Source: Thermoplasmata archaeon
Lineage (GTDB): Archaea; Thermoplasmatota; Thermoplasmata; Lutacidiplasmatales; UBA184
Reading direction: 5' to 3'
Assembly: GCA_022749995.1 (NCBI GenBank)
Contig: JAKIWO010000003.1
Location: forward strand, 9,926-73,925
Length of the DNA: 64,000 nucleotides
Shown here piece by piece: positions 1-64,000 of this stretch. Numbering within the stretch: the first letter of the stretch is position 1; each line of letters begins with the position of its first letter. A program made the translations under genes and the position numbers. The notes under the pieces were generated by a model. The model searched no databases. It was not told where the DNA came from and saw only the letters and a program-made list of their open reading frames with translations.

Positions 1-1
1 C

Positions 2-895
2 GCTGAGATCCGGTCCGGGCAGTTCGACCTCGTCCTCGTCGGGGGGATGGAAAGCATGGACTCGGCCCCTTTCCTGGTGAGTCCACGAGCTCGCTGGGGT
101 CTGCGGTACGGGGCCGATGTGCTCGACGATGCGATGCAGCGGGACGCGCTCGTGGACGCCTACGGCGAGCACGAGCAGATGGGGTTCACCGGTGAGCGGA
201 TCGCCCAGAAGCTCGGACTTACCCGACGGGACGTCGACGCATTCGCCGTCCGGAGCCACAGCCGTGCGGCGATGGCGCTCCAGCAGGGGAAGTTCGTCGC
301 TGAAACCGTCCCGGTGGCCCCGGAGCTCTCGGCCACCGGTGAGGGACTCACGCGGGATGAAGGTCCGCGAGGCGAAAGTACGCTGGAGTCGCTCGGCAAG
401 ATTCGGCCGGCATTCACTCCCTCGGGTATCCTGACCGCCGGCAACTCCTCCCAGCTCTCCGATGGCGGCGCCGCCCTGCTCTTGGCGAGCGAGGAGGAGG
501 CCCACCGGCGGGGGGCGAGCCCACTCGCATGGATTCACAGTGGGGCCGTGGGCGGAGTGCGTCCCTCCGACGTGATGGAAGCGCCGATCCCGACGGTCCG
601 CCGCCACCTGGAGCGTACGGGGTTGCGGCCGTCGGACTTTGACCGGGTCGAGCACAACGAGGCCTATGCCTCGGCCTCGATTGCCGTCCAGCGCGCGTTC
701 GCGTTCACCGACGATCAGTTCAACGTCAACGGGGGGGCGATCGCCCTGGGACACCCGATCGGGGCGACCGGGGCGCGGATTGTCGTCACCCTCCTTTACG
801 AACTGCTGCGCGCCAAGGGTCGCCTGGGGCTCGCGACTCTGTGCATGGGCGGGGGAAACGGTCTGAGTCTCATCCTGGACCGGCGGGAGCTCTAG
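2..895 (+). CDS. Acetyl-CoA C-acyltransferase (classical thiolase), 5'-truncated by the window edge
   Basis: Frame is open from base 2 (AEIRSGQFDLVLVGGMESM). Thiolase motifs HNEAYA, NGGAIALGHPIGATG and CMGGGNG are present. Confidence 0.93.
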   Translation, partial: AEIRSGQFDLVLVGGMESMDSAPFLVSPRARWGLRYGADVLDDAMQRDALVDAYGEHEQMGFTGERIAQKLGLTRRDVDAFAVRSHSRAAMALQQGKFVAETVPVAPELSATGEGLTRDEGPRGESTLESLGKIRPAFTPSGILTAGNSSQLSDGGAALLLASEEEAHRRGASPLAWIHSGAVGGVRPSDVMEAPIPTVRRHLERTGLRPSDFDRVEHNEAYASASIAVQRAFAFTDDQFNVNGGAIALGHPIGATGARIVVTLLYELLRAKGRLGLATLCMGGGNGLSLILDRREL

Positions 896-946
896 CCCGT
901 GGGCCGTCTGTCGACTCTGCCCCAGCCTGCGTAGGAGCGGCGAGGG

Positions 947-1633
947 GTGCTCGACGAGGAGCAGGCTCGAACGCGCCGCCATCGGGGGTCGCCGCTCGAC
1001 ATTGCCGTCCCGGAGGATCTGACCCGTCTCGTCTCGCTCAGCGACGGCGTCTTCGCGTTCGCGATGACGCTGCTGGTGCTCAACCTCGTCATCCCTACCA
1101 GCTCCCAAGCTCCCACCAACTCGGCACTGTGGGCGTACTTGCGCGCCCAACTGCAGGGGCCGTTCGAGCTCTACGCGCTGGGATTCCTCATCGTCGCGGT
1201 CTGGTGGCGACTTCACGTTCGGGTCTTCCGAGACATCCGATCGGCGGATGCGACCATCTTCTGGTTCGACATCTGCTACCTCCTGCTGATCGGAGTCACC
1301 CCGTTCACGGTGAGCTTGCTGCTGAGGTTCCCTGCCGATGCGGCCTCGAGCTCCTTCTACTCCGCCACCCAGGCCCTGGTCGGTCTCACGGGCGCGGGCA
1401 TTCGGCTGCACTGCGCGCGGCGACCGGAACTGTGCAAGGGTGCGCCTCCCACCCCCCGCCAGGTATCGGTCCTGTTCGCCACCCCCGCGCTCTTTGGCGC
1501 CGCCACCCTCGTGGCGCTCATCGCACCGATCGGAGCGGAAGTGCTGTGGTTCTCGGCCGTGGTGGTCGGCAACCTCGTTCGTCGCTACGACTCCGCGGAA
1601 GGGTTGCGCTTGAAGAGCGGCGAGGTCGCCTAG
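947..1633 (+). CDS. TMEM175/DUF1211 family membrane protein (putative K+ channel)
   Basis: RLVSLSDGVFAFAMTLLV resembles the RxxxFSDGVFAIAxTLL signature; about 6 hydrophobic segments; GTG start. Confidence 0.8.
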   Translation: MLDEEQARTRRHRGSPLDIAVPEDLTRLVSLSDGVFAFAMTLLVLNLVIPTSSQAPTNSALWAYLRAQLQGPFELYALGFLIVAVWWRLHVRVFRDIRSADATIFWFDICYLLLIGVTPFTVSLLLRFPADAASSSFYSATQALVGLTGAGIRLHCARRPELCKGAPPTPRQVSVLFATPALFGAATLVALIAPIGAEVLWFSAVVVGNLVRRYDSAEGLRLKSGEVA

Positions 1634-1663
1634 CGCCGCGCTGCGGGCGCCGGGTGGAACGAC

Positions 1664-2875
1664 CTAGAGGATGCGCAGACCCAGCACTCGCTCGACCTGA
1701 CGGTAGCTGGCGATGGCACGCCGCCGGCTCCCCCGGGGTACCTTCCCGTGGGGGGAGGCGTCCATCTCGCGCGCCAGGGCACCGATGTGTTCGAGGGCGG
1801 TTTCCACATGGAATCCATCTTCCACGCAGGCGAGTACTTCCTCTCCCAGCCGCTCGACGGGTTCGGCGGCGAACGTGCCTCCACCGCCGTTGGCCACCGC
1901 GGCGCGGAGGCTAGCTCGAACGGCCATCCACTCTTGCGCCGCCCGCTCTACCTCGCCCTGCACCCACTCGATCCGGGAGTTGTAGGGACGCCCGAGGAGG
2001 AACCAGCGCAGCGCGTCCGGGCCGTGCTCGAGCGTCGCCGCCCGCAACGGCACGAGATTCCCTCTCGACTTGGACATCTTTCGGTGCAGCTGGGTGACGA
2101 ACCCCAGGTGGAGGAACTGCCGGGCGCACAGCGTGCCGTCCAGGGCCAGTGCGATCTCGTTGCCCGCGTAGTGGTGGGGAAACAGGAGGTCGATCCCGCC
2201 CCCCATCAGATCGACCGGCACCCCGAGGTACCGCGAGGCCATGGCGTAGCACTCGAGGTGCCAGCCCGGTGCACCCACGCCCCACGGGCCAATCCACCGC
2301 GGGAGCGGACCCTCCGCTCGGCGCCAAAGTTCGATCTCGCGGGCCGTGTCGGCCGAGGGCGGGGCGACCCCCGCCTCCTGCACCAGGTGCTCGGTGAGTT
2401 CGTCGCCTACGGGGAAGTTACGGTGGGACGGGGGTGGCGGCACCCAGACCCAGGAGTCGGCCCGGCTGACCACCCGCCCCTTGTGGGCCAGCCGGCGTCC
2501 GACCTCGATCATGGGGGGGACGAAGGCGCTCGCCTTCGGTTCGCAGTGGGGGCGCAGGATCCGCAGACGATCCAGGTCGGCGTGGAAGCGCGCGGTCTCG
2601 CGGCGGGCGAGGGCGCGCCACGTGAGACCGAGCGACTCGGCCCGGTAGGAGATCTTCTCCTCGTAGTCGGTGATGTTCATGACGTGGCGGACCCGCGTTC
2701 CGCGCTCCTCGAGGGCGCGCCGCAGCACGTCGAAGTACAGGTAGGTCCGCCCGTGCCCGACGTGCGCGGCGTCGTAGACCGTCGGTCCGCAGATGTACAT
2801 CGTGAACGTCTTGCCGTCGGCGGGAGCCAGCGTACGACGCCGGCCCGTCAAGCTGTCGCGCAGCCGGAACGGCAT
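1664..2875 (-). CDS. Cysteinyl-tRNA synthetase-like class I ligase lacking the C-terminal anticodon domain (MshC-like paralogue)
   Basis: ICGPTVYD, HVGH (HIGH), GWHLEC, GGGIDLLFPHH and KMSKS motifs. Start taken at MPFRL (2875), with TTAAG about 25 nt upstream. Confidence 0.8.
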   Translation of the reverse strand: MPFRLRDSLTGRRRTLAPADGKTFTMYICGPTVYDAAHVGHGRTYLYFDVLRRALEERGTRVRHVMNITDYEEKISYRAESLGLTWRALARRETARFHADLDRLRILRPHCEPKASAFVPPMIEVGRRLAHKGRVVSRADSWVWVPPPPSHRNFPVGDELTEHLVQEAGVAPPSADTAREIELWRRAEGPLPRWIGPWGVGAPGWHLECYAMASRYLGVPVDLMGGGIDLLFPHHYAGNEIALALDGTLCARQFLHLGFVTQLHRKMSKSRGNLVPLRAATLEHGPDALRWFLLGRPYNSRIEWVQGEVERAAQEWMAVRASLRAAVANGGGGTFAAEPVERLGEEVLACVEDGFHVETALEHIGALAREMDASPHGKVPRGSRRRAIASYRQVERVLGLRIL

Positions 2876-2979
2876 CTCCTCCCCTCGGGGACCACCCCGC
2901 TTAACGGCTTTGGCTGCGAGGTCGGACCCGGATAAGCTCATCCCCCGTCGCGCTGCTCTGCCGCCGGTCCGGCCCCCCG

Positions 2980-3213
2980 ATGGAGACCGTTTACCTGCTC
3001 ATCGAGACCGAGGTGGGACGCCTCGAGGAGGTGGCGCGACGGCTACGCGCCATACCGGGCATCGTCGAAGTGGAGGCGGTGACCGGTCCGTTCGACCTGA
3101 TCGTGAAGATGCAGGCCGAGCACATCAACGCCGCACTGGACACCGTGGTGCACAAGGTCCGCAAGGTCCCCGGCATCAAGGGGACCGAGACGCTCGTTAC
3201 GGTGGGGGCGTAG
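2980..3213 (+). CDS. Stand-alone Lrp/AsnC ligand-binding (RAM) domain protein
   Basis: 77 aa; VEAVTGPFDLIVK matches the Lrp C-terminal V-TG-YD motif; no HTH. Confidence 0.82.
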   Translation: METVYLLIETEVGRLEEVARRLRAIPGIVEVEAVTGPFDLIVKMQAEHINAALDTVVHKVRKVPGIKGTETLVTVGA

Positions 3214-4141
3214 GCGCCGCCGGCGCCCGCTTCCATTCCGCCGGGAATCGCGACGGCTCGACCATCACCCGGAACGGCTCGACCGCCCATCCTTCGGCGC
3301 TGCCCCGTTCCTCCGAACCCCGGCGCGCGGTCGCGAGCGCGAGCAATTCGCCCTCCTGCGTGAGCAACACCACGTGGGCCCCGGCCCGGAACGGCCGGTC
3401 GCTGGATCGAATCCCACCCCGGGCGAGGCCGGCCCCGTGCGCCACGGCCGCCGCGGCTCCCGGCTTGAGCCGGATCTGAGGGAACTCGCGGGTGACCTCC
3501 ACCATCGGATGCAACCGCTCCAAGAGCGGACCCGGGTTCCCTTCCTTGGCGAGGAGCACGGCATCGGAGAGGTCGGTGAGGGTGATCGAAGCCTCCTCGG
3601 TGAAGGGACCGGTGCCGGTGCGCCGGAGCTCCGCCATGTGAGCGCCGGTGCCCAGCGCCTCCCCCAGATCGACCGCGAGGGTCCGCACGTACGTGCCCGA
3701 GTCGCAGACGACATCCACCAACACCCGGGTCCCGTCCCGCTCGATCAGGGTGAGACGATGGATCGTCCGTATCCTGCGCTCCCGACGGACCGCCGAGCGG
3801 ACGGGAGGGGTCTGGAAGATCGGGCCAGTGAACTCCTCGAGCCCGGCCGCGAGCTCCTTGTCGGCGACCGGTCCGTGGAGCGTGATCAGGGCGACGTACC
3901 GCTTCGGGAAGTCAAGCAGCAGCGGCAGCAGCTTGAGCGAGGGTCCGAAGCCGATCCACAGGAGCCCCGAGACGTTCGGGTCGAGCGTCCCGGCGTGGCC
4001 GGCGCGGGGCACGCCGAGCAGGTCCCGCGCCCAGGCGCTCACCTGGTGGGAGCTCGGACCCCGCGGCTTGTCGATGAGGAGGAAGCTGCCGGCGGCGATG
4101 CGGCGTTCTATCTCGGGCGGGAACGCCACCGGCTCGCTCAC
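3197..4141 (-). CDS. cbf5: H/ACA pseudouridine synthase Cbf5 (TruB family) with PUA domain
   Basis: IDKPRGPSSHQV, GHAGTLDPNVSG, GTYVRTL and ELRRTGTGPF motifs; conserved position after cmk. Confidence 0.95.
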   Translation of the reverse strand: MSEPVAFPPEIERRIAAGSFLLIDKPRGPSSHQVSAWARDLLGVPRAGHAGTLDPNVSGLLWIGFGPSLKLLPLLLDFPKRYVALITLHGPVADKELAAGLEEFTGPIFQTPPVRSAVRRERRIRTIHRLTLIERDGTRVLVDVVCDSGTYVRTLAVDLGEALGTGAHMAELRRTGTGPFTEEASITLTDLSDAVLLAKEGNPGPLLERLHPMVEVTREFPQIRLKPGAAAAVAHGAGLARGGIRSSDRPFRAGAHVVLLTQEGELLALATARRGSEERGSAEGWAVEPFRVMVEPSRFPAEWKRAPAAPTPPP

Positions 4142-4680
4142 GAACCTCCGTCGGCACGTGAAAGGTACTCGGCGAGCCGGTCGACCACCTGCTCGCGGGT
4201 GAGCTCGCTCGAGTCGACGGTGAACTCCGCCTCCTCGTGGGCCAGATCGATGCCGTAGTATTCCTTGTAGCGGCGCCGCTCGCTCTCCTCGCGAAGCCGG
4301 ATGAGACGCAGCGCGCTCGCCTCGTCGGTTCCTTCCCGCGCGGCCGCGCGGGCGGCCCGCACCGGCTCGGAGGCGACGACGGCGACCCAGAGGGCGGGCG
4401 TGCCGCGTCGACGCAGCAGCGGCCCCTGGATGCGGCCCTCGAGCAGCACGCCGGGCCGAGCCTCGGCGAGCATCGAGTCGTCCAGGCTCCGGTCGATCGA
4501 GCCGTCGGTCTCCGCGAGCCGCGAGAACTCGGCGAGGGAGAGGCCCCGGTTGGCCGCCTCGGCCCGGAACCGGTCCCCGGCAGAGAGCAGCGTCAGCTCG
4601 AACTTCCGGGCGAGCGACCGGGCGGCGGTCGTCTTTCCGCTCCCCGGAGGGCCGCCCAGGGCGACCGGCCGGTGGATCAC
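4138..4680 (-). CDS. cmk: Cytidylate kinase, archaeal type
   Basis: GGPPGSGKTT P-loop, SAGDRFR, LEGR; synteny with cbf5. Confidence 0.92.
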   Translation of the reverse strand: MIHRPVALGGPPGSGKTTAARSLARKFELTLLSAGDRFRAEAANRGLSLAEFSRLAETDGSIDRSLDDSMLAEARPGVLLEGRIQGPLLRRRGTPALWVAVVASEPVRAARAAAREGTDEASALRLIRLREESERRRYKEYYGIDLAHEEAEFTVDSSELTREQVVDRLAEYLSRADGGS

Positions 4681-5459
4681 GCGGTACCCCGCGGTTCGGC
4701 CACGGGCGGGAGCCCGACCGCCGCGGGATGCCGGGCGAGGGTGTAGTGCTTGAGCGCCCGGCGGAACAGGAGCGAGAGAGGGACGGTGAACACCGAGAAC
4801 AGGACGAACCAGACGGGAATGGGGAGCCCGCCCAGGTGGCCGAGCAGGTTCACGTAGGCACCGCCCAGGTTGACGACGCTCGAGTGGGCCGTGACGATCG
4901 TGCCGGAGTGGAGGGTGAGGTAAAGGTACACCCAGTTGTAGATCGCGATAACCAGGAACCAGGTGATCGCCATCCCCTTGAGCTGGGCGACGGTGACCTC
5001 GCCGGAGAGCTTCTGGAGCGTGGCCTGGTGCTCCTTGAGCGCCTCGACCCGGTCCTTCTTGCCGGAGCGAAGCGCCTCCATCTGGACCTTGCGCAGCGCG
5101 GCTCCCCAGCGCTGGACGCGGGCGGCGAGCACCCAGTCGGTGGTGTAGTTGTAGGCGATCGCGGTGATCAGCATCTCGATCAGCGCCGCGAGGAACATCG
5201 TCACGAGCGGGAACCGCCCCCCGAGGCCGATCGAGGGGGAGAGCAGCCGGTCGAGCGTGAGGCTCACGCCGGAGCGGGTCGACGTGTCGAACAGCATCAG
5301 GATCCCGAGCAGGAAGAGGAACGTGTAGAGGAAGGTGGAGATCTTGAACGTCGGGGCCGGCGGCTTGCGCGCGGCCTCGGTGTCGATCTCCTTCTCGAGC
5401 TCCTCCTCCTCGGCCTCTTCGGCCGAGGCACTGGCCGGGAGGGGGGCCTCCTCCGCCAT
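4677..5459 (-). CDS. EMC3/TMCO1 (DUF106) Oxa1-superfamily membrane protein
   Basis: TM-coiled coil-TM architecture; canonical position between secY and cmk. Confidence 0.85.
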   Translation of the reverse strand: MAEEAPLPASASAEEAEEEELEKEIDTEAARKPPAPTFKISTFLYTFLFLLGILMLFDTSTRSGVSLTLDRLLSPSIGLGGRFPLVTMFLAALIEMLITAIAYNYTTDWVLAARVQRWGAALRKVQMEALRSGKKDRVEALKEHQATLQKLSGEVTVAQLKGMAITWFLVIAIYNWVYLYLTLHSGTIVTAHSSVVNLGGAYVNLLGHLGGLPIPVWFVLFSVFTVPLSLLFRRALKHYTLARHPAAVGLPPVAEPRGTA

Positions 5460-5463
5460 CGGA

Positions 5464-7230
5464 TTACTCTCCGCCCAGGAAGCGGCGGAGCAGCGGGTTC
5501 ATCTCCATCAGCTGCTCGCGGCCCATCGCCTCGTACAGGTTGATGATGATGCCGACGGTGAGCAGCACGCCGGTGCCGCTCGCGTTGCCGACGGTGCCGA
5601 TCAGGTCGGCGCCGGCGGCGAGCGCGCCGACGGCCGCGCCGGAGATGACGGTGATGACGGGGATGTACCGGGCCAGCACGCGCCGCAGCACCCGGGGCTC
5701 CCTACGGAATCCGGGGATCTGCATGCCGCTCGCCTCGATCTGCCGGGCCACCGCCTCCGGGCCCATGTTCGTCGTCTGGATCCAGAACTTGGCGAACAGG
5801 ATCGAGCCGCCGACCATGACGGAGAAGTAGATCGCCACGTGCGCCAGGTCCTGCCACCACTGGTGGCCCACGAGCAGCTGCCCGTACAGCTGCGGGTTCA
5901 GGATCGGCAGCAGCCAGGACTCGAGTCCGTTGACCGTGGACAGGTAGTACGCCACCCCGCTCATGGGAGTGGTCTGCGAGATCCCGAGGCTCGCTGCCTG
6001 GGTCGAGCTCGACGCGTACGAGCCGAGCCACCATTGGTGCCCGATCAGCGGAAAGTGGCTCAACGTGGGGTTGGTCCAGAGCAGGATGGTGAACATGGAG
6101 ACGTTGGCGAGCAGCGCCGCCATCAGGATGACCGGAATGTTGCTGGCGTAGATCAGGCGCAACGGGTAGCGGCCCCGGGCGCCGCGCGCCTCGGCGTGGG
6201 AGAGCGGTAGCTCGATCCGCGTCGACTCGGTCCACGCGACCAGGAAGAAGATGGCGGCCGTGCCGAGCAGGGCGATCACCGGATTGGGTTGGTGGAGCAG
6301 GATCTGCTCCCAGCCACCGCCGGCGAGCCCCTGCGCGTTGGTGTGGGTGAAGAAGTAGATCGTCTTCGGGATCGTGCCCGCCGGCGGGTTGGTGGAGCTC
6401 ACCGGTCCCGGCGAGGCCGGCACCCAGTTGAGGGTCCCCTGGATGATCTGCTGCGAGACCCCCGCGGCGATGAACAGCGAGATCCCGCTACCGATCCCCC
6501 ACTTGGAGACCACCTCGTCCATCAGGAACACGAGATAGCTGCCGAAGACGAGCTGGCCGATGATGACGATCTCCGCGAGCAGCATCCCGTTGCCGGGGCT
6601 CGCGACGTTGAAGCTCGAGACGAGCGCGGTGGAAGGGAACAGGTAGCCGAAGACCTGGGGCACCGCCTCGACGAAGATCATGGCGATGACCATGACTTTC
6701 TGGGCCCCCTGGTACATCCCCTTGTCCTCGTCGTCGGTGAGGTCCAGGTTGATGATCTTCGCCCCGGTGAACAGTTGCATGATGATCGAACCGGTGACGA
6801 TCGGTCCGATCCCGAGGTGCATCAGCGTGCCCTGCGCGCCGGCCAGGATCGCGCGGTAGCTGGCGAACAGGTCGATGACGCTCGCCTGGTCGACCCCGTA
6901 GAGGAAGATGTTGGTCAGGAGGAAGTACATCAACAGGATCGAGATCACCCAGAACAACTTGGACCGGAAGTGGACGTGGCCCTTCGGCTGGGCGATCGCG
7001 GGCATCCGCGAAGTGATCGGTTTCCATCCGTAGAGCTTCGACTTGGTCCCGTCGTACGACAGGCCGAGCAGGAGCAGCCCCAGGATGCACAGCAGTCCGA
7101 GCCCGGCCAAGCCGAGCGCGATCACCGTCGGCCGGCCCCAGTACCAGTAGAGGAAGAGCAGCAGTCCACCGACGATGGCGAGCGGGAGCGCCCAGCTCCA
7201 GTTCCGTGGAGTCTCCTCGTCGGAGGCCAT
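5464..7230 (-). CDS. secY: Preprotein translocase subunit SecY (long, 588 aa)
   Basis: LMHLGIGPIVTGSIIMQL, KWGIGSGISLFIA, YASNIPVIL and GMQIPGFRR motifs; follows rpl15. Confidence 0.97.
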   Translation of the reverse strand: MASDEETPRNWSWALPLAIVGGLLLFLYWYWGRPTVIALGLAGLGLLCILGLLLLGLSYDGTKSKLYGWKPITSRMPAIAQPKGHVHFRSKLFWVISILLMYFLLTNIFLYGVDQASVIDLFASYRAILAGAQGTLMHLGIGPIVTGSIIMQLFTGAKIINLDLTDDEDKGMYQGAQKVMVIAMIFVEAVPQVFGYLFPSTALVSSFNVASPGNGMLLAEIVIIGQLVFGSYLVFLMDEVVSKWGIGSGISLFIAAGVSQQIIQGTLNWVPASPGPVSSTNPPAGTIPKTIYFFTHTNAQGLAGGGWEQILLHQPNPVIALLGTAAIFFLVAWTESTRIELPLSHAEARGARGRYPLRLIYASNIPVILMAALLANVSMFTILLWTNPTLSHFPLIGHQWWLGSYASSSTQAASLGISQTTPMSGVAYYLSTVNGLESWLLPILNPQLYGQLLVGHQWWQDLAHVAIYFSVMVGGSILFAKFWIQTTNMGPEAVARQIEASGMQIPGFRREPRVLRRVLARYIPVITVISGAAVGALAAGADLIGTVGNASGTGVLLTVGIIINLYEAMGREQLMEMNPLLRRFLGGE

Positions 7231-7255
7231 CGACGGCCTAGCGAGCCGGAGGCCG

Positions 7256-7264
7256 GGTTATATG
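7256..7264 (-). promoter_or_regulatory. Probable TATA box for secY (internal promoter)
   Basis: CATATAAC on the minus strand about 27 nt upstream of the secY ATG, in an otherwise GC-rich context. Confidence 0.5.
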
Positions 7265-7266
7265 CT

Positions 7267-7701
7267 CTACGGGGCGGCCGCAGCGCCGGGCGGCTGCTCG
7301 AGCAGCTCCACCTTGCCCTTGGCCCTCTCGGTGGCGTACGCGACGTACACGCGCCAGCGTCCCTCGAGGTGGCCCCGCCCCAAGAGCCGTTCGACGCCGA
7401 TCCGGGAGAGGTCGGCGACGACGACCGGGCCCTCCCGGACCACGGCGTGCGCCGCTTCGAGCTCGGGCAACAGCGCCGGGAGCTCCTCGACGTTCTTGGC
7501 CCTGGGCCGTCGGACGATCTCCGGCGGCCGCTTGAACCCGTGCCGGCCGAAGTGGTCCGGCGCGTAGATCAGCATCGACTTGAACTTGTACTTGTGCAGC
7601 CCCGCGTTGCCGGTGCCGCCCTGCTTGCCCGCACCGCGCCCGGCCTTGATGCCCCGCCCGTGGGTGCGGCTCCCGCGGAACTTCCGGGTTCGGCTCGGCA
7701 C
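7267..7701 (-). CDS. rpl15: 50S ribosomal protein uL15
   Basis: RKFRGSRTHGRG...GRGAGKQGGTGNAG; GTG start. Confidence 0.96.
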   Translation of the reverse strand: MPSRTRKFRGSRTHGRGIKAGRGAGKQGGTGNAGLHKYKFKSMLIYAPDHFGRHGFKRPPEIVRRPRAKNVEELPALLPELEAAHAVVREGPVVVADLSRIGVERLLGRGHLEGRWRVYVAYATERAKGKVELLEQPPGAAAAP

Positions 7702-7710
7702 GGTCGCTCC

Positions 7711-8163
7711 CTACAACATCCGCTGGGCGAGGGTGTTGATGTGGACGCCGCGGTAGCCGAGCGCCCCACCGAGTGCGAACGGTTTCTTCGTCGAGCGCCA
7801 TCCGCCCTTGGGGGCGCGCAGTCGAAACAGCGGCTGCACGACCCGCTGGCGCGGCAGTCCTTCCGCCACCACCTGCTGGGCAAGTTCGGCGTAATCGGGC
7901 GCCTGGGGCGCGGCCGGCGTCGCGGCGGGACTGGGTGCCTCGCGCGGCCGGCCCCGCTGCTCGAGCAGGAGTTTCACCGTGGCCGCCTCGGCCTCGCCCC
8001 AGGTCACGTACCCTTGCACCTTGGTGAGCATCCCGCGGTAGTCCGGGCTCTCCGGCACGACGGTGGCGTGGTTGGGCCGGGTCAGATGCAACTCGGCCAG
8101 CGTGGTCCGGATATCCTCCTTGGCGTGGATCGTGCCCCGCACGCGGATGATCATCCAGCTCAT
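7711..8163 (-). CDS. rpl30: 50S ribosomal protein uL30
   Basis: IIRVRG...TLAELHLTRPNH, YVTWGE, FRLRAPKGG, GYRG. Start overlaps the rps5 stop; GGAGG SD. Confidence 0.94.
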   Translation of the reverse strand: MSWMIIRVRGTIHAKEDIRTTLAELHLTRPNHATVVPESPDYRGMLTKVQGYVTWGEAEAATVKLLLEQRGRPREAPSPAATPAAPQAPDYAELAQQVVAEGLPRQRVVQPLFRLRAPKGGWRSTKKPFALGGALGYRGVHINTLAQRML

Positions 8164-9029
8164 GGCGGCCTCCGAGGCGGGCCCCCGCCTCCGCCCCCGC
8201 CGCCGGGCGGTGGCCGACGGCCCGGTGGCCCTCCGCGGCGCGGAGGTCCTCGACCGCGACCGCCCCGACCCCGACCGCCGCGGGCGCCGGGAGGCAGGTC
8301 CTCCTTCGGCGGGAGGATCGACACCCCGACCGGACCTCGGACGATCTTGAGCCGAGTGGAGTCCTCGGGAGGGACCTTGAGCGCCGAGAGCTGGCGCAGG
8401 GCGTCGAAGGCCGCCTGAGCGTAGTTGACGGTGGTCTTCGTGTGGCCCTGGGTGAACCCCCACGCGTCGGTGATCCCGGCGAACCGGAGGATCGGCTTGG
8501 CCACATCCCCCACCGCCAGTCCGACGCCGCGCGGAGCGGGCCGGACGGTGACGACCACGGAACCGCAGCGGCCCTGGATGGCGAAGGGCACCGTGTGCGA
8601 GCGCCCGCAGCCGCACTCCCAACTGCCGCAGCCGCGGTACACCTCGAGCATGTACAGCTTGGCCCGGTCGATCGCCCGACGGATCGTCGGGCCGACCTCG
8701 CGGCCCTTGGCGCGGCCGAGACCGACGAAGCCGTCGCCGTTGCCGACGACGACCGTGACCGCGAACTTGAACCGGCGGCCGGAGTCGGTCATCCGCTGGA
8801 CCATGTTCACGTCCAGCACCTCGTCGTGCAGGCCGGGGAGCAGCCGGTCGACGATCCCCGCCTCCCGCAGCGGTAGCCCCGTGCGGAGCGCCTCCGACAT
8901 CGAGGTGATCTCCCCCGAGGAGACCCGGCGTCCCAGTTCGGTGCGGGGCACCCACGGGGGCGGCGCCGGCGGACCCGGAGGACCTCCCGGAACGGAGCCC
9001 GTGGCCTGGGGCGCGGCCATCGCGCTCAT
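8160..9029 (-). CDS. rps5: 30S ribosomal protein uS5 with P/G-rich N-terminus and RGG-rich C-terminal tail
   Basis: WVPRTELGR, VQRMTDSGRR, RGCGSWECGC; ATGA overlap with rpl18. Confidence 0.96.
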   Translation of the reverse strand: MSAMAAPQATGSVPGGPPGPPAPPPWVPRTELGRRVSSGEITSMSEALRTGLPLREAGIVDRLLPGLHDEVLDVNMVQRMTDSGRRFKFAVTVVVGNGDGFVGLGRAKGREVGPTIRRAIDRAKLYMLEVYRGCGSWECGCGRSHTVPFAIQGRCGSVVVTVRPAPRGVGLAVGDVAKPILRFAGITDAWGFTQGHTKTTVNYAQAAFDALRQLSALKVPPEDSTRLKIVRGPVGVSILPPKEDLPPGARGGRGRGGRGRGPPRRGGPPGRRPPPGGGGGGGGPPRRPP

Positions 9030-9553
9030 GCGGCGGCCCCCGAGGGATGGGCGATCTGCCCGAGCCGGCCCTTGTAGCTCTCGAGCGGTTCGGCGAGCGG
9101 TTTCGGCAAGTGCTTGCCGTTGAGCCGGTCCGCCGACGGGAACGGGATCTCCCCGTGGGGGATGGTGAGGCCGGCATCGAGCAGGCCCTTGAGCGCGCCG
9201 AGGATACGACCGCCGCTCGTCGTGTGGCGGAGTCCGGCGTCCAGGATGGCATCGGTCGCCCCGCTCTCCTTCGCGCGCAGGCCCGCGAGGTAACCGGTGA
9301 GGTACGCGGCGGGCGTGGTGGAGAGGCTGCCCGCGGGGAAGCCGATCTCGGTGAGCTCGCGCGACTCGGCCTGGGCGACCACCCGGTCGCCGACCGGGTC
9401 GAAGACGGTGAGGCTCACGCGAATGCGGCAGTTGGACATCCGTACCACCGCGCGCGGGCGGTCGGACAGGAGCAGACGCAGGCGGCGCCGGTAGTCGGTG
9501 CGGCCATCGCGCCGGCGGCGGAACGGCACGCGGTAGCGGGGTCCGTCGCTCAT
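9026..9553 (-). CDS. rpl18: 50S ribosomal protein uL18
   Basis: GPRYRVPFRRRRDGRTDYRRRLRLL. Confidence 0.96.
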   Translation of the reverse strand: MSDGPRYRVPFRRRRDGRTDYRRRLRLLLSDRPRAVVRMSNCRIRVSLTVFDPVGDRVVAQAESRELTEIGFPAGSLSTTPAAYLTGYLAGLRAKESGATDAILDAGLRHTTSGGRILGALKGLLDAGLTIPHGEIPFPSADRLNGKHLPKPLAEPLESYKGRLGQIAHPSGAAA

Positions 9554-10011
9554 CGGGGAGCCTCCACGGTATGACCGGCCAGCTTGAGGTTGAGCAACAG
9601 ATGCGCCCGGCTGCGGAACATGCCGCCCTTGGCGCGCCGGTAGAACTCACGGTAGACGCCCGGGGTGATCTTCTTGCCGGAGCGCAGTTCGCTCAGCAGC
9701 TTCCGCTGGGCGCGGATGCGGTGCATCCAGCGCTCCTTGCGACTGACCCGCGAGTGCGGGCTTCCCTTGCGCGTGCCGGGCCCGGCGTGCCGGCCCTTCG
9801 CCCGCTCGGCCGCTACCTTGCGGGCTCGGCCACGGGAGACACCGGGGATCGGCTTGGCCCGGATCACTCCGGCCTTGATGGCGGAGCGGACATCCTGTCG
9901 GGTGACGGCGTCCTCGAGCTCCTCCTGGCTGGCCGGGTCGAGCCAGACCCGTCCCTCGCCGCACTTGAGGAGCGCGGCCGCCATCCGCCGCTGGTTCGCC
10001 AGATCGGGCAA
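9550..10011 (-). CDS. rpl19e: 50S ribosomal protein eL19
   Basis: DLANQRRMAA...CGEGRVWLDP, W...IRAQRKLL, KGGMF. TTG start at 10011 with GGAGGAG upstream. Confidence 0.94.
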   Translation of the reverse strand: MPDLANQRRMAAALLKCGEGRVWLDPASQEELEDAVTRQDVRSAIKAGVIRAKPIPGVSRGRARKVAAERAKGRHAGPGTRKGSPHSRVSRKERWMHRIRAQRKLLSELRSGKKITPGVYREFYRRAKGGMFRSRAHLLLNLKLAGHTVEAPR

Positions 10012-10013
10012 CG

Positions 10014-10616
10014 CTACGTCTCCTCCCGGTCGTGGAGCAGCGGGTTGAGCACATGAACTCCGCGTTCCCGTGCCCGTTCCTCGAGCACGAGCCGCTGTCG
10101 CGTGCCGACGGTGCGCGCAATGAGGGCCGCCTCCCGCGCGGCATCCAGCCGGTCGACCTCCGCCGGGGTCCGCACCAAGCACGGGCGGAACCCGGAGGGG
10201 GTGAGGCCGCGGGTGCGGCGGGGAGAGCCAAAGCCGATGCTGACGATGGTCGGCCGGTAGCCGTAGTGGCGTCGTTGCTTGGACTGCTGGCCCTTGGGCT
10301 TGCGCCAGGACTCCCAGCGGCCGATCCGCCAGTAGCGGTGCGAGGCCGTGCGCACGAACTTGGGACGCCGTCGAACCCCCTGGCGGCGGATGGTCAGCAG
10401 CCGGCGCAGCGCCGGATCGAGCGTGGGACGCCGCGGGGCCTTGAGCTTCGCGGCCTTGCGGGCGGGGCGGCGGGGCGCCTTGCGCTCGCGGCCGTCCGAC
10501 TTTTTCGGCGTGGGAGCGCTCTCGCCGGTCTCCTTCGTCGCCGGCTCGGCCGCCTCGGGCGACGGGGCCTCGGGGACGGCCGGCTCGGCCTTGGGCTCCG
10601 GTGGACTCTCGGCCAT
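10014..10616 (-). CDS. rpl32e: 50S ribosomal protein eL32 with long disordered N-terminal extension
   Basis: PKFVRTASHRY...WRKPKGQQSKQR...GFGSP...PSG. Confidence 0.94.
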   Translation of the reverse strand: MAESPPEPKAEPAVPEAPSPEAAEPATKETGESAPTPKKSDGRERKAPRRPARKAAKLKAPRRPTLDPALRRLLTIRRQGVRRRPKFVRTASHRYWRIGRWESWRKPKGQQSKQRRHYGYRPTIVSIGFGSPRRTRGLTPSGFRPCLVRTPAEVDRLDAAREAALIARTVGTRQRLVLEERARERGVHVLNPLLHDREET

Positions 10617-11182
10617 CAGTTCCCCATCGGGTGGGCGCGCTCGACGAGGTAGATTCCGTCCTGGAAGACGCGCGGGTCGTAGTCGCGGATGCGGGTCGTG
10701 CGCTCGATCGTGGCGGCGCAGCGGCCGACCTCCTCGATGTCGGCGCCGCGCAGGAGGACGAACTCGCCCTCCACCGTCGCCTGGACACCGGGGAGCAGGG
10801 CGGCGGTGCGGGGAAACTTCTCGCCCAGGAAATTCTCGATGAGCAGCGTGCCGTCCTTGACGGAGAGCTTCATCGGGAAGTGGGCGGCGACGCTCTTCAT
10901 TTTCGCCTCGAAGCCGTGGGTGACCCCGGAGACCAGGTTGCCGAGATGCCGCTCCCAGGTGTGGAGCAGCGCCTTGGCCTTCTTGCGCTCGGGAGGCAAC
11001 AGCAGTTTGAGTTCGACCCCCTCGGGTCCGCAGCTGAACGCGATCGCCTCGACGGGGAACTCCCGGCGGAGCGAGCCCTTCGGTCCGGTCACCTTGAGCC
11101 GCCGGCCCGAGAGCGCGGCCTTGACGCCCTTGGGCAGGACGATCCGGAGGGTGCCGAGCGGGGGGGCTTCGTCAGTAGACAT
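10616..11182 (-). CDS. rpl6: 50S ribosomal protein uL6
   Basis: AHFPM, IENFLGEK, DPRVFQDGIY. Confidence 0.96.
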   Translation of the reverse strand: MSTDEAPPLGTLRIVLPKGVKAALSGRRLKVTGPKGSLRREFPVEAIAFSCGPEGVELKLLLPPERKKAKALLHTWERHLGNLVSGVTHGFEAKMKSVAAHFPMKLSVKDGTLLIENFLGEKFPRTAALLPGVQATVEGEFVLLRGADIEEVGRCAATIERTTRIRDYDPRVFQDGIYLVERAHPMGN

Positions 11183-11561
11183 ACGCGAGCAGCTTCCCCC
11201 CGATCTTGAGCTCCCGCGCCTTCGCGTGGCTCATCACGCCCTGGTTGGTCGATAGGAGCAGCAGCCCGAAGTCCTGCGCGGGCAGGAACCGCGCCTCGTA
11301 CCGCTCGAGCGCACGGCCGCGGACCGCCATCCGGGGCTTGATCACGCCGCAGGAGTTGATCCGACGGGCGAGCTTGACCTGGTACTCCCCGCCGCGGCCG
11401 TTCGGGAGGAAGGTGAACTCGCTGATGTACTGGTTCTCCTGGAAGATGCGGAGCACCTCGCCGATCAGCTTCGAGGTGGGCTTGAGCGAGACGGTGCCCT
11501 GGCCCTGCTGGTCGGCGTGGCGTAGGGTGACGAGCGCATCGTTGAGGAGATCGTGCTGCAT
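11172..11561 (-). CDS. rps8: 30S ribosomal protein uS8
   Basis: DLLNDAL, INSCGVIKPR, STNQGVMSH, GGKLLAYVY. Confidence 0.97.
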   Translation of the reverse strand: MQHDLLNDALVTLRHADQQGQGTVSLKPTSKLIGEVLRIFQENQYISEFTFLPNGRGGEYQVKLARRINSCGVIKPRMAVRGRALERYEARFLPAQDFGLLLLSTNQGVMSHAKARELKIGGKLLAYVY

Positions 11562-11570
11562 CGGGCTCCC

Positions 11571-11717
11571 TCACTCGTACTTGCGGAAGCCGAGGTCGTA
11601 GGCGACCTCGCGGAAGCACTGACGGCACAGGTGCAGCCCGTAGCGGCGGACGATGCCCCGCTTGCGGTCGCACCGGTAGCAGCCGACGTGACGACCGAAC
11701 GACTTCCTCGGTTTCAC
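11571..11717 (-). CDS. rps14: 30S ribosomal protein uS14 (Zn-finger type), not in the ORF track
   Basis: Hand-translated from GTG 11717: [48 protein letters not shown] (48 aa). Confidence 0.95.
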
Positions 11718-11720
11718 GTT

Positions 11721-12281
11721 CTACTCCAGGAACTTCACACGGAAGCTCTGCTCGAGGAAGGTGCGGGTCTCGCTCGCCGGCACCCGGGCCGAGTGCGGGA
11801 TGGGCCGGGATTGGGAGCGGCGGTCGCGGACCCGCCAGCCGGCGCGGCCCACCTCGACACAGATGTCCATGCCGTGGATGCCGATCGCCGGGTCGTACTT
11901 GAGGCCCGCAAAGTCGGTGTAGTCGGCGACGCCGAAGGAGAGGTTGCCGTGCCGGTCGATCGAGTCCGGGTCGAGCTGGCGGTCCCGGGCGTCGAGGGCC
12001 CGCTCGAGGAAATCGCGGGCGCGCTCGCCGCGGAGCGTGACCTTCGCGCCGATCTCCTGACCCTGACGGATCCCCCACTCCCGGTTCGTCGCGCGGGAGC
12101 GGGTGGCGATCGGGGACTGGTGGGTGACCATCTTGAGGACCTTCTCCGCCTTGCTCCGCGGGTCGCCGCTCTCGCCGACGCCGGAGTTCACGACGATCTT
12201 GATGATCCGCAGCGACCGCGGGTGCAGTGGGCCGGACGGGACGCGGGCGGCCGGCGCGACAGCCTCGACGGGGGTGCTCAT
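11721..12281 (-). CDS. rpl5: 50S ribosomal protein uL5
   Basis: KIVVNSGVGESG, WGIRQGQEIGAKVTLRG, GNLSFGV, IGIHGMD. Confidence 0.96.
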   Translation of the reverse strand: MSTPVEAVAPAARVPSGPLHPRSLRIIKIVVNSGVGESGDPRSKAEKVLKMVTHQSPIATRSRATNREWGIRQGQEIGAKVTLRGERARDFLERALDARDRQLDPDSIDRHGNLSFGVADYTDFAGLKYDPAIGIHGMDICVEVGRAGWRVRDRRSQSRPIPHSARVPASETRTFLEQSFRVKFLE

Positions 12282-12994
12282 CGGTCGAGCGCCTCCGGCA
12301 GGCTCAGCTTGGGCGTGGTGTCGCCGATGACGAACACGTACTCTTTGATGGTCGAGAATCCCTCGGCGAAGTGCACGCGGTTGGGTTGGGGGGAGTTCTT
12401 CACCTCGATCCGGTCGATCCGGGCGGTCTCGCCGACGTGCGATCCACCGGCGACGTACGCCAGGTGACCGGGGGCGAGCGTGTAGTGCCCGAGCACCTTC
12501 TGCTGGGGCAGCTCGAGCTGCAGGGTGTCGCCGACGCGCCAGGTCGCCTTCGCGGGGGCGATCAGGTTGCGCCCGTCGTGGAGCGTGACCTCGATCTGGC
12601 CACCGGGGAGCGTCGTCTTGCGCCGCACGCGGCCCAGCTTGGTGGCCGCCTCGGCCGCCGGGATCGGCACCAGGATCAGCTTGCCGCGGCGGTCCTTGAG
12701 GATGCGGTAGTGCTCGTTGAGCGGAGCCGCGAAGCTCACGGTGTCCATGAGGCCCACGCCGTGCGCGAGGTCCTTCACGGGTCGGTGGTCGACGAGCACC
12801 TGACCGGTCCGGAGGATCTCGCTCGCCTCGCGCGCCGAGTGGGCCACGCCGCGCACGTCCCGCAACAGCAGGAGAAGCGGCAACGCCCCCTCTTGGGGAT
12901 GCGGCCCGGGTGCCGGACGCTTGACCCACTTGGTCCCTTTGCGCGGAAGTTTCCACGCCCGCGGGGAGGCCATGCGCTTGAGACGGAACGTCAT
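12278..12994 (-). CDS. rps4e: 30S ribosomal protein eS4
   Basis: LKRMASPRAW...PGPH, VGLMD, LHDGRN. Confidence 0.96.
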   Translation of the reverse strand: MTFRLKRMASPRAWKLPRKGTKWVKRPAPGPHPQEGALPLLLLLRDVRGVAHSAREASEILRTGQVLVDHRPVKDLAHGVGLMDTVSFAAPLNEHYRILKDRRGKLILVPIPAAEAATKLGRVRRKTTLPGGQIEVTLHDGRNLIAPAKATWRVGDTLQLELPQQKVLGHYTLAPGHLAYVAGGSHVGETARIDRIEVKNSPQPNRVHFAEGFSTIKEYVFVIGDTTPKLSLPEALDR

Positions 12995-13494
12995 GGGCTC
13001 ACCTTCGCGGCACGCGGACGGCGGGGGGTCTTGGCCGCGGGAGCCGCGGCCGGTGGCTCGGGCGCTGAGGTCGCGGTGCTCGCCTTCCCGTCCGCCTCCG
13101 GTTTGGCGGCCGCGCCCCCTTCGGTCCCCGCCTCGGTCGTGCGGAGCCGGCGGCGCCGCCACGGGTCGGAGAGGTTGAGCCGGGTGAGCAGCAGGTGGGA
13201 GGGTCGCAGTGGGAGGACCTTGAGCTTCTGGTCGGCCTTCTTGAGCGTCACGTTGTCCAGGATGATGGTGCCGCCCCGCGTGTCGACCTTGGCGACTCGT
13301 TCCTCCCGGCCGACGTAGGAGCCACCGACGACGAGCACGGTGTCGCCCTTGCGGACCGGCAGCTGGCGGCGGCCATACTTCGCCCGCAGTTCGCGGGAGA
13401 GCGGCGCCGAGAGCCAGCGTCGGCGCACGCTGGCGGGCGCGTGGAAGTGGTAGCGCCGCTGCTTGCGCGGCAGCCGGGAGATCACCTGCGTCAT
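12991..13494 (-). CDS. rpl24: 50S ribosomal protein uL24 with A/P/K-rich tail
   Basis: SRLPRKQRR, SAPLSRELR, PVRKGDTV. Confidence 0.95.
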   Translation of the reverse strand: MTQVISRLPRKQRRYHFHAPASVRRRWLSAPLSRELRAKYGRRQLPVRKGDTVLVVGGSYVGREERVAKVDTRGGTIILDNVTLKKADQKLKVLPLRPSHLLLTRLNLSDPWRRRRLRTTEAGTEGGAAAKPEADGKASTATSAPEPPAAAPAAKTPRRPRAAKVSP

Positions 13495-13502
13495 GGAGCC
13501 TC

Positions 13503-13901
13503 CTAGACGATGATCGACGAAGCGGCCGCGATCCGCGGCCAGCGCTCCGCCGCCTCCTTGGCGACGGGTCCCTTGATCTGGGAGCCCTTGATCTCGCCGG
13601 TCTCGGTCGTGATGACCGCGGCGTTGTCCTCGAACGTGAGCCGCGTGCCGTCCGCCCGTCGGAGTCCGAACCGGGAGCGGACGATCACGGCGTGCAGCAC
13701 CTGCCGGCGCATCTCGGGGGTCCCCTTCTTGACCGAGACGATGACGAGGTCGGCGATCCCCGCGCGGGGGTAGCGCCGGTGGGTGCCGTGCCAGTTCCGC
13801 ACGGCGATGATCTCCACGATCTTGGCGCCGGTGTTGTCGACGCAATCCAGCCGTGCCCCCTTGGGCAGGCCCCGACTGCGGCGGCCCGGCAGTCCCTTCA
13901 C
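13503..13901 (-). CDS. rpl14: 50S ribosomal protein uL14
   Basis: [40 protein letters not shown]; GTG start. Confidence 0.96.
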
Positions 13902-14338
13902 GAGCTCTCCTCCTCGCTCGCCGGAGCCGGCGGCGCGGTCCGCCCGGCGGCCGCGACCTCTTCGCTCGAGATGCGCCGTGCCGCTTCGCCCAGGTCCTCG
14001 ACGATGCAGAAGCTGACCGCCTTGGCGAGCGGCCGGGTCTCGGCGATCTTGACCCGGTGACCGAGCGGAATGACGAGGCAGGGCGGATGGTGGGCCAGGT
14101 AGCGGCGGCGGCGCTTCTCGTACCGCTCGTACTTCGGTACGAAGTGGAGCAGCGTCCGCTCGACCACCGCCGTCCGTTGCATCGAGGTGGACACGAGCGT
14201 CGCCTCGAGCACTTGGCCACGGACCGGCAGCCGGCCGTGGAACGGACAGTGGCGGTCGCTGCACGCCTCCTTGGGGGCGCGCACGTCGAGACCGATGTCG
14301 CGGGCGCGCGGTGCCCGAGTCCGCTTGGGGGGTGTCAT
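13898..14338 (-). CDS. rps17: 30S ribosomal protein uS17
   Basis: [29 protein letters not shown]. Confidence 0.95.
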
Positions 14339-14646
14339 ACCGACCTTCCCGAAGAGCGCCAGGCGAGCCGCTTGGTGCGGTCTTCGGGACGCACGCGTAG
14401 AGGCTCGCCGCTTAACGGTATCTCCGCGCCGTCGAGGAGGATCCGTCCGGAGAGGCCGGACTTGGCCACCCGGACACACCGGCCACCGGGGGTGCGCCGC
14501 AGCAGGAAGGTGGAGAGGCTCTCGTCCACGATCGTGCCCTCCCACGGCAGCGGCGTCCACCCAGGGGCGACCTCGATGCGCACCGGCGCGCCGATGAGCT
14601 CGCCGGCGAGCGGTGAGATGCCGGAGCCCATGCGGGGGGGACTCAT
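14335..14646 (-). CDS. rnp1: Ribonuclease P protein subunit Rpp29
   Basis: [21 protein letters not shown]; canonical position between rpl29 and rps17. Confidence 0.85.
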
Positions 14647-14885
14647 GCGCCGGCGCCCGCCTTGGCCCGCGGGGCGACGACCACGCCGCGACGCCGCTCG
14701 CCGCGGACCGTGAGCGCGCGCGCGACGTTGGTGCGCAGCGCACGCATGCGGCCCGGGCTCGGCGGCGCGCCGCCCATCGCGGCGACGCCCCGCTCCCGGA
14801 GCAGGTCGTTCTCGATCTCGGAGATCTTGCGGTCGAGCTCCTCTTCCGGCAGGGCGCGGAGCTCGCTCATGCGCAGTAGCGTCAT
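14643..14885 (-). CDS. rpl29: 50S ribosomal protein uL29
   Basis: LRMSELRAL...PGRMRALRTNVARALTV. Confidence 0.93.
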   Translation of the reverse strand: MTLLRMSELRALPEEELDRKISEIENDLLRERGVAAMGGAPPSPGRMRALRTNVARALTVRGERRRGVVVAPRAKAGAGA

Positions 14886-15565
14886 GTGCCCGCCGGGGCG
14901 ACTGGCTCGGCGACCGGGGCCGCCACGACCACCGGCGCGGGGACCGCGGGGGTCATCGCGGCGATCTCCGCGGGTGTCTTGATGTGGATCTCATCGGAGA
15001 GCTTGATGTTCGGTCGCATGATCCAGACCGAGACGCCGATGACGCCGGGCTTGAGCCGAGCCGGATAGAACCCCTTCTCGACCTGGAGCAGCGCGGCCTC
15101 GCCGCAGTACTTGATCATGCCGGACCGGAACCGTTCGGTGCGGTGGCGCTCCCCCGTCAGTTTGCCGGAGAGGATCACCTGGCAGCCCCGCGCGCCGCTC
15201 TCCATGATCCGGCGCACCGTCGAGTGTCCCGCGCGCCGGAAGTGCCAGCCGCGTTCGAGGGTAGCCGCGAGCTTCTCCGCCATCAGTTGGGCGTTGAGCG
15301 CCGGCTGGCGCTCCTCCTGCACCTCGATCTGCGGATTGTCGAGCTGGAACCGGCCCTGGATCTCCTGGGTGAGCTGCTTGATGAGCTCGCCCCGGCGGCC
15401 GATCAGGATTCCCGGCCGCTCGCAGATGAGCGTCACGCGGGTGCCCATCGGGGTCCGTTGGATGTCGAGGCCCCCGAACCCGGCCCGGGCGCTCTCCCGC
15501 ACCAGGAAATCCTTGAGGAGCACCCGGCGGGTGGCCTCCTCGATCACCTTTCGCTCGCTCGCCAT
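14882..15565 (-). CDS. rps3: 30S ribosomal protein uS3
   Basis: KH domain (RTPMGTRV, RPGILIG), HFRRAG, SGKLTG, GVIGVSV. Confidence 0.97.
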   Translation of the reverse strand: MASERKVIEEATRRVLLKDFLVRESARAGFGGLDIQRTPMGTRVTLICERPGILIGRRGELIKQLTQEIQGRFQLDNPQIEVQEERQPALNAQLMAEKLAATLERGWHFRRAGHSTVRRIMESGARGCQVILSGKLTGERHRTERFRSGMIKYCGEAALLQVEKGFYPARLKPGVIGVSVWIMRPNIKLSDEIHIKTPAEIAAMTPAVPAPVVVAAPVAEPVAPAGT

Positions 15566-15568
15566 GGG

Positions 15569-16021
15569 TTAGCTCTCCGCCTTCTCCTTGAGGATGATCT
15601 CGACGGAGGTGGTCTGCTCGTTCCACGCGGTGGAGCGGCCGTGGGCGCGCGGCATCTGGGCCTTCTGGATCTTGCCTCGGGAACTGGCGGCGACGGCCAC
15701 GTAGAGCCGGTCGACGTCGAGCCCCTCGAACTCGGCGTTGGCCTCCGCGTTCTGGAGCACCTGGAGCAGGTGGCGGGCGACCTTCTTGGGATACCGGCCC
15801 GGACCGATGCCCCGCTTGTGCGCGGTCTCCTGGTTGTACCGGCGGAACGGAACGGCCCGCTCGAGCGCGACGACCTCCTCGAGGAAGGTCTTGGCGCGTC
15901 CGAGGGCTTTGCCCCGGATCGCGTTCAGCACCTCGTAGGTCTTCTTGGGGGACATCGGCAGCTCTACGCCCCGGGCCCGGGCGATGTTCCGGTCCTCCTG
16001 TTGGTACGTGTAACCGCGCAT
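15569..16021 (-). CDS. rpl22: 50S ribosomal protein uL22
   Basis: SPKKTYEV, AVPFRRYN, GRYPKK, PRAHGRS. Confidence 0.96.
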   Translation of the reverse strand: MRGYTYQQEDRNIARARGVELPMSPKKTYEVLNAIRGKALGRAKTFLEEVVALERAVPFRRYNQETAHKRGIGPGRYPKKVARHLLQVLQNAEANAEFEGLDVDRLYVAVAASSRGKIQKAQMPRAHGRSTAWNEQTTSVEIILKEKAES

Positions 16022-16028
16022 CGTCCTC

Positions 16029-16454
16029 CTACTTGAGCGGCATGAACTTGGACGAGCGCGTCGCCCCGACGCCGGGCCCCGAGTGCTTCTCGAATCGCCG
16101 GGTGAGGCTGAACTCGCCGTAGTAGTGCCCGATCATCTCCGGGCGGACCTCGACTTCCTTGAACTCCTTCCCGTTGTGGACGGCGACCCGGCGGCCGACG
16201 TGCTGCGGCAGCACCATCGCGTCCCGGCAGTGCGTGCGCATGGCCTTCTCCGGACCGGTCTCGCGCATCCGCTCCAGGAACCGGTTGACATCCGGCGTGA
16301 AGCCGCGGCGGATCGAGCGCCGGGCGCGGGAGTTGAGCAGTTCACCCAACTCGACCAGGGTGAGCGCCTGCAGCTCCGGCAGCGTCTTGCCCCGGAGCGT
16401 GAACTCCCGCTTGCGGCGGGCCTCGACCTTCTTGCCTCGCTTGGCCTTGGCCAT
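16029..16454 (-). CDS. rps19: 30S ribosomal protein uS19
   Basis: RTHCRD, HNGKEF, EMIGHYYGEFSLTR, GATRSSKFMPLK. Confidence 0.97.
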   Translation of the reverse strand: MAKAKRGKKVEARRKREFTLRGKTLPELQALTLVELGELLNSRARRSIRRGFTPDVNRFLERMRETGPEKAMRTHCRDAMVLPQHVGRRVAVHNGKEFKEVEVRPEMIGHYYGEFSLTRRFEKHSGPGVGATRSSKFMPLK

Positions 16455-16457
16455 CGC

Positions 16458-17174
16458 CTACCGCTTCCCCTTCTTGTGCTTGCCGCGCTTGGGGGAGAAT
16501 CGTCCGACCTTGGCACCGGGCCAAGCCCCCGCGGAAACGGTGCTTGGCCGTCCGACGTGCTGGTGCGCCCCCCCGCCAAACGGGTGGTTGACGGGGTTCA
16601 TGGCGACCCCCCGGACCTTGAACGGCGCGCGGGCCAAGCTCTGGGTCGTGTGCACTTTCTTGCCGGCCTTGATGTACGGGCGCTCGCCCCGACCGCCGCC
16701 GCCGATGGTCCCGACCTGGGCCCGGCAGGCGGCGAGCAGGTCCTTGAACTGGCCGCTGGGCAGCTGGATCGTCACTTCACGTCCGGAGTGGGCCACGACG
16801 AGCGCGCTCGTCCCGGCGGCCCGGACGAGCCGGCCACCGTCGAGCGGTTTGACTTCGAGATTGGAGACGAGGGTGCCGTCCGGGATCTCCGACAGGGGGA
16901 GCAGGCTGCCGCGGTCGACCGCGCCGGCGTTGATCGCGACCATCGAGCCGGTGCTCAGGCCCGCCGTGGCGAGCAGTCGAAATCGCCGTCCGTCCTCGGC
17001 CTGTACTTCCGCGACGGGGGCGCTCCGGCCGGGCGCGTGCACGATGTCGACCACCTTGACCTGACCCGACATCGTCGCGGGTGGGTGGACCATCGGGCCG
17101 TGGTGCCGATGGCTGGGGGAGCGGTAGGTGCCGGAGCCGGCGCCGCGGCGCCGGGAGATGATGCGCTTACCCAC
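16458..17174 (-). CDS. rpl2: 50S ribosomal protein uL2
   Basis: GKRIISRRRGAG, VRGVAMNPVNHPFGGG; GTG start overlapping the rpl23 stop. Confidence 0.97.
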   Translation of the reverse strand: MGKRIISRRRGAGSGTYRSPSHRHHGPMVHPPATMSGQVKVVDIVHAPGRSAPVAEVQAEDGRRFRLLATAGLSTGSMVAINAGAVDRGSLLPLSEIPDGTLVSNLEVKPLDGGRLVRAAGTSALVVAHSGREVTIQLPSGQFKDLLAACRAQVGTIGGGGRGERPYIKAGKKVHTTQSLARAPFKVRGVAMNPVNHPFGGGAHQHVGRPSTVSAGAWPGAKVGRFSPKRGKHKKGKR

Positions 17175-17437
17175 TAGAACACCCCCGCCCGAGAGCCGAT
17201 ATCCTCGGCGGAGAACTCCGGGGCGAACCGCACCGTCGCGATCTTGCCCGCGCGAACGATCTTGATGGTGATCTTGGCGACCTTGCACTGGTAGGTCTCC
17301 TGCACCGCCTGCTTGACCTGCGCGCGGGTGGCGCGCTTGTCGACCATGAACTCGAGCTTGTTCTGCCGCTCCATCTCGTCCATCGCCTTCTCGGTCACGT
17401 AGGCGTGGAGCAGGATCCGGTGTTGGAGCCGCGTCAT
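17174..17437 (-). CDS. rpl23: 50S ribosomal protein uL23
   Basis: VTEKAMDEMERQNKLEFMVD, ATRAQVKQAV. Confidence 0.95.
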   Translation of the reverse strand: MTRLQHRILLHAYVTEKAMDEMERQNKLEFMVDKRATRAQVKQAVQETYQCKVAKITIKIVRAGKIATVRFAPEFSAEDIGSRAGVF

Positions 17438-18267
17438 GCGCCCTGCTCCAGTCGGCTCGCCAGCGCGGAGAGGGAGGCGGGGGTGAACACGGTGAGGCGG
17501 CCGGGCACGCCGCCCGGAGCGAGATCCTCCGTGGAGAGGCGACCGATCGCCACCACGTCGACGCCAGGGAAATTGCGGAACCCTCGGGCCTTGCCGTGGC
17601 CACTGACCACGACGAGCAGGCTGCGGGGCTTGCGCAGCCGCCGGCCGCGCCGCTTGCCCCGGCCCGCCCGGACATGAACGCCGTCCCGGGCGCGGGTGAG
17701 CTCCTCGGCGAGGTCGAGGCGCGTCAGGATCGCGTTGGCCTCCTGCGCCGTGCCGACCTCCTCGAGCGGGTCCTCCAGCACCACGGGCAAATGCAGCGAG
17801 TCCGGGAATCGGTGGCCCCGGGCGCGCGCGAGCTTGGGCTCGCGGGTCGCGGCGAGCGCGGCAGCGAACGCCAATCGGCGCTCCCGCCAGTTCATCGACT
17901 TGGCCCAGATCGTCGCGGCCCGCGGCGGGTGCGCCGCGGCTCCGCCGACGGTGTTCGGGGATTGGGCGCCCCGCATCGAGCCCATGAGCCTCGGCGTCCG
18001 TGCGACGCCCTGGCCCTTGCCGGACCACTCGACCGAGTGGCGACGGCCCGAGCCGCGACCCGTGCCGTGCGGTTGGCGCCGGCGCGAAGCGGCGGCGACG
18101 ACCGCGCGCTGAACGAGGTCGGCACGGATGGAGGCGGAAAATTCCGCCGGGAGCGTTAGCGACTCCCTCGGCTTTCCCTGGAGGGAGAGGACGTGGACCC
18201 GGTGACGGTGCGCCGCCGAGTGCTCGGCCGGCGAGGGGGTGGCCACCGGTTCCGCCGGGGCGCTCAT
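17434..18267 (-). CDS. rpl4: 50S ribosomal protein uL4
   Basis: IRADLVQRAV, WSGKGQGVARTPR, GKRRGRR, LAPGGVPGRLTV. Confidence 0.97.
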   Translation of the reverse strand: MSAPAEPVATPSPAEHSAAHRHRVHVLSLQGKPRESLTLPAEFSASIRADLVQRAVVAAASRRRQPHGTGRGSGRRHSVEWSGKGQGVARTPRLMGSMRGAQSPNTVGGAAAHPPRAATIWAKSMNWRERRLAFAAALAATREPKLARARGHRFPDSLHLPVVLEDPLEEVGTAQEANAILTRLDLAEELTRARDGVHVRAGRGKRRGRRLRKPRSLLVVVSGHGKARGFRNFPGVDVVAIGRLSTEDLAPGGVPGRLTVFTPASLSALASRLEQGA

Positions 18268-19265
18268 GCGCCCTGCTTGGAGCGGGTGCTCAGATAGCGG
18301 ATGTCGACCTTCTCCACCGAGGCGACCTGCAGTCGCATCGGGGTGCGGAACCGGAGGAGCCGCTTGGTCGGGCCCGGCAGCGAGCCGTGCAGCAACAGGC
18401 AGGCGTTGCGGACTTCCCCGTACCGGGGGAAGCCACCGAGCGGGGTGACCGGGTCCTTCCGCGGGTCCTTCACCACGCGCAGGACGCGAATGTTGTAGAT
18501 GGTGCGGCGATGGTAGCCCATCTGGCCCGCTTGAGGGATGCGATAGCTGACGAAGCTCGGGTTGTGCGGTCCGAGCGTACCGATCATCCGGCGGTGCTTG
18601 GAATTCTTGTGCGGTTGGAGCTTGACGCCCCAGCGCTTGATGTGGCCCTGGAACCCCTTGCCCTTCGTCACGCCGATCACGTCGAGGAACTCCCCCTCGT
18701 GGGCCAAATCCTCGACGGGCAGTTCCTTGCCCAGCAGCCCCAGGGCGAAGGTGCGGCGCGCCTGGGGGTCCTCGCCGCTGACCCTCAATTCGAACAGTTC
18801 TGGGACGTTGGAGGGAACCCCGGTCACCCGGCTGGGTTGGGTGAACGCGAGCAGACGGACCTCCTCGCCCTCGTGGTTCTCAAACCGAATCCGGGCCGTC
18901 GGCTCGGAGGCGCCGTGCGCGGGCATGCGGCCGAGCAGCTGTTCGTCGAACGGCTCGCCCCACACCTCGGCGACCACGCGCATGCCGTACGGGGAGCGGT
19001 GGTAGAGCCGACAGCCGGCGACCTTGATCGGTGGCGTCTCGACCACGGTCACCGGTACCGACACCTCTTGTCCGGCGGTAGTGGATCGCTTTCGGTAGTC
19101 CACAATGAAGGCGTGGGTCATGCCGACCTTGAACCCGGCAAACCCCTCCACCGTGGGGGTTTTGGGGCCCTCGGGCCACCGTCTTATGCGAGGGAGCGGC
19201 CGGGCCGAGCGCGACCGAGGTGAGAAGCCGAGGGATCCTCGGCGGGGACGATGCCGGCGAGCCAT
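18264..19265 (-). CDS. rpl3: 50S ribosomal protein uL3
   Basis: PRRGSLGFSPR, GFKVGMTH, VTKGKGFQG, GQMGYHRRT; start MARRHRP. Confidence 0.97.
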   Translation of the reverse strand: MARRHRPRRGSLGFSPRSRSARPLPRIRRWPEGPKTPTVEGFAGFKVGMTHAFIVDYRKRSTTAGQEVSVPVTVVETPPIKVAGCRLYHRSPYGMRVVAEVWGEPFDEQLLGRMPAHGASEPTARIRFENHEGEEVRLLAFTQPSRVTGVPSNVPELFELRVSGEDPQARRTFALGLLGKELPVEDLAHEGEFLDVIGVTKGKGFQGHIKRWGVKLQPHKNSKHRRMIGTLGPHNPSFVSYRIPQAGQMGYHRRTIYNIRVLRVVKDPRKDPVTPLGGFPRYGEVRNACLLLHGSLPGPTKRLLRFRTPMRLQVASVEKVDIRYLSTRSKQGA

Positions 19266-19312
19266 GGGATGAGGTGCGTGAAGCCTCCGATGGGGGTCGG
19301 GGAGAAAGGTAC

Positions 19313-19322
19313 CATATATAAG
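19313..19322. promoter_or_regulatory. Strong TATA element upstream of the rpl3 operon
   Basis: CATATATAAG (TTATATA on the minus strand) about 50 nt upstream of the rpl3 ATG. Confidence 0.65.
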
Positions 19323-19473
19323 CGCTCGTCCGGCGCACCTCGAGAGGGGCGACTCTCGAGAGAGATTGTGCCTTTTCTCTGAACGCGCGCGTAGAGAAAG
19401 CGGAGCTGCGTGGCCTCCCGCGAGGGAGCCGACCGGGCGCAAAGATATAGGTCCCGTTCCGGCTCCTTCCCGC

Positions 19474-20751
19474 GTGGGAAACCCCCCCGCTCCGTTGCCG
19501 GTCACGCTCGCGGACGTGCGGGCCGCCGCGGTGCGCATCCGCGGTGCGGTCCGACGTACACCGCTGGTTCCGCTCCCCGCCTTCCCCGGGCTGCCCGATG
19601 TCCCGGTCTACCTGAAGCTCGAGAACTTGCAGCTCACCGGGGCATTCAAGCTCCGCGGCGCGACCAACCATCTGGCGCAGCTGCCGACCGAGCTCGCTCG
19701 GGCCGGTGTCGTGACCGCCTCGGCCGGCAACCACGCGCAGGGCGTCGCCTGGGCAGCGCGGTCACTCGGGATTCCCGCGACGATCGTGATGGCCACCGCC
19801 GCCTCGCCGTTCAAGGTCAGCGCGACGAGCGCCCTCGGTGCGCGAGTGATCCTACACGGCGCCGACTACGAGGAGGCGCACGAGGAGGCGGTGCGACTGG
19901 CGCGGGAGGAGCACCTGGCGTACGTGCCGCCGTTCGACGACGCCCAGGTGATCGCCGGTCAGGGGACCGTCGGTCTCGAGATCATGGAGGAGCTGCCCGA
20001 CACGCGGCGGATCATCGCCGGCGTGGGCGGCGGCGGGCTGCTGGCCGGCATCGCGGTGGCCGCCTGCGGGATCTCCGATAAGGTGGCGATCACCGGCATA
20101 CAGCCGGCCGGTGCCGACACTTTCCGCAGCTCGCTCGCGGAGGGCCGGGTCGTCGTCGGCGGCCGGCCCAGGACGTTCGCCGACGGCCTCGCCACGCGCC
20201 ATGTCGGAGACCTGCCGCTCACCCTGCTCCGGGCGCTCGGCGCGAGCGCGTACGCGGTCGACGACCTCGAGATTGCCCGCGCCGTCTTCCTGCTGCTCGA
20301 GAAGGCCAAGCTCCTCGCGGAGGGCGCCGGTGCGATCCCGCTGGCGGGCCTGCTCGCGCATCCCGAGATCGCGGCCCCGGGCCCGGTGGTGTTGGTGATC
20401 AGCGGCGGGAACATCGACCCGTTCCTCCTCGATCGGGTGTTGTGGATCGGGCTCTCCGCGGAGGGCCGTCTGCTCCGTCTCCGCGCCGCTCTCCCCGACA
20501 TTCCCGGTCGGCTGGCCGAATTCCTTACCGTGGCTGCCGACGCCGGCGCCAACGTCCGTCAGATCGAGCACGACCGGGAGTCCCCCGCCCATGGGCCGGG
20601 GGAGGTCACGGTGGAGGTGGAGCTCGAGGTGCGAAACCCGGCGCACGCCCGGGAAGTCGCAGAGGCGTACGGCCGGCGCGGATTCCCCGTGGAACGGCTC
20701 GGCGCCACCGGCGCCGAGTCGGCGCCGATTCTTCACCGGGAACAACCGTAA
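19474..20751 (+). CDS. ilvA: Threonine ammonia-lyase (PLP, C-terminal ACT domain)
   Basis: LKLENLQLTGAFKLRGA, SAGNHAQG, VGGGGLL, EGAGA, SGGNID. GTG 19474 lies about 25 nt after AAAGATATA. Confidence 0.93.
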   Translation: MGNPPAPLPVTLADVRAAAVRIRGAVRRTPLVPLPAFPGLPDVPVYLKLENLQLTGAFKLRGATNHLAQLPTELARAGVVTASAGNHAQGVAWAARSLGIPATIVMATAASPFKVSATSALGARVILHGADYEEAHEEAVRLAREEHLAYVPPFDDAQVIAGQGTVGLEIMEELPDTRRIIAGVGGGGLLAGIAVAACGISDKVAITGIQPAGADTFRSSLAEGRVVVGGRPRTFADGLATRHVGDLPLTLLRALGASAYAVDDLEIARAVFLLLEKAKLLAEGAGAIPLAGLLAHPEIAAPGPVVLVISGGNIDPFLLDRVLWIGLSAEGRLLRLRAALPDIPGRLAEFLTVAADAGANVRQIEHDRESPAHGPGEVTVEVELEVRNPAHAREVAEAYGRRGFPVERLGATGAESAPILHREQP

Positions 20752-20775
20752 GTACTCTAGGGCCACACTCTTCTA

Positions 20776-21273
20776 GTGATGCCCGAGCCGGGCGGGCCCG
20801 ACCCAGTACCGCAGAGCGCGCCTCCGAAGCTCTGGAGCGTGGAGGAGGCGAACGCCTCGCTCGACCGGCTGCGCGAACTCTTGCCCCAACTCAAGGCCTG
20901 GGCGGTGCGCCTCGGCAAGGTGCACGCCGAGCTCCAGCGGCTCTCCCAGTTCTGGGGCAAGGAACTCACGGCGCAAGACATCCCCGACCGGGACCTCAAG
21001 CTCCGCCTCGAGGAGGAGTGGAAGCGGCTCACCGCGCGGCTCGAGGGAGAGGTCAAACGGCTCGAGGCGGAGGGGATCACCGTCAAGGATCTCGAGAACG
21101 GGCTCGTCGACTTTTACAGCCGCCGGCGCGGCGAGGTCGTGTACCTGTGCTGGCGCCGGGGGGAAGCGGAGGTCGCGAACTGGCACCCGCTCACCGGCGG
21201 ATTCCGCAGTCGGAGACCGCTCGAGGGCAAGGGCCGGGCTGCTCCGACGGCGCGGCTCGGCCACGACCGGTAG
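20776..21273 (+). CDS. DUF2203 family protein
   Basis: W/FSVEEAN, VKDLENGLVDF, YLCWRRGE, W-H...GGFRSRRPL. Confidence 0.85.
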   Translation: MMPEPGGPDPVPQSAPPKLWSVEEANASLDRLRELLPQLKAWAVRLGKVHAELQRLSQFWGKELTAQDIPDRDLKLRLEEEWKRLTARLEGEVKRLEAEGITVKDLENGLVDFYSRRRGEVVYLCWRRGEAEVANWHPLTGGFRSRRPLEGKGRAAPTARLGHDR

Positions 21274-21285
21274 GCGCGGTCCGCG

Positions 21286-22239
21286 CTACAGCCCCCGCTC
21301 CGTGGGGCCGAGCGGCGGGGTACGAGAGGCGAGCCGCGAAGCCGCCACGACGAATGCGACGATCCCGAGGGTGGCCACGAGCGCGCTCAGGAGCGCTCCG
21401 AGCGGAAGGATGGTCGTGACCCCGAGCTCCGGCAGCAAGAACCCCGAGAGCGCGGCCGCGGCGCCGCCCGCCACGCCGAAGGCGGGTCGATCGCCCCGCG
21501 AGTCCTTCCAGCCTCCGATGCCCGAGACGAGCGCGCCGATCAACAGCAGTGCCGCGCCGGACCAGAGCGTCGCGACGAGCGCCTCGAGGCTCGTGAACTC
21601 CGAGACCGCGAGGTACGTCCCTTGGCCGGTCGAACCCGGCGATAGTGAGATGCTCAGGTTTCCGCTCCCGCTCGTCGGGGCCGCGTAGACAGGCGAGTCG
21701 AAGAGCGACTCTTCCACCGGTGCGAATCCGGGCGCGCTCACGTTGATCGTGATCTCCCCGCTGGGCACCCCGGCGATGGTGAAGCTGCCGTCCGGCGCCG
21801 TCGAGGTGGAGGCATGGAAGCCTCCTTCCCCAGAGACCTGGACGAGCGCGCCGCCGACCGGTTGACTCGCCGCCCCGCTCGCCGGGCTCGTGACCACCGA
21901 GCCGCCCACCGAATAGGTACGCGCCGGAAGTGCGCCCATCCCGGCAGAAACAGCGAGGCCGCTCAGCAAGAGGAGCAGCGCCGTCGTCACCAGCAGGAGG
22001 CGGAAGGTGAACCGCTGCATCCGCGGTCCGGTCCACTCCGGCAGCGCACCGACCGGAGCGAGGTTAGGGTACACCTCCCACGTGAACAACGGCGAGGGGT
22101 CCCGGGGGTGGATGACGGGCACGGGGTACTGACAGCTCGGACAATGGGTCCAGTACAGGCCCGCCCCCGGCGGCGGTAGGGCCGCGAGCAACGTTGCGCA
22201 CTTGGGACAGCGCAGCGTGACGGGAGCCGGGCTCGCCAT
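21286..22239 (-). CDS. Membrane protein: N-terminal Zn ribbon, TM helix, carboxypeptidase-regulatory-like beta domain, C-terminal TM bundle
   Basis: CPKC...CPSC; PVGGALVQV...TAPDGSFTIAGVPSGEITINVSAPGF; several hydrophobic helices. TTATA lies about 25 nt upstream. Confidence 0.65.
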   Translation of the reverse strand: MASPAPVTLRCPKCATLLAALPPPGAGLYWTHCPSCQYPVPVIHPRDPSPLFTWEVYPNLAPVGALPEWTGPRMQRFTFRLLLVTTALLLLLSGLAVSAGMGALPARTYSVGGSVVTSPASGAASQPVGGALVQVSGEGGFHASTSTAPDGSFTIAGVPSGEITINVSAPGFAPVEESLFDSPVYAAPTSGSGNLSISLSPGSTGQGTYLAVSEFTSLEALVATLWSGAALLLIGALVSGIGGWKDSRGDRPAFGVAGGAAAALSGFLLPELGVTTILPLGALLSALVATLGIVAFVVAASRLASRTPPLGPTERGL

Positions 22240-22344
22240 CCGCCCGGAAAGCCCGGTGGCCTCCTATAACTATGGCGCGGCACGTCCCCCCGCGTGGCCG
22301 CGCCGCGTCGGCGCCGACGGAAGCCGCCGGCGCCGGCTCGCGCG

Positions 22345-22986
22345 GTGAGCTCGAGGTCGACCACGGCGGCGGTCGATCACCGAGACCTCGAGCGCGCGCT
22401 CGGCAAGCCGCATCTCCGGGTGATCGGGCTGGACGACGGTGCCTTCACCCGCCGCGCCCGGCGGGCCCCCGTTGTGGCCGTGGCGATGTCGCTGCCGGAC
22501 CTGGTGGAGGGCATCGAGCTCGGCTGGGTGGAGGTCGACGGACGAGACGCCACCGAGCGGACCATTGCGCTGCTGCAGGCCTCTCCGTTCCTTCGCGGGG
22601 CCCGGGCGATCCTGGTGGACGGGATCGCGCTCGCGGGGTTCAACCTGCTCGACCTCCGCCGGCTCTCCGCGGGGATCGGCCGACCCGTACTTTCCGTGAC
22701 GCGGCGGGCTCCCGAGTTCGTCACGATCCGCGCTGCGCTCCGCAAGTACTTCCCGCGAGAGTTCGCGGCGCGCTGGGCGCTCGTGAAATCCTGCCGGCTC
22801 TACCCAGTGCCGGTCGTGGGCCGGCCGCTGTGGGTGGCGGCGGCGGGCTGCCGGCGCGCGGAGGCGGCCGCGATCGTGCGCCGTTCGGTCGGACACGGCC
22901 GCTGGCCGGAGCCGCTCCGGCTCGCACACCTGGTGGGCCACAGCGTCGGAGCGCACGCTCGGCCGCCGCGTCGGCCCAACCCTTAA
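22345..22986 (+). CDS. DUF99 family (endonuclease V-like / endonuclease dU) protein
   Basis: RVIGLDDGAF, VDGRDAT, LVDGIALAGFNLLD, PEPLRLAH. The start is uncertain (22294 or 22345). Confidence 0.85.
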   Translation: MSSRSTTAAVDHRDLERALGKPHLRVIGLDDGAFTRRARRAPVVAVAMSLPDLVEGIELGWVEVDGRDATERTIALLQASPFLRGARAILVDGIALAGFNLLDLRRLSAGIGRPVLSVTRRAPEFVTIRAALRKYFPREFAARWALVKSCRLYPVPVVGRPLWVAAAGCRRAEAAAIVRRSVGHGRWPEPLRLAHLVGHSVGAHARPPRRPNP

Positions 22987-23011
22987 GGGAGCCGAGCGCG
23001 CTAGCGCCGTC

Positions 23012-23115
23012 GGGCCTGTAGCTTAGCCTGGACAAAGTACTGGCCTTCTAAGCCAGCAGTCTCGGGTTCAAAGGCGCCGGGGACCCCCCCGACGCGGAGA
23101 TTCCCGACAGGCCCG
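23012..23115 (+). tRNA. tRNA-Arg(UCU) with a 29-nt intron in the T-loop (about 23073-23101, position 59/60)
   Basis: Acceptor stem GGGCCTG/CAGGCCC, D-arm, anticodon stem CTGGC/GCCAG with TCT at 23047-49, T-stem TCGGG/CCCGA. The insert splits TTCAAA|T. CCA is not encoded. TTAAG lies about 28 nt upstream. Confidence 0.93.
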
Positions 23116-23117
23116 CA

Positions 23118-24176
23118 CTACGGGGCGTGGGTGCTCGTCGGGGCCTCGACCTTGCGTTCGCAGTTCTCGCAGAGCAGTCCGCGATGTCCCGGGGCCAGCG
23201 GTTCGCCGCAGAGCGGGCAGCTGGCGCGCGAGTCGGCCGCCGCCTGCAGCTCGGCGACACTGCTGCGCAGGTGCGGGTCCACGAGCGGGCGCAGCGGCGC
23301 TTCGCCCCCACTGCGGAGCCGGTCGGTGGCCGAAAGGAACGCCTCGAGCCGCGGGCGGTACACACCGGTCCGGCGGTCGAAGGTCACGAGCCGGCGAGAG
23401 AGCAGCGCGTAGAGCGCCGAATTTCCCAGTTCGCGAACGCCGCTGAAGAGCGGCGCGAGGTCCATCACGGTGAGCCCATGCGACTCGACGATCGCCTCGA
23501 GCGCGCGGGCCGACGGCAGGGAGAGCTCGCCGCGAGAGACCAGCGAATCCACCGCATGGCTGAACCGCGGGCTACGGCGTACCCGGCTCTGCGGGCGCAG
23601 GCGGCCGGCCCGCTGGTCCGGCAGGAGCAGATCGTCCAGGAAGTCGAGGTCGTACCGCACCCGTTCCTCGGTGAAGTAGACCGCGAGCGCAACGCCGAAC
23701 GGCACGGTCCCCGTCGCACGGACGAAGGCGGCGAACTCCGCCAGACTGAACAGCCCGGGCCGGAGCGCCCCAGCCGCTCGAGCGCCGCCGAGCGGTACGA
23801 ACTGCTCGCGGAGGAGCAGTCGCGCGATCCCACGCTCCTCGACTTGGGTTTCGCCTTGGAGTACGGCCGAGCCGTCCTCGAGCAGCCGAAGCTCGGTGAA
23901 CGGGTGAAGGTACTCCCATTCCGAGGCGTCGCCCGGCGGTCGAGGCAGACGGAGGGTGGCGGTCTTGAAGGATGCCGCAGGGGCGAGCAGCGCCGCGATC
24001 CCGGTGGAGTAGCTCGCTCCGTCGACCTCGAGGTTGAAGGGGGCAAGCGGCGCTCGGCGACGCGGCAGGTACTCCTCGACCGCCCGCTCGAGCGAGAGCT
24101 GCGAGGCGGCGTCGTGCCGCTCGGCCCCTCCCAGGCGGGCGACCGCTTCGAGCTCACCCGGTGCTGCGAGCGGCAC
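23118..24176 (-). CDS. Hypothetical protein with probable winged-HTH and C-terminal Zn ribbon
   Basis: ARALEAIV..GLTVMDLA..LYALLSRRLV (wHTH-like); CPLC-x11-CENC; coding-like codon usage. Confidence 0.6.
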   Translation of the reverse strand: MPLAAPGELEAVARLGGAERHDAASQLSLERAVEEYLPRRRAPLAPFNLEVDGASYSTGIAALLAPAASFKTATLRLPRPPGDASEWEYLHPFTELRLLEDGSAVLQGETQVEERGIARLLLREQFVPLGGARAAGALRPGLFSLAEFAAFVRATGTVPFGVALAVYFTEERVRYDLDFLDDLLLPDQRAGRLRPQSRVRRSPRFSHAVDSLVSRGELSLPSARALEAIVESHGLTVMDLAPLFSGVRELGNSALYALLSRRLVTFDRRTGVYRPRLEAFLSATDRLRSGGEAPLRPLVDPHLRSSVAELQAAADSRASCPLCGEPLAPGHRGLLCENCERKVEAPTSTHAP

Positions 24177-25356
24177 GGCCCTCCTTCTCGGTCAAGAGAA
24201 GGTGGTAGAGGGAGATAAACCGGCGGGCGGAACGTTCGATCGACGCCTCCGAACGGACCCACGAGGTACCCCGTTCGGCGAGCCGGCGGCGCTCGGCCGG
24301 GTTCCCGAGCAGCTCCCCGATCGCTTCGGCGAGCGGCGCCGCTCGCGGCGGCACGAGCCGGCCGGTGAGCCGGTCCTGGAGGATCGCGGCCGGACCTCCG
24401 ATGTTGGAGGCGACACAGGCGGCTCCGCACGCCATCGCCTCCAGCAGCACGATCGAAGCGGTGTCGGAGACGGAGGGTAGGACCAGCAAGTCCGACTGGG
24501 CGAGCAGCGCCGGCTTCTCCTCCTCCGCGATCGGCCCGAGGTACCGGACGCGGCCGGCCAACTGCGGACTGTCGAGGAGGCGCCGGCGCATCGAGTCCGC
24601 CTCCGGCCCTACGCCGCCGATCACGGCGGTGAAGGCCGGTGTCTCGGGCAGCCGTTCGATGGCGTCCAGTAGCGTGTGCACCCCCTTGTCGGAGGTGAGG
24701 CGGCTCAGGAAGGTCACGACCGGCTGCGGACCCAGACCGCAGCGCTCGCGCCAGTCCGGCTGGGAGATTCCCGGGTGGAACCGGTCGAGCTCGACCCCGT
24801 TCTCGACCACCTCGACCGGCCGTCGCCACGGCTTTCGGGCGTGCGCCAGGAGCGCCGCCCGTGCGTGCTCGGACGGGGCGGTGGTCAGGTCGCACCGGAA
24901 GTACAGGCCGAGGGTCCACAGTCGTGCGACGCGGAAGAACAGGCGGACCGGATAGGTCCGCGGAAAGCTGGCGCGCATCGCGTAGATGTCCGTGTTGAAC
25001 GTGCCCAGCACCGGTCGGTGCAGGCGACGGCCGATCAGCAGCCCGGCGTTGCCCATCATCCCCTGCGAGAACAGGTGCACGACATCGACCCGGCCGGCGA
25101 GGCGACGGCGCAGCTTCCGGAACGGGAAGAGCGCCCAGCGATACTGGCCGTAGAACGGCACCGGTAGCGACCGAGTCCGGTAGACGGGGATTCCGTCGAT
25201 CTCCTCCTCGCGCGGGACCGCCGGACCCGCCGGCTGGGTCGTGAAGACGCTCACCCGATGGCCCAGCCGCTGCACCGCCCGGGCCAGCGCGTGAGTCTCC
25301 TTGGCGACGCCGTCGTGGGTCGGCAGGTAGCTGTCCGTGAAGAACGCGATCTCCAC
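24154..25356 (-). CDS. GT4 family glycosyltransferase (monoglycosyl lipid synthase-like)
   Basis: IAFFTDSYLPTHDGV, NGVELDRF, SRLTSDKG, PSVSDTASIVLLEAMACG. Confidence 0.9.
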   Translation of the reverse strand: MEIAFFTDSYLPTHDGVAKETHALARAVQRLGHRVSVFTTQPAGPAVPREEEIDGIPVYRTRSLPVPFYGQYRWALFPFRKLRRRLAGRVDVVHLFSQGMMGNAGLLIGRRLHRPVLGTFNTDIYAMRASFPRTYPVRLFFRVARLWTLGLYFRCDLTTAPSEHARAALLAHARKPWRRPVEVVENGVELDRFHPGISQPDWRERCGLGPQPVVTFLSRLTSDKGVHTLLDAIERLPETPAFTAVIGGVGPEADSMRRRLLDSPQLAGRVRYLGPIAEEEKPALLAQSDLLVLPSVSDTASIVLLEAMACGAACVASNIGGPAAILQDRLTGRLVPPRAAPLAEAIGELLGNPAERRRLAERGTSWVRSEASIERSARRFISLYHLLLTEKEGRAARSTG

Positions 25357-25380
25357 CCGGCGCCTTCCTCCGAGAAGTTC

Positions 25381-26148
25381 CTACGCCAGAATATGAAACG
25401 ACCGTTGCAGCCGCCGGCGCTCCGGCTCGGCGAGGGTCGCGTCATCGAGCGAGGCCACGACCGTCGAGTCGCTCCCGGCGACCCACTGGCCGAGCCAGCT
25501 CGCGAACCGCAGGGTGAGTTCGTTGCCGTACTGGGTGCGCAGCTCCTCCAGCGCATCGAGGTAGACGAGCAGCGGGGGGTCGGAGCCCCGCTCCTTGATC
25601 CGTCCGGCGATCGCGCCGGGGTCGGAACCGCTGCCGGCCTCGGGGTCGCCGGGCCGGTTGACGCTCGGTCGGAGCCACTCCACGGCTCCCTCGCCCAGCC
25701 CGAGCGGAGGGGGAGCTTCGAAGCTGATCCACAGGGCGCGGGTGTGGTGAGAAGCCTGCGCTTGGGCGAACCGTACTGCGGCGCGAGGTCGCTCCTCGCG
25801 GAACAGGAACGCCTTTCCTGGTGCCCACTGCGGCCCCGCCGAATCGCTGAGCGCCGTCCCTCCGGAGGAACTCGGGGGTGGCTTGAGCAACGGCTCCCAG
25901 CTCGATCGACGAGGAGGCGCGAGCAGGTGGCGTCGCTTGAGCTCGACATCCTCGGGGATCCGGGAGATGCGGCTCTTGACCAGCACCCGCAGCTCGGCGG
26001 TAGTGTGGCCCTGCGAGGCGTGCTGGAGCAGCTCGCGCAGCCCTTCGCGCAGCCCCTCGGCGTACCCTTGGATGTACCCCTCGGCGAACTCCGCGTCGCC
26101 CGCCGGCGCCGGGGGCTCGGCGGGGTTGGGTTCCTTGCGCCCGTTCAC
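25381..26148 (-). CDS. DUF835 domain protein with N-terminal GxxxG repeat helix
   Basis: C-terminal DUF835-like block (VYLDALEEL..YG..FASWL..VVASLD..TL..ERRRL); N-terminal EGYIQGYAEGLREG. Confidence 0.65.
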   Translation of the reverse strand: MNGRKEPNPAEPPAPAGDAEFAEGYIQGYAEGLREGLRELLQHASQGHTTAELRVLVKSRISRIPEDVELKRRHLLAPPRRSSWEPLLKPPPSSSGGTALSDSAGPQWAPGKAFLFREERPRAAVRFAQAQASHHTRALWISFEAPPPLGLGEGAVEWLRPSVNRPGDPEAGSGSDPGAIAGRIKERGSDPPLLVYLDALEELRTQYGNELTLRFASWLGQWVAGSDSTVVASLDDATLAEPERRRLQRSFHILA

Positions 26149-26630
26149 GCCGTCGCTCGACCGGCCGCGCGGGGTTCCCCGGCCGGTGACGGAAGGGGGA
26201 GGGGGCGCGGGGCGCCGTCGACCTCCACCGCGGGCGCGAACTTGTAGCCGTAGTGGATGACGCCGGCCTTGCCCTCCTCCCGGAGCTTGCGGAAGGTGGC
26301 GTGGACCTTGAGCCCGATCCGCACCTCGTGCGGGTCGATGTCGACCACCTCGGCGGTGAGCACGGGTCCCTCGACGGTCTTGACCAGCGTGAGGGCGTAC
26401 GGGACGAGCATCTCGAACCCCTCCGCGGGGTCGTGGATGACGGTGTAGGAGATCACCGTCCCTTCGCCGGAGAGCTGGAACGGTTCCATCTTGCCGAGCG
26501 ATTGGCGGTGCGTCGTGCAGGTGGGGCAGACCACGCGTGGGGGGAAGTAGACGGTCGTGCAGACCGTGCAGCGACAGCCGCCTAGGTTGTACCGCCGTGG
26601 GGTCTCGCGCCAGAAACGTGCGATCGACAT
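26145..26630 (-). CDS. DUF35 Zn-ribbon/OB-fold protein (thiolase-HMGS scaffold)
   Basis: CTVC..YFPPRVVCPTC, GTVISYTVI, TFRKL, IHYGYKF. Confidence 0.93.
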   Translation of the reverse strand: MSIARFWRETPRRYNLGGCRCTVCTTVYFPPRVVCPTCTTHRQSLGKMEPFQLSGEGTVISYTVIHDPAEGFEMLVPYALTLVKTVEGPVLTAEVVDIDPHEVRIGLKVHATFRKLREEGKAGVIHYGYKFAPAVEVDGAPRPLPLPSPAGEPRAAGRATA

Positions 26631-26637
26631 GGTGATC

Positions 26638-27807
26638 CTAGTTCGTCCGCTCCAGCAGGTGGACGACGCTCGTCGCGCCCGTGCCGCCTACGCTGTGAGC
26701 GAGCGCGAGCTGCGCTCCCGAGACCTGCCGGCCTTCCGCTTGGCCGCGGAGCTGACGTACGAGCTCGACGACCTGCGCCACTCCGACCGCACCGAACGGA
26801 CGACCTTGCGCCTTGAGCCCGCCGGAGGTGTTGACCGTCGGCGTGCCGCCCATGGCGAACCGACCCTCGGCGAAGGCCGTGCCCGCGCCACCCTTGCCGA
26901 CGAATCCCAGGTCCTCGAGCGCGAGCAGGGCACTGATCGAGTAGGCGTCGTGCAGTTCGACCACGTTCACGTCCGAGGCGGTCTTGCGCGCCTGGCCGAA
27001 GGCGCGCTTGGCGGCCACGATCGTGGAGTCGAGGCGCGTCAGGTCGCCCCGGTGGTGGAGCGCCATCGTGTCGCTGGTGACGACGCTCGCCCGGATCGCG
27101 ACCGGCGTGTCGGTGAACTTGCGCGCTCGGTCGAGCGGCCCGAGCACGACCGCAGCCGCCCCGTCGGAGAGCGGCGCACAGTCGAGCATCCCGAGCGGCT
27201 CGGCCACCGGTGGGGCGCCGAGCACCTGCTCCAGGGTGATGCGGTTGCGGTAGTGCGCGTTCGGGTTCTTGGACCCCATCTCGTGCGCCTGGACCGGCAC
27301 CTGCGCGATCTGTTCGCGGGTGGTGCCGTGCTCGTACATGTGCCGCCGGGCGATGAGCGCCCAGAGTCCGGGCAGCGTCGCGCCGAAGACGCTCTCCCAC
27401 TCCTGGTCGGCGGTGGCGCCGGTGATCCGGTTGGCCGTCACGTCCGGAACATCGGTGAGCTTCTCCGCGCCACCCACGACTACGAAGTCGTAGGCACCGC
27501 TCGCCACGGCGAGGTAGCCTTGGTGGAGCGCGACGGCACCGCTGGCCTCGCCCGCCTCGATACGGATGGCCGGTAGGTGATGGCCGGCGAGGCCGGCGTA
27601 GTCCATCAGCAGGGGCGCGATGTGCTCCTGCTCGATCAGCGAGCCGCTCGCCATGTTCCCGAGGAAGAGCGCCCCCAGGTCGCGCGAGGAAAGCCGTGCG
27701 TCGACGAGCGCTTGGAAGCCGGCCTCGATGCCGAGCTCCCGGAAGGAGCGGTCCCAGAGCTCCCCGAACCGGGTCATCCCGATCCCGAGGATCGCGACCT
27801 CGCGCAC
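26638..27807 (-). CDS. Archaeal thiolase-domain protein of the mevalonate cluster; catalytic Cys and His substituted
   Basis: VAILGIGMTRFGE, GAEKL, DGAAA, ELHDAYS, SGGLKA. EAGEASG replaces EAACASG and GRP replaces GHP. GTG start overlaps the HMGS stop. Confidence 0.9.
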   Translation of the reverse strand: MREVAILGIGMTRFGELWDRSFRELGIEAGFQALVDARLSSRDLGALFLGNMASGSLIEQEHIAPLLMDYAGLAGHHLPAIRIEAGEASGAVALHQGYLAVASGAYDFVVVGGAEKLTDVPDVTANRITGATADQEWESVFGATLPGLWALIARRHMYEHGTTREQIAQVPVQAHEMGSKNPNAHYRNRITLEQVLGAPPVAEPLGMLDCAPLSDGAAAVVLGPLDRARKFTDTPVAIRASVVTSDTMALHHRGDLTRLDSTIVAAKRAFGQARKTASDVNVVELHDAYSISALLALEDLGFVGKGGAGTAFAEGRFAMGGTPTVNTSGGLKAQGRPFGAVGVAQVVELVRQLRGQAEGRQVSGAQLALAHSVGGTGATSVVHLLERTN

Positions 27808-28859
27808 TAGCTCCCTCCTAGGTGGATCTTGCCACGGAACTTCGCGTAGACGGCGTACGGGATCTCGACGCCTCCGGTGAGGAAGGACTCGACGAGCGCC
27901 CCTGCGGAACGGGAGTAGCTCTCGATGGCATCGGTGATATCGAAGTCGAAGGCGTCGGAGCCGGCGCCACTGCCGTAGCCGACCATCAGCACGCGCTCCC
28001 CGGCCCGGGCGTGGTCGAGCACATTGGCGAGGCCGATGAGGGCCGCGCCGGAGTAGGTGTTGCCGATGAACGGCGTCACGAGCCCGTACCGCATCTGCTC
28101 GTCGGTGAACCCGAGCTGCTTGCCCACCCGCGCCGGGAACTTGCCGTTCGGTTGGTGGAAGACCACGTGGGCGTAGCTCTTCGGAGTCGTCCCAGCTCGA
28201 TCCATGATGCGCTTGGCGCACTCCGTGACGTGGCGGAAGAATGCCGGTTCGCCGGTGAAACGGCCGCTATGGCTCGGGTACCGTTGACCCTCCCGACGCC
28301 AGAAATCCGGGGTGTCGGTGGTGTAGCTCAACGTGTGGAGCACGCGGGCGATCACCTGCTCCCGTCCGATGACGAAGGCTGCGCCGCCGGCGCTCGCCGA
28401 GTACTCGAGCGCGTCCCCCGGCGCTCCTTGGCTGGTATCGGAACCGATCGCCACGCCGTAGCGGACCATCTCGGCCCCGACCAGCCCGAGGCAGGTCTGG
28501 ATCGCGGCGGTGCCGGCCTTGCAGGCGAACTCGAAGTCGGCCGCGGTGAGCCCGGGGGTGGCTCCCACGGCTTGGGCGACCACGGTCGCCGAGGGCTTGA
28601 CCGCGTACGGGTGGGATTCACTGCCGATGTAGAGCGCTCCGATCTCCTGCGGGTCGATCTTCCCGCGGAGGAGGGCAACGCGAAGGGCCTCGGTCGAGAT
28701 GGTGATCGTGTCCTCGTCGGGGGAAGGGACCGACTTGCGCTGGACATTGAGCGAGGCACCCATGCTCGCCCCGTCGACCCCCCAGACCTTCCCGATTTCC
28801 GTCGGCGTGATTCGATAGCGCGGCACGTACGCCCCGTAGCTCACGACCCCGGCTTGCAT
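27807..28859 (-). CDS. Hydroxymethylglutaryl-CoA synthase (archaeal)
   Basis: GSESHPYAVKP, EFACKAGT, LEYSASAGG, DFWRR, FHQPNGKFP, YGSGAGSD. Confidence 0.96.
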   Translation of the reverse strand: MQAGVVSYGAYVPRYRITPTEIGKVWGVDGASMGASLNVQRKSVPSPDEDTITISTEALRVALLRGKIDPQEIGALYIGSESHPYAVKPSATVVAQAVGATPGLTAADFEFACKAGTAAIQTCLGLVGAEMVRYGVAIGSDTSQGAPGDALEYSASAGGAAFVIGREQVIARVLHTLSYTTDTPDFWRREGQRYPSHSGRFTGEPAFFRHVTECAKRIMDRAGTTPKSYAHVVFHQPNGKFPARVGKQLGFTDEQMRYGLVTPFIGNTYSGAALIGLANVLDHARAGERVLMVGYGSGAGSDAFDFDITDAIESYSRSAGALVESFLTGGVEIPYAVYAKFRGKIHLGGS

Positions 28860-28876
28860 CGACCTATGCTCCTCCG

Positions 28877-29554
28877 CTAGAGCTCCTCAAGACGCCCCAG
28901 CATCTCCGGCGCCTCGAGCGGGCTCGTTAGGAGAGGGATGTTCTCGACCTCGCTCAGGCGGATCGCGAGCGGGTCGATGCGCCCGGGATGAGAGAGGATC
29001 ACCGCGGCCGGCTTGAGCGGGTGGGCCCGGATCGCCACCATCGGCGAGCGGCCGTACCGTACGTTGGAAAAGATGAGTGCCCGCTGCGTGGTCCATCCAT
29101 ACACCTCCACGAACCGGGAGGCGTCGATCGAGAGGATCGCACGGGGCGCGTCCAAGAGGGTGTAGCCGTGGATATCTCGCCGGATGTCCACGTGGCCCAC
29201 GGGCTTGGCGTCCAGCCGGTCGGCGAGGGTCCGAAGCGGGATGGCCACCGAGAACTCCCGTAGTGCGAGCACCCCGTCGGAGTGGGTACGCAACCCGAGC
29301 CGCTGCGCGACCCGTCCGCCGGTGTGGCTGTCGACGGCGAGCAACGCGTCGATGTACTTCCGGATAAAGGCCGCCCCGGGGCTCGCCCGGCGCTCCGACT
29401 CGTAATCCGAGATCACCGACGGTACGGTGGACAGCGAACGGGCCAAGTCCCGCTGCGAGACGGCGAAGTCCTCCCTCCACTTGCGAAGCGTCCGCCCCGG
29501 GTGTGGGGACAGGACGACCTCGCCCGCGATCTTCTCGCGGAGCTCGATCTCCAC
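28877..29554 (-). CDS. XRE-type HTH transcriptional regulator associated with the mevalonate cluster
   Basis: IAGEVVLS..PGRTLRKWREDF..SQ..LA...SVISDYES, YGWTTQRALIF, GRSPMVAIR; GTG start. Confidence 0.85.
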   Translation of the reverse strand: MEIELREKIAGEVVLSPHPGRTLRKWREDFAVSQRDLARSLSTVPSVISDYESERRASPGAAFIRKYIDALLAVDSHTGGRVAQRLGLRTHSDGVLALREFSVAIPLRTLADRLDAKPVGHVDIRRDIHGYTLLDAPRAILSIDASRFVEVYGWTTQRALIFSNVRYGRSPMVAIRAHPLKPAAVILSHPGRIDPLAIRLSEVENIPLLTSPLEAPEMLGRLEEL

Positions 29555-29576
29555 GAGCCCGCCCGAATCCGGGAGA

Positions 29577-29592
29577 CCTATAAAATGTTCCG
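29577..29592. promoter_or_regulatory. TATA/BRE element, possibly bidirectional
   Basis: CCTATAAAATGTTCC reads GGAACATTTTATA on the minus strand about 25 nt before the GTG at 29554, and TATAAAA on the plus strand before the structured region. Confidence 0.6.
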
Positions 29593-29594
29593 TC

Positions 29595-29860
29595 CAGCTG
29601 TCGTCCGGGGGGTTCGACAGGTGCCGGAGGAGTGGACCGGGCGAGAGTTTCCGGCGTCGGCGATTGCCGACCCCTTTTGAACTCGCGGCCTCTACCTTGC
29701 CAAGGTAGCGATCTTCCGGGCTAATCTACCGGCCCACATCCACTCCGGGAGCCGCCGGCTGAATAACGGTTTCTCTTCGGAGGCGGGCACGATGGCTCCG
29801 CTCGGAGAGTTCAGCCCTCGGGAACGAGGGTTGAGCAGGGAACCAGCGCTCGAGCTGCGA
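29595..29860 (+). ncRNA. Candidate structured non-coding RNA, family not recognised
   Basis: ORF-free intergenic region with nested helices, a cUUCGg tetraloop and a 9-bp GGAA-capped hairpin on the plus strand, flanked by TATA-like elements. Confidence 0.45.
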
Positions 29861-29915
29861 GTCGATCCGCTCCTTCCAGCAAAGTGTTATCCCCCGACGG
29901 GATACGACTAGTTCG

Positions 29916-30275
29916 ATGGCCGAAGAGGCCTCTTCCGGCGAGCCGCTCGATCTGCTGCTCAAGAGCACGCGGGACCTACTGCGCCCTGAGGAACTGGTCC
30001 GAGAGGCCACGCGCGACATCGTCAAGGAAGAGATCCGGCACCACCTCGACAGGACGCTCAAGCAGAATCCGGAGTTGGCCCGGGCCCTCAAGGACGCCGT
30101 GCGCTCGTTGCTCGAGGCGCGGGCCGCCGAGTATGCCGCGCTGGTCCGCGTGGGAGCCTGCACCGCGCGTTTGGGGCTGGCGGCCGTGCCGCAGGAGATC
30201 CGCCAGCAGCTCACCCGAGAGGTTCTCGACCTGGTGGGACACGAGCTCGGGCAGATCGCGGAAAGGACGCTGTAA
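29916..30275 (+). CDS. Hypothetical alpha-helical protein
   Basis: 119-aa ORF; its TAA overlaps the next ATG; AAAGTGTTAT promoter-like element about 25 nt upstream. Confidence 0.75.
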   Translation: MAEEASSGEPLDLLLKSTRDLLRPEELVREATRDIVKEEIRHHLDRTLKQNPELARALKDAVRSLLEARAAEYAALVRVGACTARLGLAAVPQEIRQQLTREVLDLVGHELGQIAERTL

Positions 30276-31102
30276 TGCGGGACCCGCTCCCCGCGGACCC
30301 GAACGCGGTCCGCATCTACGAGATCAAGCGAGTCGATGTCGAGGGCGCGATCGTCATTGACGGCTTTCCTTCGGTGGGCCTGGTCAGCTCGATCGTGGCG
30401 AACTACCTCATCGACACCCTCGAGATGGAGCAGATCGGGATCGTCGAATCGGCCGCTTTCCCCACGGTCGCCCTCGTCCGGGGCGGGATTCCGCAACATC
30501 CCGTCCGCATCTACGCGGGCAGTCCGCCACCGGCACGGACCGGCCGCGCGCCCGACAAGATCGTCGCCTTCGTGAGCGAGTTCCACCCGGCGCCGACCGT
30601 CATCCATCCGCTGGCCCACGCCATCCTCGACTGGGTCCAGGAGCAGCGCTGCTCGCTGCTCGTCTCCCCCGAGGGACTCAGCGTGGAGAAGCCCGCCGGT
30701 GAGACCACCCGGCACCGTGCGCCCCGACTGCAGGACGTGAAGGTGTACGGCATCGCCAGCACCAACCGGGCCCGCGATCTCTACATCGAACCGAACTTGC
30801 TCCCGTTCACCGAAGGAGTGATCACCGGCATCGCCGGCGTGCTCCTCAATGAGGGCCGCCGTCGGGGATTCGACGTACTCACGTTCCTCGCCGAGGCCCA
30901 GGCGGATTACCCCGATGCCCGGGCGGCGGCCAAGGTCATCGAAACGATCAACCGGGTCCTCCTCCGCGCGCCGCTCGACCCCGAACCGCTCTACCACGAG
31001 GCCGAGCGGATCGAGCAGCAGTTGCTCTCGATCCAGAAGAATGCGCAGGAACGCGCCCGTGGCGAGCGCGCGGTTCCCTCCGCGGCGCCGATGTACCGCT
31101 AG
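30275..31102 (+). CDS. Proteasome assembly chaperone PAC2-family protein (PbaA/B-like)
   Basis: IDGFPSVGLVSSIVANYL, HPVRIY, GVITGIAGVLL, YPDARAAA, L..EAERIE. Confidence 0.9.
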   Translation: MRDPLPADPNAVRIYEIKRVDVEGAIVIDGFPSVGLVSSIVANYLIDTLEMEQIGIVESAAFPTVALVRGGIPQHPVRIYAGSPPPARTGRAPDKIVAFVSEFHPAPTVIHPLAHAILDWVQEQRCSLLVSPEGLSVEKPAGETTRHRAPRLQDVKVYGIASTNRARDLYIEPNLLPFTEGVITGIAGVLLNEGRRRGFDVLTFLAEAQADYPDARAAAKVIETINRVLLRAPLDPEPLYHEAERIEQQLLSIQKNAQERARGERAVPSAAPMYR

Positions 31103-32373
31103 CGGCCCGGCACGTCCGCGCGCTCGGACAAGAGCGCTTCGAACCAAGCAAAGAGCTGTCGGCTGACCACCGACCAGTCGTACGCTTCGACCATCCGAGC
31201 GTGCCGGGCAGCCCGCGCGGTCGAACTCCGGTCCGGTGGTCGCTCGACCAACGCCTGGATCCGCGCACGGAGCGCTTCCGCCGTCGGGGGGACGTACTCG
31301 AGCGACCCCCGACGCTCGAACTCGTCGAAGACACCGCGGACCGTGTCGGATGCTACGACGTACAGGCCGCTGGAGAGCGCTTCGAGTGCCACGAGCCCCA
31401 GCGTCTCGAATCGGCTGGGGAAGAGGAACACATCGCAGGATCGGTACACTGCTGCGAGCTCAACGCTCGGAAGGATGCCGTGGTAGTGGATCCGCGAATC
31501 CCTCGCAGCGCGCTGCTCGACCTGAGAGCGGAGCGGGCCCGTGCCGGCCAGATGAAGCTCCATGCCCGCGTGGTCGAGCTGCCCCCAGGCTTCGAGGAGC
31601 ACGTCGGTTCCCTTCATCGGATCCAGGCTGCCGACGAACAGGAATCGAGTCGGGCCAGACTCTCGCCCGTTGATTCCGGGGGTGAACAGGTCGGTATCCA
31701 CCCCGAGAGGGATCAGCGCGTCGTGACGACCGCGCCGGAGGCGCCGCTCCCAGAACACCGGTTGGGTGACGTGGTAGCTGTCGATACGGCCGGATCGTCC
31801 GCGCGACCGGGCCCGGAACAACGCGCGCAGGAGTCGGCTCGAGCGGAGTGCCGGGAAGCTGACCAGGCCGCCGGAGAGGTCGTCGCAATGGGTGCTGCCG
31901 ACCACGAGGGCCCGGCTGCCCTGCGGTAGGACCCAACGGGCATCCTCGTTCCGAATCAGGTAGACCAGGTCGGCATTCTGGATCGGCCCGAGTGCGGCGG
32001 CGTTGCGTCGTCGCTCGGCCCGGAAGATCCCGGGTCGTGCCAGCAGCAGCCCCACGGCCGAGATCAGGTAAAGAAAGCGCGAGCGGGAGGCCAGGAGGAG
32101 CAGGCGGTCCGGTTCGACCGAGCGACGGCTCGAGCTCAACCGGATCCGTCGGACGCCGACGAGCAGCGGGTCGACGTACTCCGTGCTCCAGCGTTCGAAG
32201 CGAGCGTAGTCGGTCTCGACGAGCAGGAGCTCGAACCGATCGCGCGGTGCCCGACGAAGGACCTGGACCAGAAACTGTTCGGTGCCGGCACCGGCGGTGA
32301 TCGCCGTGAACGCGACGAAGCAGACGCACGGTCGAGCGGGAGCTGCCAGGGAATCCTTCGGCGGGCCGCTCAA
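31099..32373 (-). CDS. GT4 family glycosyltransferase
   Basis: IPLGVDTDLF, FLFVGSLDPMKG, FPSRFETLGLVALEALSSG; TTG start. Confidence 0.88.
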   Translation of the reverse strand: MSGPPKDSLAAPARPCVCFVAFTAITAGAGTEQFLVQVLRRAPRDRFELLLVETDYARFERWSTEYVDPLLVGVRRIRLSSSRRSVEPDRLLLLASRSRFLYLISAVGLLLARPGIFRAERRRNAAALGPIQNADLVYLIRNEDARWVLPQGSRALVVGSTHCDDLSGGLVSFPALRSSRLLRALFRARSRGRSGRIDSYHVTQPVFWERRLRRGRHDALIPLGVDTDLFTPGINGRESGPTRFLFVGSLDPMKGTDVLLEAWGQLDHAGMELHLAGTGPLRSQVEQRAARDSRIHYHGILPSVELAAVYRSCDVFLFPSRFETLGLVALEALSSGLYVVASDTVRGVFDEFERRGSLEYVPPTAEALRARIQALVERPPDRSSTARAARHARMVEAYDWSVVSRQLFAWFEALLSERADVPGR

Positions 32374-32440
32374 GGTGTGGGCCGACCGCAGCGCGCGATT
32401 TGGTCCTTGTCGTGCGGGCGCCGAGCGAGGTCCGGTGGTG

Positions 32441-33730
32441 CTAGCGCTTCCGCTTGGGGCGCGCGCGAGCCGGAGCGGCCATTGTGCGGCGTGCGGTGGT
32501 CTTGGGAGCGGATTCGGGAACGCGCTCGAGCAACTCGGTCACTCCGTTCACGAGCGCGTCGGCGTCCGCCTCGGTGTTGTAGGCGTAGAAGGAGGCGCGG
32601 ACGTTGCCCTCGAGGCCCCGGGCCTCGTACCAGGAGTGCACGCAGTGGCGCCCAGAACGGACCATGACGTGGTGGCCGGCGTCCAGGAACAGCGCCGCAT
32701 CGGCCGGATCGACTCCGTCGAGGGCGAACGCGTACACGCTCGGTCGATCGGCCGGCGCGGAGGGACCAAGCACGTGCACTCGAGGCTGATCGGCGAGCCC
32801 GCGGCTGACCCGAGCATTGAGCGCGCGGTCGTGGGCCGTGATCTGATCCCGGCCGATCCGCCCGAGATACTCGATCGCCGCTCCCGTCCCTAGCACCCCG
32901 GCGTAGTTCTGCAGGCCGGCTTCGAAGCGATGCGGCGGGGGCCGCAGGGCGTGCTGGGTGAGGGTGCTCCATTCCACCGTTTCTCCGCCGGTGAGCAGCG
33001 GGCGGAGGCCCGAAAGCTGCTCGAACGGGGCGGCCAAGAACCCGACTCCGGTAGGACCCATCATCTTGTGGGCCGAGACCGCGTAGTAGTCGACTCGGAG
33101 CTCGCGCAGGTCTACGGGGAGGTGCGGGGCGGCCTGGCAGCCGTCCACGAGCAGTTGGGCGCCGTGGTCATGCACCACCTCGGCGATCTCCCGAATCGGC
33201 AGAGAACGCCCGTCCAGGTTCGAGGTGTGGAACAGGCTCACCAGCCGTGTGCTCCGATGGAGTTGTCCGCGCAGTTGCTCGAGGTCAAAGCCCGATTCCG
33301 GCAGGGCGAGCACATCGATCCGGATGCCCCGCTCGGCGGCGAGCCGCTGCCACAGGACCAGGTTGGAGTTGTGCTCCTGATCGGAGATGAGCACCCGGTC
33401 GCCCCGCTTCCACGGCAACCCTTGGCCGACGAGATTCAGCGCTTCCGTGGCGTTCCGGAGGAAGACGATCCCCCTCGGATCCCCCAACGAGAGGAACTCG
33501 CTGCACAGCTCGCGAGAACGTTCGTACCGGTGGGAAACCTCCTCGGCAAATCGGTGCAGGCTGCGGCCCGCGCAGCCCGGGAAGTCTCGGTAGTATTCCT
33601 CCATCGCACCGAGCACCGCCTGAGGGACGAGCGACATGCAGGCCGAGTCGAGGTAGACGGGAACAGTTCCCTCTGAGCGCTCGCGGAGCGCGGGGAAGTC
33701 CCGCCGAACGATCACGTCGGAGAAGCTCAT
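32441..33730 (-). CDS. Cysteine desulfurase, SufS/group II type (aminotransferase class V)
   Basis: VYLDSA, RNATEALN, EHNSN, VDGCQ, HKMMGPTG (PLP Lys), RSGRHC, RASFYAYNT. Confidence 0.9.
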   Translation of the reverse strand: MSFSDVIVRRDFPALRERSEGTVPVYLDSACMSLVPQAVLGAMEEYYRDFPGCAGRSLHRFAEEVSHRYERSRELCSEFLSLGDPRGIVFLRNATEALNLVGQGLPWKRGDRVLISDQEHNSNLVLWQRLAAERGIRIDVLALPESGFDLEQLRGQLHRSTRLVSLFHTSNLDGRSLPIREIAEVVHDHGAQLLVDGCQAAPHLPVDLRELRVDYYAVSAHKMMGPTGVGFLAAPFEQLSGLRPLLTGGETVEWSTLTQHALRPPPHRFEAGLQNYAGVLGTGAAIEYLGRIGRDQITAHDRALNARVSRGLADQPRVHVLGPSAPADRPSVYAFALDGVDPADAALFLDAGHHVMVRSGRHCVHSWYEARGLEGNVRASFYAYNTEADADALVNGVTELLERVPESAPKTTARRTMAAPARARPKRKR

Positions 33731-34016
33731 AGAGCACGAAAGTCGGACGTATCGTCACAGGCGCACCCGCCTATTTCCGCCTCACGCTCCCGCACCGCGC
33801 CCTCCGGGGCCGCCCCCCGGTTCAAGGAGGCGTCACCTACGAAGCTCGGGCATCCTCGACACTCCTTGGCGGCGCCCACCGCCGACGGCGCGCGGGGAGG
33901 CCGCAGGGGTTATGCGAACGAGCGGGATGGCCGCCCAATCGGCGTGTGCGGCACGCTCCGCCCAGCGGAGGTCCGTCTGGGGCCGCGACGCGGGACTCCA
34001 CACGTTATGCGTAAGT

Positions 34017-34024
34017 CTTTATAG
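34017..34024 (+). promoter_or_regulatory. TATA box of dnaK
   Basis: CTTTATAG about 65 nt upstream of the ATG; GAGGA SD before the start. Confidence 0.6.
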
Positions 34025-34086
34025 TACCGAAGCCTTACCAATGTCGTAGTGCCCTGGGTGAGACCCGGTGCACGAGGAATCAGCAG

Positions 34087-35985
34087 ATGGCAAAGATCAT
34101 TGGAATCGACCTCGGAACGAGCAACTCCGCCGCCTCCGTGCTGGAAGGCGGCCGGCCCGTCATCATCCCCTCCGCCGAAGGCACCACCGTCGGCGGCGGG
34201 AAGGCGTTCCCCTCCTACGTCGCGTTCGCCAAGGACGGGGCGCTCGTCGTGGGCGAGCCCGCCCGGCGCCAAGCCGTCTCCAATCCGGAAGGCACGGTCA
34301 CCGCCTTCAAGCGGAAGATGGGGACGGACTACAAGTACCGGGTACAGGGCAAGGAGTACACCCCGCAGCAGCTCTCCGCGTTCTTGCTGCAGAAGATCAA
34401 GCGGGACGCCGAAGCGTACCTCGGCGAGAAGGTGGAGAAGGCCGTCATCACCGTCCCTGCCTACTTCAACGACAACCAGCGCCAGGCGACGAAGGACGCC
34501 GGCGCCATCGCCGGCCTCGACGTCGTCCGGATCATCAACGAGCCGACCGCGGCGAGCCTGGCTTACGGCCTCGATAAGGGGGGTAAGACGCAGAAGATCC
34601 TCGTGTTCGACCTGGGCGGCGGCACCCTCGACGTGACGATCATGGATTTTGGGGAGGGCGTCTTCGAGGTGCTCTCCACGAGCGGTGATACCCAGCTGGG
34701 TGGGACCGACATGGACACGGTCATCACCGAATGGGTGGTCGGCGAGGCCCAGAAGGACTCGGGCGTCGACATCCGCAAGGACAAGATGGCAATGCAGCGG
34801 GTCCGCGACGCCGCCGAGAAGGCGAAGATCGAGCTCTCCTCGACGCTCGAGACCCAGATCAACCTCCCGTTCCTGAGTGCCACATCGGCGGGACCTACCC
34901 ACCTCGCGTTGACGCTCAACCGAGCGAAGCTCGAGGAGCTCGTGCGCCCGATCATCGACCGGTGCAAGGGCCCGGTCGCCCAATCGATGCGCGACGCCAA
35001 GCTCGAGAAGGCCCAGGTGGACCGAATCGTCCTCGTCGGAGGTCCGACGCGGATGCCGATCGTTCAACGGTTCCTCGAGCAGGAGGTCGGCCGCCCGATC
35101 GAGCGCGGCGTCGACCCGATGGAATGCGTGGCGATGGGCGCTGCCATCCAGGCCGGCGTGCTCGCCGGCGAGGTCAAGGACGTACTGCTGCTCGATGTTA
35201 CGCCGCTCTCCCTCGGCGTCGAGACGCTCGGCGGCGTGCTCACCAAGCTCATCGACCGGAACACCACCATCCCGACCCGAAAGAGCCAGATTTTCACGAC
35301 GGCCGCCGACAACCAGAGCTCCGTCGAGATCAAGGTCGCCCAAGGGGAGCGGCCGATGTGGTCCGACAACGTCGCGCTGGGCAGCTTCATGCTGACCGGC
35401 CTGCCGCCGGCCGCCCGAGGCACCCCCCAGGTGGAGGTCTCCTTCGACATCGACGCCAACGGCATCCTGAGCGTCTCGGCCAAGGACCTCGCGACGGGGC
35501 GCAAGCAGGGGATCACGATCACCGCGTCGAACAAGCTCTCGAAGGACGACGTGGGGCGGATGGTCTCCGAGGCGGAGAAGTTCGCCGAGCAGGACCGCCA
35601 GCGGGCCGGCGAGGTCGAGGCGCGCAACCGCGCCGAGTCGCTCACCTACGAGGCCGAGCGGGTCCTGGCCGAGGCGAAGGAGAAGGTACCCGAGGCCGAG
35701 GCCAACGAGCTCCGGACCAAGATCGCGGCGCTCCGGGAGGCCCTGGCCAAGAACGACGCCGCCGCCATCACGGCCAAGGTGGACGACCTGACGCACGGGC
35801 TCCACGCGCTCGCCCAGCGGCTGTACCAGCCCCCGAGCGGTCCCGAGAACGCATCCCCCTCCTCCCCGGAGTCCGCGCCGACCGAGGACGCCCCGGACCG
35901 GAGCGGTCCGGCCGGCGGACCGGTCGACGCCGACTTCAAGGTCGTCGACGAAAAGGGCGACGACTCCGGCCCCCAGAAGCCGTAG
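34087..35985 (+). CDS. dnaK: Chaperone DnaK (Hsp70)
   Basis: [53 protein letters not shown]. Confidence 0.98.
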
Positions 35986-35997
35986 GGGCCGGGCGGC

Positions 35998-37119
35998 TCA
36001 GGGCGCAGCGCGTCGCGGGGCCGAGGCCGGGAAGGCCAGGCCCCGGAGTCCGACGTAGTCGACGCCCGGTCGGATGAGCCGGTTGTGCTCGGACTGCTCG
36101 CGAGCGTGCGCGACCCACCCGGCGGTTCGCGCGACCCCGAAGACCGCGGGGAAGAGGTCCCGGGGTAGCCCCGCCGCCTCGAGCACGAGTCCGGCGTAGA
36201 ATTCCACGTTCGTGTAGAGGCGCTCATTGGGTTTCGCCCGGCGGAGCTCGGCGAGCGCGACCTCCTCTACCCGGGCCGCGAGGGCGAACCGCTCGGGCGC
36301 CGCGACCCGTTCGGCGATCTGCCGGAGCAGCACGGCTCGGGGGTCCTCGACCTTGTACGCCCGGTGGCCGAATCCCATGAGCCGCTCGCGCCGGGCCAGG
36401 GCTTCCCGGATCCAAGGTTCGGCGTTCTCGGGGCGGCCGATGGCATCCAGCATCTCGACCGCCTTCGACGGAGCGCCTCCGTGGAGCGGCCCTTTGAGCG
36501 CCCCCACGGCGGCCGCGGCCGCCGAGAGCAGATCGGCCTGGGTCGATAGGACGACGCGCAGCGCGAAGGTGGAGGCGTTCATTCCGTGGTCGGCCACGCA
36601 GATGCAGTAGCTCTCGAGCGCGTAGACGCGGCGAGGATCCGGCGGCGCACCCTCGAGCATGTAGAGGAAGTTCGCCACGTGACCGAGGCGAGGGTCGGGA
36701 GCGATCGGCTCCCTGCCCTGGCGTCGGCGATGGAACCGAGCGAGCACGGTGGGCGCCGCGGCCACGAGCGCCACCCCTTGCTCGAGGGTGGGGGGGTACG
36801 GGAACTGCCCCAGCGCCGAGAGACCCATCCGGAGCGCGTCCATCGGGTCGGTGGTAGTCCCGAGCGTGTCGACCACTCGGGCGCAATCGGAGGGAAGCGA
36901 TCGCCGGTGGGCGAGGGCCTCGCGCAGTGGGAGGGGCGGTTCGTCGGCCGCGGGAACCCCCGACCAGAGCAGCTCGACCGTCCCTTCGAACCCGAGATGC
37001 GCGACGACATCGGCGATAGTGTACCCGCGGTAGGTGAGCCCGCCCCGCTCCCCGTCCACCTCGCTGACCGAGGTGCTGCCGGCGATCACCTCCTCGAGAC
37101 CTCCGCGGCCGCTCGCCAT
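35998..37119 (-). CDS. Citrate synthase/methylcitrate synthase family protein (short, CitA-like)
   Basis: [49 protein letters not shown]. Start taken at 37119. Confidence 0.92.
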
Positions 37120-37235
37120 CTCCGGTTTCCGGTGGCGAGCAACCACGGCGGCCGATATCCGTATCCGCCGGGAGTACCGGTCACCGCACGCCCGAGTCGC
37201 GAAAGGGTTATTGTCCGGCCTCCGGTCGAACGACC

Positions 37236-37472
37236 GTGCCGACGCCGACGGAGCTGCTCGACCGACTGCTGCAGCAGCGCGTGGAGCTTCACCTCAAGGA
37301 CCAGCGGGTGGTCAGCGGGCGGCTGCTCGGCTCCGACCTGCACATGAACCTCGTGCTCGACGACGCCGAGGAGCGGACGGCCGAGCTTACGCGCCGGCTC
37401 GGCCGCGTCGTCGTGCGCGGCTCCACCGTGGTGTCCCTCGATGCCCCGACCGGTACACCGAAGCCGCGTTAG
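37236..37472 (+). CDS. Sm-like archaeal protein (Lsm/SmAP)
   Basis: Sm1 motif GRLLGSDLHMNLVLDDAEE and Sm2 motif VVVRG; GAAAGGGTTAT promoter about 25 nt upstream. Confidence 0.92.
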   Translation: MPTPTELLDRLLQQRVELHLKDQRVVSGRLLGSDLHMNLVLDDAEERTAELTRRLGRVVVRGSTVVSLDAPTGTPKPR

Positions 37473-38175
37473 TCGCAAGACCCCCGCGGCGACCGCCCCG
37501 GAGCGGGAGAGCGCGTTCCGGTACGAGGAGTTCGCCGTACTCCGGCTGCTGGGCCAGCGGGGGGCCGACCGAGCCCCCGTGGTGTCGAGCTCGCGGGAGA
37601 TCGGAGAGGCGCTCGGATTTCTTCAGCAGGCCACGGACCGGTACCTGATCTCCCTGGCCCGCCGAGGACTGGTGCTGCGGAGCCTGGACGCGCGCAAACA
37701 GCGGCTCGCCCTGACTCCAGCCGGCCTCGACCGGCTGCGGCGGGAGTACACGAGCCTCCGGCGGATCTTCGAAGGTCCGGGCACCCTCGTGCTGAGCGGC
37801 ACGGTCTCCTCCGGGCTGGGCGAGGGCCGCTACTATCTGAGCCAGCCCGGCTACGTGAGCCAATTTGCCGAGCGGTTGGGCTACACGCCCTTCCCCGGGA
37901 CGCTCAACGTGCGGCTCGCGGGGCCCGAGCTGGTGCGTGCCGCCGCGCTCCGGCACTGGAAGGGGATCAGGATCGACGGTTTTTCGGCGAGCGGTCGGAC
38001 CTTTGGCGGCGCTACCTGCCTCGTCGCGCGCATCGGGGGGAGCCCGGGCCATCTCATCATGCCCGACCGGAGCCACCATACCGACGTGCTGGAGCTCGTC
38101 GCACCGGTGGAACTCCGGAAGGAGCTCACGCTGCGGGACGGCGACCGGGTCGAGCTGCGGATCGAGGAGAGCTAA
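37441..38175 (+). CDS. wHTH-CTP-dependent riboflavin kinase (RbkR type)
   Basis: N-terminal wHTH; GTVSSGLGEGRYY, PFPGTLNV, PDRSHH..VLELVAP..LR..L..GD. Confidence 0.92.
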   Translation: MPRPVHRSRVSRKTPAATAPERESAFRYEEFAVLRLLGQRGADRAPVVSSSREIGEALGFLQQATDRYLISLARRGLVLRSLDARKQRLALTPAGLDRLRREYTSLRRIFEGPGTLVLSGTVSSGLGEGRYYLSQPGYVSQFAERLGYTPFPGTLNVRLAGPELVRAAALRHWKGIRIDGFSASGRTFGGATCLVARIGGSPGHLIMPDRSHHTDVLELVAPVELRKELTLRDGDRVELRIEES

Positions 38176-38177
38176 CG

Positions 38178-39197
38178 GTGCCGAGTTCGCTCGCGCAGGA
38201 GATCGCTCGGGAGCGCCGGCCCGCGCGGGGCGAGGCCGTCTCACCGGACTGGTATGTCAACGCCTGGAGCGAGGCGGAGTCGCTCGGGACGGAACGCGTG
38301 AGCGCCTTCGTGCTCATCCTGCGCACCCGGGGCTGCTACTGGGCCGACCTCAAGGGCTGCTCCATGTGCGGGTACGCGAAGGATACGCTGGGACGATCGG
38401 CCACGCCGGAGGAGCTCTCCCGTCAGCTGGAGCGGGCGCTCCGGAAGTACCGGGGCGAACCGTACGTGAAGGTGTACACGAGCGGGTCGTACCTCGACGA
38501 GCGAGAAGTGGACGCCGACTCCCGAGGCCGGATCGCCGCGGCCTTCTCGGGGCGCGCCCGCCGGTTCCTCGTGGAAACGCTGCCGGAGTTCGTCACCGAG
38601 GAGCGGGTCCGATCGCTGCGGGAAAGTTTCGCGGGTGAGTTGGAGGTGGCGCAGGGACTCGAATCGACGCAACCGGAAATCCTCGACCGGTTCGTCAACA
38701 AGGTCTCCACCCCCGCGGAGTACCTCGCGGCGGCCGACCGCCTCCGCTCCTGGGGAGCTCACCCCAAGGGGTACCTGTTGCTCAAGCCTCCGTACCTCAC
38801 CGAAGGGGAGGCCATCGACGATACCGTCACCTCCGTGGAGCGGGCGTCGCCGCACTTCGAGACGCTGTCGGTGAACCCCGTGCACATCCAGAACGGCACC
38901 GTCGTCGAGCGACTCTTCCGCAGCGGACGGTACCGGCCCCCGTGGCTCTGGAGCGTCCGCGAGGTGCTCCAGCGCGGGGCCGCCGTCCGGGGGAGCAGTC
39001 GTCTCGTGTCCTTCCCGACCGCCGGGGGCCTGACGCGGGGCCCGCACAATTGCGGCGAGTGCGACCGGCGGCTGCTCCGGTGGATCGAGGAGGGCTCCCT
39101 CGATCAACGGTTCGACGCGGCCCTGGAGCCGGACTGCGCGTGCCGGGAGACCTGGTCGCGCCAGCGGGAGCTCGAGCCGCTCGGAGGAGAAGCCTGA
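38178..39197 (+). CDS. Archaeosine biosynthesis radical SAM protein RaSEA
   Basis: ILRTRGCYW...GCSMCGY (extended CxnCxxC), VKVYTSGSYLD, YLLLKPPYLTE, RPPWLWS, GPHNCGECD. Confidence 0.9.
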   Translation: MPSSLAQEIARERRPARGEAVSPDWYVNAWSEAESLGTERVSAFVLILRTRGCYWADLKGCSMCGYAKDTLGRSATPEELSRQLERALRKYRGEPYVKVYTSGSYLDEREVDADSRGRIAAAFSGRARRFLVETLPEFVTEERVRSLRESFAGELEVAQGLESTQPEILDRFVNKVSTPAEYLAAADRLRSWGAHPKGYLLLKPPYLTEGEAIDDTVTSVERASPHFETLSVNPVHIQNGTVVERLFRSGRYRPPWLWSVREVLQRGAAVRGSSRLVSFPTAGGLTRGPHNCGECDRRLLRWIEEGSLDQRFDAALEPDCACRETWSRQRELEPLGGEA

Positions 39198-40003
39198 CGG
39201 AGCTTCGACCGCGGCTGCCCCCGCACGCCGTGGAATCGATCGCCCGTTTCCTTCGCGCGCACGTCGCGGAGGCCCACGCCAAGGGGGTCGTCCTCGGTCT
39301 GAGCGGAGGCATCGACTCGGCGCTGACCCTCCGGCTTTCCGCCGATGCGCTCGGCCCCTCCCGCGTGGTCGGCGTGCTCCAGCCGGATGCGGCCTATCCT
39401 GCGGAGCTGCTCGAGGAGACGCTCGGAATCGCGCGCTCCCTGTCGGTGGAGACCGTCGTCCTGCCCATCGATCCCGTGGAGGGCGCGTTCGTAGCGCTCG
39501 TCGGGGCGGGGCTGGACCCGACGGGTCGGGGCAATCTGAAGGCCCGGATCCGGATGACCGTGCTGTACGCGGAGGCGCGCCGTCGCCTCTCGCTCGTGCT
39601 GGGCACGGGCAACAAGTCCGAACTCCTGACCGGCTACTTCACGAAGTACGGAGACGGGGGCGTGGACCTGCTCCCGCTCGGAGACCTCTACAAGACGGAG
39701 GTCCGCGACCTGGCGGCCCAGCTGGGGCTCCCTGCCTCGATCGCGGCGCGAGCTCCCACCGCTGGCCTGTGGCCGGGGCAGACGGATGAGGGAGAGCTCG
39801 GGATCACGTACGAACTCCTCGACCGGATCCTGCGGGGGATGGAAGAACTCCGCAGCCCGGCCGACATCGCCCGGCTCACGGGAGCGGACCTAGCTCAGAT
39901 CGAGGAGGTGGCGCACCGCGTCGCACTGAACCGGCACAAGCGGCGGTTGCCCCCGATCCCGAAACTCTCCCTCCGGACCGTGGGAGTGGACTGGCGCGAT
40001 TAG
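39194..40003 (+). CDS. nadE: NH3-dependent NAD+ synthetase
   Basis: GLSGGIDSA, GNLKARIRM, GTGNKSE, GYFTKYGDGG, APTAGLW.GQTDE. Start is CTG 39194 or GTG 39230. Confidence 0.95.
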   Translation: MTELRPRLPPHAVESIARFLRAHVAEAHAKGVVLGLSGGIDSALTLRLSADALGPSRVVGVLQPDAAYPAELLEETLGIARSLSVETVVLPIDPVEGAFVALVGAGLDPTGRGNLKARIRMTVLYAEARRRLSLVLGTGNKSELLTGYFTKYGDGGVDLLPLGDLYKTEVRDLAAQLGLPASIAARAPTAGLWPGQTDEGELGITYELLDRILRGMEELRSPADIARLTGADLAQIEEVAHRVALNRHKRRLPPIPKLSLRTVGVDWRD

Positions 40004-40863
40004 GGCGCCGACGGGAGCGGTCGGCGGCGGTCGGCGCTTGAGGTGCCGGGAACGGCCTTCGCTTCGACGGCGTTCGCTCGGGACGCGCGAGCGAGTTCCT
40101 GCTCGGCGAACTGTCGGATGCTATCGGCCCGCCACGAAGCGATACGCACGTCGAGGTGAGTGCGCACCTTCGCACCCGCGTGCTGCCTCCGGAGCTCGGC
40201 GATGATTCGATCGTGCGCCGGTGCCGGAACTTCCCATTGATCGCGGAACGCACGCGAGGCCAGGTCGTCAATCACCTGGGCTCCCTCCCGCTCGTACGCG
40301 AGCTCGCCCACACGGACGACTTGATCGGCGCTGAGCCGCTCCGGAAGCTTCCGTTCGGAGAGGCCCGGCGCCTCGCGTCCCACCCCCTCGTCTCGGGCCC
40401 TTCGCCGATACTCCTGCGAGAGGTCCGGCTCGGCTTCCTCCAGTTCGAGCACGGTGGAGTAGGCTTGGGAGGTCACGCGCCCGATCTCGGCGAGCACGCG
40501 GGGCCACTCTTCGACAAGGTGCAGCAGATGGGTCGAGAGCGATTGGTCGAAGCCTCGGTCACGGAACGGGAGCATCCGCGCATCGCTCCGGACCAACCGG
40601 CTCGCGCCGCGGGCGCGGGCCTGTCGCAGCATCGCCGGCGAGACGTCGACCCCGACGAGTCGTGCCTCGCGTCGAGCGAGCAACCGAAGCAGGTGGCGTC
40701 CGGTTCCGACCCCGACCTCGAGCGAGAGCGACGATCCGAGGTGGTTCGCCAGTGCTTCCTGTACCTGCTCCGCCAGCGGGCTCGGCAGCCCGCGCGTGGC
40801 GTCATACCGGTCGGCCACCCGGTCGAACGAGATCGGGGGTGTCCGGCGATGAGCGTCGGCCAC
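40000..40863 (-). CDS. Class I SAM-dependent methyltransferase
   Basis: SFDRVADRYDATRG, LEVGVGTG, GVDVSPAML, DARMLPF. Confidence 0.88.
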   Translation of the reverse strand: MADAHRRTPPISFDRVADRYDATRGLPSPLAEQVQEALANHLGSSLSLEVGVGTGRHLLRLLARREARLVGVDVSPAMLRQARARGASRLVRSDARMLPFRDRGFDQSLSTHLLHLVEEWPRVLAEIGRVTSQAYSTVLELEEAEPDLSQEYRRRARDEGVGREAPGLSERKLPERLSADQVVRVGELAYEREGAQVIDDLASRAFRDQWEVPAPAHDRIIAELRRQHAGAKVRTHLDVRIASWRADSIRQFAEQELARASRANAVEAKAVPGTSSADRRRPLPSAP

Positions 40864-41015
40864 GTCCGGGGGACGTGGGCGGTGGATATCGAGCCTCTGG
40901 GGGGAGCGGGGTCACCCGGCGGGCCCGATCGGGCGCTCGGCCGAAACGCTTTATCCCCAGCGCGCTCGGAGCCGCCACTTCCGGGACCTGAAGCAGGGAC
41001 CGGTCGCGCCCTGTA

Positions 41016-41900
41016 ATGGACCGCGCCACCTACCAGCGTTACTACCAGAGCCTCGCCACCCCCGAGGACGTGCGTCGCCTCTCCAAGGACGAGAGTGTCG
41101 AGGAGGAGTTGCTCTTCGTCATCCACACCCACCGGGTCACTCGCGACGCCACCCGGCGATTCTACGTGCTCAAACGACAGATGCCGCGCATCGCCCAGCA
41201 GTGGCGCCGCGGCACCCGCATGCTCGAGATCGCGCGGGAGTGGAACTTCCCGCCCGTGCTTCTCGGGCAGCAGCTCCTACAGGAACTCAACCTGCCGCGG
41301 AAGAAGATCTGGTCGTTCTTCCTGGACCCGGCCTCCGCCCCCGACGAACGGCTGGGGGGTGAGATCCGCGAGCTGCTCGAGCACGACCTGATCTACTCCC
41401 CCCACGGCATGGAGCTCCAGCGCGACCGGGGCCGGCGGGGCGAGGCGCGCCTGTACGGCTGGCTCGAAAAGCACGGCATCACCTACCAGACCGAGAAGGA
41501 TCTCCGGGGCAAGTTCACCAAGACGCCCGATGCGCTCCTCGACCGGCCCATCGCGCTGTTCGGTCGCAAGCTCAACTGGATCGAGTCGAAAGCGAACTTC
41601 GGCGACGACGTCGAGCTGCGCCGCAACCTGCGCAAGCAGCTCGCACCCTACACCGAGCTGTTCGGCGAGGGGGCGGTGGTCTACTGGTACGGCTACGTCG
41701 ACGGAGCGACCTCGCCGCCGGGCATCCTGCTCTGGGACGGCCCGTCGATCGAGGGGCTCACGCCCCAGGTGCTAGCTCCGACGGCGAGCGCTCCCGTTGC
41801 TCACCCGTCGCCAGGTCCCGCTCGAGCACCACGCCACGAGCGAGCTCCCGCGGCCCCACGAGGATGGCCCGCCTCGCCCGGCGACGAGCCGCCTCCTTGA
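41016..41900 (+). CDS. TPD-domain / C15orf41 (CDIN1)-like putative PD-(D/E)XK nuclease
   Basis: GRRGEARL..WL..GI.YQTEKDLR, KTPDALLDRPI, NWIESKANFGD, QL..Y.ELFGEGAVVYWYGY. Confidence 0.8.
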   Translation: MDRATYQRYYQSLATPEDVRRLSKDESVEEELLFVIHTHRVTRDATRRFYVLKRQMPRIAQQWRRGTRMLEIAREWNFPPVLLGQQLLQELNLPRKKIWSFFLDPASAPDERLGGEIRELLEHDLIYSPHGMELQRDRGRRGEARLYGWLEKHGITYQTEKDLRGKFTKTPDALLDRPIALFGRKLNWIESKANFGDDVELRRNLRKQLAPYTELFGEGAVVYWYGYVDGATSPPGILLWDGPSIEGLTPQVLAPTASAPVAHPSPGPARAPRHERAPAAPRGWPASPGDEPPP

Positions 41901-43059
41901 GCTGGCGCGAGAGCGAGCGCCCCAAGAGGTCCCCATCGGCCGCTACCCCGGCTCGTCGCAGTCGCGCCACCCACGCCGTCGCTTCGGGGATCATCTCGGG
42001 CGTGACGGCCACCACGTAGGTGTCGAGCGGGGGCTCTCCGGCCGGCCAGCGATCGTGAGCACGCAGCAGTAGCTCGAGCGTCAGGTCGCCGATGGCCAAG
42101 CCACACGCCGGGGTCGGAGGTCCGCCGAACAGCTCGATGAGCTTGTCGTACCGGCCGCCGCCGAACAGGGCGCGTTGATCACCGGCCCGGGCGTACGCCT
42201 CGAACACCGGTCCGGTGTAGTAGTCGAGACCCCGCACCACGGAGAGGTCGATGCGCACCCGGTCCTCGATGCCGGCGTGGGGGAGCAGGGCCATGATCTG
42301 GCGGAGTCGCTCGAGGCCAGCCGGCCCCGGTGGCGGCAAGTTCCACCCCTCGATCTCCGCCAGGAATGGCTCCGACTCGGCCACCGTCACGCCCTCACGG
42401 GAACGAGACAGCAGCCCTCGAAGACGGTCCACGGCCCCCGGCGCAAGCCCGGAGGCGGCGAGCTCGGCGCGCAGCTCGGCCTCGGGGCTCTTCCGTACGT
42501 TGTCGAGCGCCCGGAAGAACCGCGGGAGGTCGCTGGCCCCCAGCCCGCGTCCGAGCGCCTCGGAGAGGTCCCGGTCATTGAGCCGGAACGCGTAGAGCCC
42601 GTCGGCCCCGATCCGGTCGAGCAGCAGGCTCGCGGCCGCGAGCAACTCCACCTCCGCCTCGACCCCCGGCGCGCCGAGGATATCGAGGTTGAACTGGTGG
42701 AACTCCCGCGCGCGACCGGCCTGGGGCTCCTCGTACCGCCACAGTCGGGCGACCGTGAACCATTTCACCGGCAGCGGCTCGGCCTTGGCCCGCTCGGCGA
42801 ACACGCGCGCGAGGGAGGGCGTGGACTCGGGAACGAGCGTGACCGCCCGTCCCCCCTTGTCGGTGAACTTCCAGAGCTCCTCGGCGATTCCCGCCCCGCT
42901 CTTCACCTGGAACAGTTCCAGGCTCTCGACGCTCGGCAGCTCGAGCTCCTGGAACCCCGCCAGCCGGGCGGCCTCCCGCAGCCGGTGCCGGAGCCCCGAG
43001 CGGGCACCGGCCTCCGGAGGGAGCCGGTCCGAGAACCCCCGCAGCGTGGAGAACGGCAT
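41758..43059 (-). CDS. hisS: Histidine--tRNA ligase
   Basis: LRGFSD, WRYEEPQAGRAREFHQFN, VRGLDYYTG.VFE, GGGRYD, C-terminal anticodon domain. Start MPFSTL; TTAAG about 25 nt upstream. Confidence 0.96.
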   Translation of the reverse strand: MPFSTLRGFSDRLPPEAGARSGLRHRLREAARLAGFQELELPSVESLELFQVKSGAGIAEELWKFTDKGGRAVTLVPESTPSLARVFAERAKAEPLPVKWFTVARLWRYEEPQAGRAREFHQFNLDILGAPGVEAEVELLAAASLLLDRIGADGLYAFRLNDRDLSEALGRGLGASDLPRFFRALDNVRKSPEAELRAELAASGLAPGAVDRLRGLLSRSREGVTVAESEPFLAEIEGWNLPPPGPAGLERLRQIMALLPHAGIEDRVRIDLSVVRGLDYYTGPVFEAYARAGDQRALFGGGRYDKLIELFGGPPTPACGLAIGDLTLELLLRAHDRWPAGEPPLDTYVVAVTPEMIPEATAWVARLRRAGVAADGDLLGRSLSRQLKEAARRRARRAILVGPRELARGVVLERDLATGEQRERSPSELAPGA

Positions 43060-43084
43060 CGGCCGCTCTACCGGGATGCGGCTC

Positions 43085-44146
43085 TTAATGACTCGGAAGC
43101 GCGGGGTCCGGTGGGGCGGATCCGGTCCGTCCCACCTCATCCCGGAATCGCCGGTAGGCGACGACGGCCCCGCCGTAGTTGTGGTGCTCGAGTGCCCGCG
43201 CGATCTCCGCCGCCTCTGTCCGGAGCCGCGGCCCACTCGCAAGTTCCGGACCCCGATGAGTGAGCTCCGTCCGCAGCTCGGAGAGCTCGCGGGAGAGCAG
43301 CGGCGAACACAGTTGCCAAAGTGCCAGCGTCGAGCGGGCGAGCAGCGGCTCCGCGCCCGACCGGTCGCCCACGCGGGCCCGGCGGCGCGCCTCGGACAGT
43401 GGTCCGAGCGCCGGCAGCGGATCCCCTCCCAGCTCCCGGACCGTCTCGGCGACGAGCTCGGCCTCGAGGGACAGGATGCGGACCGTCTCCCACTCGTCCT
43501 CGAGCCGGTCGAGCCCTTCGGCGACCCGTCGGAGTCGACGGTGGGTCCCCGGGAGGTCGCCCCGGGCGAGCGAGGCGCGAGCCGAGTCGAGCTCGGCGTC
43601 CGGCGTGCCCGTCTCGACGAGCGCGGCGACCTCGTTGCGGCGGGCGAAGGCGTGCTCGAGCTCCTCGGACAGGGCCGCCGCCGTGCGGACGAACAGCTCC
43701 GCGCGGAGCGTGGCGGTCGTCTCGAGGTCGCGCGAGCTTTCGGCGGCGTGCCGCCGCTCGTCGAGCCCTACGATCTCTAGCCCCAAACGCCGGGCAAGGG
43801 TCGCCAGCTCCTCCACCTGGCGCAGCGCTGCCTCGAGCGGGTCGGCCGCTGGAAGCGCGGGTAGTTCGGGGAGCTCCGCCGGCGGATGCGGGGGTGCCGG
43901 GACTATGGGAGGAAGCGGCGCGAGCGAGGGAAACCGGGCGGGTGCGGCGATCGCCGCGGTGGTGGAGTCCACGGCGGGGACGCCCACGACCTCCGCGAGT
44001 GCCTGGGCTTCGGTCAGCGATTCGCCGGCCCCTGCATTCGGCTCGAGCGCGTGGCGGAGCGGCTCGAACAGTCCCGGCGCGAGGCCGCAGCGACCGCAGG
44101 CGCTCCCCTCCGCGGCCTCGAATCCGCAGGCGGGGCACTCCGACAG
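43085..44146 (-). CDS. Hypothetical protein: N-terminal double Zn ribbon, A/P linker, helical C-domain; probable CTG start
   Basis: In-frame extension upstream of GTG 43987 encodes LSECPACGFEAAEGSACGRCG, preceded by AAGGAG 6 nt before CTG 44146. Confidence 0.65.
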   Translation of the reverse strand: MSECPACGFEAAEGSACGRCGLAPGLFEPLRHALEPNAGAGESLTEAQALAEVVGVPAVDSTTAAIAAPARFPSLAPLPPIVPAPPHPPAELPELPALPAADPLEAALRQVEELATLARRLGLEIVGLDERRHAAESSRDLETTATLRAELFVRTAAALSEELEHAFARRNEVAALVETGTPDAELDSARASLARGDLPGTHRRLRRVAEGLDRLEDEWETVRILSLEAELVAETVRELGGDPLPALGPLSEARRRARVGDRSGAEPLLARSTLALWQLCSPLLSRELSELRTELTHRGPELASGPRLRTEAAEIARALEHHNYGGAVVAYRRFRDEVGRTGSAPPDPALPSH

Positions 44147-44156
44147 TGTTCGCTCC

Positions 44157-45101
44157 TTAGCGTGGTGCGGCCGGTAGGTGGTAGCTGTAATCGCGCCCTG
44201 AACGACCGGAGCTCTTCGGGAGGTAGCCGAACTCCGGACGCATGGCGTGCAGCCGCCGGATCCGCTCGGCCATCGGCGGGTGCGTGGAGAACAGACCGGC
44301 GACCCAACCGCCGCTGAGCGGGTTCACGATGCAGAGCGCCGAGGTGGCCGGCGTGCCGATCGGACCGGGTCGGCGGGCGTTGCCGACTTCCAGCTTGGCG
44401 AGCGCGCTCGCGAGCGCCTCGGGGTCGTGGATGGTCCGGGCCCCCACCTCATCGGCCTTGAGCTCGCGGGAGCGCGAGATGGCGAGCTGCAGCAGGAGGG
44501 CGGCGATCGGCGCGGTAATCACCGCGACGATCACGAGGATCGGATTCACGTTGCCGCGGCCGCCGTTCGAGCCGCCACCGAACATCTCGGAGAACAGGAA
44601 CGCCTGGGCTAGGTAGGAGATCGCCCCGGCCAACGTGGCCGCGAGCGTCATCACGAGGATGTCCCGGTCCTTGACGTGCGCCAACTCGTGGGCCAGCACC
44701 CCGCGCAGCTCCCGGTCGTCGCAGAGGCGCAGGATACCTTCGGTGGCGGCCACGACGGCATGCTTGGGGTTGCGCCCGGTCGCGAACGCATTCGGGGTCG
44801 CGGTGGGAACGATCGCAATACGGGGCTCGATCAGGCCGAACTGCGGCGCGAGCTCCGCCACGATGTGGGCGAGCCGAGGAGCGTCCTCCGGACGGACGAT
44901 CTTCGCCCCCGAGCTCCACAGCACGAACTTGTCGCACAGGAAGTAGGAGACCAGGTTGAACGCCAAGGCCAGCCCGAGCGCGGTGACGAGCCCGGCGAGC
45001 AAGCCGCCGAACAGGAACTCGCCGACGACCCCGCCGACCACGACGAACAGCGCGATGACCACGGCGAACAGGCCGGCCGTCTTGAGGCTCGGATTGACCA
45101 T
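44157..45101 (-). CDS. htpX: Zinc metalloprotease HtpX (M48)
   Basis: PNAFATGR, GVLAHELAH, ISRSRELKAD, LFSTHPP. Confidence 0.95.
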   Translation of the reverse strand: MVNPSLKTAGLFAVVIALFVVVGGVVGEFLFGGLLAGLVTALGLALAFNLVSYFLCDKFVLWSSGAKIVRPEDAPRLAHIVAELAPQFGLIEPRIAIVPTATPNAFATGRNPKHAVVAATEGILRLCDDRELRGVLAHELAHVKDRDILVMTLAATLAGAISYLAQAFLFSEMFGGGSNGGRGNVNPILVIVAVITAPIAALLLQLAISRSRELKADEVGARTIHDPEALASALAKLEVGNARRPGPIGTPATSALCIVNPLSGGWVAGLFSTHPPMAERIRRLHAMRPEFGYLPKSSGRSGRDYSYHLPAAPR

Positions 45102-45128
45102 CGGAGTAGAACCAGGCCGGAAAGCGGG

Positions 45129-46502
45129 TCAAGCGTATAAATCGGTTCGGGACCGTCGAGGTAAGCGCATCGCTGGCGTTCGGCCGTCCGCCGTCTCGGG
45201 CGCGCGGGGAGCGAGGTGCCGACGCGCCGAGGGCGTGGGGTGGTAGACCCCGAGGGCGGGAGCCGGCTGGGCCAGCCGGTTCGTCCCCAGCTCGGGAGGG
45301 TACCGAGCCGAGCATCCACCGCACCGGTAGCCCCGCATCTGGCCCAGGCTGCGAAGCCGCTTTCGGCACGAAGGGCACCTACGCGGCGACCGAGCCTGCC
45401 AGCGTGCGACCGCCTCGAGCAGTTCGACTCCCTCCACGCGGAAGGAGGCTCCGGCCCCAAGTCCGCCCCACAGCCGAACACGATCGCCGGCCGCGAGTGT
45501 CCGCAGGAGTGCGGGTAGGGTCTTGGTCGGCTCGAACGCGATGCACTCGAGTGTCCGACCACCGGAGGGCTGCCGCACGACGAATCGCCAATGTCCCCCA
45601 CGCACCGACGTGGCGGGGCCCACGACCTCCCCGGATACCCGGGCTGCGTCGTAGGGCCGGAGCTCCTCCAACGGGAGGTCCCGGAGGTGATCCCCCGTCC
45701 CCTGATTGGTGCGGAAGACGAGCCACCGGTCGACCGACTCGGTCCTCAGCTCGGCCATCGCGTGCGGGAGCCGGCCGGGATCGGTCGCCCGGAGCCCATA
45801 GAGGATGGGGCAGGGAGTGTGCGGGCTCACGAGGACCCGCCGCGTCCGCTCGTCCCGGCACTGGAACAGTTCCGGGTACCGTCGCTCGAGGCGACGTAGG
45901 GAGCGTACGTCCGGGCCGCGCCGCGTACCCTGGGCGAGCGCCGGACGGTAGGCGATCAGCTCCCAGGTGGGATGCGCGCCGGGCCAACTGATGGACGCCG
46001 CCGCACCGACCGCTCCGACGCGTGAGGTCCCGGTGAATAGCCTCGCCCCCTCGCGACGGAGCAAGGATTCGACCCGTACGAGGGAAAGCTGACGGTGGAC
46101 CGCCTCCCAGTACAGGCTCGCGGGCAGCCGTCGCCGATGCGCGACGAGCGCAGGGTCGGTGCCGGCCTCCGGGCGGCTCTCCCGCCGGACCAACTCCCAC
46201 GCCGACTCGAGGAAATCCTCCTCGTCTCGGGGAGGGAGTGGCCGTCCGCGCTGGAACGCATACACAGGGCCGGCGGGGCTCCGCCCGACCAGCCACCGCC
46301 GACCGCTGCCCCGACCGAACCGCGCGCTGAGCGCAGCGTTGCCTCGGGTCTTGCCGGGCGCATTGGGGTTGAGCCGGACGAGGCGGGGGTAACCGATCAG
46401 GTCCACTTCTCGGGCGGCCGCGCTCTCCAGCAGTCGGGTCAGCATATGGGTCGTGCATCCCCCCGCGGGGCTGTCGGTGTCGTCGATGCCGACCCAGGTC
46501 AT
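45129..46502 (-). CDS. tiaS: tRNA(Ile2) 2-agmatinylcytidine synthetase
   Basis: WVGIDDTDS..GGCTT, YPRLVRLNP..KTRGNAA, PHTPCPILYGLR, TNQGTGDH, FEPTK, C-terminal Zn ribbon. Confidence 0.95.
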   Translation of the reverse strand: MTWVGIDDTDSPAGGCTTHMLTRLLESAAAREVDLIGYPRLVRLNPNAPGKTRGNAALSARFGRGSGRRWLVGRSPAGPVYAFQRGRPLPPRDEEDFLESAWELVRRESRPEAGTDPALVAHRRRLPASLYWEAVHRQLSLVRVESLLRREGARLFTGTSRVGAVGAAASISWPGAHPTWELIAYRPALAQGTRRGPDVRSLRRLERRYPELFQCRDERTRRVLVSPHTPCPILYGLRATDPGRLPHAMAELRTESVDRWLVFRTNQGTGDHLRDLPLEELRPYDAARVSGEVVGPATSVRGGHWRFVVRQPSGGRTLECIAFEPTKTLPALLRTLAAGDRVRLWGGLGAGASFRVEGVELLEAVARWQARSPRRCPSCRKRLRSLGQMRGYRCGGCSARYPPELGTNRLAQPAPALGVYHPTPSARRHLAPRAPETADGRTPAMRLPRRSRTDLYA

Positions 46503-47431
46503 GGGGCCGGCGTGTCGTGTGGGCTCGATGCCGGCTCCGCCGCAGTTCGCCGGCGTCGCCGGGCGCGCCGCAGTAGCAGCAGGCAAGCCAAGGCGGCCAC
46601 TCCCACGACGCCCGCGACCAGGAGGAAGGTACCCAGCGGAAAGGAGGGGGCGAAGTGGACGCTGGCCGAGCCGGAACCGCTGGGCTGGAGTTGTCCATCG
46701 AACTTGCCGGGCGCGAACCCCAGCAGGTCGTTCTGCACGGACGTGGAACCAAACCCACTGCTGCCGGTGATGCTGTCACCGGCCGGAGTGGAGAACGAGA
46801 CGTCGAAGTTGAGGAGCGGAGTGATCAGGAGCGGCGGAAGGGTCCAGGAGAGGCCCAAGGTGTGCGAGTTGCCGGAGAGCGAGTAGGTGTACACGGTGAG
46901 GAGGCTCACCTCCACGGGCAGGGTCGACGTGTCGGCGCCGAGCCCGCCGGAGATGCCGATCCCTTGGACGGAGGCGCTCGAGGCCGCCTGGCCATCGATC
47001 GTCAGCTGGAAGGCGACCCCGCCGGTGAGCACCGAGACCGGAAGCAGCCGCGCCTCCTGCTGCACGAGCTGCTCGAAGTCGGTCACCTCGTACGGCTCTA
47101 CCGTGCCGTCGCGGTTGCCGAACAGTCCTGCCGTGAACGGATTGCCCTCGAATCCGGCGATCTCTGCCTCGTAGGTGCTGCGATTGCTCCCCGAGATCGG
47201 GAGCTCGTCCAGGAGGGGCGAGAAGTTGCCGTCCAGCGCGTACCGCAGCGCCGAGCCGTTGGCCAGCTGGACAGTAATGTTCGAAGTCAACGAACCTCCC
47301 GAACTGAGTTGGAGGACCACGGGAGTCGAGGTGGCACTGGCCACTGGCGCGAGCTCGGGAAGGAGCAACCCCAGCGTCACCGCGAGGAGGAGCAGCGCCC
47401 TCGCCCGGCGGTAGTGCACCCCATGCGGCAT
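46499..47431 (-). CDS. Secreted, C-terminally membrane-anchored S/T/G-rich surface protein
   Basis: Signal peptide (RRARALLLLAV...ASA), beta-rich body, TM helix followed by RRARRRRR. Confidence 0.7.
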   Translation of the reverse strand: MPHGVHYRRARALLLLAVTLGLLLPELAPVASATSTPVVLQLSSGGSLTSNITVQLANGSALRYALDGNFSPLLDELPISGSNRSTYEAEIAGFEGNPFTAGLFGNRDGTVEPYEVTDFEQLVQQEARLLPVSVLTGGVAFQLTIDGQAASSASVQGIGISGGLGADTSTLPVEVSLLTVYTYSLSGNSHTLGLSWTLPPLLITPLLNFDVSFSTPAGDSITGSSGFGSTSVQNDLLGFAPGKFDGQLQPSGSGSASVHFAPSFPLGTFLLVAGVVGVAALACLLLLRRARRRRRTAAEPASSPHDTPAP

Positions 47432-47437
47432 GGCGGA

Positions 47438-48310
47438 CTATCCGACCGCGGCGAGCAGCTTCTGGTACGTCTCCCGGTTCGGCTCGAGCTCGATGCCGGT
47501 CACGGCGGGACCGATGCGGTCCGGCAGGAGCTTGAGCTCGAGCGATTCGACCTCGCCGGCGGCGGGGGGGGGCCGGTGCATCACGCCGATTGGGATGCGA
47601 CCGGAGCGGAGCGTCTCGAGGTAGAGCCGGAACATCGTGGCCCGGTCGGTTGCGTCGTAGCCGGGCAGGGTGGAAAGGTCGAGCACCTTCTCGCGCCACT
47701 CCTTGAAGGTGTCGTTGTACGTCACACACGGCGAGAGGTCCTCGATGAAGGCGAACCCTCGGTTGGCGCGGTTGAACTCGAGCGCCTCGACCAGCACCCT
47801 CGTGAGCGTCTTGGGGTCGCCCGAGAAGGTCCGTGCGACAAAGTTCGGCATCTGCTGGGAGAGCGCCGCGAGGATCGCATCGAAGGGGCGCTCGATGTTC
47901 CCCTCGTAGCCGAGCGGAGCGGTCGGGGCGGCTTGCCCCTTGGTGAGCCCGTAGGTCTCGTTCATCATCACGAGGTAGAGGATCGACGCATTCTTCTTGA
48001 ACGCGTGCATGAAGTGGCCCATCCCGATCGCGTAGCCGTCCCCGTCCCCTCCGACGGCGACGACGTTGAGCTTCGGGTTGGCAAGCTTCACGCCGACCGC
48101 CTGCGCGAGCAGCCGACCATGGAGCGCGTGCAGGCCGTTGATCTCGAGGAAGTTGTGGATGCCACCGGAGCAGCCGATGCCCCCGACCAGCACCGCCTCG
48201 TGCGGCGGGATCTTGAGCTCCGCCATCGCGCGCTTGAGCGCGGCCAAGGCACCGAAGTCCCCGCATCCCGGGCACCAGGTCGACGGGATCGGCTTGGCGG
48301 AGTCGACCAT
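47438..48310 (-). CDS. 2-oxoacid:ferredoxin oxidoreductase beta subunit (TPP-binding)
   Basis: WCPGCGDFG, GIGCSG, GGDGDG, NETYGLTKGQ, SPCVTYN. Confidence 0.95.
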   Translation of the reverse strand: MVDSAKPIPSTWCPGCGDFGALAALKRAMAELKIPPHEAVLVGGIGCSGGIHNFLEINGLHALHGRLLAQAVGVKLANPKLNVVAVGGDGDGYAIGMGHFMHAFKKNASILYLVMMNETYGLTKGQAAPTAPLGYEGNIERPFDAILAALSQQMPNFVARTFSGDPKTLTRVLVEALEFNRANRGFAFIEDLSPCVTYNDTFKEWREKVLDLSTLPGYDATDRATMFRLYLETLRSGRIPIGVMHRPPPAAGEVESLELKLLPDRIGPAVTGIELEPNRETYQKLLAAVG

Positions 48311-48311
48311 C

Positions 48312-50102
48312 CTAGCCTCCCTCCACGACGCGGGCGATCTCGGGGGAACGGAACGGAAGCCCGTCGTACTTGACCAGCGAGCGCAGCTTCGCGTGGTATT
48401 GCGGCAGCGCTTCGCGGATCAGGCCCGCGAACTGGCCGACGTAGTTGTGCTCGACGACGTACGCGCGCTCGAGCGGCTCCAGGAACGCGGTGAGTTCGCG
48501 CGCTGGGACCGGGAAGAGCGTCCGCGCTTGGAAGAACCTCGTGCTCTGGCCCTTCGCGAGAAGCCGCTCCTGCGCCTCCCGGATCGGGCCGGTCGTACTC
48601 CCGAAGCCGATGAACCCGACGGTCGCCTTCGGGTCGCCGTAGGTGCGCGAGAGCGGCAGTTCGGGCTCGAGCTGAGTGAGCTTCTCCATGCGTTTGCGCA
48701 TCATCTTGACCCGGTTCACGGGGTTCACCGAGACGTGCCCGTACTCGTCGTGCTCGTTGCCGGTGACCTGGCTCGTGATACCGACCGTTCCCGGCGGGGC
48801 GAACGGCGAGGCGCCGTCGGGGGTGTGTTCGTAGTACTTGTAGGCGGGCCGGGCCGCCACTTCGCCGGGATCGAGTCGCTTGCCCCGGTCGAGATGGACC
48901 TGCGTCAGGTCGAATCCGGGCACGGTCGAGGAGTTCTGGCAGAGCGCTTGGTCGAGCACCAGGATGACCGGCAGCCGCCACTTTTCGGCGATGTTGAGGG
49001 CGTCGACGGTCAGGTAGAAACAGTCGTCCACGGTGCCCGGAGCGATCAGCACCCGGGGGAAGTCGCCATGGCCGATGTGCGCCAGGTGCGCCACGTCGGA
49101 CTGCTCGTGCCGTGTCGGCTCCCCGGTCGAGGGACCGACCCGCTGGCAGTCCGCCACCAGCACCGGCAGCTCGGCCGCTCCGGCGTGGCCGATCCCCTCG
49201 GTCATGAGCGAGAGGCCGGGCCCGCTCGTCGAGGTCATCGCTCGGGCGCCGGCGTACGCGGCCCCGATCACCATGTTGATCGCGGCCAGCTCGTCCTCGG
49301 CCTGCCGGACCACGCCGTGCAAGGAGGGGAGGTACCGCTGGAGATACTCCATGATCTCCGTCGCCGGGGTGATCGGATAGCCCGCGAAGAAACGTCCGCC
49401 GCCCACCACAAACCCCAACGCGACCGCTTGGTTGCCCGTGAGCAGCCGCAGGTCGTGGGCGTCGCCGTCGACGATCGAGTACCGGTGCATCGGCTCGCTC
49501 GCGTCGAGCCCGGCCCGGCGACCGATCTCGAGCGCCTTCAGGTTCTTTTCCAGCGCCTCGCCACCTCGGCGCTTGAACCGCTCCTCGATGACCGTCCGGG
49601 TGAGCACGGGGTCGAACCCCATCATGACGGAGATGACCCCGTACGCGGTGACGTTCTTGTAGATCGGTTGACCGAGCTGGCTACCGGCCATCGTCGCGAA
49701 CGGGAAGCCAAAGGTGTTCGGCAGGTCGGTCTGGAACACCGAGGAGTCGTACAGGACGAACCCGTCCGCCTCGAGTTCCGGACGACCGAACTCAAGCGCT
49801 TCCTTGTCGAAGGCGACGAGCAGGTCGACGGTCGGCTTGAGCGACGCGATCGCGTCGCGAGAGGCGCGCACCGAGGAGTCGGCGTGGCCGCCCCGGATCC
49901 GGGAGAGGACGTTCCGGGATGTGTACACGTACAGGCCTCGCCGGCGGAAGTACCGGGCGAGCAGGTCGCTCACGGTCAGCGTGCCGTCCCCGCCCTGACC
50001 GCCAATGAGGACGGCCAGGTCGGAGAGCTCCTTGATCGGGGCCCCCTGGGCCGGTGCGGCCTCCCGGGCCGTGGTGGGCAACTGCGTTGCGGGGGTCGTC
50101 AT
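48312..50102 (-). CDS. 2-oxoacid:ferredoxin oxidoreductase alpha subunit (gamma-alpha fusion)
   Basis: GGQGGDG, IRGGH, AGYPITPATE, QAEDELAA, TSTSGPGLSL, QRVGPSTG. Confidence 0.95.
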   Translation of the reverse strand: MTTPATQLPTTAREAAPAQGAPIKELSDLAVLIGGQGGDGTLTVSDLLARYFRRRGLYVYTSRNVLSRIRGGHADSSVRASRDAIASLKPTVDLLVAFDKEALEFGRPELEADGFVLYDSSVFQTDLPNTFGFPFATMAGSQLGQPIYKNVTAYGVISVMMGFDPVLTRTVIEERFKRRGGEALEKNLKALEIGRRAGLDASEPMHRYSIVDGDAHDLRLLTGNQAVALGFVVGGGRFFAGYPITPATEIMEYLQRYLPSLHGVVRQAEDELAAINMVIGAAYAGARAMTSTSGPGLSLMTEGIGHAGAAELPVLVADCQRVGPSTGEPTRHEQSDVAHLAHIGHGDFPRVLIAPGTVDDCFYLTVDALNIAEKWRLPVILVLDQALCQNSSTVPGFDLTQVHLDRGKRLDPGEVAARPAYKYYEHTPDGASPFAPPGTVGITSQVTGNEHDEYGHVSVNPVNRVKMMRKRMEKLTQLEPELPLSRTYGDPKATVGFIGFGSTTGPIREAQERLLAKGQSTRFFQARTLFPVPARELTAFLEPLERAYVVEHNYVGQFAGLIREALPQYHAKLRSLVKYDGLPFRSPEIARVVEGG

Positions 50103-50325
50103 CCGAGGTGTTTTCTCGTCGGTGCCCAGATGGGCACCGGCGTGCCGGATTTCATCCCGCGGCCGTATTTAACCGTGGGGCCACGGAAGCTGGAGCGACT
50201 TTGTGCCGCGAGTGCCCCCGCGCTGCCGGCGGGTGCGATTGTGCATCGCCCACCGTCGAGAAACGGGTCGGCGCGACGCCGGCGCGCCAAAGGTTATCAC
50301 CGCTTGCGCGCGTCGCGCGGGCCGA

Positions 50326-51570
50326 ATGAGCGAGCGGCCGCTCGTCGAGTCGTACCACGACCGAACGGCCCCCCAGCGCAGGATTGCTCCGACTGTCACC
50401 TTCTGGGACGAGACGCTCCGCGACGGGGAACAGACACCGGGAGTCTATTTCTCACCGGAAGAGAAGCTCCGGATCGCGGAGAAGCTCTCCGACATCGGCG
50501 TCGGGGTGATCGACGCGGGTATCCCCGTCGTTTCCCCGAAGGAGGCGGCCTCGGTGCGGCTTCTCGCCGGGGCGGGACTTCGCGCCAAGATCCTCGCGTC
50601 CGCCCGGACGGTCCCCGGCGACGTGGAGGCCGTAGTCGATAGCGGCGCGAGCCATCTGGCGGTGTTCATCGCTGCGAGCGAGGTCCATCTGCGGTACAAG
50701 CTGCAGATGAGCCAAGAGGAGGTGCTCGCCTCGGCGGTGCGGAGCGTCCGTCGGGGGAAGGAGGCCGGCCTCCACGTGGCGTTCGTGACCGAGGACACGG
50801 TGCGGGCCCCGTTCGATTTCGTCGAGCGGCTTTACAAGGCCGCTCGGGAAGCCGGCGCGGACCGCCTGGTCATCTCCGATACGGTCGGGATCATGACGCC
50901 GCTCACCTTCCGCTGGTTCCTCGAGGAGTTCCAGCGACGAGTGCAGCCCACCGACTGGTCGGTCCATTGCCACAACGACTTCGGGCTGGCCACGGCCAAC
51001 ACGCTCGCCGCGTTGGAGGCGGGCGTGAACTGTCCCCACGTCTGTGTGAACGGGCTCGGAGAGCGCGCGGGGAACGCCGCGCTCGAAGAGGTCGCGCTCT
51101 GCCTCGAGGCGCTGTACGGCGTGAACACCGGTATCCGCACCGAATCGCTGCACAAGCTCTCCCGGCTCGTGGAGGAACTCTCGGGCATCCCGGTGGCGGC
51201 GAACAAGGCCCTGGTCGGTTACAACGCGTTCTCCCACGAGGCGGGCATTCACACGCACGGCATTCTCCGCCACACGCTCACCTACGAGCCACTGCAGCCG
51301 GAGCGGGTCGGAGCCCAGCGCCAGTTGATCCTCGGCAAGCACACCGGTAAGGCCGCCCTCGTCGAGAAGCTCAAGGAGCGGGGCGTCCAGCTGGAGGAGC
51401 CGGAGCTGGCCGAGCTGCTCCGGCAGATCAAGCAGCGGACCGAGGCCGGCGGCAAGGAGCCGTCCCGGCACCTGCTCGCCGAGTACCGAGAACTCTTCTC
51501 CCATCCCGGCCTATCGGATACGGAGTTCTGGAAGCTCGTGAGCGCGCTACCGGTGGCAGGGGCCCCGTGA
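50326..51570 (+). CDS. DRE-TIM acetyl-CoA condensing enzyme (homocitrate/isopropylmalate/citramalate synthase family, no LeuA regulatory domain)
   Basis: DETLRDGEQTPG, HCHNDFG, GLGERAGN, NAFSHEAGIH, GKHTG; AAAGGTTAT promoter upstream. Confidence 0.9.
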   Translation: MSERPLVESYHDRTAPQRRIAPTVTFWDETLRDGEQTPGVYFSPEEKLRIAEKLSDIGVGVIDAGIPVVSPKEAASVRLLAGAGLRAKILASARTVPGDVEAVVDSGASHLAVFIAASEVHLRYKLQMSQEEVLASAVRSVRRGKEAGLHVAFVTEDTVRAPFDFVERLYKAAREAGADRLVISDTVGIMTPLTFRWFLEEFQRRVQPTDWSVHCHNDFGLATANTLAALEAGVNCPHVCVNGLGERAGNAALEEVALCLEALYGVNTGIRTESLHKLSRLVEELSGIPVAANKALVGYNAFSHEAGIHTHGILRHTLTYEPLQPERVGAQRQLILGKHTGKAALVEKLKERGVQLEEPELAELLRQIKQRTEAGGKEPSRHLLAEYRELFSHPGLSDTEFWKLVSALPVAGAP

Positions 51571-52847
51571 CGGGCAACGGCCACGGCCTCACCCTGGCCG
51601 AGAAGATCCTGGCCCGCGCCTCCGGCCTCGAGCGGGTCGTCCCCGGGCAGATCATCGATGGCCAGGTCGACCTCGCCATGATGCACGAGCAGGGCGCGCA
51701 GACCGTCGGTCCGTTCCACCAGATGGGCGCCACGAAGGTCTGGGACCCGGAGCGAGTGGTGATCGCGATCGACCATTGGGTGCCGGCCTCCACCGAAGGG
51801 GCGGCGATCCTGCACCGGATCCTCCGCCAGTTCGCGGCCGAACAGCACTTGCCCCACTTCTACGATGTCGGTCGGCACGGGATCTGCCACCAGATCCTCG
51901 CCGAGGACGGCTGGGTCGTCCCGGGGGACCTCGCCGTGGGAACCGACTCCCACACCAACATGCTGGGCGCGATGGGCGCGGTCGCCGCGGGGATCGGCCC
52001 GACGGAGATGGCGGCCGTCCTGGCGCTGGGCCGACTCTGGCTCAAAGTGCCTCCCACGGTGCAGGTTCGGGTGCGGGGCACCCTCGGCAAGGGCGTTACG
52101 GCCAAGGATCTCGTCCTCCGGGTGCTCGGGGAGATCAAGACCACCGGCGCGACGTACAAGTCGGTCGAGTTCTCGGGTCCCACGATCGAGCGGCTGTCGA
52201 TGCCCGAGCGGTTCACCATCTGCAACATGACCAGCGAGATGGGGGCGAAGTGCGGCCTCATCGCCCCGGATGCGACGACGAAGGAGTACCTCCGACTGAT
52301 CGCCAAGCATCCGGACCACCCGCTCCAGGCCGACGCCGATGCCCACTACGAGCGGGTGATCGAGGTCGACGTCGACGGCATGCCCCCGATGGTCGCCTGC
52401 CCGTTCTCCCCCGACAACGTCCGACCGCTGCCCGAGGTCGCGCGGGAGCACATCCGGGTCGACCAGGTCTTCCTCGGCTCCTGCACCAACGCGCGGATCG
52501 AGGACCTGCGCGAGGGCGCGGAGGTGCTCCGCGGCCACAAGGTCGCCTCCGGCGTACGGTTCATCGTCTCCCCTGCGTCGACGAAGATCTACCAGCAGGC
52601 GCTCGAGGAGGGACTCATCCAGCTCTACACGGAGGCCGGCGCGGTGTTCACCAACTCGAGCTGTTCGGCCTGCTTCGGGGGCAACATGGGGATCCTCGCA
52701 CCGGACGAGGTGTGCGCTTCCTCCTCCAATCGGAACTTCCCGGGCCGTATGGGCGCCAAGAACGCCCGCATCTACCTGCTCTCACCGGCGGCCACCGTTG
52801 CCAGCGCCATTCGCGGCGAGGTCGCCGACCATCGGGAGCTGAACTAG
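51567..52847 (+). CDS. Homoaconitase / 3-isopropylmalate dehydratase large subunit
   Basis: EKILA, DH, GICHQ, DSHT, FLGSCTNARIEDL, CSACFG, SNRNFPGRMG. Confidence 0.93.
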   Translation: MTGNGHGLTLAEKILARASGLERVVPGQIIDGQVDLAMMHEQGAQTVGPFHQMGATKVWDPERVVIAIDHWVPASTEGAAILHRILRQFAAEQHLPHFYDVGRHGICHQILAEDGWVVPGDLAVGTDSHTNMLGAMGAVAAGIGPTEMAAVLALGRLWLKVPPTVQVRVRGTLGKGVTAKDLVLRVLGEIKTTGATYKSVEFSGPTIERLSMPERFTICNMTSEMGAKCGLIAPDATTKEYLRLIAKHPDHPLQADADAHYERVIEVDVDGMPPMVACPFSPDNVRPLPEVAREHIRVDQVFLGSCTNARIEDLREGAEVLRGHKVASGVRFIVSPASTKIYQQALEEGLIQLYTEAGAVFTNSSCSACFGGNMGILAPDEVCASSSNRNFPGRMGAKNARIYLLSPAATVASAIRGEVADHRELN

Positions 52848-52862
52848 CGGGGCCAGAGCATC

Positions 52863-53384
52863 ATGCGCGATGCGATCGAGGGCCGGGTGTGGACGCTGGG
52901 GGAGGATGTCGACACCGACCAGATCATCAGTGGAAAGTACCTCACCATCATCGACCCCGAGGAGCTCAAGAAGCACGTCCTCGAGATCGCGCTGCCCGAG
53001 TTCGCTGAGGCGGCACGTCCTGGCGACATCCTAATCGCCGGGATCAACTTGGGCTGCGGCTCCAGCCGCGAACACGCCCCGGCCGCGTTGAAGGCGATCG
53101 GCGTGGCAGCGATCGTCGCGGACTCCTTTGCGCGTATCTTCTACCGCAATTCGATCAACTTGGGGCTCCCGGCGATTGAGGCGCAGGGAGTGCGCCAGCT
53201 CTTCGAGGCCGGCGATACGGCGCGTATCTCCCTCTCGGGAGGTACCGTGACGAACGTGCGCACCGGCCGCAGCGTAACTTTCCCGCCGATCCCTGCCCAC
53301 CTGCTCGAATTGCTCGAGGTGGGTGGCCTCGTGGAGAAGGTACGGGCGGAGCTGGCCGCCCGGCCGAGCGCCGCTCCGGCATGA
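52863..53384 (+). CDS. Homoaconitase / 3-isopropylmalate dehydratase small subunit
   Basis: DVDTDQII, NLGCGSSREHA, SFARIFYRNSINLG. Confidence 0.93.
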   Translation: MRDAIEGRVWTLGEDVDTDQIISGKYLTIIDPEELKKHVLEIALPEFAEAARPGDILIAGINLGCGSSREHAPAALKAIGVAAIVADSFARIFYRNSINLGLPAIEAQGVRQLFEAGDTARISLSGGTVTNVRTGRSVTFPPIPAHLLELLEVGGLVEKVRAELAARPSAAPA

Positions 53385-54514
53385 GCGACTCGACGGCCCA
53401 ACTCGTCTTCCTCCCGGGCGATGGCACCGGGCCGGAGGTGGTCCGGGAAGCCCGCAAGGTGCTCGACGCGCTCGGCGAGGGGGACGCGCATCCGTGGTCG
53501 GTGGAGGAGCACCCCGGAGGGGCGATCTACTACCGGGACCACGGCAAGGAGTGGGAGCCGGCCAGCGAGGAGGCAGCCCTCCACGCCGATGCAGTGCTGC
53601 TCGGCGCGGTGGGCTGGCCCGGGATCATGCTGCCCGATGGGAACATCGCCGGTGCGGCACTCGTGCTCGGGCTGCGACGGCGTCTCGACCTGTACGCCAA
53701 CGTCCGGCCGTGCCGCCTCTACCCGGGCGTGCTCCACCGGATCAGTGGAAAGTTCAGCCAGGTCTGGTCTCCCGAGAACGTCGACCTGGTGGTGGTGCGC
53801 GAGAACACGGAGGGGCTCTACACCCCCGTCCACGGTCGGCTGGACCGGGGCGGCTCCACCGACGTCGCCGTCGACACCCGACTCATCACCCGCAAGGGCG
53901 CCGAGCGGGTGATCCGGTACGCCTTCGAGCTCGCGGGTCGGCGCGGCCGGGGAGCCCCAGAGGACAAGGCCCGACGGGTCACCTGCGTCGACAAATCCAA
54001 CGTGCTCGCCGGCTGCCAGTTCTTCCGCGAGACCTACGACCGCATCGCCGCGGAGTACGCGGGCGTGGCCCGGGACTACGCCTACGTCGACGCGTTCACC
54101 CAGTGGGTCGTGCGCAATCCGGAACACTACGACGTGGTCGTCTCCACCAACATGATGGGGGACATCATCAGCGACCTGGCGTCGGTGCTCCAAGGCGGGA
54201 TGGGGTTTGCCGCCGGGGGGAACATTGGAGAGGGACATGCGATGTTCGAGCCCGTGCACGGCAGCGCCCCCAAGCACGCCGGCAAGAACGAGGTGAACCC
54301 GATGGCCACCTTTCTCGCGCTCGAGATGATGCTTCGCTACCTGGGCGACCGTCGCAGCGACAGCCGCTTCACCCGACAAGCCGACCGGCTCGAACGCACC
54401 ATCGCGCGGTTGCTCGCCGACGGTTCGGTCCGCACCTACGACCAAGGCGGCACCGTCCGCACGAGCGAGGCCGGCGACCGTGTGGCGGCGGCCATCCGGG
54501 GGGAGGCGGCGTGA
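53381..54514 (+). CDS. Beta-decarboxylating dehydrogenase (homoisocitrate/IPM/tartrate-D-malate family)
   Basis: PGDGTGPEV, GAVGWP, LYANVRP, RENTEGLY, DKSNV, NMMGDIISD, EPVHGSAP. Confidence 0.92.
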   Translation: MSDSTAQLVFLPGDGTGPEVVREARKVLDALGEGDAHPWSVEEHPGGAIYYRDHGKEWEPASEEAALHADAVLLGAVGWPGIMLPDGNIAGAALVLGLRRRLDLYANVRPCRLYPGVLHRISGKFSQVWSPENVDLVVVRENTEGLYTPVHGRLDRGGSTDVAVDTRLITRKGAERVIRYAFELAGRRGRGAPEDKARRVTCVDKSNVLAGCQFFRETYDRIAAEYAGVARDYAYVDAFTQWVVRNPEHYDVVVSTNMMGDIISDLASVLQGGMGFAAGGNIGEGHAMFEPVHGSAPKHAGKNEVNPMATFLALEMMLRYLGDRRSDSRFTRQADRLERTIARLLADGSVRTYDQGGTVRTSEAGDRVAAAIRGEAA

Positions 54515-55692
54515 GCACCGGCCGACCCGTCGCCCTGGTCGGCGGAGCCAGCACCGTCTGGGGGGTGCGCGCTGCGACCTGGTCGGAGCTGGTCCAGGAG
54601 GCCGGCGCCCGCTTGTTCGCCGCCGTACCGGGACTCGCCGCGGCGGACGTGGACTCGCTGTTCGTGGGCGCGGCCGAGCCGGAACGGTTCGCGTTCCAGT
54701 CGCACGTCGCACCGCTCGCCGCCGAGCTGCTCGGACTGGCTCCGCACCGGATCGTGCAGCGGACCGAGCTCGCCTGCGCCTCGGGCCAGTCGGCGATCCG
54801 TAGCGCCTACGCGGCAATCGCCGCTGGGCTGTCCGAGGTCGCGGTCGTGCTCGGCGTGGAGAAGATGAACCTCCCGTCGATGGCCGAGGCGAACACATCG
54901 ATGGCCTGCGTGATGGACCGGCCGTGGGACGGCGCCCACGGCGCCACCGCCCCTCCGTTCTTCGCCATGGTCGCCCAGCGGCACATGCTCGAGTACGGCA
55001 CCACGCCGGAGCAGCTCGCCGGGGTCTCCGTGAAGAACCACCGATTCGCGAACTCCAACCCGGACGCGCAATTCTACGAGAAGAAGTTCTCCCGCGAGAA
55101 GCTGCTGGGACTTCCGCTCGTCGCCCCCCCGCTACGGCTCGGGGACTGCTCCTCGATGACCGACGGGGCGGCGGCGGTGGTGCTCGTCGCCGGCGAGAAG
55201 GCCCGACAGTACACCGACACCCCGGCCTGGGTGCGGGGTTCCGGCCAGCACGCGAGCTGGCACAATCTCGCCAACAGCGGCTCCCTCACCGACTGGGTCG
55301 GGATGCGCTCGGCCGCGCGCGAGGCGCTCGGATCGGCGGGCATCACCGCCCAGCAGCTCGACTTCGCCGAGCTGCACGACTGCTTCACCATCTCGGAGCT
55401 GATCGAATACGAGATGCTCGGCCTGTGCCCGCGCGGCCAAGGGGGGCGCTACCTGGAAGAGGGCCAGACGGAGATCGGCGGCGACGTAGTGGTGAATCCT
55501 CGCGGGGGACTGCTCGGTTGCGGTCATCCGCTCGGGGCGACGGGCGTGGCGCAGGCCGTGGAAGTGTACCGCCAGTTCACCCACAGCGTGCCTCCGGCGC
55601 GGCAGGTCCCCGACCCGGAGTGGGCGCTCGTCCACAACCTAAGCGGCAGCGCCAACGTCCACTCGATGATGGTCTACCAGCGGGGGAGCTAG
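54511..55692 (+). CDS. Archaeal/SCP2-type thiolase with intact catalytic Cys
   Basis: ELACASG, GVEKM, DGAAA, ELHDCFT, GHPLGATG; GTG start overlaps the previous stop. Confidence 0.92.
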   Translation: MSTGRPVALVGGASTVWGVRAATWSELVQEAGARLFAAVPGLAAADVDSLFVGAAEPERFAFQSHVAPLAAELLGLAPHRIVQRTELACASGQSAIRSAYAAIAAGLSEVAVVLGVEKMNLPSMAEANTSMACVMDRPWDGAHGATAPPFFAMVAQRHMLEYGTTPEQLAGVSVKNHRFANSNPDAQFYEKKFSREKLLGLPLVAPPLRLGDCSSMTDGAAAVVLVAGEKARQYTDTPAWVRGSGQHASWHNLANSGSLTDWVGMRSAAREALGSAGITAQQLDFAELHDCFTISELIEYEMLGLCPRGQGGRYLEEGQTEIGGDVVVNPRGGLLGCGHPLGATGVAQAVEVYRQFTHSVPPARQVPDPEWALVHNLSGSANVHSMMVYQRGS

Positions 55693-55694
55693 CC

Positions 55695-56255
55695 TTGGCT
55701 GCCGCCACCGCTCCCCGGCGACGGAGCTCCTCCGAGCTCCCCGCCGCTGGCCCGGAGCCCGTGGCTCGACCGGCCGAACCGCGACCGGCCGCACCAGTGA
55801 AGCGCACGACTCCCACGGCATTCGACTTCTTTCCCCAGGAGGAGTCCCAGCAGACCCGTGTCAGCCGGTTCTTTGAGGAGCTGAGGGCCGGCCGGCTGTC
55901 CACCACCCGCTGCCGAAAGGACGGCGCGCTGCTGTGGCCGCCGAGGGTCGCCTGCCCGCGCTGCCATGGCGAGGACCTTGAGTGGGTGGAGCTACCGCTC
56001 ACCGGGCGACTCTACGCGTTCAGCGCCGTGCTGGTCGGGGCGCCGCTCGGTATGGAGCAGGACCTGCCGATCACGGTGGGACTGGCCGACCTGGAAGGCG
56101 CGCCGCTCCGACTGTTCGGCCGGATCGTGGGCGCAGGGTGGGAGCGGCTGAGCGTGGGCCAGCGGGTGCGGGTCGAGCCGTTCGCGGTGCCGGACGAGCG
56201 CGTGTTCTACCGGTTCCGGGTCGACGGAGGCCTCGCCGAAAATTCGTCGGCGTAG
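55695..56255 (+). CDS. DUF35 Zn-ribbon/OB-fold protein (thiolase partner)
   Basis: FFEELRAGRL..TRCRKDG..WPPRVACPRC, GRLYAFS; TTG start. Confidence 0.88.
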   Translation: MAAATAPRRRSSSELPAAGPEPVARPAEPRPAAPVKRTTPTAFDFFPQEESQQTRVSRFFEELRAGRLSTTRCRKDGALLWPPRVACPRCHGEDLEWVELPLTGRLYAFSAVLVGAPLGMEQDLPITVGLADLEGAPLRLFGRIVGAGWERLSVGQRVRVEPFAVPDERVFYRFRVDGGLAENSSA

Positions 56256-56266
56256 GCTATTTATAG
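56255..56266 (+). promoter_or_regulatory. TATA box of aglB, palindromic
   Basis: GCTATTTATAGC about 45 nt upstream of the aglB ATG (coordinates approximate). Confidence 0.5.
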
Positions 56267-56309
56267 CGGGCCCAGTCTGCGCGGCCGCCTACCGGGAGCA
56301 GTTTCGTCG

Positions 56310-59300
56310 ATGGCGGAGCAGGGTACCGGCTGGTGGCGGGAGCACGGCTGGACCGTCGCCATCCTCCTGGCGGCCTTCTCGCTCGCCTTGGTGGTCCGCT
56401 CGCTGTTTGCGTGGTCCATCTTCCAGCAGTACGGCTGGCTGTACATCTACGCGGGCGGCTCGGACTCGTACTATCACTCTCGGGTCACGCAGTACATCAT
56501 TCTCAATCACACGAACCTCGTCCGCGACATGGCGCTCCGCTACCCGGTCGGGGCGATCAACCCGCGGGAGCCGCTGTTCGACTGGATGAACGCCGTCCTG
56601 GGCATCCTGTTCCAGGGCTTCTTCCCGGGGGCGACCCCGGCCCTCCGTGCGCAGCAGGCCGGCGCGTTCTTCCTGGACTTCCAGGCCCCGCTCTGGGCCG
56701 GCATCGGCGTCTTCCCGGTCTACCTGATCGGCAAGGAGGTCAGCAGCAAGCGGACCGGGCTCATCGGCGCCCTCCTCTACCCGTTCATCGTCGCCAACAT
56801 CGACTCCTCGGGGCTCGGCTACGCGAACTACCTGACCTTCTACACCGCCGTGATCCTGTTCACCGCCTACGCCTACCTCCGTACGGTCAAGGCGACCTCC
56901 CGGCGGCGCTGGGTGGTCAGCTACCGGAAACCCCGCGAGTTCCTGCAGGGGCTCCGCCAGTTCTGGACGTACGAACGAACGGCGGTGAAGTGGGCGGTCC
57001 TGACCGGCGTGCTGTTCGGTACGCTCGCGCTGGCCTGGCAGGGCTACCCATTCTTCATCGCCATCATGGTGGTGTTCCTCATCATCCAATTCCTCATCGA
57101 GAGGATCCGTCACGTGGACTCCTTCGGCCTGTACGTCGTCACCTGGATCGTCGGGCTCATCGGCTTCCCGATGGCGATGCCCTACTACCTGGCGCAGGGG
57201 CTGTTCGCCAACTGGTTCGATGCGCCGCTGCTGCTGTTCTTCGGCGTCCTCCTCCTGCTGCTCCCGTTCCTGCTGCTGCGCGACTACCCGTGGGTGGTCT
57301 CGGTCCCCGTCTTCGTCATCGGCATGCTGGGGGCCGCGGCGCTGTTCTACGCCGTCGACCCGACCACCTTCGCGACGGTGATCACGGGCCAGGGCTACTT
57401 CGTCAAGACGCTGGTCTACACGACCGTCGCCGAGGCGCAGGCGCCCTCGATCGACTCGCTCATCCTCGGGTACGGTGTGATCACCTTCTTCCTCGCCTTC
57501 GCCGGCCTGATTCTGGTCGCGATCCGGATCGCACGGCAACGGTTCCGTCGGGACCTCGTGTTCTTCTTCGCGTTCTGCGTGGTGTCGATCTACCTGCCGA
57601 TCACGGCGGCGAAGTTCTTCCTGGTCGGCTCCCCCGTCTACGCGCTCCTGCCGGCGGAGGTGCTCGTGCTGCTCCTCGACGTCGCCGGCTACACGACGCT
57701 GCGGCGCAACATCGCCTCGCTGTCCGACCGGCGCAGTCAGGCGAGCGCCTTCCGGCGATCGTTCAAGGCGCGCCACGTCCTCGTCATGGTCGTCGTGCTG
57801 GTCATCCTGGTCCCGAACGTCTGGTACGCCATCGACGCCGGGATTCCAGGGAACTCGAAGACCGGCTACAACCTGCAGGTGTACAACACGCTCCCACCGC
57901 CGTTGCGCACGTCCCCTGCGAACGCCTCGAGCTACTACTTGGGCGCCGCCGGGACCAGCCTGGATACGCCGAACCAGTACGACGAGGCCGGCTACAATTG
58001 GCTGGCCACCCAGGACACCAATCTGCCGATGTACGACCGTCCGGCGTTCATCAGCTGGTGGGATTATGGATTCCAGGCGATCGACGAAGGGTTGCACCCT
58101 TCGGTCGCCGACAACTTCCAAAACGGCATCGACCCGGCCGGTAACTTCCTGCTCTCGCAGAACGAGAGCCAATCGATCGCCATCCTGGCGGTGGAGCTGC
58201 TCGCCGCCGAGCAGACCATCTCCCACCAGCCGTACCTGCCCTCGAATCTCGACGCGATCCTGGCGCACGACGGCGTCAACCTGCGGACGCTCCACGCGCT
58301 CATGGTGAATACCTCCGCCGACGTCCCGCTCGTGATCGCCCACCCCGAGCGGTACCTGCCGGTGAGCGCCGCGAACCTGGACCGGACCAACGCGATGTAC
58401 ATGGCGACCTCCTGGTTCCTCGGCGAGACGCTCTCGTTGAGCGGGGTCGCGAAGGTGTACGACGACGTGCAGGCGTACACGGGCTGGGCGATCCGGTACG
58501 CGATGGTGGACTCCCGGCTCTTCCCGTTCAGCGGCCAGAGCACGGGGATCTTCTACGCGCCGGCCGACCTCACCGACCGGGTGATCAGCTCCGGCGGAGT
58601 TCCGACCACCTACTACACGCTCAGCGTGTTGGGCTCGGACGGCAACACGTACACGGCCGGATCCGTCCCGCCCGGCGTGCAGGCCGCCCAGGTGAACATC
58701 GGCTACAGCCCGGCGTTCTACAACACCATGCTCTACCACATCTTCATCGGCTACAACGGGACCGAGGTCGGCCAGGGCCAGGGGATCCCCGGCCTCTCGG
58801 GCGCGGTGAGCGGCAACACCCCAGAACCCGGCTGGATGTTGCAGCACTTCCAGGTGGTCTACCGCACGGCGTACTACTGCCCGTACGCCAACCCGAGCCA
58901 GCATCCCGGCTGCTACGGCGCGGACAACCTCCCGGACGCGGTGGCGAGCGCCCATGCCCACAACGGCAGCGTCGACGCCAGCACCGGCTCCTACTTCAAC
59001 GGTGGCGAGACGATGCTGGAGTACTACTCCGGCCAGCCGTTCGTCGGGACCGTCGAGCTTCCCGGCGGGACCCCGGTGAGCTCGGTCCGCCTGACCGTGT
59101 ACGACAGCTGGAACATCCCGCACATGACCACGCTCACCGGGGCGAACGGAAGCTTCGCCCTCGACCTGCCCCCCGGCGACGACACAGTGAACGTCACGAC
59201 CGGCACCGTCAACGGTCTGACCCAGGCGGGGGCGACGCTGCTGCGATCGATCCACATCGATGTCCCCTCCTCGCAGGGATTCGCCGTCAACCCCCCACCC

Positions 59301-62300
59301 CTGGTGCAGAACGTCGTGCTCCCGTCGACCACGGTCTCAGGGTTCGTCTACTTCAACGACGCGAACAACTCGACCTACCAACCGGCGGCCGACCGACTCG
59401 CCGTCGGCGCCACGGTCAAGCTCTTCGGCGCGGGATTGCCGACCTACACGGCGCTCACCGACGCCAGCGGCTCCTACCAGCTCGCGGGGATTTCCCCGGG
59501 AGTGTACTCCTTCACCATCGGATACGCCGGAGCGCAGTTCCCGCAGACCAATGTCTTCGCCACGACCGGCAAGGTGGTGAACGAAACGGTTGCGCTCAGT
59601 CCCGGGCAGCTCTCCGGATTCGTCGTCGGGGTGAGCAACATCACCAAGGGACTTGCCGGTGCGACCGTGACCCTCTCCTCCGTACGCGGCGCGGTCCAGC
59701 AGACGATCACCGACTTGACTGGTCTCTACACGTTGCGGGACATCGTCCCTGGCAACTACACGGTCCGCGCCAGTGTCGGGGGCACCTCGCTCATCAGTCC
59801 GGCGATTCCCGAGATATTCACCGCGGCCGGAGGCAAGGCCAAGCTCAACCTGACCTTGTTCCCGACGCTCCGGGTCCAGCTGATCGCTCTCGCCAGCGGC
59901 GTACCGCAATCCGGCGTGCCCGTCCGGTTCACACAGATCGAGCCGCTCGGGCCGGCGGCGAGCGGGAACAACACCACCTCGACGGCGCCGGGGGTCAATT
60001 CCACCGTCGTGCTCACGGGCCCTGATGGCACGCTCACCGCGCTGTTGCCCGCGGGCAACTACAGCATCTACGGCGCGGCCCTCCTCGGCACGCAGTGGTT
60101 CGCGGGCCTCGCCAGCGCCTACCTGCCACGGGCGAGCGTCGCGGGCTCGGGCGTCCTCGTCCTGCCTCCGCTATCGCTCTCCCCCGCGGTCACCCTGACC
60201 GGGACCGTGGTCGCGCCGGCGAGCTCCCCCTCCAACAACGCGTTCGGGATCCCGATCACCGCCTACAACGCCCACGGCGACGGGGTGCTCGCGCTCGCCA
60301 ACCAGAGCGGGGGCTTCCGACTGCTCCTGCCGCCGAACAACTACGCCGTCGAGGCGATCCAGGCGCCTACCTCGACGAGCTCGGCGAGCTCCGCCGCGCT
60401 CGCCCAGGTCAATCTGACCTACTCGACCGACCTCCGGCTGCCGCTGGTCCCTGGATTCCTGTGGCAAGCCCAGGCCGGTGCCAGCCTGGCCAGCGCGCCG
60501 AGCTTCTGGCCGGCCGCGGGTGCGACGGTCAGTGTCTCCACCGGTCCCGGCACCACGCCGGTCACCACGGTGGCGAACGGTAACGGCACGGCCCGCCTGG
60601 TCCTGCCCCTGGCGTTGCCATCGGGCCGGACCTACTGTGTGGCCGTCAGCGCGCTCGGCTTCGAGCCGTACTCGCAGTGCGGTCTGCCCCCGCAGGCGCT
60701 CGCAGGGTTCAGCGACCTGGCGATGCACCTGTCCACCGAACCGGTGAACATCAACTTCGTCGGCTACCCTCCGGGCACGACCCTGCGCCTGAACCTGAGC
60801 GCGACGGCCGCCCCGGCCCAGAGTACGAGCGTCCTCGGCGGGCCCCGATTCAACCTCACCCTCGACCCCGGCGCCTACCAGCTGACCGCCTGGGCACCCT
60901 ACCCGAACGGGACGGGCGTGCTCCAGCCGCCGCACCCGGTCAACTTTAGCGTCCCCTTCGGGTACGCCCAGACGAACCTCACGGTCATCCTCCTCCATCA
61001 GCTCGGCTCCGTGGGAACGCTGCAGCTGCCTTCGGGAGTCAACGCCAGCCGAGTGCAGGTGCGGCTGGTCTCCTCCTCCCTCAACGTGAGCGTCAGCGGC
61101 ACGCAGTTCCTGAGCCGCTTCCTCGCGACCCCCGGGAGCTACGTCGCCTACACCACGGCGGCGGCCGGCAATCTGAGCTACGCCAACTTGACCACGATCA
61201 CCGTTGCGGCCAACGGGGTCGCCACGCCGACGATCTCTTTGCTGGGCTCCGGCACCTTCCTGGTGGGTACGCTCGCCCCGCCGACCGGCTACTCCCTCAA
61301 CGGGTCGACGGTGGCGGTTACGCTGCTCGGCCCTGGGGGCCACTCCGTACCCGCGCAGGCCGTCGACGGAGAGTTCCAGGCGCTGCTGCCCACCGGGGGC
61401 AGCTACCGGCCCATGGTGAATGTCACGCTGCCCGAGCCGGGACCCGGCGGCCACACCGAGTACATCCAGTTCCGCACGTCCGGGCTCACGACCTGCCCCG
61501 TGAGCGGCAACACGAGCGCGTGCTCGATCCCTCTCTCCGCCACCATTGGCCTGAGCACCGTCTACGGGTCCGTGAGCGCGATCGGTAGCACCCTCCGGCC
61601 GGACGGCACCCTCTGGTTCATCGACAGCACCGGCGCGCGCACGAGCACGACCCTGAGCGCCGGGAGCTACTCGGTTCGCCTGCCCCCCGGTGACTACGTG
61701 GCCTACGCCAGTGCCCCGGGGGCCGGCACGATGCTCGCCGGACTCGCCAACGTGAGCGTCGGCAACGGGAGCACCGCCCTCAACTTGAGCCTCGGCCTGG
61801 CTTGGACCGACAGCCTCACGGTGCTACCGGCCCCGGGCGGGCCGGCGCTGGCCAACATCAGCGTTTCCCGCACCGGCTTCCCGGTCCTCGACTTCACCAA
61901 CGAGCCGGTGAGCACCACGATCCCCCTCACGCTCCCGGCGGGGACCTGGACGATCACCGCCCGCTCGAGCGCGAACGCCTTTGGGGTGCGCACCGCCAGC
62001 GTCGCGACGCTCGCGGTGACGCTGCTTTCCGGCAACGCCGCCACGACGCTGGCACTGCGTGCGGTGCTCACGAGCTCGGTCTCCATCGACCTCACGGGCC
62101 TCACGCACACGAGCGCCCTCCCCGGCAGCACCGTCCGGTTCACCTTCGGGCTGGTCAATACGGGCTCCACGCCGGTGACCTTCCACCTGCTCGGGAGTCC
62201 GGTGACTTGGAACTTCAGCTTCTCCCCGGCGAACTTCACGCTGCCGGCCGGTGCGACCGGTGTGGCGACCTCCGAGGTCAGCATCGGGCTCCCTGCGAAC

Positions 62301-62921
62301 GCCCCGGTCGCGCATCCGCCGATCATCATCGAGGCGATCGCCTCGAACAACTCGATCCTCGGCTCGAGCACCCGTTCCCCCCTCGTGGATGTCGCCCCCG
62401 AGCCGGGACTCGAGATCGGAGCGAACCCCCGGCTGAGCGCCATCTCGAGCGATTCGGTCACCGTGCCGTTCTGGGCGTACAACCCCGGCAACGTCGCCGA
62501 GTCGGTCCACTTCGCCGTGGGGGATGCCGCGCGGATCGCCGGGTTGGGCTGGACCATCGCGCTCCGGTCCGGCGCGAGCGCCCTGCCGAACCAGGTCAGC
62601 CTGAGCCCCGGACAGAACTCGAGCTACTCGGTGCTGCTGAGTTCGCCGAGCGGGCAGGCGCTGCCGCCCGGCACGACCACCGTGCTCGCCAGCGTCACCA
62701 ACGGCTCGCTCTCGCTCCAGCGCAGCGCGCTGCTCACCGTTCCGGGCCTCACCATCGGGCTGACCAACAGTAGCATCGCGATCACGGGCCCGTCGATCGG
62801 TTCGCCTCCGGCGTACCCGTCCTGGCTCGTGCCGGTGCTCGTCTTCTTGCCGGCGCTCGCCTTCTTGGCCGCGGCCGCGAGCTGGCGGTGGTGGAGGACC
62901 CGGCGCTGGGTGCGCCGGTAG
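56310..62921 (+). CDS. aglB: Oligosaccharyltransferase AglB (STT3) with a very long beta-sandwich C-terminal extension and terminal TM anchor
   Basis: GSDSYYH, TVAEAQ, WWDYG and DNFQ motifs; multi-TM N-terminal half; repeated carboxypeptidase-regulatory/Ig-like units; C-terminal TM + RR. Confidence 0.92.
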   Translation: MAEQGTGWWREHGWTVAILLAAFSLALVVRSLFAWSIFQQYGWLYIYAGGSDSYYHSRVTQYIILNHTNLVRDMALRYPVGAINPREPLFDWMNAVLGILFQGFFPGATPALRAQQAGAFFLDFQAPLWAGIGVFPVYLIGKEVSSKRTGLIGALLYPFIVANIDSSGLGYANYLTFYTAVILFTAYAYLRTVKATSRRRWVVSYRKPREFLQGLRQFWTYERTAVKWAVLTGVLFGTLALAWQGYPFFIAIMVVFLIIQFLIERIRHVDSFGLYVVTWIVGLIGFPMAMPYYLAQGLFANWFDAPLLLFFGVLLLLLPFLLLRDYPWVVSVPVFVIGMLGAAALFYAVDPTTFATVITGQGYFVKTLVYTTVAEAQAPSIDSLILGYGVITFFLAFAGLILVAIRIARQRFRRDLVFFFAFCVVSIYLPITAAKFFLVGSPVYALLPAEVLVLLLDVAGYTTLRRNIASLSDRRSQASAFRRSFKARHVLVMVVVLVILVPNVWYAIDAGIPGNSKTGYNLQVYNTLPPPLRTSPANASSYYLGAAGTSLDTPNQYDEAGYNWLATQDTNLPMYDRPAFISWWDYGFQAIDEGLHPSVADNFQNGIDPAGNFLLSQNESQSIAILAVELLAAEQTISHQPYLPSNLDAILAHDGVNLRTLHALMVNTSADVPLVIAHPERYLPVSAANLDRTNAMYMATSWFLGETLSLSGVAKVYDDVQAYTGWAIRYAMVDSRLFPFSGQSTGIFYAPADLTDRVISSGGVPTTYYTLSVLGSDGNTYTAGSVPPGVQAAQVNIGYSPAFYNTMLYHIFIGYNGTEVGQGQGIPGLSGAVSGNTPEPGWMLQHFQVVYRTAYYCPYANPSQHPGCYGADNLPDAVASAHAHNGSVDASTGSYFNGGETMLEYYSGQPFVGTVELPGGTPVSSVRLTVYDSWNIPHMTTLTGANGSFALDLPPGDDTVNVTTGTVNGLTQAGATLLRSIHIDVPSSQGFAVNPPPLVQNVVLPSTTVSGFVYFNDANNSTYQPAADRLAVGATVKLFGAGLPTYTALTDASGSYQLAGISPGVYSFTIGYAGAQFPQTNVFATTGKVVNETVALSPGQLSGFVVGVSNITKGLAGATVTLSSVRGAVQQTITDLTGLYTLRDIVPGNYTVRASVGGTSLISPAIPEIFTAAGGKAKLNLTLFPTLRVQLIALASGVPQSGVPVRFTQIEPLGPAASGNNTTSTAPGVNSTVVLTGPDGTLTALLPAGNYSIYGAALLGTQWFAGLASAYLPRASVAGSGVLVLPPLSLSPAVTLTGTVVAPASSPSNNAFGIPITAYNAHGDGVLALANQSGGFRLLLPPNNYAVEAIQAPTSTSSASSAALAQVNLTYSTDLRLPLVPGFLWQAQAGASLASAPSFWPAAGATVSVSTGPGTTPVTTVANGNGTARLVLPLALPSGRTYCVAVSALGFEPYSQCGLPPQALAGFSDLAMHLSTEPVNINFVGYPPGTTLRLNLSATAAPAQSTSVLGGPRFNLTLDPGAYQLTAWAPYPNGTGVLQPPHPVNFSVPFGYAQTNLTVILLHQLGSVGTLQLPSGVNASRVQVRLVSSSLNVSVSGTQFLSRFLATPGSYVAYTTAAAGNLSYANLTTITVAANGVATPTISLLGSGTFLVGTLAPPTGYSLNGSTVAVTLLGPGGHSVPAQAVDGEFQALLPTGGSYRPMVNVTLPEPGPGGHTEYIQFRTSGLTTCPVSGNTSACSIPLSATIGLSTVYGSVSAIGSTLRPDGTLWFIDSTGARTSTTLSAGSYSVRLPPGDYVAYASAPGAGTMLAGLANVSVGNGSTALNLSLGLAWTDSLTVLPAPGGPALANISVSRTGFPVLDFTNEPVSTTIPLTLPAGTWTITARSSANAFGVRTASVATLAVTLLSGNAATTLALRAVLTSSVSIDLTGLTHTSALPGSTVRFTFGLVNTGSTPVTFHLLGSPVTWNFSFSPANFTLPAGATGVATSEVSIGLPANAPVAHPPIIIEAIASNNSILGSSTRSPLVDVAPEPGLEIGANPRLSAISSDSVTVPFWAYNPGNVAESVHFAVGDAARIAGLGWTIALRSGASALPNQVSLSPGQNSSYSVLLSSPSGQALPPGTTTVLASVTNGSLSLQRSALLTVPGLTIGLTNSSIAITGPSIGSPPAYPSWLVPVLVFLPALAFLAAAASWRWWRTRRWVRR

Positions 62922-62931
62922 GAAGGACTCG

Positions 62932-63756
62932 ATGGAACGATCCTCGCTTCCCCGGTTCGGCCCCGTCGCCGCGCGCTTCGCTCTCCTTGCCCTCCTGTTG
63001 ACGAGCGTGGGGTTGACGGCGATGGGCGGCGCGCACGCGACCGCCTATCCCGAGCTCAAGGCGAACCTGTCGGGACCGACGCTGATCGGCACCTCGCAGG
63101 CCGCGAGCTACGCGCTCACCGCCACGGGGGGCCCGGCGGTCGGGTTCAACGGCACCCAGGTCGGCACGTTGAGCTTCACCTCGAGCGTCGCGGGCGCCAA
63201 CACCACGAACGTGCTGCTGACGCCGAGCGCCGGCGTGCTCGTGAACGGCAGCGTGAGCCTCTCGCTCACGGCTTCGAACATCACCGAGACGCTCGTCCTG
63301 TCGGTAGAGGTGACCAGCCACTACCTGAACAGCAACGCCACGGAGAACCTCACGTACCGAGTCGTCGTGATCCAGCCCTACACGCTCAGCGCCAGCGTGG
63401 TGAACCAGAGCAACTACGGGACGGCGCCGTTCAATCTCAGCGTGCTGCTGGACGGGAGCCCTGTGGGCCGGATCAAGGTCCCCGGGATGCTCGCCGGTGC
63501 GAGCACCCAAGTGAGCTACAGCTACGTCTCCAACTCGCTCTCGCCCGGCTGGCACACCTTCAGCGTGAGCCTGGTGGAGCAGCACGGCCTCATCCTATTC
63601 GGCAACGGCCAGACGCAGTACTCGGTCAGCTTCTACGTGAACGGCGTCTCGGAGAACGACACGCTGTGGTACGTGACGGGCGTGGCCGCCTTCGTGGGGG
63701 CCGTCTTTATATGGCTCACCTCCGTCGGCGCGCGCCGTCGGCGCCGCAAGCGCTAG
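62932..63756 (+). CDS. Secreted Ig/CARDB-like surface protein with C-terminal TM anchor
   Basis: Signal peptide; VVNQSNY...FNLSVLLDG...GWHTFSV; TM + RRRRKR; many N-x-S/T sequons. Confidence 0.7.
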   Translation: MERSSLPRFGPVAARFALLALLLTSVGLTAMGGAHATAYPELKANLSGPTLIGTSQAASYALTATGGPAVGFNGTQVGTLSFTSSVAGANTTNVLLTPSAGVLVNGSVSLSLTASNITETLVLSVEVTSHYLNSNATENLTYRVVVIQPYTLSASVVNQSNYGTAPFNLSVLLDGSPVGRIKVPGMLAGASTQVSYSYVSNSLSPGWHTFSVSLVEQHGLILFGNGQTQYSVSFYVNGVSENDTLWYVTGVAAFVGAVFIWLTSVGARRRRRKR

Positions 63757-63768
63757 CGGGACATTCTC

Positions 63769-63939
63769 ATGGCAATCGGAGCGGCGCGATGCAGCAGTTG
63801 CGGGCTGGCCCTGAGCGGACGCGGAGTGGTCCAGTTCCCGTGCCCGCAGTGCGGGGTGAGCACGCTGGCACGCTGCGCCCGTTGCCGGGACCAGAGCGTG
63901 GCCTACCACTGCCCGAACTGCGCCTTCGCCGGTCCGTAG
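63769..63939 (+). CDS. Small Zn-finger protein (DUF1610/HVO_2753-like), not in the ORF track
   Basis: Hand-translated: MAIGAARCSSCGLALSGRGVVQFPCPQCGVSTLARCARCRDQSVAYHCPNCAFAGP; four CxxC; precedes EF-1beta as in other archaea. Confidence 0.9.
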   Translation: MAIGAARCSSCGLALSGRGVVQFPCPQCGVSTLARCARCRDQSVAYHCPNCAFAGP

Positions 63940-63947
63940 GAGTCCCG

Positions 63948-64000
63948 ATGGGTCAGGTCGCGGTGCTGTTCCGGCTGATGCCCGCCGCCGTGGAGACCGA
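63948..64000 (+). CDS. ef1b: Elongation factor 1-beta, 3'-truncated by the window edge
   Basis: MGQVAVLFRLMP matches the aEF-1beta N-terminus; GGAG SD; synteny with DUF1610. Confidence 0.82.
   Translation, partial: MGQVAVLFRLMPAAVET

What the first reader, a model, noticed from the sequence alone, without database searches (positions are those of the whole stretch)
23012..23115. tRNA-Arg(UCU) with a non-canonical T-loop (59/60) intron and relaxed BHB motif
Seen: the 29-nt insert GGCGCCGGGGACCCCCCCGACGCGGAGAT at 23073-23101. With G53:C61 closing, U54/U55/C56 pair with intron G27/A26/G25 while A57 faces G24 (mismatch). Both 3-nt bulges fall at the predicted cut sites, and the intron forms its own GC hairpin. 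Known: euryarchaeal introns are almost all at 37/38 with strict BHB, while T-loop introns are typical of Thermoproteota and ARMAN lineages with broad-specificity (alpha-beta)2 or epsilon2 endonucleases. Inference: this Thermoplasmata lineage has a relaxed-specificity EndA; standard annotation could miss or mis-call this tRNA.
Basis: partly seen in the sequence, partly recalled or inferred. Interest (0 to 1): 0.75.

Follow-up and report, generated by a model that had tools for sequence, protein, structure and literature searches.

The report
T-loop intron in arginine tRNA gene
This is a real arginine tRNA gene interrupted in its T-loop by a short protein-spliced intron; a third of the tRNA genes of this soil archaeon share the layout, although its cutting enzyme is the type thought to handle only standard introns.

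Summary
Window 23012-23115 (+) is the only tRNA-Arg(UCU) gene found in the genome. It carries a 29-nt insert (23073-23101) between T-loop nucleotides 59 and 60. With the T-stem the insert forms a 3-4-3 bulge-helix-bulge. The central helix is G.U, A:U, G:C plus an A57.G mismatch, and both cut sites fall in the bulges.

It is not a one-off. At least 14 tRNAs of this 69% G+C genome have a 26-35 nt intron at 59/60, including tRNA-Ala(GGC) in the same window. All 75 sampled genomes of the same family have 3-14 matches, depending on search settings. By EndA similarity the family is Ca. Lutacidiplasmatales-type Thermoplasmata.

- **Orthologues:** 28 Arg(UCU) genes carry 28 different introns, and the hairpin is kept by compensatory changes.
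- **Splice junction:** intron-less orthologues in a sister family have exactly the predicted spliced T-arm.
- **Age:** the same Arg(UCU) intron, shorter, occurs in several other Thermoplasmata lineages.

The inference of a relaxed-specificity EndA is not supported by sequence. The single EndA is an ordinary two-unit alpha'2 enzyme with no CSL-type insertion and no extra subunit. Enzyme activity is untested. No RNA data could be obtained.

Verdict: a new member of a known kind, undescribed for this lineage in the literature I could search.

The parts
22980..22989 (+). Promoter-like CCCTTAAGGG (TATA-like TTAA core about 25-30 nt upstream of +1)
   Evidence: Read. Similar A/T-rich boxes lie at the same distance upstream of the other tRNA genes shown. 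Inferred, not tested.
23012..23072 (+). 5' exon of tRNA-Arg(UCU), nt 1-59 (acceptor 5' strand, D-arm, anticodon arm, variable loop, T-stem 5' strand, U54-A59)
23047..23049 (+). Anticodon TCT
23067..23070 (+). Central BHB helix, 5' strand (U54 U55 C56 A57)
   Evidence: Covariation.
23071..23073 (+). 5' bulge A58 A59 | G(i1); predicted 5' cut between 23072 and 23073
   Evidence: bulge AAG in 23 of 28 orthologues.
23073..23101 (+). 29-nt intron
   Evidence: The junction is confirmed by intron-less orthologues.
23074..23095 (+). Inner helix h' / intron hairpin (G2-G4:C21-C23, C6-G10:C15-G19)
   Evidence: Compensatory changes in orthologues.
23096..23099 (+). Central BHB helix, 3' strand (intron G24 G25 A26 G27)
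23100..23102 (+). 3' bulge A28 U29 | U60; predicted 3' cut between 23101 and 23102
23102..23115 (+). 3' exon: U60, T-stem 3' strand CCCGA, acceptor 3' strand CAGGCCC, discriminator G73
29633..29735 (-). Second gene of the same kind in the window: tRNA-Ala(GGC, G3.U70) with a 29-nt 59/60 intron at 29647-29675
   Evidence: Not reported by ARAGORN or Rfam.

Best explanation
Window 23012-23115 is the functional, only detected tRNA-Arg(UCU) gene of an uncultured GC-rich Thermoplasmata archaeon. EndA similarity places it with Ca. Lutacidiplasmatales. The gene is interrupted between T-loop nucleotides 59 and 60 by a 29-nt protein-spliced intron.

In the precursor, the 5-bp T-stem, four T-loop nucleotides paired with the 3' end of the intron, and the intron's own hairpin build an hBHBh' motif. 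This motif copies the geometry of a canonical anticodon-arm intron: a 5-bp stem, a 7-nt loop, and the intron after the sixth loop nucleotide.

I infer that the genome's single alpha'2-type splicing endonuclease cuts in the two 3-nt bulges. RtcB, which the genome encodes, would then join the halves and restore the T-loop UUCAAAU.

**Shown**
- The sequence anatomy.
- Conservation and covariation.
- The exact junction, from intron-less orthologues.
- The enzyme inventory.

**Inferred**
- Transcription, cleavage and ligation.

The gene belongs to a lineage-wide set of at least 14 such tRNAs in this genome and 3-14 in every sampled genome of the family. The Arg(UCU) intron also occurs in several other Thermoplasmata lineages, so it is probably older than the family.
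For: - **Anatomy:**
- **Model scores:** R1 gives 53.5 bits against 16 bits or less in the window background. In the genome, 14 hits score 36-54 bits and the next scores 24.
- **Paralogues:** across the 14, 92% of cells are paired and 0 of 500 shuffles reach the observed covariation. G57 always faces C.
- **Orthologues:** 28 Arg(UCU) genes carry 28 distinct introns of 28-39 nt. Hairpin pairs swap G:C and C:G (for example pair 4 is 12 G:C and 10 C:G) while the exons stay nearly constant.
- **Intron-less orthologues:** in sister family f2 the T-arm is TCGGG-TTCAAAT-CCCGA, identical to the predicted spliced product.
- **Single copy:** no other Arg(UCU) gene was found.
- **Enzymes:** one two-unit EndA, with the residues I assign as the catalytic triad (Y291, H299, K330) invariant in the alignment. 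RtcB is present.
- **Distribution:** 75 of 75 family genomes have matches and 6 genomes of other families in the order have 0-1. Named Lutacidiplasmatales-type MAGs have 9-14.
- **Outgroups:** the outgroup hits inspected are mainly Arg(UCU), in seven genomes, with 21-22 nt introns and a perfect 4-bp helix. Methanomethylophilaceae has a 19-nt version.
Against: - No RNA evidence exists.
- The central helix has an A.G mismatch.
- Published work reports that alpha'2 enzymes need a strict BHB. A. fulgidus EndA hardly cleaved a BHB intron placed in a D-loop (PMC3241643; PMC3239211; PMC5829648).
- The genome is an 87% complete MAG, so a second EndA or a second Arg(UCU) gene on missing contigs cannot be fully excluded. 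One relative searched is 100% complete and also has only one EndA.
Confidence: 0.88

Rival explanations
1. The enzyme has relaxed specificity. The EndA of this lineage has acquired broader substrate specificity by changes not visible as a CSL- or ASL-type loop. That breadth is what allows T-loop introns with an A.G-containing helix, and the D-loop introns. On this reading the gene and intron are as described above and only the enzymology differs.
For: - In the target, in 7 of 14 paralogues and in 25 of 28 orthologues, A57 faces G rather than U.
- The D-loop introns of Pro(UGG), Arg(GCG), Lys(UUU) and Leu(UAG) lack a contiguous outer helix in my hand analysis and in RNAfold. They look like HBh' motifs.
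- A. fulgidus alpha'2 EndA hardly cleaved a D-loop BHB intron in vitro (PMC3241643).
Against: - The EndA has the same length as A. fulgidus EndA at the CSL site.
- It has no family-specific insertion or obvious substitution pattern compared with Thermoplasmata that have no or few T-loop introns.
- There is no beta subunit or third unit in 11 relatives.
- The 59/60 motif is otherwise strict 3-4-3.
- Canonical introns of Met and Leu(UAA) in the same genome have the same A.G pair (my reading of the sequences). That pair therefore does not mark the non-canonical sites.
Confidence: 0.3
2. It is a pseudogene or an integration scar. On this reading the insert is a remnant of a mobile-element insertion into the T-arm and the gene is dead.
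For: Integrases often target the 3' part of tRNA genes (general knowledge). General tRNA finders score the locus poorly.
Against: - It is the sole Arg(UCU) gene found.
- The same site is occupied in 28 orthologues across 6 genera.
- The exons are conserved, the introns diverge, and pairing is maintained.
- There are no direct repeats or integrase context.
- 13 other tRNAs show the same precise layout.
- A promoter-like box lies upstream.
Confidence: 0.02
3. The insert is not removed. On this reading the tRNA works with an enlarged T-loop or an extra arm.
For: None beyond the absence of RNA data.
Against: - The insert would break the universal 7-nt T-loop.
- Its ends are constrained to the exact BHB register (bulges AAG and ACU/AUU).
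- Intron-less orthologues have the standard loop.
- Intron length varies from 19 to 39 nt while the motif stays constant.
Confidence: 0.03

Closest known systems
Non-canonical BHB introns at 59/60 of ARMAN-2 (Ca. Micrarchaeum) pre-tRNA-Cys(GCA) and pre-tRNA-Pro(GGG) (PMC3239211)
   Same: The insertion site (59/60) is the same. The intron is protein-spliced and defined by a BHB formed with the T-stem. The Pro(GGG) case is a strict hBHBh'.
   Different: ARMAN-2 uses a three-unit epsilon2 EndA with a specific loop and broad specificity. Its Cys intron is a relaxed hBH of 13 nt. Here the enzyme is a plain alpha'2, the introns are 26-35 nt GC-rich hairpins, and a third of the tRNA set is affected.
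Multiple and non-canonical tRNA introns of Thermoproteales and other Crenarchaeota and Thaumarchaeota (Sugahara 2008 and Fujishima 2010, as cited in PMC4033280; tRNAscan-SE 2.0 census in PMC8450103)
   Same: There is a lineage-wide expansion of BHB introns outside 37/38, with some tRNAs carrying two introns. Several tRNA finders miss them.
   Different: Those lineages have (alpha-beta)2 EndA with the CSL, and many sites and relaxed motifs. Their introns show sequence similarity that suggests transposition. Here one site (59/60) dominates, the motif is near-strict, the EndA is alpha'2, and intron cores within the genome are no more alike than shuffles for the best pair.
Canonical 37/38 archaeal tRNA introns cleaved by alpha'2 EndA (A. 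fulgidus EndA, PDB 1R0V/2GJW)
   Same: The local geometry is the same: a 5-bp stem, four loop nucleotides paired to the intron 3' end, 3-nt bulges, and the cut after the sixth loop nucleotide. The intron 3' end is the same as in this genome's own canonical introns (GGAGAU/GGAGAG). The enzyme type is the same.
   Different: It is located in the T-arm instead of the anticodon arm.
M. kandleri pre-tRNA-Glu(UUC) with a D-loop HBh' intron in a euryarchaeon whose EndA lacks the specific loop (PMC5829648)
   Same: It is a euryarchaeal lineage with a non-canonical intron and an EndA without CSL or ASL.
   Different: M. kandleri has an (alpha-beta)2 enzyme and a single such intron. Here the enzyme is alpha'2 and there are more than a dozen.

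Membership tests
tRNA (Rfam RF00005) | Match to the tRNA covariance model above the gathering score | tested here: met
   32.3 bits against a gathering score of 29, but with the T-arm collapsed in the alignment. After virtual splicing ARAGORN calls a normal 75-76 nt tRNA-Arg(tct) with a 7/7 acceptor stem and a 5/5 T-stem.
Archaeal protein-spliced BHB tRNA intron (strict hBHBh') | Two 3-nt bulges on opposite strands separated by four positions, with both splice sites inside the bulges | tested here: met
   The bulges are A58 A59|G1 and A28 U29|U60, separated by 54-57 paired with i24-i27. All 14 paralogues and 28 orthologues share this register.
Archaeal protein-spliced BHB tRNA intron (strict hBHBh') | All four pairs of the central helix are standard pairs | tested here: not met
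   The target has U.G, U:A, C:G and A57.G24. The feature is met in 7 of 14 paralogues and in the outgroup Arg(UCU) orthologues, where G57 pairs with C. A57 faces G in 25 of 26 orthologues with A57.
Archaeal protein-spliced BHB tRNA intron (strict hBHBh') | Flanking helices h (exon-exon) and h' (intron-intron) | tested here: met
   h is the 5-bp T-stem. h' is the intron hairpin, supported by compensatory changes.
Archaeal protein-spliced BHB tRNA intron (strict hBHBh') | Removal restores a canonical tRNA | tested here: met
   The spliced T-arm equals that of intron-less orthologues in sister family f2.
Archaeal protein-spliced BHB tRNA intron (strict hBHBh') | Actually cleaved by EndA and ligated by RtcB in the cell | not testable with these tools
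EndA and RtcB genes are present.
alpha'2-type (two-unit homodimeric) EndA | One polypeptide with two tandem EndA units (N-terminal and catalytic domains twice) | tested here: met
   P0001 is 353 aa. PF02778 and PF01974 each match in two stretches. It aligns end to end with A. fulgidus EndA 1R0V/2GJW. It matches NCBIfam PRK09300 and TIGR00324.
alpha'2-type (two-unit homodimeric) EndA | Catalytic Tyr-His-Lys triad in the C-terminal unit | tested here: met
   Y291, H299 and K330 are invariant in the alignment of 15 Thermoplasmata EndAs. The assignment as the catalytic triad is by homology (PMC3241643 describes the triad).
alpha'2-type (two-unit homodimeric) EndA | Forms a homodimer and needs a strict BHB | not testable with these tools
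   This needs biochemistry.
Broad-specificity EndA ((alpha-beta)2 or epsilon2) | A separate beta subunit gene or a third unit | tested here: not met
   There are only two PF01974 hits, both in one ORF, in the own genome and in 11 of 12 family genomes searched, one of them 100% complete. One genome had no hit.
Broad-specificity EndA ((alpha-beta)2 or epsilon2) | An inserted specific loop (CSL/ASL) with a conserved Lys next to the catalytic pocket | tested here: not met
   At the site where the CSL was grafted into A. fulgidus EndA (residues 174-178, EKGDL; PMC3241643), P0001 has a segment of equal length (GSRVGHR) with no insertion. There is no family-specific insertion.

The most novel reading that the evidence does not exclude
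A whole family of Thermoplasmata has filled the T-loop of about a third of its tRNA genes with introns, plus a few D-loop sites with relaxed-looking motifs. It has done this while keeping a single ordinary alpha'2 endonuclease with no specificity loop.

If the enzyme really processes all of them, the accepted rule does not hold. That rule says non-canonical tRNA introns co-evolve with (alpha-beta)2 or epsilon2 enzymes. Mimicry of the anticodon arm by the T-arm would then be enough for an intron to colonise a new site. The class-wide tRNA-Arg(UCU) intron would be the likely founder.
Probability: 0.45. Interest if true: 0.7.

Novelty: new member of a known kind. Interest (0 to 1): 0.55.

Why it matters
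- **Test of a rule.** BHB introns at 59/60 are known from Crenarchaeota and ARMAN. Reviews link introns outside 37/38 to endonucleases with broad specificity and describe alpha4 and alpha'2 enzymes as restricted to strict or canonical motifs (PMC3239211, PMC4033280, PMC5829648, PMC12397907). This lineage gives a natural test: dozens of conserved T-loop substrates and one alpha'2 enzyme. Is it the position of an intron or the shape of its motif that limits these enzymes? Does an A.G pair in the central helix matter?
- **Annotation.** ARAGORN and Rfam mis-call or miss these genes. tRNA-based completeness and codon-capacity estimates for such MAGs can therefore be wrong.
- **Literature.** The order description (PMC9287336) and the Methanomassiliicoccales comparative paper (PMC4153887) do not mention tRNA introns of this kind.

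Tried and rejected
- **ARAGORN with unlimited intron length.** It gave dozens of false tRNAs with kilobase 'introns' in this GC-rich genome, so I discarded those calls.
- **Brute-force scans.** Scans for a T-arm plus acceptor without further constraints were too noisy. A stricter filter (G53, C61, U60, at least 3 of 4 central pairs, at least 2 of 3 inner pairs) isolated the 14 true cases among 26 hits.
- **Weak R1 hit.** The hit at C45:22899-22950 (24 bits) has no tRNA context.
- **Recent intron transposition.** The best intron-core pair (Ser CGA and His) is matched by 12.5% of shuffles. Only the mean similarity is slightly raised, as expected from shared hairpin composition. I make no claim of transposition.
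- **A lineage-specific EndA loop.** The extra residues relative to A. fulgidus around 97-126 and 236-241 are shared with Thermoplasmata that lack T-loop introns. The 236-241 segment is also shared with M. jannaschii EndA. They do not explain the trait.
- **Literature.** Searches for this phenomenon in Thermoplasmata, Lutacidiplasmatales and Methanomassiliicoccales found nothing.
- **Not available.** tRNAscan-SE and SPLITS could not be run.

Full report
**What is there**

Window 23012-23115 (+) reads as follows: GGGCCUG UA GCUU AGCCUGGACA AAGU A CUGGC CUUCUAA GCCAG CAGUC UCGGG UUCAAA [GGCGCCGGGGACCCCCCCGACGCGGAGAU] U CCCGA CAGGCCC G.

Without the bracketed 29 nt (23073-23101) this is a standard 75-nt class I tRNA. 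It has anticodon UCU (23047-23049), a 7-bp acceptor stem, a 5-bp T-stem and T-loop UUCAAAU.

- U54.G27, U55:A26 and C56:G25 pair, and A57 lies opposite G24.
- The 5' bulge is A58 A59|G1.
- The 3' bulge is A28 U29|U60.
- The intron forms a hairpin, G2-G4:C21-C23 and C6-G10:C15-G19.

This is the T-arm equivalent of a canonical 37/38 intron. The T-stem stands for the anticodon stem, nucleotides 54-57 for 32-35, 58-59 for 36-37, and 60 for 38.

ARAGORN places the 3' end inside the intron (23011-23090). Rfam tRNA reaches only 32.3 bits with the T-arm collapsed. A TATA-like CCCTTAAGGG lies at 22980-22989, at the distance seen upstream of the other tRNA genes.

**Not a single case**

By eye, by a SPLITS-like script and by a T-arm filter, I found at least 14 tRNAs in the genome with a 26-35 nt insert at exactly 59/60. 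The assembly has 95 contigs, 1.61 Mb, 69% G+C and 87% completeness. The 14 tRNAs are:
- Arg(UCG), Arg(UCU), Gly(UCC), Gln(CUG), Leu(UAG), Asp, His
- Ser(CGA), Ser(GGA), Ser(GCU)
- Ala(GGC), Glu(CUC), Asn, Lys(UUU)

Ala(GGC) lies in this window at 29633-29735 (-), with its intron at 29647-29675. ARAGORN and Rfam did not report it at all.

Other introns in the genome:
- Canonical introns occur in Tyr, Met, Leu(UAA) and Trp.
- D-region introns occur in Pro(UGG), Arg(GCG), Lys(UUU) and Leu(UAG).

Across the 14 T-arms, 92% of cells in the proposed helices pair. None of 500 shuffles reaches the observed covariation, and sliding the partner strand destroys the signal. G57 always faces C (5 of 5). A57 faces U in 2 cases and G in 7.

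**Specificity of the signal**

I built a covariance model (R1) from the 14 T-arms. It scores them at 36-54 bits in the whole genome. The next hit scores 24 bits and has no tRNA context, and the rest score 17 bits or less.

**Orthologues**

The 104-nt precursor finds a full-length match in 30 family genomes. In 28 of them my parser recovers the same layout. They carry 28 different introns of 28-39 nt.
- The exons are nearly constant.
- The intron hairpin is kept through many double changes. Inner pair 3 is C:G in 17 and G:C in 5. Pair 4 is G:C in 12 and C:G in 10. Pair 5 is C:G in 14 and G:C in 9.
- The 5' bulge is AAG in 23 of 28.
- The 3' bulge is ACU, AUU or AGU in 25 of 28.
- Opposite nucleotide 57, A faces G in 25 of 26 cases, and G faces C in 2 of 2.

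This pattern is that of a structure under selection, not of a scar.

**Exact junction**

Genomes of the sister family in the same order have an intron-less Arg(UCU). Its T-arm is TCGGG-TTCAAAT-CCCGA, which is precisely the predicted spliced product.

No other Arg(UCU) gene was found in the genome.

**Who has it**

- EndA similarity places the genome among Thermoplasmata MAGs. The nearest include 'Ca. Lutacidiplasmatales archaeon GcC5-34' and the AcS acid-soil MAGs, at 58-63% identity.
- R1 finds matches in all 75 sampled genomes of the family, which span 7 genera. Counts per genome are 4-14 and as low as 3 under the stricter settings.
- Six genomes of the other two families of the order have 0-1 matches.
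- Named Lutacidiplasmatales-type MAGs have 9-14.
- In a class-wide sample, 27 genomes outside the family have 1-4 hits and the rest have none.
- In seven of the outgroup genomes inspected, the hit is tRNA-Arg(UCU) with a 21-22 nt intron and a perfect 4-bp central helix (G57:C). A canonical intron is often present as well. The genomes include UBA10834, RBG_19FT_COMBO_56_21, CP070748 and OY970070.
- Other outgroup hits are Arg(CCG), Ala(CGC) and Gly(UCC). Further families carry 59/60 introns in Met, Leu(UAA) and His.
- A Methanomethylophilaceae MAG has a 19-nt version in Arg(UCU) that R1 missed. These counts are therefore lower bounds.
- Low-count genera of the family carry subsets of the same tRNAs: Arg(UCU), Asp, His, Gln, Ala(GGC), Asn and Ser(GGA).

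The simplest reading is that an old Arg(UCU) T-loop intron exists in the class, that other lineages gained such introns sporadically, and that this family underwent a large expansion. That evolutionary ordering is inference.

**The enzyme**

The genome has two PF01974 hits, both in one ORF. This ORF is P0001, 353 aa.
- It has two N-terminal and two catalytic EndA domains.
- It aligns end to end with A. fulgidus alpha'2 EndA.
- It matches the NCBIfam EndA models.

Eleven of twelve family genomes searched, one of them 100% complete, likewise have one two-unit gene. The twelfth gave no hit.

Y291, H299 and K330 are invariant in an alignment of 15 Thermoplasmata EndAs. The family shows no insertion relative to Methanomassiliicoccus, Sysuiplasma or others without T-loop introns.

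The crenarchaeal specific loop was grafted into A. fulgidus EndA at residues 174-178 (PMC3241643). At that site P0001 has a segment of the same length. The enzyme is therefore an ordinary alpha'2 type by sequence. RtcB is present.

**How this sits with what is known**

- Reviews and primary papers state that alpha4 and alpha'2 enzymes require a strict 3-4-3 hBHBh'. They also state that non-canonical introns go with (alpha-beta)2 or epsilon2 enzymes (PMC3239211, PMC4033280, PMC5829648, PMC12397907).
- A. fulgidus EndA hardly cut a BHB intron placed in a D-loop (PMC3241643).
- Introns at 59/60 are described for ARMAN-2 (PMC3239211). Noncanonical introns are catalogued mostly in Crenarchaeota and Thaumarchaeota (PMC8450103).
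- The Lutacidiplasmatales description does not contain the word intron. The Methanomassiliicoccales comparative paper does not discuss tRNA introns.
- I found no paper describing T-loop introns in Thermoplasmata. The library lacks most subscription journals, and GtRNAdb could not be consulted.

**Mechanism and its uncertainty**

The most economical explanation is that the T-arm BHB is close enough to the anticodon-arm BHB for the resident alpha'2 enzyme. Two points support this:
- The stem length, loop size and cut register are the same.
- The intron 3' ends are the same (GGAGAU/GGAGAG), and the same A.G pair occurs opposite A35 in this genome's own canonical Met and Leu(UAA) introns (sequences, my reading).

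The conserved A.G pair and the D-loop introns argue for some tolerance. Those D-loop introns lack a contiguous outer helix in my analysis. Only biochemistry can decide.

**Earlier notes of this scan**

Earlier notes report the same phenomenon in related genomes: Arg(UCU) T-loop introns, families of 59/60 introns, and multi-intron Lys(UUU). They agree with what I found independently. They are not independent evidence.

**Verdict**

The gene is real and functional-looking and carries a known kind of intron at a known non-canonical site. As far as I could find, this has not been described for this lineage or this enzyme context.

Noticed in passing
window 29633-29735 (-): tRNA-Ala(GGC, G3.U70) has a 29-nt intron at 59/60 (29647-29675). 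ARAGORN and Rfam gathering did not report it. The R1 model finds it at 47.4 bits.
   Followed up: yes
G000 C23:75192-75300 (just beyond the window end): tRNA-His(GUG) has a 33-nt 59/60 intron. ARAGORN reported it as an over-long 95-nt tRNA.
   Followed up: partly
G000 C21:~5580-5686 (-), C72:1046-1151 (-), C36:~1130-1270 (-), C6:~19990-20140 (+): Pro(UGG), Arg(GCG), Lys(UUU) and Leu(UAG) carry inserts of about 30 nt in the D-loop or D-arm. Lys and Leu also have a 59/60 intron. In my hand and RNAfold analysis these lack a contiguous outer helix. They look like relaxed HBh' motifs, which is odd for an alpha'2-only genome.
   Followed up: partly
G000 C1:230075-230176 and C27:7969-8084: The canonical 37/38 introns of Met(CAU) and Leu(UAA) also place G opposite A35 and end in GGAGAG/GGAGAU like the T-loop introns. 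The Tyr intron has 4 of 4 standard pairs.
   Followed up: partly
G000 C2:10821-10921: tRNA-Gly(UCC) has anticodon loop CCUCCAA, which puts C rather than the near-universal U at position 33. This could be real or an assembly error.
   Followed up: no
L151:1501-1597 (Ca. Methanomethylophilaceae archaeon DJKA113): tRNA-Arg(UCU) has a 19-nt 59/60 intron, AGUCAGAAAGGGCCGAAAA, with a perfect 4-bp central helix. ARAGORN mis-calls it and my model R1 did not report it. The Arg(UCU) T-loop intron therefore reaches into host-associated Methanomassiliicoccales.
   Followed up: partly
L113-L123 (outgroup Thermoplasmata genomes): Many outgroup tRNA-Arg(UCU) and Arg(CCG) genes carry two introns, one at 37/38 and one at 59/60.
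   Followed up: partly
G000 C12:6327-6488 (-): tRNA-Trp has a long anticodon-loop intron of about 87 nt. Related genomes have 65-97 nt versions containing ...GAUGA...CUGA-like boxes. This is reminiscent of the C/D-box guide known in the Haloferax tRNA-Trp intron (from memory).
   Followed up: no

Follow-up and report, generated by a model that had tools for sequence, protein, structure and literature searches.

The archaeal complex of thiolase, HMG-CoA synthase (HMGS) and a DUF35 protein is viewed in the literature as the archaeal means of overcoming the unfavourable first step of isoprenoid-lipid synthesis by channelling acetoacetyl-CoA. The window examined here, the whole 64,000-nucleotide stretch of DNA from a Thermoplasmata archaeon, contains an operon for this complex in which the thiolase-like protein lacks the residues used in thiolase catalysis. 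This raises the questions of why such a protein is retained and which enzyme supplies acetoacetyl-CoA to HMGS.

The HMGS operon and its thiolase-like protein

The features of the locus and of the other thiolases in the window are collected in Table 1. The TAG stop codon of the HMGS gene and the GTG start codon of the thiolase-like gene overlap by one base (27807). The GTG start of the DUF835-like ORF likewise overlaps the stop codon of the DUF35 gene (GTGA), and this ORF may be a fifth gene of the operon. HMGS is present as a single copy in the genome, which also encodes HMG-CoA reductase. An earlier reading, made from sequence only, had noted that the Glu, Cys and His residues of HMGS are intact; alignment with 6ESQ_I bears this out and adds Asn267, and the E-C-H-N tetrad is invariant in 316 of 316 HMGS sequences. 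The gene order HMGS-thiolase-DUF35 was found in 78 of 80 loci of the family, the remaining two ending before DUF35, and in all 98 loci examined at the level of class and phylum. The features by which a mevalonate-entry module is recognised were found at the locus, namely co-located HMGS, thiolase and DUF35 genes on the same strand, the HMGS tetrad, and the zinc ribbon and OB fold of DUF35. Channelling within the complex by the thiolase subunit is not predicted from its sequence, as the thiolase catalytic residues are absent.

Table 1. Positions of the HMGS operon genes and of the other thiolase-related genes in the window
Feature	Coordinates	Strand	Description
DUF835-like ORF	25381..26148	minus	255 aa; DUF835 20 bits, below the curated cut-off
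DUF35 scaffold protein	26145..26630	minus	161 aa; zinc ribbon (CRCTVC...CPTC) and OB fold; PF01796 1.2e-19, PF12172, 6ESQ_E 1.3e-37
Thiolase-fold pseudoenzyme, archaeal AACT orthologue of the HMGS operon	26638..27807	minus	389 aa (P0001); translation, Pfam, 6ESQ_A alignment
Archaeal HMG-CoA synthase	27807..28859	minus	350 aa; 6ESQ_I 4.2e-140; tetrad Glu81/Cys113/His235/Asn267 intact
XRE-type helix-turn-helix regulator	28877..29554	minus	HTH_31 3.8e-06; first gene of the same-strand cluster
Classical bacterial-type thiolase II, 3' part	1..895	plus	PF00108 4.0e-79; 4E1L 3.2e-100; Z. ramigera 1DLU 9.4e-92
Intact SCP2-type thiolase paralogue	54511..55692	plus	TELACASG, HDCF, GHP
DUF35 partner gene of the 54.5-kb thiolase	55704..56255	plus	PF01796 3.5e-11; PF12172 4.7e-08

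The thiolase fold of the operon protein is full length. Residues 2-386 align with the M. thermolithotrophicus thiolase 6ESQ_A (3.6e-104), and the product matches Thiolase_C_1 (1.7e-41) and Thiolase_N (5.7e-21) in Pfam. The alignment confirms the two substitutions reported from the sequence. The nucleophile Cys85 of 6ESQ_A (VEAACASG) corresponds to Glu87 in the window protein (IEAGEASG; codon GAG, 27549-27547), and the His of the GHP motif (GGLKAAGHALG) corresponds to Arg336 (GGLKAQGRPFG; codon CGT, 26802-26800). The description of these as multi-base changes holds relative to Cys and His codons only, as GAG is one base from GGG, which encodes the nucleophile-position Gly in 24 sequences of the family (GGC is used in 39, GGA in nine and GGT in six). 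Three of the residues by which an active archaeal (SCP2-type) acetoacetyl-CoA thiolase is recognised, the nucleophile Cys, the HDCF Cys and the GHP His, are missing, and the full-length fold is present.

The loss of the HDCF acid/base Cys had not been remarked on earlier; the window protein reads ELHDAYS where 6ESQ_A has EVHDCFA, with Ala288 in place of the Cys (HDAY) and the neighbouring HDxF His286 present. Cys210 (DCAPLSDG) is the sole Cys of the protein. No relocated nucleophile is available, because the Cys210 column is equally conserved in active homologues.

Distribution of the loss and selection on the gene

The nucleophile Cys is absent from all 81 species-level sequences of the family (Lutacidiplasmatales/UBA184-like), the column being Gly in 78, Glu in two and Asp in one. 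The GHP His column is Arg in 77 of these sequences, Gln in two, Cys in one and Ala in one, and the position of the HDCF Cys is Ala, Ser or Gly in 80. The His of HDxF is replaced by Asp or Asn in 29. Within the class Thermoplasmata, the Cys is missing from 53 of 58 sampled operon thiolases (37 of 40 and 16 of 18 loci), and in the remaining classes of the phylum it is missing from 29 of 40 loci. All 80 loci found with a Methanomassiliicoccus query lack it, as do loci of Thermoplasma sp., Oxyplasma meridianum, Ferroplasma sp., Acidiplasma aeolicum and Thermogymnomonas acidicola. Hundreds of independent genomes, complete chromosomes among them, thus carry the Cys-less state, and changes unique to this assembly are ruled out. 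The loss noticed at this locus is real and is not peculiar to it; as judged from its distribution, it is an ancient state common to most of the phylum Thermoplasmatota. Alignment of orthologues, which had been proposed as a check, shows that within the family the absence of the Cys is fixed and the Arg of the GHP motif nearly so, while the exact exchange of Cys for Glu occurs in only two of the 81 sequences.

The Cys-less gene is under purifying selection, with a median dN/dS of 0.22 as compared to 0.16 for HMGS, and the family shows no variation at 120 of 389 columns. The gene therefore has the properties of a pseudoenzyme, which are loss of catalytic residues, purifying selection and long-term retention. 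Across families, the nucleophile position is occupied by G, S, T, D, E or N and the GHP position by R, Q, N, D, Y, F or K. Ninety-eight other columns are conserved whether the group has the Cys or not; constraint was lost at 19 columns and gained at a single one. Many motifs that line the pocket are kept, among them NxSGGLK, SDG and, for most sequences, the HD of HDxF. The combination of freely varying catalytic positions and 98 kept columns reads as the signature of a function that is lost and a fold that is retained. The suggestions in the sequence-only reading that the protein may be a sensor or may have new chemistry gained no support from this pattern, since the catalytic positions vary freely and there is essentially no new constraint.

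Other thiolases and the proposed supply of acetoacetyl-CoA

The motifs of the two other thiolases in the window agree with the earlier description of both as intact. The thiolase II gene, of which the window holds the 3' part, is complete at C23:9618-10820 and encodes a 400-aa protein with all four catalytic residues (VCGSS, NEAYA, GHPIG and LCMGGG). The second is the SCP2-type paralogue at 54.5 kb. The genome carries three intact SCP2-type thiolases, and these could also supply acetoacetyl-CoA.

The presence of thiolase II, taken as more than 200 bits to PF00108, was compared among genomes with and without the nucleophile Cys in the operon thiolase. All 62 genomes whose operon thiolase is Cys-less had thiolase II, against seven of 16 with an intact operon thiolase, the other nine being without it (Fisher p = 6e-8, with genomes counted irrespective of phylogeny). 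At least three independent contrasts contribute to this pattern: f63 (G365 versus G396), f15 versus f20 and f21, and f4 and f7 versus the large Cys-less clade. By their motifs the thiolase II genes are intact; 21 of the 22 that were read have all four (Cys, Asn, His and Cys), and for the remaining one (G029) the available stretch covers the first two motifs only, both of which are intact. In f21 the thiolase II gene adjoins HMGS in divergent orientation, and in f17 it lies about 2 kb downstream of the operon. Seven genomes hold both thiolase II and an intact operon thiolase, so the presence of thiolase II is not by itself enough to bring about the loss of the Cys.

Complete genomes of the Methanomassiliicoccus type and related small genomes contain no more than two or three thiolase-fold genes, namely the dead gene and thiolase II and, where there is a third, one other. 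A heteromer of the operon protein with the 54.5-kb thiolase, for which a test had been suggested, is unlikely as a general solution given that the small complete Methanomassiliicoccus-type genomes are without such a paralogue. The claim that acetoacetyl-CoA must come from another thiolase is in keeping with the intact thiolases that are present, but the 54.5-kb paralogue is not the main candidate. Thiolase II is the best candidate for the replacement, because it is the sole thiolase that always accompanies the loss.

Probable role of the subunit in the HMGS complex

The operon resembles that of the characterised archaeal complex (Vogeli 2018), a dodecamer with a fused CoA-binding site, in most respects. 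The three proteins are full-length orthologues of its subunits (3.6e-104, 4.2e-140 and 1.3e-37 for thiolase, HMGS and DUF35, respectively), and the gene order, the E-C-H-N tetrad and the zinc ribbon and OB fold of DUF35 are shared, the complex in this organism being predicted from its genes. The characterised thiolase has Cys85, the HDCF Cys and the GHP His, whereas the window subunit is without all three, so that the known mechanism is not open to the thiolase half of the channelled reaction and acetoacetyl-CoA would have to come from outside the complex. The constant company of a bacterial-type thiolase II is a further difference between the Cys-less state and the characterised complex.

Dead subunits are also found in bacterial assemblies. 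PhlACB (PpATase, 5M3K), MucABC (SmaATase) and the P. fluorescens ACAT/HMGS-DUF35 complex (PMC12960953) are tripartite, and one of their two thiolase-superfamily subunits is dead but kept for the sake of the assembly. In these complexes, E-C-H-N is missing from the HMGS-like subunit, whereas the Cys of the thiolase is present; the window locus is the mirror image, in a pathway that stays in primary metabolism. Both features of a PhlACB/MucABC C-acyltransferase are therefore reversed here. The Ltp2-ChsH2(DUF35) and Sal steroid aldolases (6OK1) likewise have a Cys-less SCP2-type thiolase fold that works with a DUF35 domain, but these have a newly conserved catalytic set and are found in steroid-degradation clusters with hydratases. 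The window protein has no new residues, its partner is HMGS and its match to 6OK1_A is 9.3e-32; judged by gained constraint, context and similarity, it is very unlikely to be an aldolase of the Ltp2/Sal type.

A comparable arrangement is known elsewhere in the superfamily. The chain-length factor (KS-beta) of type II polyketide synthases, and similar proteins, are Cys-less thiolase-superfamily paralogues that are obligate partners of an active condensing enzyme. KS-beta is thus likewise a Cys-less paralogue kept beside an active condensing enzyme, but it belongs to another branch of the superfamily, forms a heterodimer with an active paralogue and has no DUF35 bridge to HMGS.

It is probable that the thiolase-like protein is a non-catalytic subunit kept for architecture and CoA binding in the HMGS complex and that acetoacetyl-CoA comes from thiolase II. 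A role in architecture and CoA binding is suggested because, in the characterised complex, the thiolase is the assembly core and forms half of a fused CoA-binding chamber, and HMGS is reported to lack activity by itself. Liao et al. 2026 (PMC12960953), who cite Vogeli et al. 2018 on this point, state that archaeal HMGS has no activity and the thiolase is insoluble if either is expressed on its own; they place the fused CoA site where HMGS and thiolase meet. The residue loss, purifying selection, conserved operon and intact HMGS support the proposal in the sequence-only reading that a pseudoenzyme is kept at this locus. Gene order and conservation point to a Cys-less subunit that would still assemble with HMGS and DUF35. 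HMGS would depend on this subunit. Free thiolase II (1-895 in the window) would make acetoacetyl-CoA, the complex would take up the product, and the intact HMGS would convert it to HMG-CoA, the substrate of HMG-CoA reductase. Historically, an ancestor may have gained thiolase II, making the operon thiolase catalytically redundant; the Cys, His and Cys would then have decayed while the structural role held the rest of the protein under selection.

Other roles for the subunit were considered. The subunit may be mainly regulatory or ligand-sensing, with the former active site binding CoA, acetyl-CoA or acetoacetyl-CoA and tuning HMGS allosterically, instead of being a passive scaffold. The fold and many pocket motifs are kept, an XRE regulator stands at the head of the operon and pseudoenzymes frequently turn into regulators, but no gained constraint marks a new ligand site and the pocket positions vary between families. 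We regard this role as unlikely, and it partly overlaps with that of a scaffold. Slightly less likely still is that channelling has been rebuilt, with thiolase II docking on the HMGS/pseudo-thiolase/DUF35 assembly or handing its product directly to it, and the old pocket and fused CoA site serving as the receiving port. The two families in which thiolase II adjoins or lies near the operon would then show a trace of such an arrangement, which, if true, would be a chimeric archaeal-bacterial metabolon.

It is improbable that the protein still condenses acetyl units to acetoacetyl-CoA by a non-canonical route, using another nucleophile or the acetyl-Cys of HMGS through the fused chamber. The chamber is common to an enzyme that bears an acetyl-Cys, some lineages have Ser, Thr or Asp at the nucleophile position, and both the window protein and most lineages retain the HDxF His, reported to be essential in the archaeal complex on the basis of H284A. 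Against this, 29 of the 81 family sequences have Asp or Asn in place of that His, most relatives have Gly, which has no side chain, at the nucleophile position, and the one Cys of the window protein is also found in active enzymes; thiolase II, which is present in every Cys-less genome, would be unnecessary if the subunit still made acetoacetyl-CoA. An unrelated chemistry, as in the Cys-less Ltp2/Sal aldolases or the PhlC/MucB C-acyltransferases, would mean that the locus does not serve mevalonate synthesis, or not only that. Repurposed thiolase-fold/DUF35 assemblies provide a precedent (6OK1 and 5M3K), but we consider this highly improbable, as the only HMGS of the genome keeps its tetrad beside an HMG-CoA reductase, the match to 6ESQ_A (3.6e-104) far exceeds those to 6OK1_A (9.3e-32) and 5M3K_C (2.8e-33), and no residue set is newly conserved; PhlC and MucB, moreover, retain their Cys and have a dead HMGS-like partner, the reverse of the situation here. 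That the changes are artefacts of assembly or sequencing, or that the gene is a decaying pseudogene, has next to no probability. Nothing favours either reading apart from the draft state (95 contigs) of the genome to which the window belongs, and both are refuted by the intact ORF, the dN/dS of 0.22 and conservation of the same state across family, class and phylum in hundreds of independent genomes that include complete chromosomes.

In the literature searched, we found no report that explicitly describes the thiolase of the archaeal complex as dead. The nearest published remark is by Hoshino and Gaucher 2018, who note the absence of the CH motif from many "other AACT homologs" and the presence of bacterial thiolase II in some archaea. 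Should the thiolase half indeed be dead in the majority of the phylum, channelling by the complex would not be universally required in archaea and the complex would have a second reason to exist, which is the support of HMGS. Genes of Thermoplasmatota annotated by JGI as "acetyl-CoA C-acetyltransferase" would then probably be mis-annotated, which would distort pathway reconstructions. The Thermoplasmatota include the cultured acidophiles of the Thermoplasma group and the gut and soil methanogens of the Methanomassiliicoccales, and the mevalonate operon here belongs to the membrane-lipid pathway. The locus would provide a natural example of a subunit that became a pseudoenzyme after a non-homologous enzyme, thiolase II, was acquired and that was preserved by its structural role.

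Catalytic residues and gene organization of the locus

The host is a class Thermoplasmata archaeon (G+C 70%); 'Candidatus Lutacidiplasma silvani' and UBA184 are among its closest relatives. The 389-residue thiolase-like product aligned end to end with 6ESQ_A, the thiolase subunit from the M. thermolithotrophicus complex (3.6e-104). Cys85 of 6ESQ_A corresponds to Glu87 (codon GAG, 27549-27547) and the GHP His to Arg336 (codon CGT, 26802-26800), as the sequence-only reading had proposed for an otherwise intact ORF. HDCF of 6ESQ_A aligned with HDAY, so the Cys that SCP2-type thiolases use as acid/base is also lost, a third loss absent from that reading. A Cys elsewhere in the active site was ruled out, as active homologues likewise conserve the only Cys in the protein, Cys210.

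The HMG-CoA synthase (HMGS) aligned with 6ESQ_I (4.2e-140) and retains the Glu/Cys/His triad originally described (Glu81, Cys113, His235) together with Asn267; this tetrad was kept in 316/316 sequences read. The genome has one copy of HMGS and also encodes HMG-CoA reductase, a gene complement which indicates that the mevalonate pathway is in use. HMGS and the thiolase-like gene are part of a group of five closely spaced genes (Table). Base 27807 is common to the HMGS stop TAG and the thiolase-like GTG start, and the GGAGGG motif within the HMGS 3' end is consistent with coupled translation of the two genes. The DUF35 stop overlaps the GTG start of the DUF835-like ORF (GTGA); this ORF may belong to the mevalonate-entry operon as a fifth gene, coupled in translation.

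Table. Features of the mevalonate-entry locus and other thiolase genes of the genome (C.., contig coordinates; C23 holds the window, C28 and C62 lie outside it)
Feature	Position	Strand	Comment
Thiolase II	C23:9618-10820		3' part is window 1-895; matches biosynthetic thiolases
DUF835-like ORF	25381-26148	-	255 aa; Pfam DUF835 20 bits, below cut-off
DUF35	26145-26630	-	1.3e-37 vs 6ESQ_E (DUF35 of the complex)
Thiolase-fold gene	26638-27807	-
GGAGGG	27813-27818	-	Shine-Dalgarno-like; ~6-10 nt upstream of thiolase-like GTG
HMGS	27807-28859	-
XRE-type HTH regulator	28877-29554	-
Intact SCP2-type thiolase	54511-55692
DUF35 of the preceding gene	55704-56255
SCP2-type paralogue	C62:831-2009	-	no nucleophile Cys
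SCP2-type paralogue	C28:5273-7093	+	no nucleophile Cys

Conservation of the Cys-less state

Almost all of the best 120 database proteins (74-99% identity) lack both Cys and His, ruling out substitutions unique to this assembly. Among 81 Lutacidiplasmatales/UBA184-like species-level sequences, the window included, the nucleophile column holds Gly (78), Glu (2) or Asp (1) and the GHP His column Arg (77), Gln (2), Cys (1) or Ala (1), while in HDCF the His column holds His (52), Asp (17) or Asn (12) and the Cys column Ala (66), Ser (8), Gly (6) or Cys (1). Invariant columns number 120/389, and the median pairwise dN/dS is 0.22, not far from the 0.16 of the neighbouring HMGS. The gene as a whole is under purifying selection. 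The family Gly codons are GGC, GGG, GGA and GGT, so the window GAG is a one-base change from Gly at an unconstrained position, not the multi-base change from Cys that had been claimed. The HMGS-thiolase order is kept in 80/80 species-level loci and DUF35 was also seen in 78; the 2 remaining contigs stop before it.

The operon thiolase was then read in 98 of 300 class and 200 phylum genomes. Within the class 53/58 are Cys-less, and Cys, HDCF or HDAF, and GHP are retained only by families f4, f7 and f15. Searches anchored on two sampled operon thiolases found named loci of Thermoplasma sp., Oxyplasma meridianum M1, Ferroplasma sp., Acidiplasma aeolicum VT and Thermogymnomonas acidicola JCM 13583, where Cys is replaced by Thr or Ser and the GHP His by Asn, Asp, Tyr or Lys. 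For Methanomassiliicoccus and 80 related species the counts are 0/80 with Cys and 0/80 with His. In other classes of the phylum 29/40 lack the nucleophile Cys; often Asp stands in its place and the GHP His persists. This phylum-wide extent, cultured genera included, is new here. A tree of 109 operon thiolases requires 3-5 state changes, and a single large clade comprises 80 Cys-less sequences plus 1 with Cys.

The Asp form, which is a different state from those with Gly, Ser or Thr, was seen outside the class in loci L148-L151, L154, L157, L158, L160, L164, L166, L169, L171-L173, L179, L182 and L183, with the GHP His kept in most. In loci L092-L097, L124 and L125 (families f22, f24, f27, f29, f30) the motif is G[G/A]GACG, in which Cys replaces the usual Ser two residues past the lost nucleophile position. 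Archaeal-type HMGS was not found at E <= 1e-20 in 11 class Thermoplasmata genomes that are 84-99% complete (G017, G053, G118, G063, G081, G072, G089, G097, G103, G159, G075), which could reflect assembly gaps or another HMGS type; for 2 of them, same-genus genomes carry the operon.

When 17 Cys-containing and 92 Cys-less operon thiolases were compared by column (conserved, at least 88%), 98 columns were conserved in both groups, 19 lost constraint (Cys85, His336, Phe of HDCF, Ser207, loop 122-128 and a few others) and only 1 gained it in the Cys-less group. The residues at the former catalytic positions differ from family to family. This pattern indicates a lost function with a retained fold. 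The single gained column and the variable catalytic positions do not match what a new active site would leave, the case of the Ltp2 and Sal aldolases.

Thiolase II and the proposed supply of acetoacetyl-CoA

In a Pfam Thiolase_N scan (classical thiolase II, >200 bits; SCP2-type, ~80-110 bits), thiolase II was found in 62/62 genomes with a Cys-less operon thiolase vs 7/16 with an intact one, the other 9/16 having none (Fisher p = 6e-8, uncorrected for phylogeny). At least three independent contrasts show this pattern: within family f63, where genome G365 is Cys-less with thiolase II and G396 is intact without it; between f15 and its tree neighbours f20 and f21; and between f4 plus f7 and the large Cys-less clade. 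Loss was never seen without thiolase II and thiolase II sometimes occurs without loss, the order expected if thiolase II was gained first. This strict pairing of the loss with an intact thiolase II is new here.

The genome's own thiolase II matches 4E1L (3.2e-100) and Z. ramigera 1DLU (9.4e-92), with each of the four motifs (Cys, Asn, His, Cys) in place. All four motifs are present in 21/22 thiolase II genes of other families, and the fetched stretch of the remaining one spans the first two only, both intact. Thiolase II adjoins HMGS divergently in f21 and lies ~2 kb downstream of the operon in f17. The tightest physical link found is locus L139 (genome G036, f21; 3068-5468), with thiolase II at 4314-5468 (+) and HMGS of the HMGS-thiolase-DUF35 operon at 4105-3068 (-).

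The sequence-only reading had correctly counted two intact thiolases in the window, thiolase II (four motifs in the whole gene) and an SCP2-type enzyme. Three intact SCP2-type thiolases are encoded in the genome, the 54511-55692 gene among them, and all have a DUF35-like ORF nearby; these thiolases are possible extra sources of acetoacetyl-CoA. SCP2-type paralogues are not a general solution; complete small Methanomassiliicoccus-type genomes have 2 or 3 thiolase-fold genes, including the dead subunit and thiolase II. The two paralogues that lack the nucleophile Cys differ in their motifs, with Ser, HDAF and GHP in one and Gly, HDAY, GHP and long insertions in the other. The C28 paralogue adjoins a DUF35-like ORF; none was found near that on C62.

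Retention of the Cys-less subunit

Liao et al. (2026, PMC12960953), with reference to Vogeli et al. [quoted passage not shown] The same paper shows bacterial relatives that still require tripartite assembly although their HMGS-like subunit is dead; the dead thiolase of Thermoplasmatota is the mirror image. We infer from this that the Cys-less subunit and DUF35 would be kept because HMGS needs the assembly, and complex formation is predicted. Hoshino and Gaucher (2018) note many 'other AACT homologs' without the catalytic CH motif and a bacterial-type thiolase II in some archaea. A search of the literature found no paper in which the thiolase of this archaeal complex is described as dead.

The earlier proposal of a pseudoenzyme scaffold gains support from the catalytic losses, dN/dS, retained fold and conserved operon, and that of acetoacetyl-CoA from another thiolase from the presence of thiolase II in every Cys-less genome. 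A mechanism in which the subunit acts as scaffold and an external, non-homologous thiolase (thiolase II) would supply acetoacetyl-CoA is fairly probable. The locus belongs to the known thiolase/HMGS/DUF35 system but has a pseudo-thiolase as its subunit, the thiolase proper being external and non-homologous.

Follow-up and report, generated by a model that had tools for sequence, protein, structure and literature searches.

What does a set of leucine-like genes do in an archaeon whose branched-chain amino acid synthesis appears otherwise to be missing? Genome surveys routinely score such genes as leucine biosynthesis from 2-oxoisovalerate, and the set described here has been seen only in Thermoplasmatota without the remaining branched-chain pathway. 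The question is raised by a locus of a Lutacidiplasmatales archaeon (Thermoplasmata) from acid soil, which lies within an analysed stretch of 64,000 nucleotides, the window. A plus-strand operon encodes, in order, a synthase, the large and small subunits of a dehydratase, a dehydrogenase, an active thiolase and a DUF35 protein, and it faces a divergent gene pair for a 2-oxoacid:ferredoxin oxidoreductase (OFOR). The original prediction combined these eight genes into a route of 2-oxoacid elongation and acyl-CoA building. Its general idea survives in the non-canonical module and the thiolase link, but not in the 2-oxoglutarate routes, and the OFOR link is weak. We give about even chances to the reading that an ancient and distinct archaeal module, made up of the four leucine-like genes, would lengthen 2-oxoacids by one carbon and pass the product into acyl-CoA metabolism.

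All eight genes are present as first described, together with the 223-nt spacer (50103..50325) between the operon and the OFOR pair. The synthase gene (50326..51570, 414 aa) overlaps the large-subunit gene (51567..52847) by 4 nt, a 15-nt gap leads to the small-subunit gene (52863..53384), and further 4-nt overlaps join the latter to the dehydrogenase gene (53381..54514) and the dehydrogenase stop to the thiolase start (54511..55692). The last gene of the operon, DUF35 (55695..56255), starts at either TTG 55695 or GTG 55761, which places it 2 nt or 68 nt behind the thiolase stop at 55692. The predicted spacing of 15 nt or less therefore holds at the other four junctions and extends to the whole operon only if TTG is the start. 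Two conserved TATA-like boxes with palindromes between them occupy the divergent spacer: GTATTTAAC at 50166-50174, shared by each of the nine OFOR-facing spacers of the family, and a box resembling AAAGGTTAT, likewise conserved, some 30 nt ahead of the synthase ATG. At the other end, the aglB promoter (56256..56309, plus strand) has a TATA box, CTATTTATAG, at 56259-56268, directly after the DUF35 stop, where it is one of only a handful of AT-rich heptamers within 18 kb of DNA at 70% G+C; since aglB has its own TATA box there, the operon ends at DUF35. It is a tight unit with its own promoter in front and another promoter behind. The same six genes occur in identical order in all 15 Lutacidiplasmataceae loci that extend that far, and in each of the seven sampled genera, the five enzymes being 63-86% and DUF35 50-65% identical, so the operon is no chance arrangement. 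Family-level synteny, however, runs on into the unrelated aglB, and conserved order inside one family is therefore weak evidence by itself.

The genomic background of the module was surveyed in MAGs, on which all of the following absences rest. About 42 of 301 sampled Thermoplasmatota carry the synthase subfamily; IlvC and IlvD were found in none of these carriers, and IlvD in none of 22 genomes of the order. In the archaeon's own genome, E. coli IlvE, IlvD, IlvC, IlvI, IlvH, LysA, DapA and DapB queries returned zero matches, and the organism is predicted to have no valine, isoleucine or lysine synthesis by canonical routes. Each family genome has one such gene set, which in the genome studied is the sole LeuA/HCS-type set, but one with a non-canonical pocket and a conserved thiolase link; the outcome named beforehand as refuting the original prediction did not arise. 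The absence of IlvC and IlvD from carriers, the mostly absent LysX and the distinct pocket signature together mark the module as non-canonical, as originally proposed, and support the view that it does not serve leucine, isoleucine or lysine biosynthesis in any usual way. The window encodes an IlvA of the biosynthetic type, a would-be source of 2-oxobutyrate, but many non-carriers have this gene as well, and the carrier families f38 and f47 do without it.

The synthase consists of Pfam HMGL-like and HCS_D2 domains, and its DRE-TIM catalytic domain (HMGL-like, 252 bits) retains LRDGEQ, Glu156 and HCHND. It contains no LeuA_dimer regulatory domain, as predicted; some archaeal IPMS are also without this domain, so its absence excludes LeuA only weakly. 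The protein scores under every matching NCBIfam cut-off, all IPMS models included. In the tree it falls into a clade of its own (98/98 support) with a conserved 'WDE' motif, apart from a 528-aa CimA-type protein of Thermoplasmatota, and related synthases were also found in contigs labelled Woesearchaeota and Theionarchaea. Six pocket residues read S/A/A/V/V/S in the synthase, L/H/E/S/N/P in LeuA and H/A/R/T/S/A in HCS. Assignment to LeuA or HCS by pocket was rejected, neither signature being matched. Across 12 families the clade shows small/small/x/V/(V,L)/(C,S), a hydrophobic and reshaped pocket. All five residues of the LeuA pocket, Leu143/His167/Ser216/Asn250/Pro252 in M. tuberculosis (L73/H97/S139/N167/P169 in E. 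coli), are changed in the synthase to S/A/V/V/S, whereas canonical LeuA of the same phylum, of E. coli and of Neisseria retains L/H/S/(N,D)/(P,A). Leu143 of the M. tuberculosis enzyme touches the substrate methyl (bioRxiv 10.1101/2021.09.28.462264). Synthase positions 112 and 184 align with H97 and P169 of E. coli LeuA, and in that enzyme the engineered changes H97A and P169A made the pocket accessible to longer 2-keto acids (PMC3370425).

The aconitase-family large subunit (Pfam Aconitase) is above the cut-offs of the subfamily models NF001614, TIGR01343 and TIGR02086 and under those of the LeuC and HacA equivalogs; likewise, the small subunit (Aconitase_C) passes TIGR02087 (LeuD/DmdB subfamily) and stays under LeuD and HacB. 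Its loop, KYLTII, contains the predicted YLTI at the specificity site, neither YLVY of IPM isomerase nor YLRT of homoaconitase; the subfamily has YLT(I/V), FLQI or YLAF, and canonical LeuD of the phylum has YLV. The beta-decarboxylating dehydrogenase (Pfam Iso_dh, 292 bits) mixes the GAVGWP motif read earlier with SAPKHAGKN and lies under all equivalog cut-offs. Tartrate dehydrogenase (TDH) 3flk and IPMDH 3u1h tie as its best solved relatives at 209 bits, and orthologues in other classes share 56-61% identity.

The pocket and loop residues bear on two readings with charged substrates. In a homocitrate-type module, 2-oxoglutarate would be extended to 2-oxoadipate and beyond, towards glutaryl-, adipyl- or pimeloyl-CoA, or the genes would be a remnant of alpha-aminoadipate lysine synthesis. 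Such a reading could draw on relatives named 'homoaconitate hydratase' by NCBI, on sizeable HacA and HacB model scores, and on genus g5 and family f46, where lysX is present with no other synthase. Yet the HCS residues His72/Arg133/Ser-Thr135 (T. thermophilus numbering), which bind the distal carboxylate, are S/A/V in the synthase, with A or S at the first site, and H/R/T in all lysX-linked HCS of the phylum and in Sulfolobus HCS 6ktq. Moreover, in other classes the carriers encode, in addition to the synthase, a true HCS (H/G/R/T signature) adjoining lysX. They also have a second dehydratase, and in G227, where it could be seen, the lysX contig encodes another dehydrogenase as well. Most of the family is without LysX. 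Because the His/Arg/Thr triad and the Arg of the YLRT loop are both absent, the 2-oxoglutarate routes of the original prediction are disfavoured, and we regard them as very improbable. Still further from credibility is a Re-citrate synthase that, with aconitase and isocitrate dehydrogenase, would replace the oxidative TCA branch. Re-citrate synthases do belong to the same enzyme family, and the dehydrogenase has an ICDH-like SAPK(H/Y)AGK motif, but the genome already encodes two citrate synthases, AcnA at full length and another paralogue of the Iso_dh family, and the pocket has no basic residue for the oxaloacetate carboxylate.

How firmly is the thiolase tied to the elongation genes? This SCP-x/archaeal-type enzyme (Pfam Thiolase_N, Thiolase_C_1) is intact as reported, with the catalytic Cys (ELACASG), HDCF and GHP all in place. 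Its DUF35 partner has a zinc ribbon and an OB fold (Pfam zf-ChsH2, OB_ChsH2_C); in the first zinc knuckle one Cys is replaced (CRKD). The fusion of the thiolase to the elongation genes is kept in all sampled genera of Lutacidiplasmataceae, and the link recurs in four further lineages, where the genes are ordered differently and the thiolases are other paralogues, once with an acyl-CoA dehydrogenase (ACAD). Altogether thiolases of three paralogue types adjoin the synthase or dehydrogenase: fused into the operon in family f1, 1.4 kb from the dehydrogenase in f34, one gene from it in f43, 6 kb from the synthase in f38 and directly upstream of the synthase in f46. On metagenome contig L177, ACAD, thiolase, DUF35 and dehydrogenase genes stand in a row beside the synthase and an ADP-forming acyl-CoA synthetase, and further members of the synthase clade adjoin a MaoC dehydratase or AMP-binding ligases. 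The predicted thiolase/DUF35 link is thus borne out within the family and by independent recurrence in these acyl-CoA contexts. The operon-type thiolase and the synthase show no phylogenetic co-occurrence: f23, f29, f41, f54 and f56 have a thiolase orthologue without the synthase, and f26, f45 and f46 the reverse.

Leucine salvage is a rival reading that we hold possible though not probable. Here a diverged LeuABCD would turn valine-derived 2-oxoisovalerate into 2-oxoisocaproate and then leucine, and the thiolase/DUF35 pair would be an unrelated passenger in the transcript, perhaps as the source of acetoacetyl-CoA for the mevalonate pathway, given that the thiolase linked to HMGS is dead. The operon contains no HMG-CoA synthase gene; HMGS lies elsewhere in the window (27807-28859) with its own DUF35 and a thiolase from which the Cys, HDCF and GHP residues are missing, as they are in each of the seven family genomes checked. 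By score, IPMS and IPMDH come out as the closest characterised relatives, the loop of the small subunit carries no charge, as in IPM isomerases, and the f46 synthase lies within an isoprenoid-lipid gene island. However, the inactive state of the HMGS-linked thiolase extends across the phylum (19 of 20 genomes) and is not restricted to lineages with the operon thiolase. A better mevalonate candidate is the C16-type paralogue, which has UbiX and a Tes-like radical SAM gene as neighbours and also occurs in the f46 lipid island. Leucine salvage also sits poorly with the five changed LeuA pocket positions and with the failure to find a class IV branched-chain aminotransferase in the genome, and it leaves the repeated thiolase/ACAD adjacency in other lineages unexplained.

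The OFOR is a less constant neighbour. Its alpha subunit gene, oforA (48312..50102, minus strand; Pfam POR, POR_N, PFOR_II), encodes a fused gamma+alpha protein with a YPITP motif and passes TIGR03710 (588.8 bits, cut-off 482.75). The TPP-binding beta subunit, oforB (47438..48310, minus strand; TPP_enzyme_C, PFO_beta_C), matches NCBIfam 2-oxoacid:acceptor oxidoreductase beta models under their cut-offs and has one paralogue, on contig C12, with 44% identity. Divergence from the synthase was seen in nine of 16 family loci, and the pair is missing from the locus in genera g3 and g4. The genome has only two such OFORs, which may be no more than its central enzymes for pyruvate and 2-oxoglutarate. 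The anabolic route first proposed runs through this OFOR: pyruvate would be converted to 2-oxobutyrate by citramalate-type chemistry, to propionyl-CoA by the OFOR and to 3-oxovaleryl-CoA by thiolase/DUF35 condensation. The divergent OFOR of nine family loci, an intact condensing-type thiolase with DUF35 and a synthase without regulatory domain are all in keeping with it. Pyruvate-specific synthases, however, have a pocket narrowed by bulky residues (Leu/Leu/Tyr in Leptospira CimA), and the synthase has small residues at two of these sites; CimA models score far under their cut-offs (TIGR00977, 201.8 against 450 bits; NF042433, 181.4 against 950), and a non-exhaustive search identified no PHA synthase or other 3-oxovaleryl-CoA consumer. 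ACAD and FadB contexts point instead to oxidation, and this route appears improbable.

Orthologues of the thiolase (57-62% identity) adjoin FadB-type genes in other families, and the archaeon's own genome has five ACADs and one FadB-type enzyme. With the ACAD adjoining in one relative, thiolytic (beta-oxidative) use fits at least as well as condensation; the earlier order of elongation, decarboxylation and condensation, with its named products, was purely conjectural.

In the elongation module that we prefer, the synthase would condense acetyl-CoA with an aliphatic 2-oxoacid, the dehydratase would isomerise the alkylmalate and the dehydrogenase would carry out the oxidative decarboxylation, probably with NADP. 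Judged by the synthase residues alone, the substrate would be uncharged, neither 2-oxoglutarate nor 2-oxoisovalerate held in the LeuA manner; our favoured guess would be a short 2-oxoacid, linear or with a single branch (such as 2-oxobutyrate or 2-oxovalerate), or 2-oxoisovalerate bound differently. The elongated product would serve neither branched-chain nor lysine biosynthesis but would enter acyl-CoA metabolism, turned into acyl-CoA by an OFOR, and the thiolase/DUF35 pair would act on the matching 3-ketoacyl-CoA, most simply by thiolysis that returns the acetyl-CoA spent by the synthase. More speculatively, and on balance rather unlikely, the whole operon may be an undescribed shunt that elongates, decarboxylates and beta-oxidises. 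For example, 2-oxobutyrate from threonine or methionine would be lengthened by one carbon, converted by an OFOR to butyryl-CoA, oxidised to the 3-ketoacyl-CoA and split by thiolase/DUF35 into acetyl-CoA units, regenerating the acetyl-CoA of the synthase and bypassing propionyl-CoA. In repeated rounds, or working backwards, these enzymes could provide archaea that have no fatty acid synthase with medium-chain acyl-CoA. If the link to acyl-CoA metabolism is real, it would provide a new entry from amino-acid-derived 2-oxoacids into acyl-CoA or lipid metabolism for archaea that are abundant in soils and sediments, as well as a natural enzyme with a reshaped pocket like those made by metabolic engineers through LeuA mutation, and auxotrophy predictions for the carrier lineages would need correcting.

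Comparison with known systems places the module beside several of them. The LeuA/LeuCD/LeuB and CimA enzymes of Methanocaldococcus jannaschii and bacteria use the same three enzyme families, with genes ordered by the same logic, and the module shares the metal-binding and catalytic residues of LeuA-type enzymes (LRDGEQ, Glu, HxH) and an uncharged small-subunit loop; it differs in its separate clade, pocket, missing regulatory domain and scores below every equivalog cut-off, and in its confinement to genomes without IlvC and IlvD. Like the HCS/homoaconitase/homoisocitrate dehydrogenase systems (LysW-type, and AksADEF of methanogens), it combines a short synthase that has no regulatory domain with an aconitase-type enzyme of two subunits and, after it, a beta-decarboxylating dehydrogenase, but without their carboxylate triad or YLRT loop, and in other classes a true HCS coexists with it beside lysX. 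Plant MAM synthase, 2-isobutylmalate synthase and engineered E. coli LeuA (H97A/S139G/N167A/P169A) have also lost the regulatory domain, and there the replacement of the polar pocket His and Asn by small or hydrophobic residues admits longer 2-oxoacids; the synthase is of independent archaeal origin and replaces Ser216 by Val rather than Gly. The intact SCP-x-type thiolase followed by a zinc-ribbon/OB DUF35 recalls both the archaeal thiolase/DUF35(/HMG-CoA synthase) complex and beta-oxidation thiolase-DUF35-FadB sets, but here the pair is translationally chained to an isocitrate/isopropylmalate-family dehydrogenase, and the HMGS-linked thiolase is a separate inactive paralogue. Finally, the OFOR resembles the two-subunit enzymes of Sulfolobus, Aeropyrum and Halobacterium in its fused gamma-alpha and beta subunits, YPITP motif and TIGR03710 match, and differs from them in being paired divergently with an elongation operon.

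All eight genes of the original prediction proved to be real. The beta (47438-48310) and alpha (48312-50102) subunits of a 2-oxoacid:ferredoxin oxidoreductase (OFOR) lie on the minus strand, divergent from a plus-strand operon that encodes a 414-aa synthase (50326-51570; HMGL-like and HCS_D2 domains, without a LeuA_dimer domain), the large (51567-52847) and small (52863-53384) subunits of an aconitase-type dehydratase, a dehydrogenase of the Iso_dh family (53381-54514), a thiolase with Cys, HDCF and GHP intact (54511-55692), and a DUF35 protein ending at 56255. Going from synthase to thiolase, neighbouring genes first overlap by 4 nt, are then separated by 15 nt, and overlap by 4 nt at the next two junctions. 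The candidate starts of the DUF35 gene are TTG at 55695, 2 nt past the thiolase stop, and alternatively GTG at 55761; the first zinc knuckle of its zinc ribbon (55860-55930) is C-R-K-D rather than the CxxC kept by orthologues in other families.

AT-rich heptamers are very rare in this DNA, and one of them, CTATTTATAG at 56259, stands directly 3' of the DUF35 stop. This strong TATA box is likely the promoter of the next gene, aglB, so the operon would end at DUF35. The AglB-like protein has 2203 aa (56310-62921, plus strand). The 223-nt divergent spacer, for which no Rfam family was reported, contains two boxes kept across the genera of the family Lutacidiplasmataceae, namely GTATTTAAC on the OFOR side and a AAAGGTTAT-like box about 30 nt ahead of the synthase ATG. 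Palindromes between these two TATA-like boxes (50230-50300 in the window, and the matching spacers of compared loci L013-L023), may mark an operator, examples being GCGATTGTGCATCGC in the window and, from other genera, TACGTTAGCGTACG and CACGTTAACGTCCGTCGTG.

Within the family, the synthase and both dehydratase subunits occur in order at 16 loci from seven genera, and the dehydrogenase, thiolase and DUF35 genes continue in every locus not ended by a contig edge (15/15), with about 2 kb inserted ahead of the dehydrogenase in one genus. Identity is 63-86% for the five enzymes and 50-65% for DUF35. The predicted linkage to OFOR held only in part, as the divergent OFOR is found at 9 of the 16 loci. 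Because aglB also follows the operon in most family loci, synteny at this level does not prove function on its own. Each family genome has a single homologue of the synthase, of the large subunit and of the small subunit, and besides the operon dehydrogenase it has just one more Iso_dh-family gene, with about 40% identity.

The window lies on contig C23 of an archaeal MAG (87% complete, 1.6 Mb, 70% G+C). Close relatives from acid soils, peat and sediments carry the names Thermoplasmata or Candidatus Lutacidiplasmatales archaea. Lutacidiplasmatales have been described as acidophilic peptide degraders, aerobic or facultatively anaerobic (PMC9287336). The genomes compared were MAGs throughout, and the genes of relatives were called with our own G+C-skew caller and tblastn.

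The module is not the canonical leucine or lysine set. IlvD was found in none of the 22 Lutacidiplasmatales genomes. Among 301 sampled genomes of Thermoplasmatota, full-length synthase orthologues (45-53% identity) occur in eleven further families, and IlvD and IlvC were each absent from all of the roughly 42 carriers of this synthase, while the control searches detected both genes in 14/14 reference genomes. One family of the sample (f35) has IlvD above the cut-off and lacks IlvC; its IlvD therefore probably serves another pathway. The source genome gave no match to E. coli IlvE, IlvD, IlvC, IlvI, IlvH, LysA, DapA or DapB; it encodes two citrate synthases and a full-length AcnA. LysX exceeded the cut-off in just one genus of the family. 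In other classes, carriers have a different synthase (37-41% identical), a true homocitrate synthase (HCS), directly beside lysX, together with a second large subunit; in one such genome, G227, a second dehydrogenase and large subunit are on the lysX contig. Where present, alpha-aminoadipate lysine synthesis thus has its own enzymes and the operon module is something else; the lysine reading was dropped because of this HCS and the second dehydratase and dehydrogenase sets.

The window also encodes a threonine ammonia-lyase (IlvA; 19366-20751, plus strand) of the biosynthetic type with one ACT domain (TIGR01127, 386 bits; cut-off 378.75), although the genome lacks IlvB/C/D/E and has no isoleucine pathway. 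IlvA of that type is widespread in IlvC/IlvD-negative Thermoplasmatota, and as a phylogenetic marker of 2-oxobutyrate supply it was rejected as not specific. Being common among non-carriers and absent from two carrier families, it gives no evidence for a 2-oxobutyrate substrate.

When the synthase served as query in a database homologue search, the matches were all close members of the family and had no informative names; NCBIfam scans could not tell the functions of the paralogues apart. A maximum-likelihood tree places the family synthase with one other sequence only (support 98/98), apart from 522-aa canonical LeuA encoded near ilvD, Neisseria LeuA, Sulfolobus HCS, and NifV/AksA-like and CimA-type proteins. 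Ahead of LRDGEQ, the clade of the operon synthase has WDE (hence WDE clade), versus FDT or LDS otherwise. Its pocket positions, when aligned, map to L73, H97, S139, N167 and P169 of E. coli LeuA. H97, S139, N167 and P169 have been mutated by engineers for acceptance of longer 2-keto acids (PMC3370425), and Leu143 of MtIPMS, at the L73 position, touches the substrate (bioRxiv 10.1101/2021.09.28.462264). At the positions of Leu143, His167, HCS Arg133, Ser216, Asn250 and Pro252, respectively, canonical LeuA (phylum, E. coli, Neisseria) has L, H, E/M, S, N/D and P/A; lysX-linked and Sulfolobus HCS have H, G/A, R, T, S/G and A; and the WDE clade, across twelve families, has A/S (G once), A/S/V, A/T/C/S, V, V/L and C/S/A. 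These residues indicate an uncharged pocket, opened at the LeuA His and Leu sites and filled at the Ser and Asn sites. We infer that it would suit an aliphatic side chain longer or more linear than isopropyl. A Re-citrate synthase was dropped as a reading, since the genome encodes two citrate synthases as well as AcnA, and no basic residue is found in the pocket; both the pocket and the occurrence of true HCS alongside the module speak against the 2-oxoglutarate routes suggested originally. In the small subunit, the loop reads YLT(I/V), versus YLV in the canonical LeuD of the phylum. The dehydrogenase, 56-61% identical to orthologues in other classes, mixes a tartrate-dehydrogenase-like GAVGWP with an ICDH-like SAPKHAGKN, a combination that we take to suggest NADP use.

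Orthologues of the operon thiolase and DUF35 (57-62% identity) occur in nine other families. Where context was read, the thiolase orthologues adjoin FadB-type genes, and one family has a fusion of DUF35 with a 3-hydroxyacyl-CoA dehydrogenase/enoyl-CoA hydratase. This context gives the orthologues the appearance of ketothiolases of the beta-oxidation type. The source genome has five acyl-CoA dehydrogenases (ACADs) and a FadB-type enzyme. The main rival reading has the module salvage leucine from valine-derived 2-oxoisovalerate and treats the thiolase as a passenger. Across the phylum, thiolase orthologue and synthase were not found to co-occur, as several families with the orthologue lack the synthase and several carriers lack the orthologue. 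Thiolases do lie near the module elsewhere: 1.4 kb from the dehydrogenase in one family (f34), separated from it by one protease gene in another (f43), and 6 kb from the synthase in a third (f38). In f46 the thiolase gene immediately upstream of the synthase belongs to a different paralogue, and the island that holds both also includes GGGPS, DGGGPS, geranylgeranyl reductase and an MVD-like gene. On a metagenome contig of 36% G+C, ACAD, thiolase (a third paralogue type), DUF35 and dehydrogenase genes run convergently towards a synthase gene from the wider WDE clade, and an ADP-forming acyl-CoA synthetase is encoded upstream. By our rough estimate, for genomes of 2-3 Mb that each contain five or six thiolases, a given gene has a thiolase within 3 kb by chance about 1-3% of the time; on this estimate, rather than a formal test, adjacency in five lineages with differing arrangements exceeds chance.

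Other synthases of the wider WDE clade are followed 3' by a MaoC dehydratase, or by a flavoprotein, an AMP-binding enzyme and an aldehyde dehydrogenase. In a further member (L173, a metagenome contig labelled Woesearchaeota; 9001-14708), a single operon of overlapping genes encodes the synthase, large and small subunits, a dehydrogenase and a B12-binding radical SAM enzyme, and lies near genes for a PaaK-like ligase and an aminotransferase.

The thiolase beside HMG-CoA synthase in the window (26638-27807, minus strand) has Glu for the nucleophilic Cys and has lost the HDCF Cys; in the family the GHP His is also lost. The nucleophilic Cys is gone in 19 of the 20 Thermoplasmatota genomes checked (nine families; loci L182-L201), f47 alone keeping C/C/H, so this pseudo-thiolase is phylum-wide and old, not peculiar to this lineage. 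A third paralogue, which is active and encoded outside the window (contig C16:13185-20666), is flanked by a UbiX-type flavoprotein gene and by a Tes-like radical SAM gene that carries an HMPTM-type zinc ribbon. Its orthologue in f46 sits in an isoprenoid-lipid gene island, and the C16 paralogue is a candidate for the thiolase that serves the mevalonate pathway.

The best supported reading is an elongation module that feeds acyl-CoA metabolism. It would be dedicated to elongating an uncharged aliphatic 2-oxoacid, the product would enter acyl-CoA metabolism, and the thiolase pair would act on the matching 3-ketoacyl-CoA. The thiolytic direction is favoured by the ACAD and FadB contexts and would return the acetyl-CoA spent by the synthase. 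That an OFOR connects 2-oxoacid to acyl-CoA is plausible but weakly supported.

Literature text searches returned no publication that connects genes of these types in archaea. New here are the strict phylum-wide anticorrelation of the synthase with IlvC and IlvD, the coexistence of the module with true HCS, the wider WDE clade, the independent contexts with thiolase, ACAD and MaoC around the module, and the conserved pocket signature. This signature can be set against that of Brassica MAM synthase, which has V at His167, E at HCS Arg133, G at Ser216, A at Asn250 and P at Pro252.
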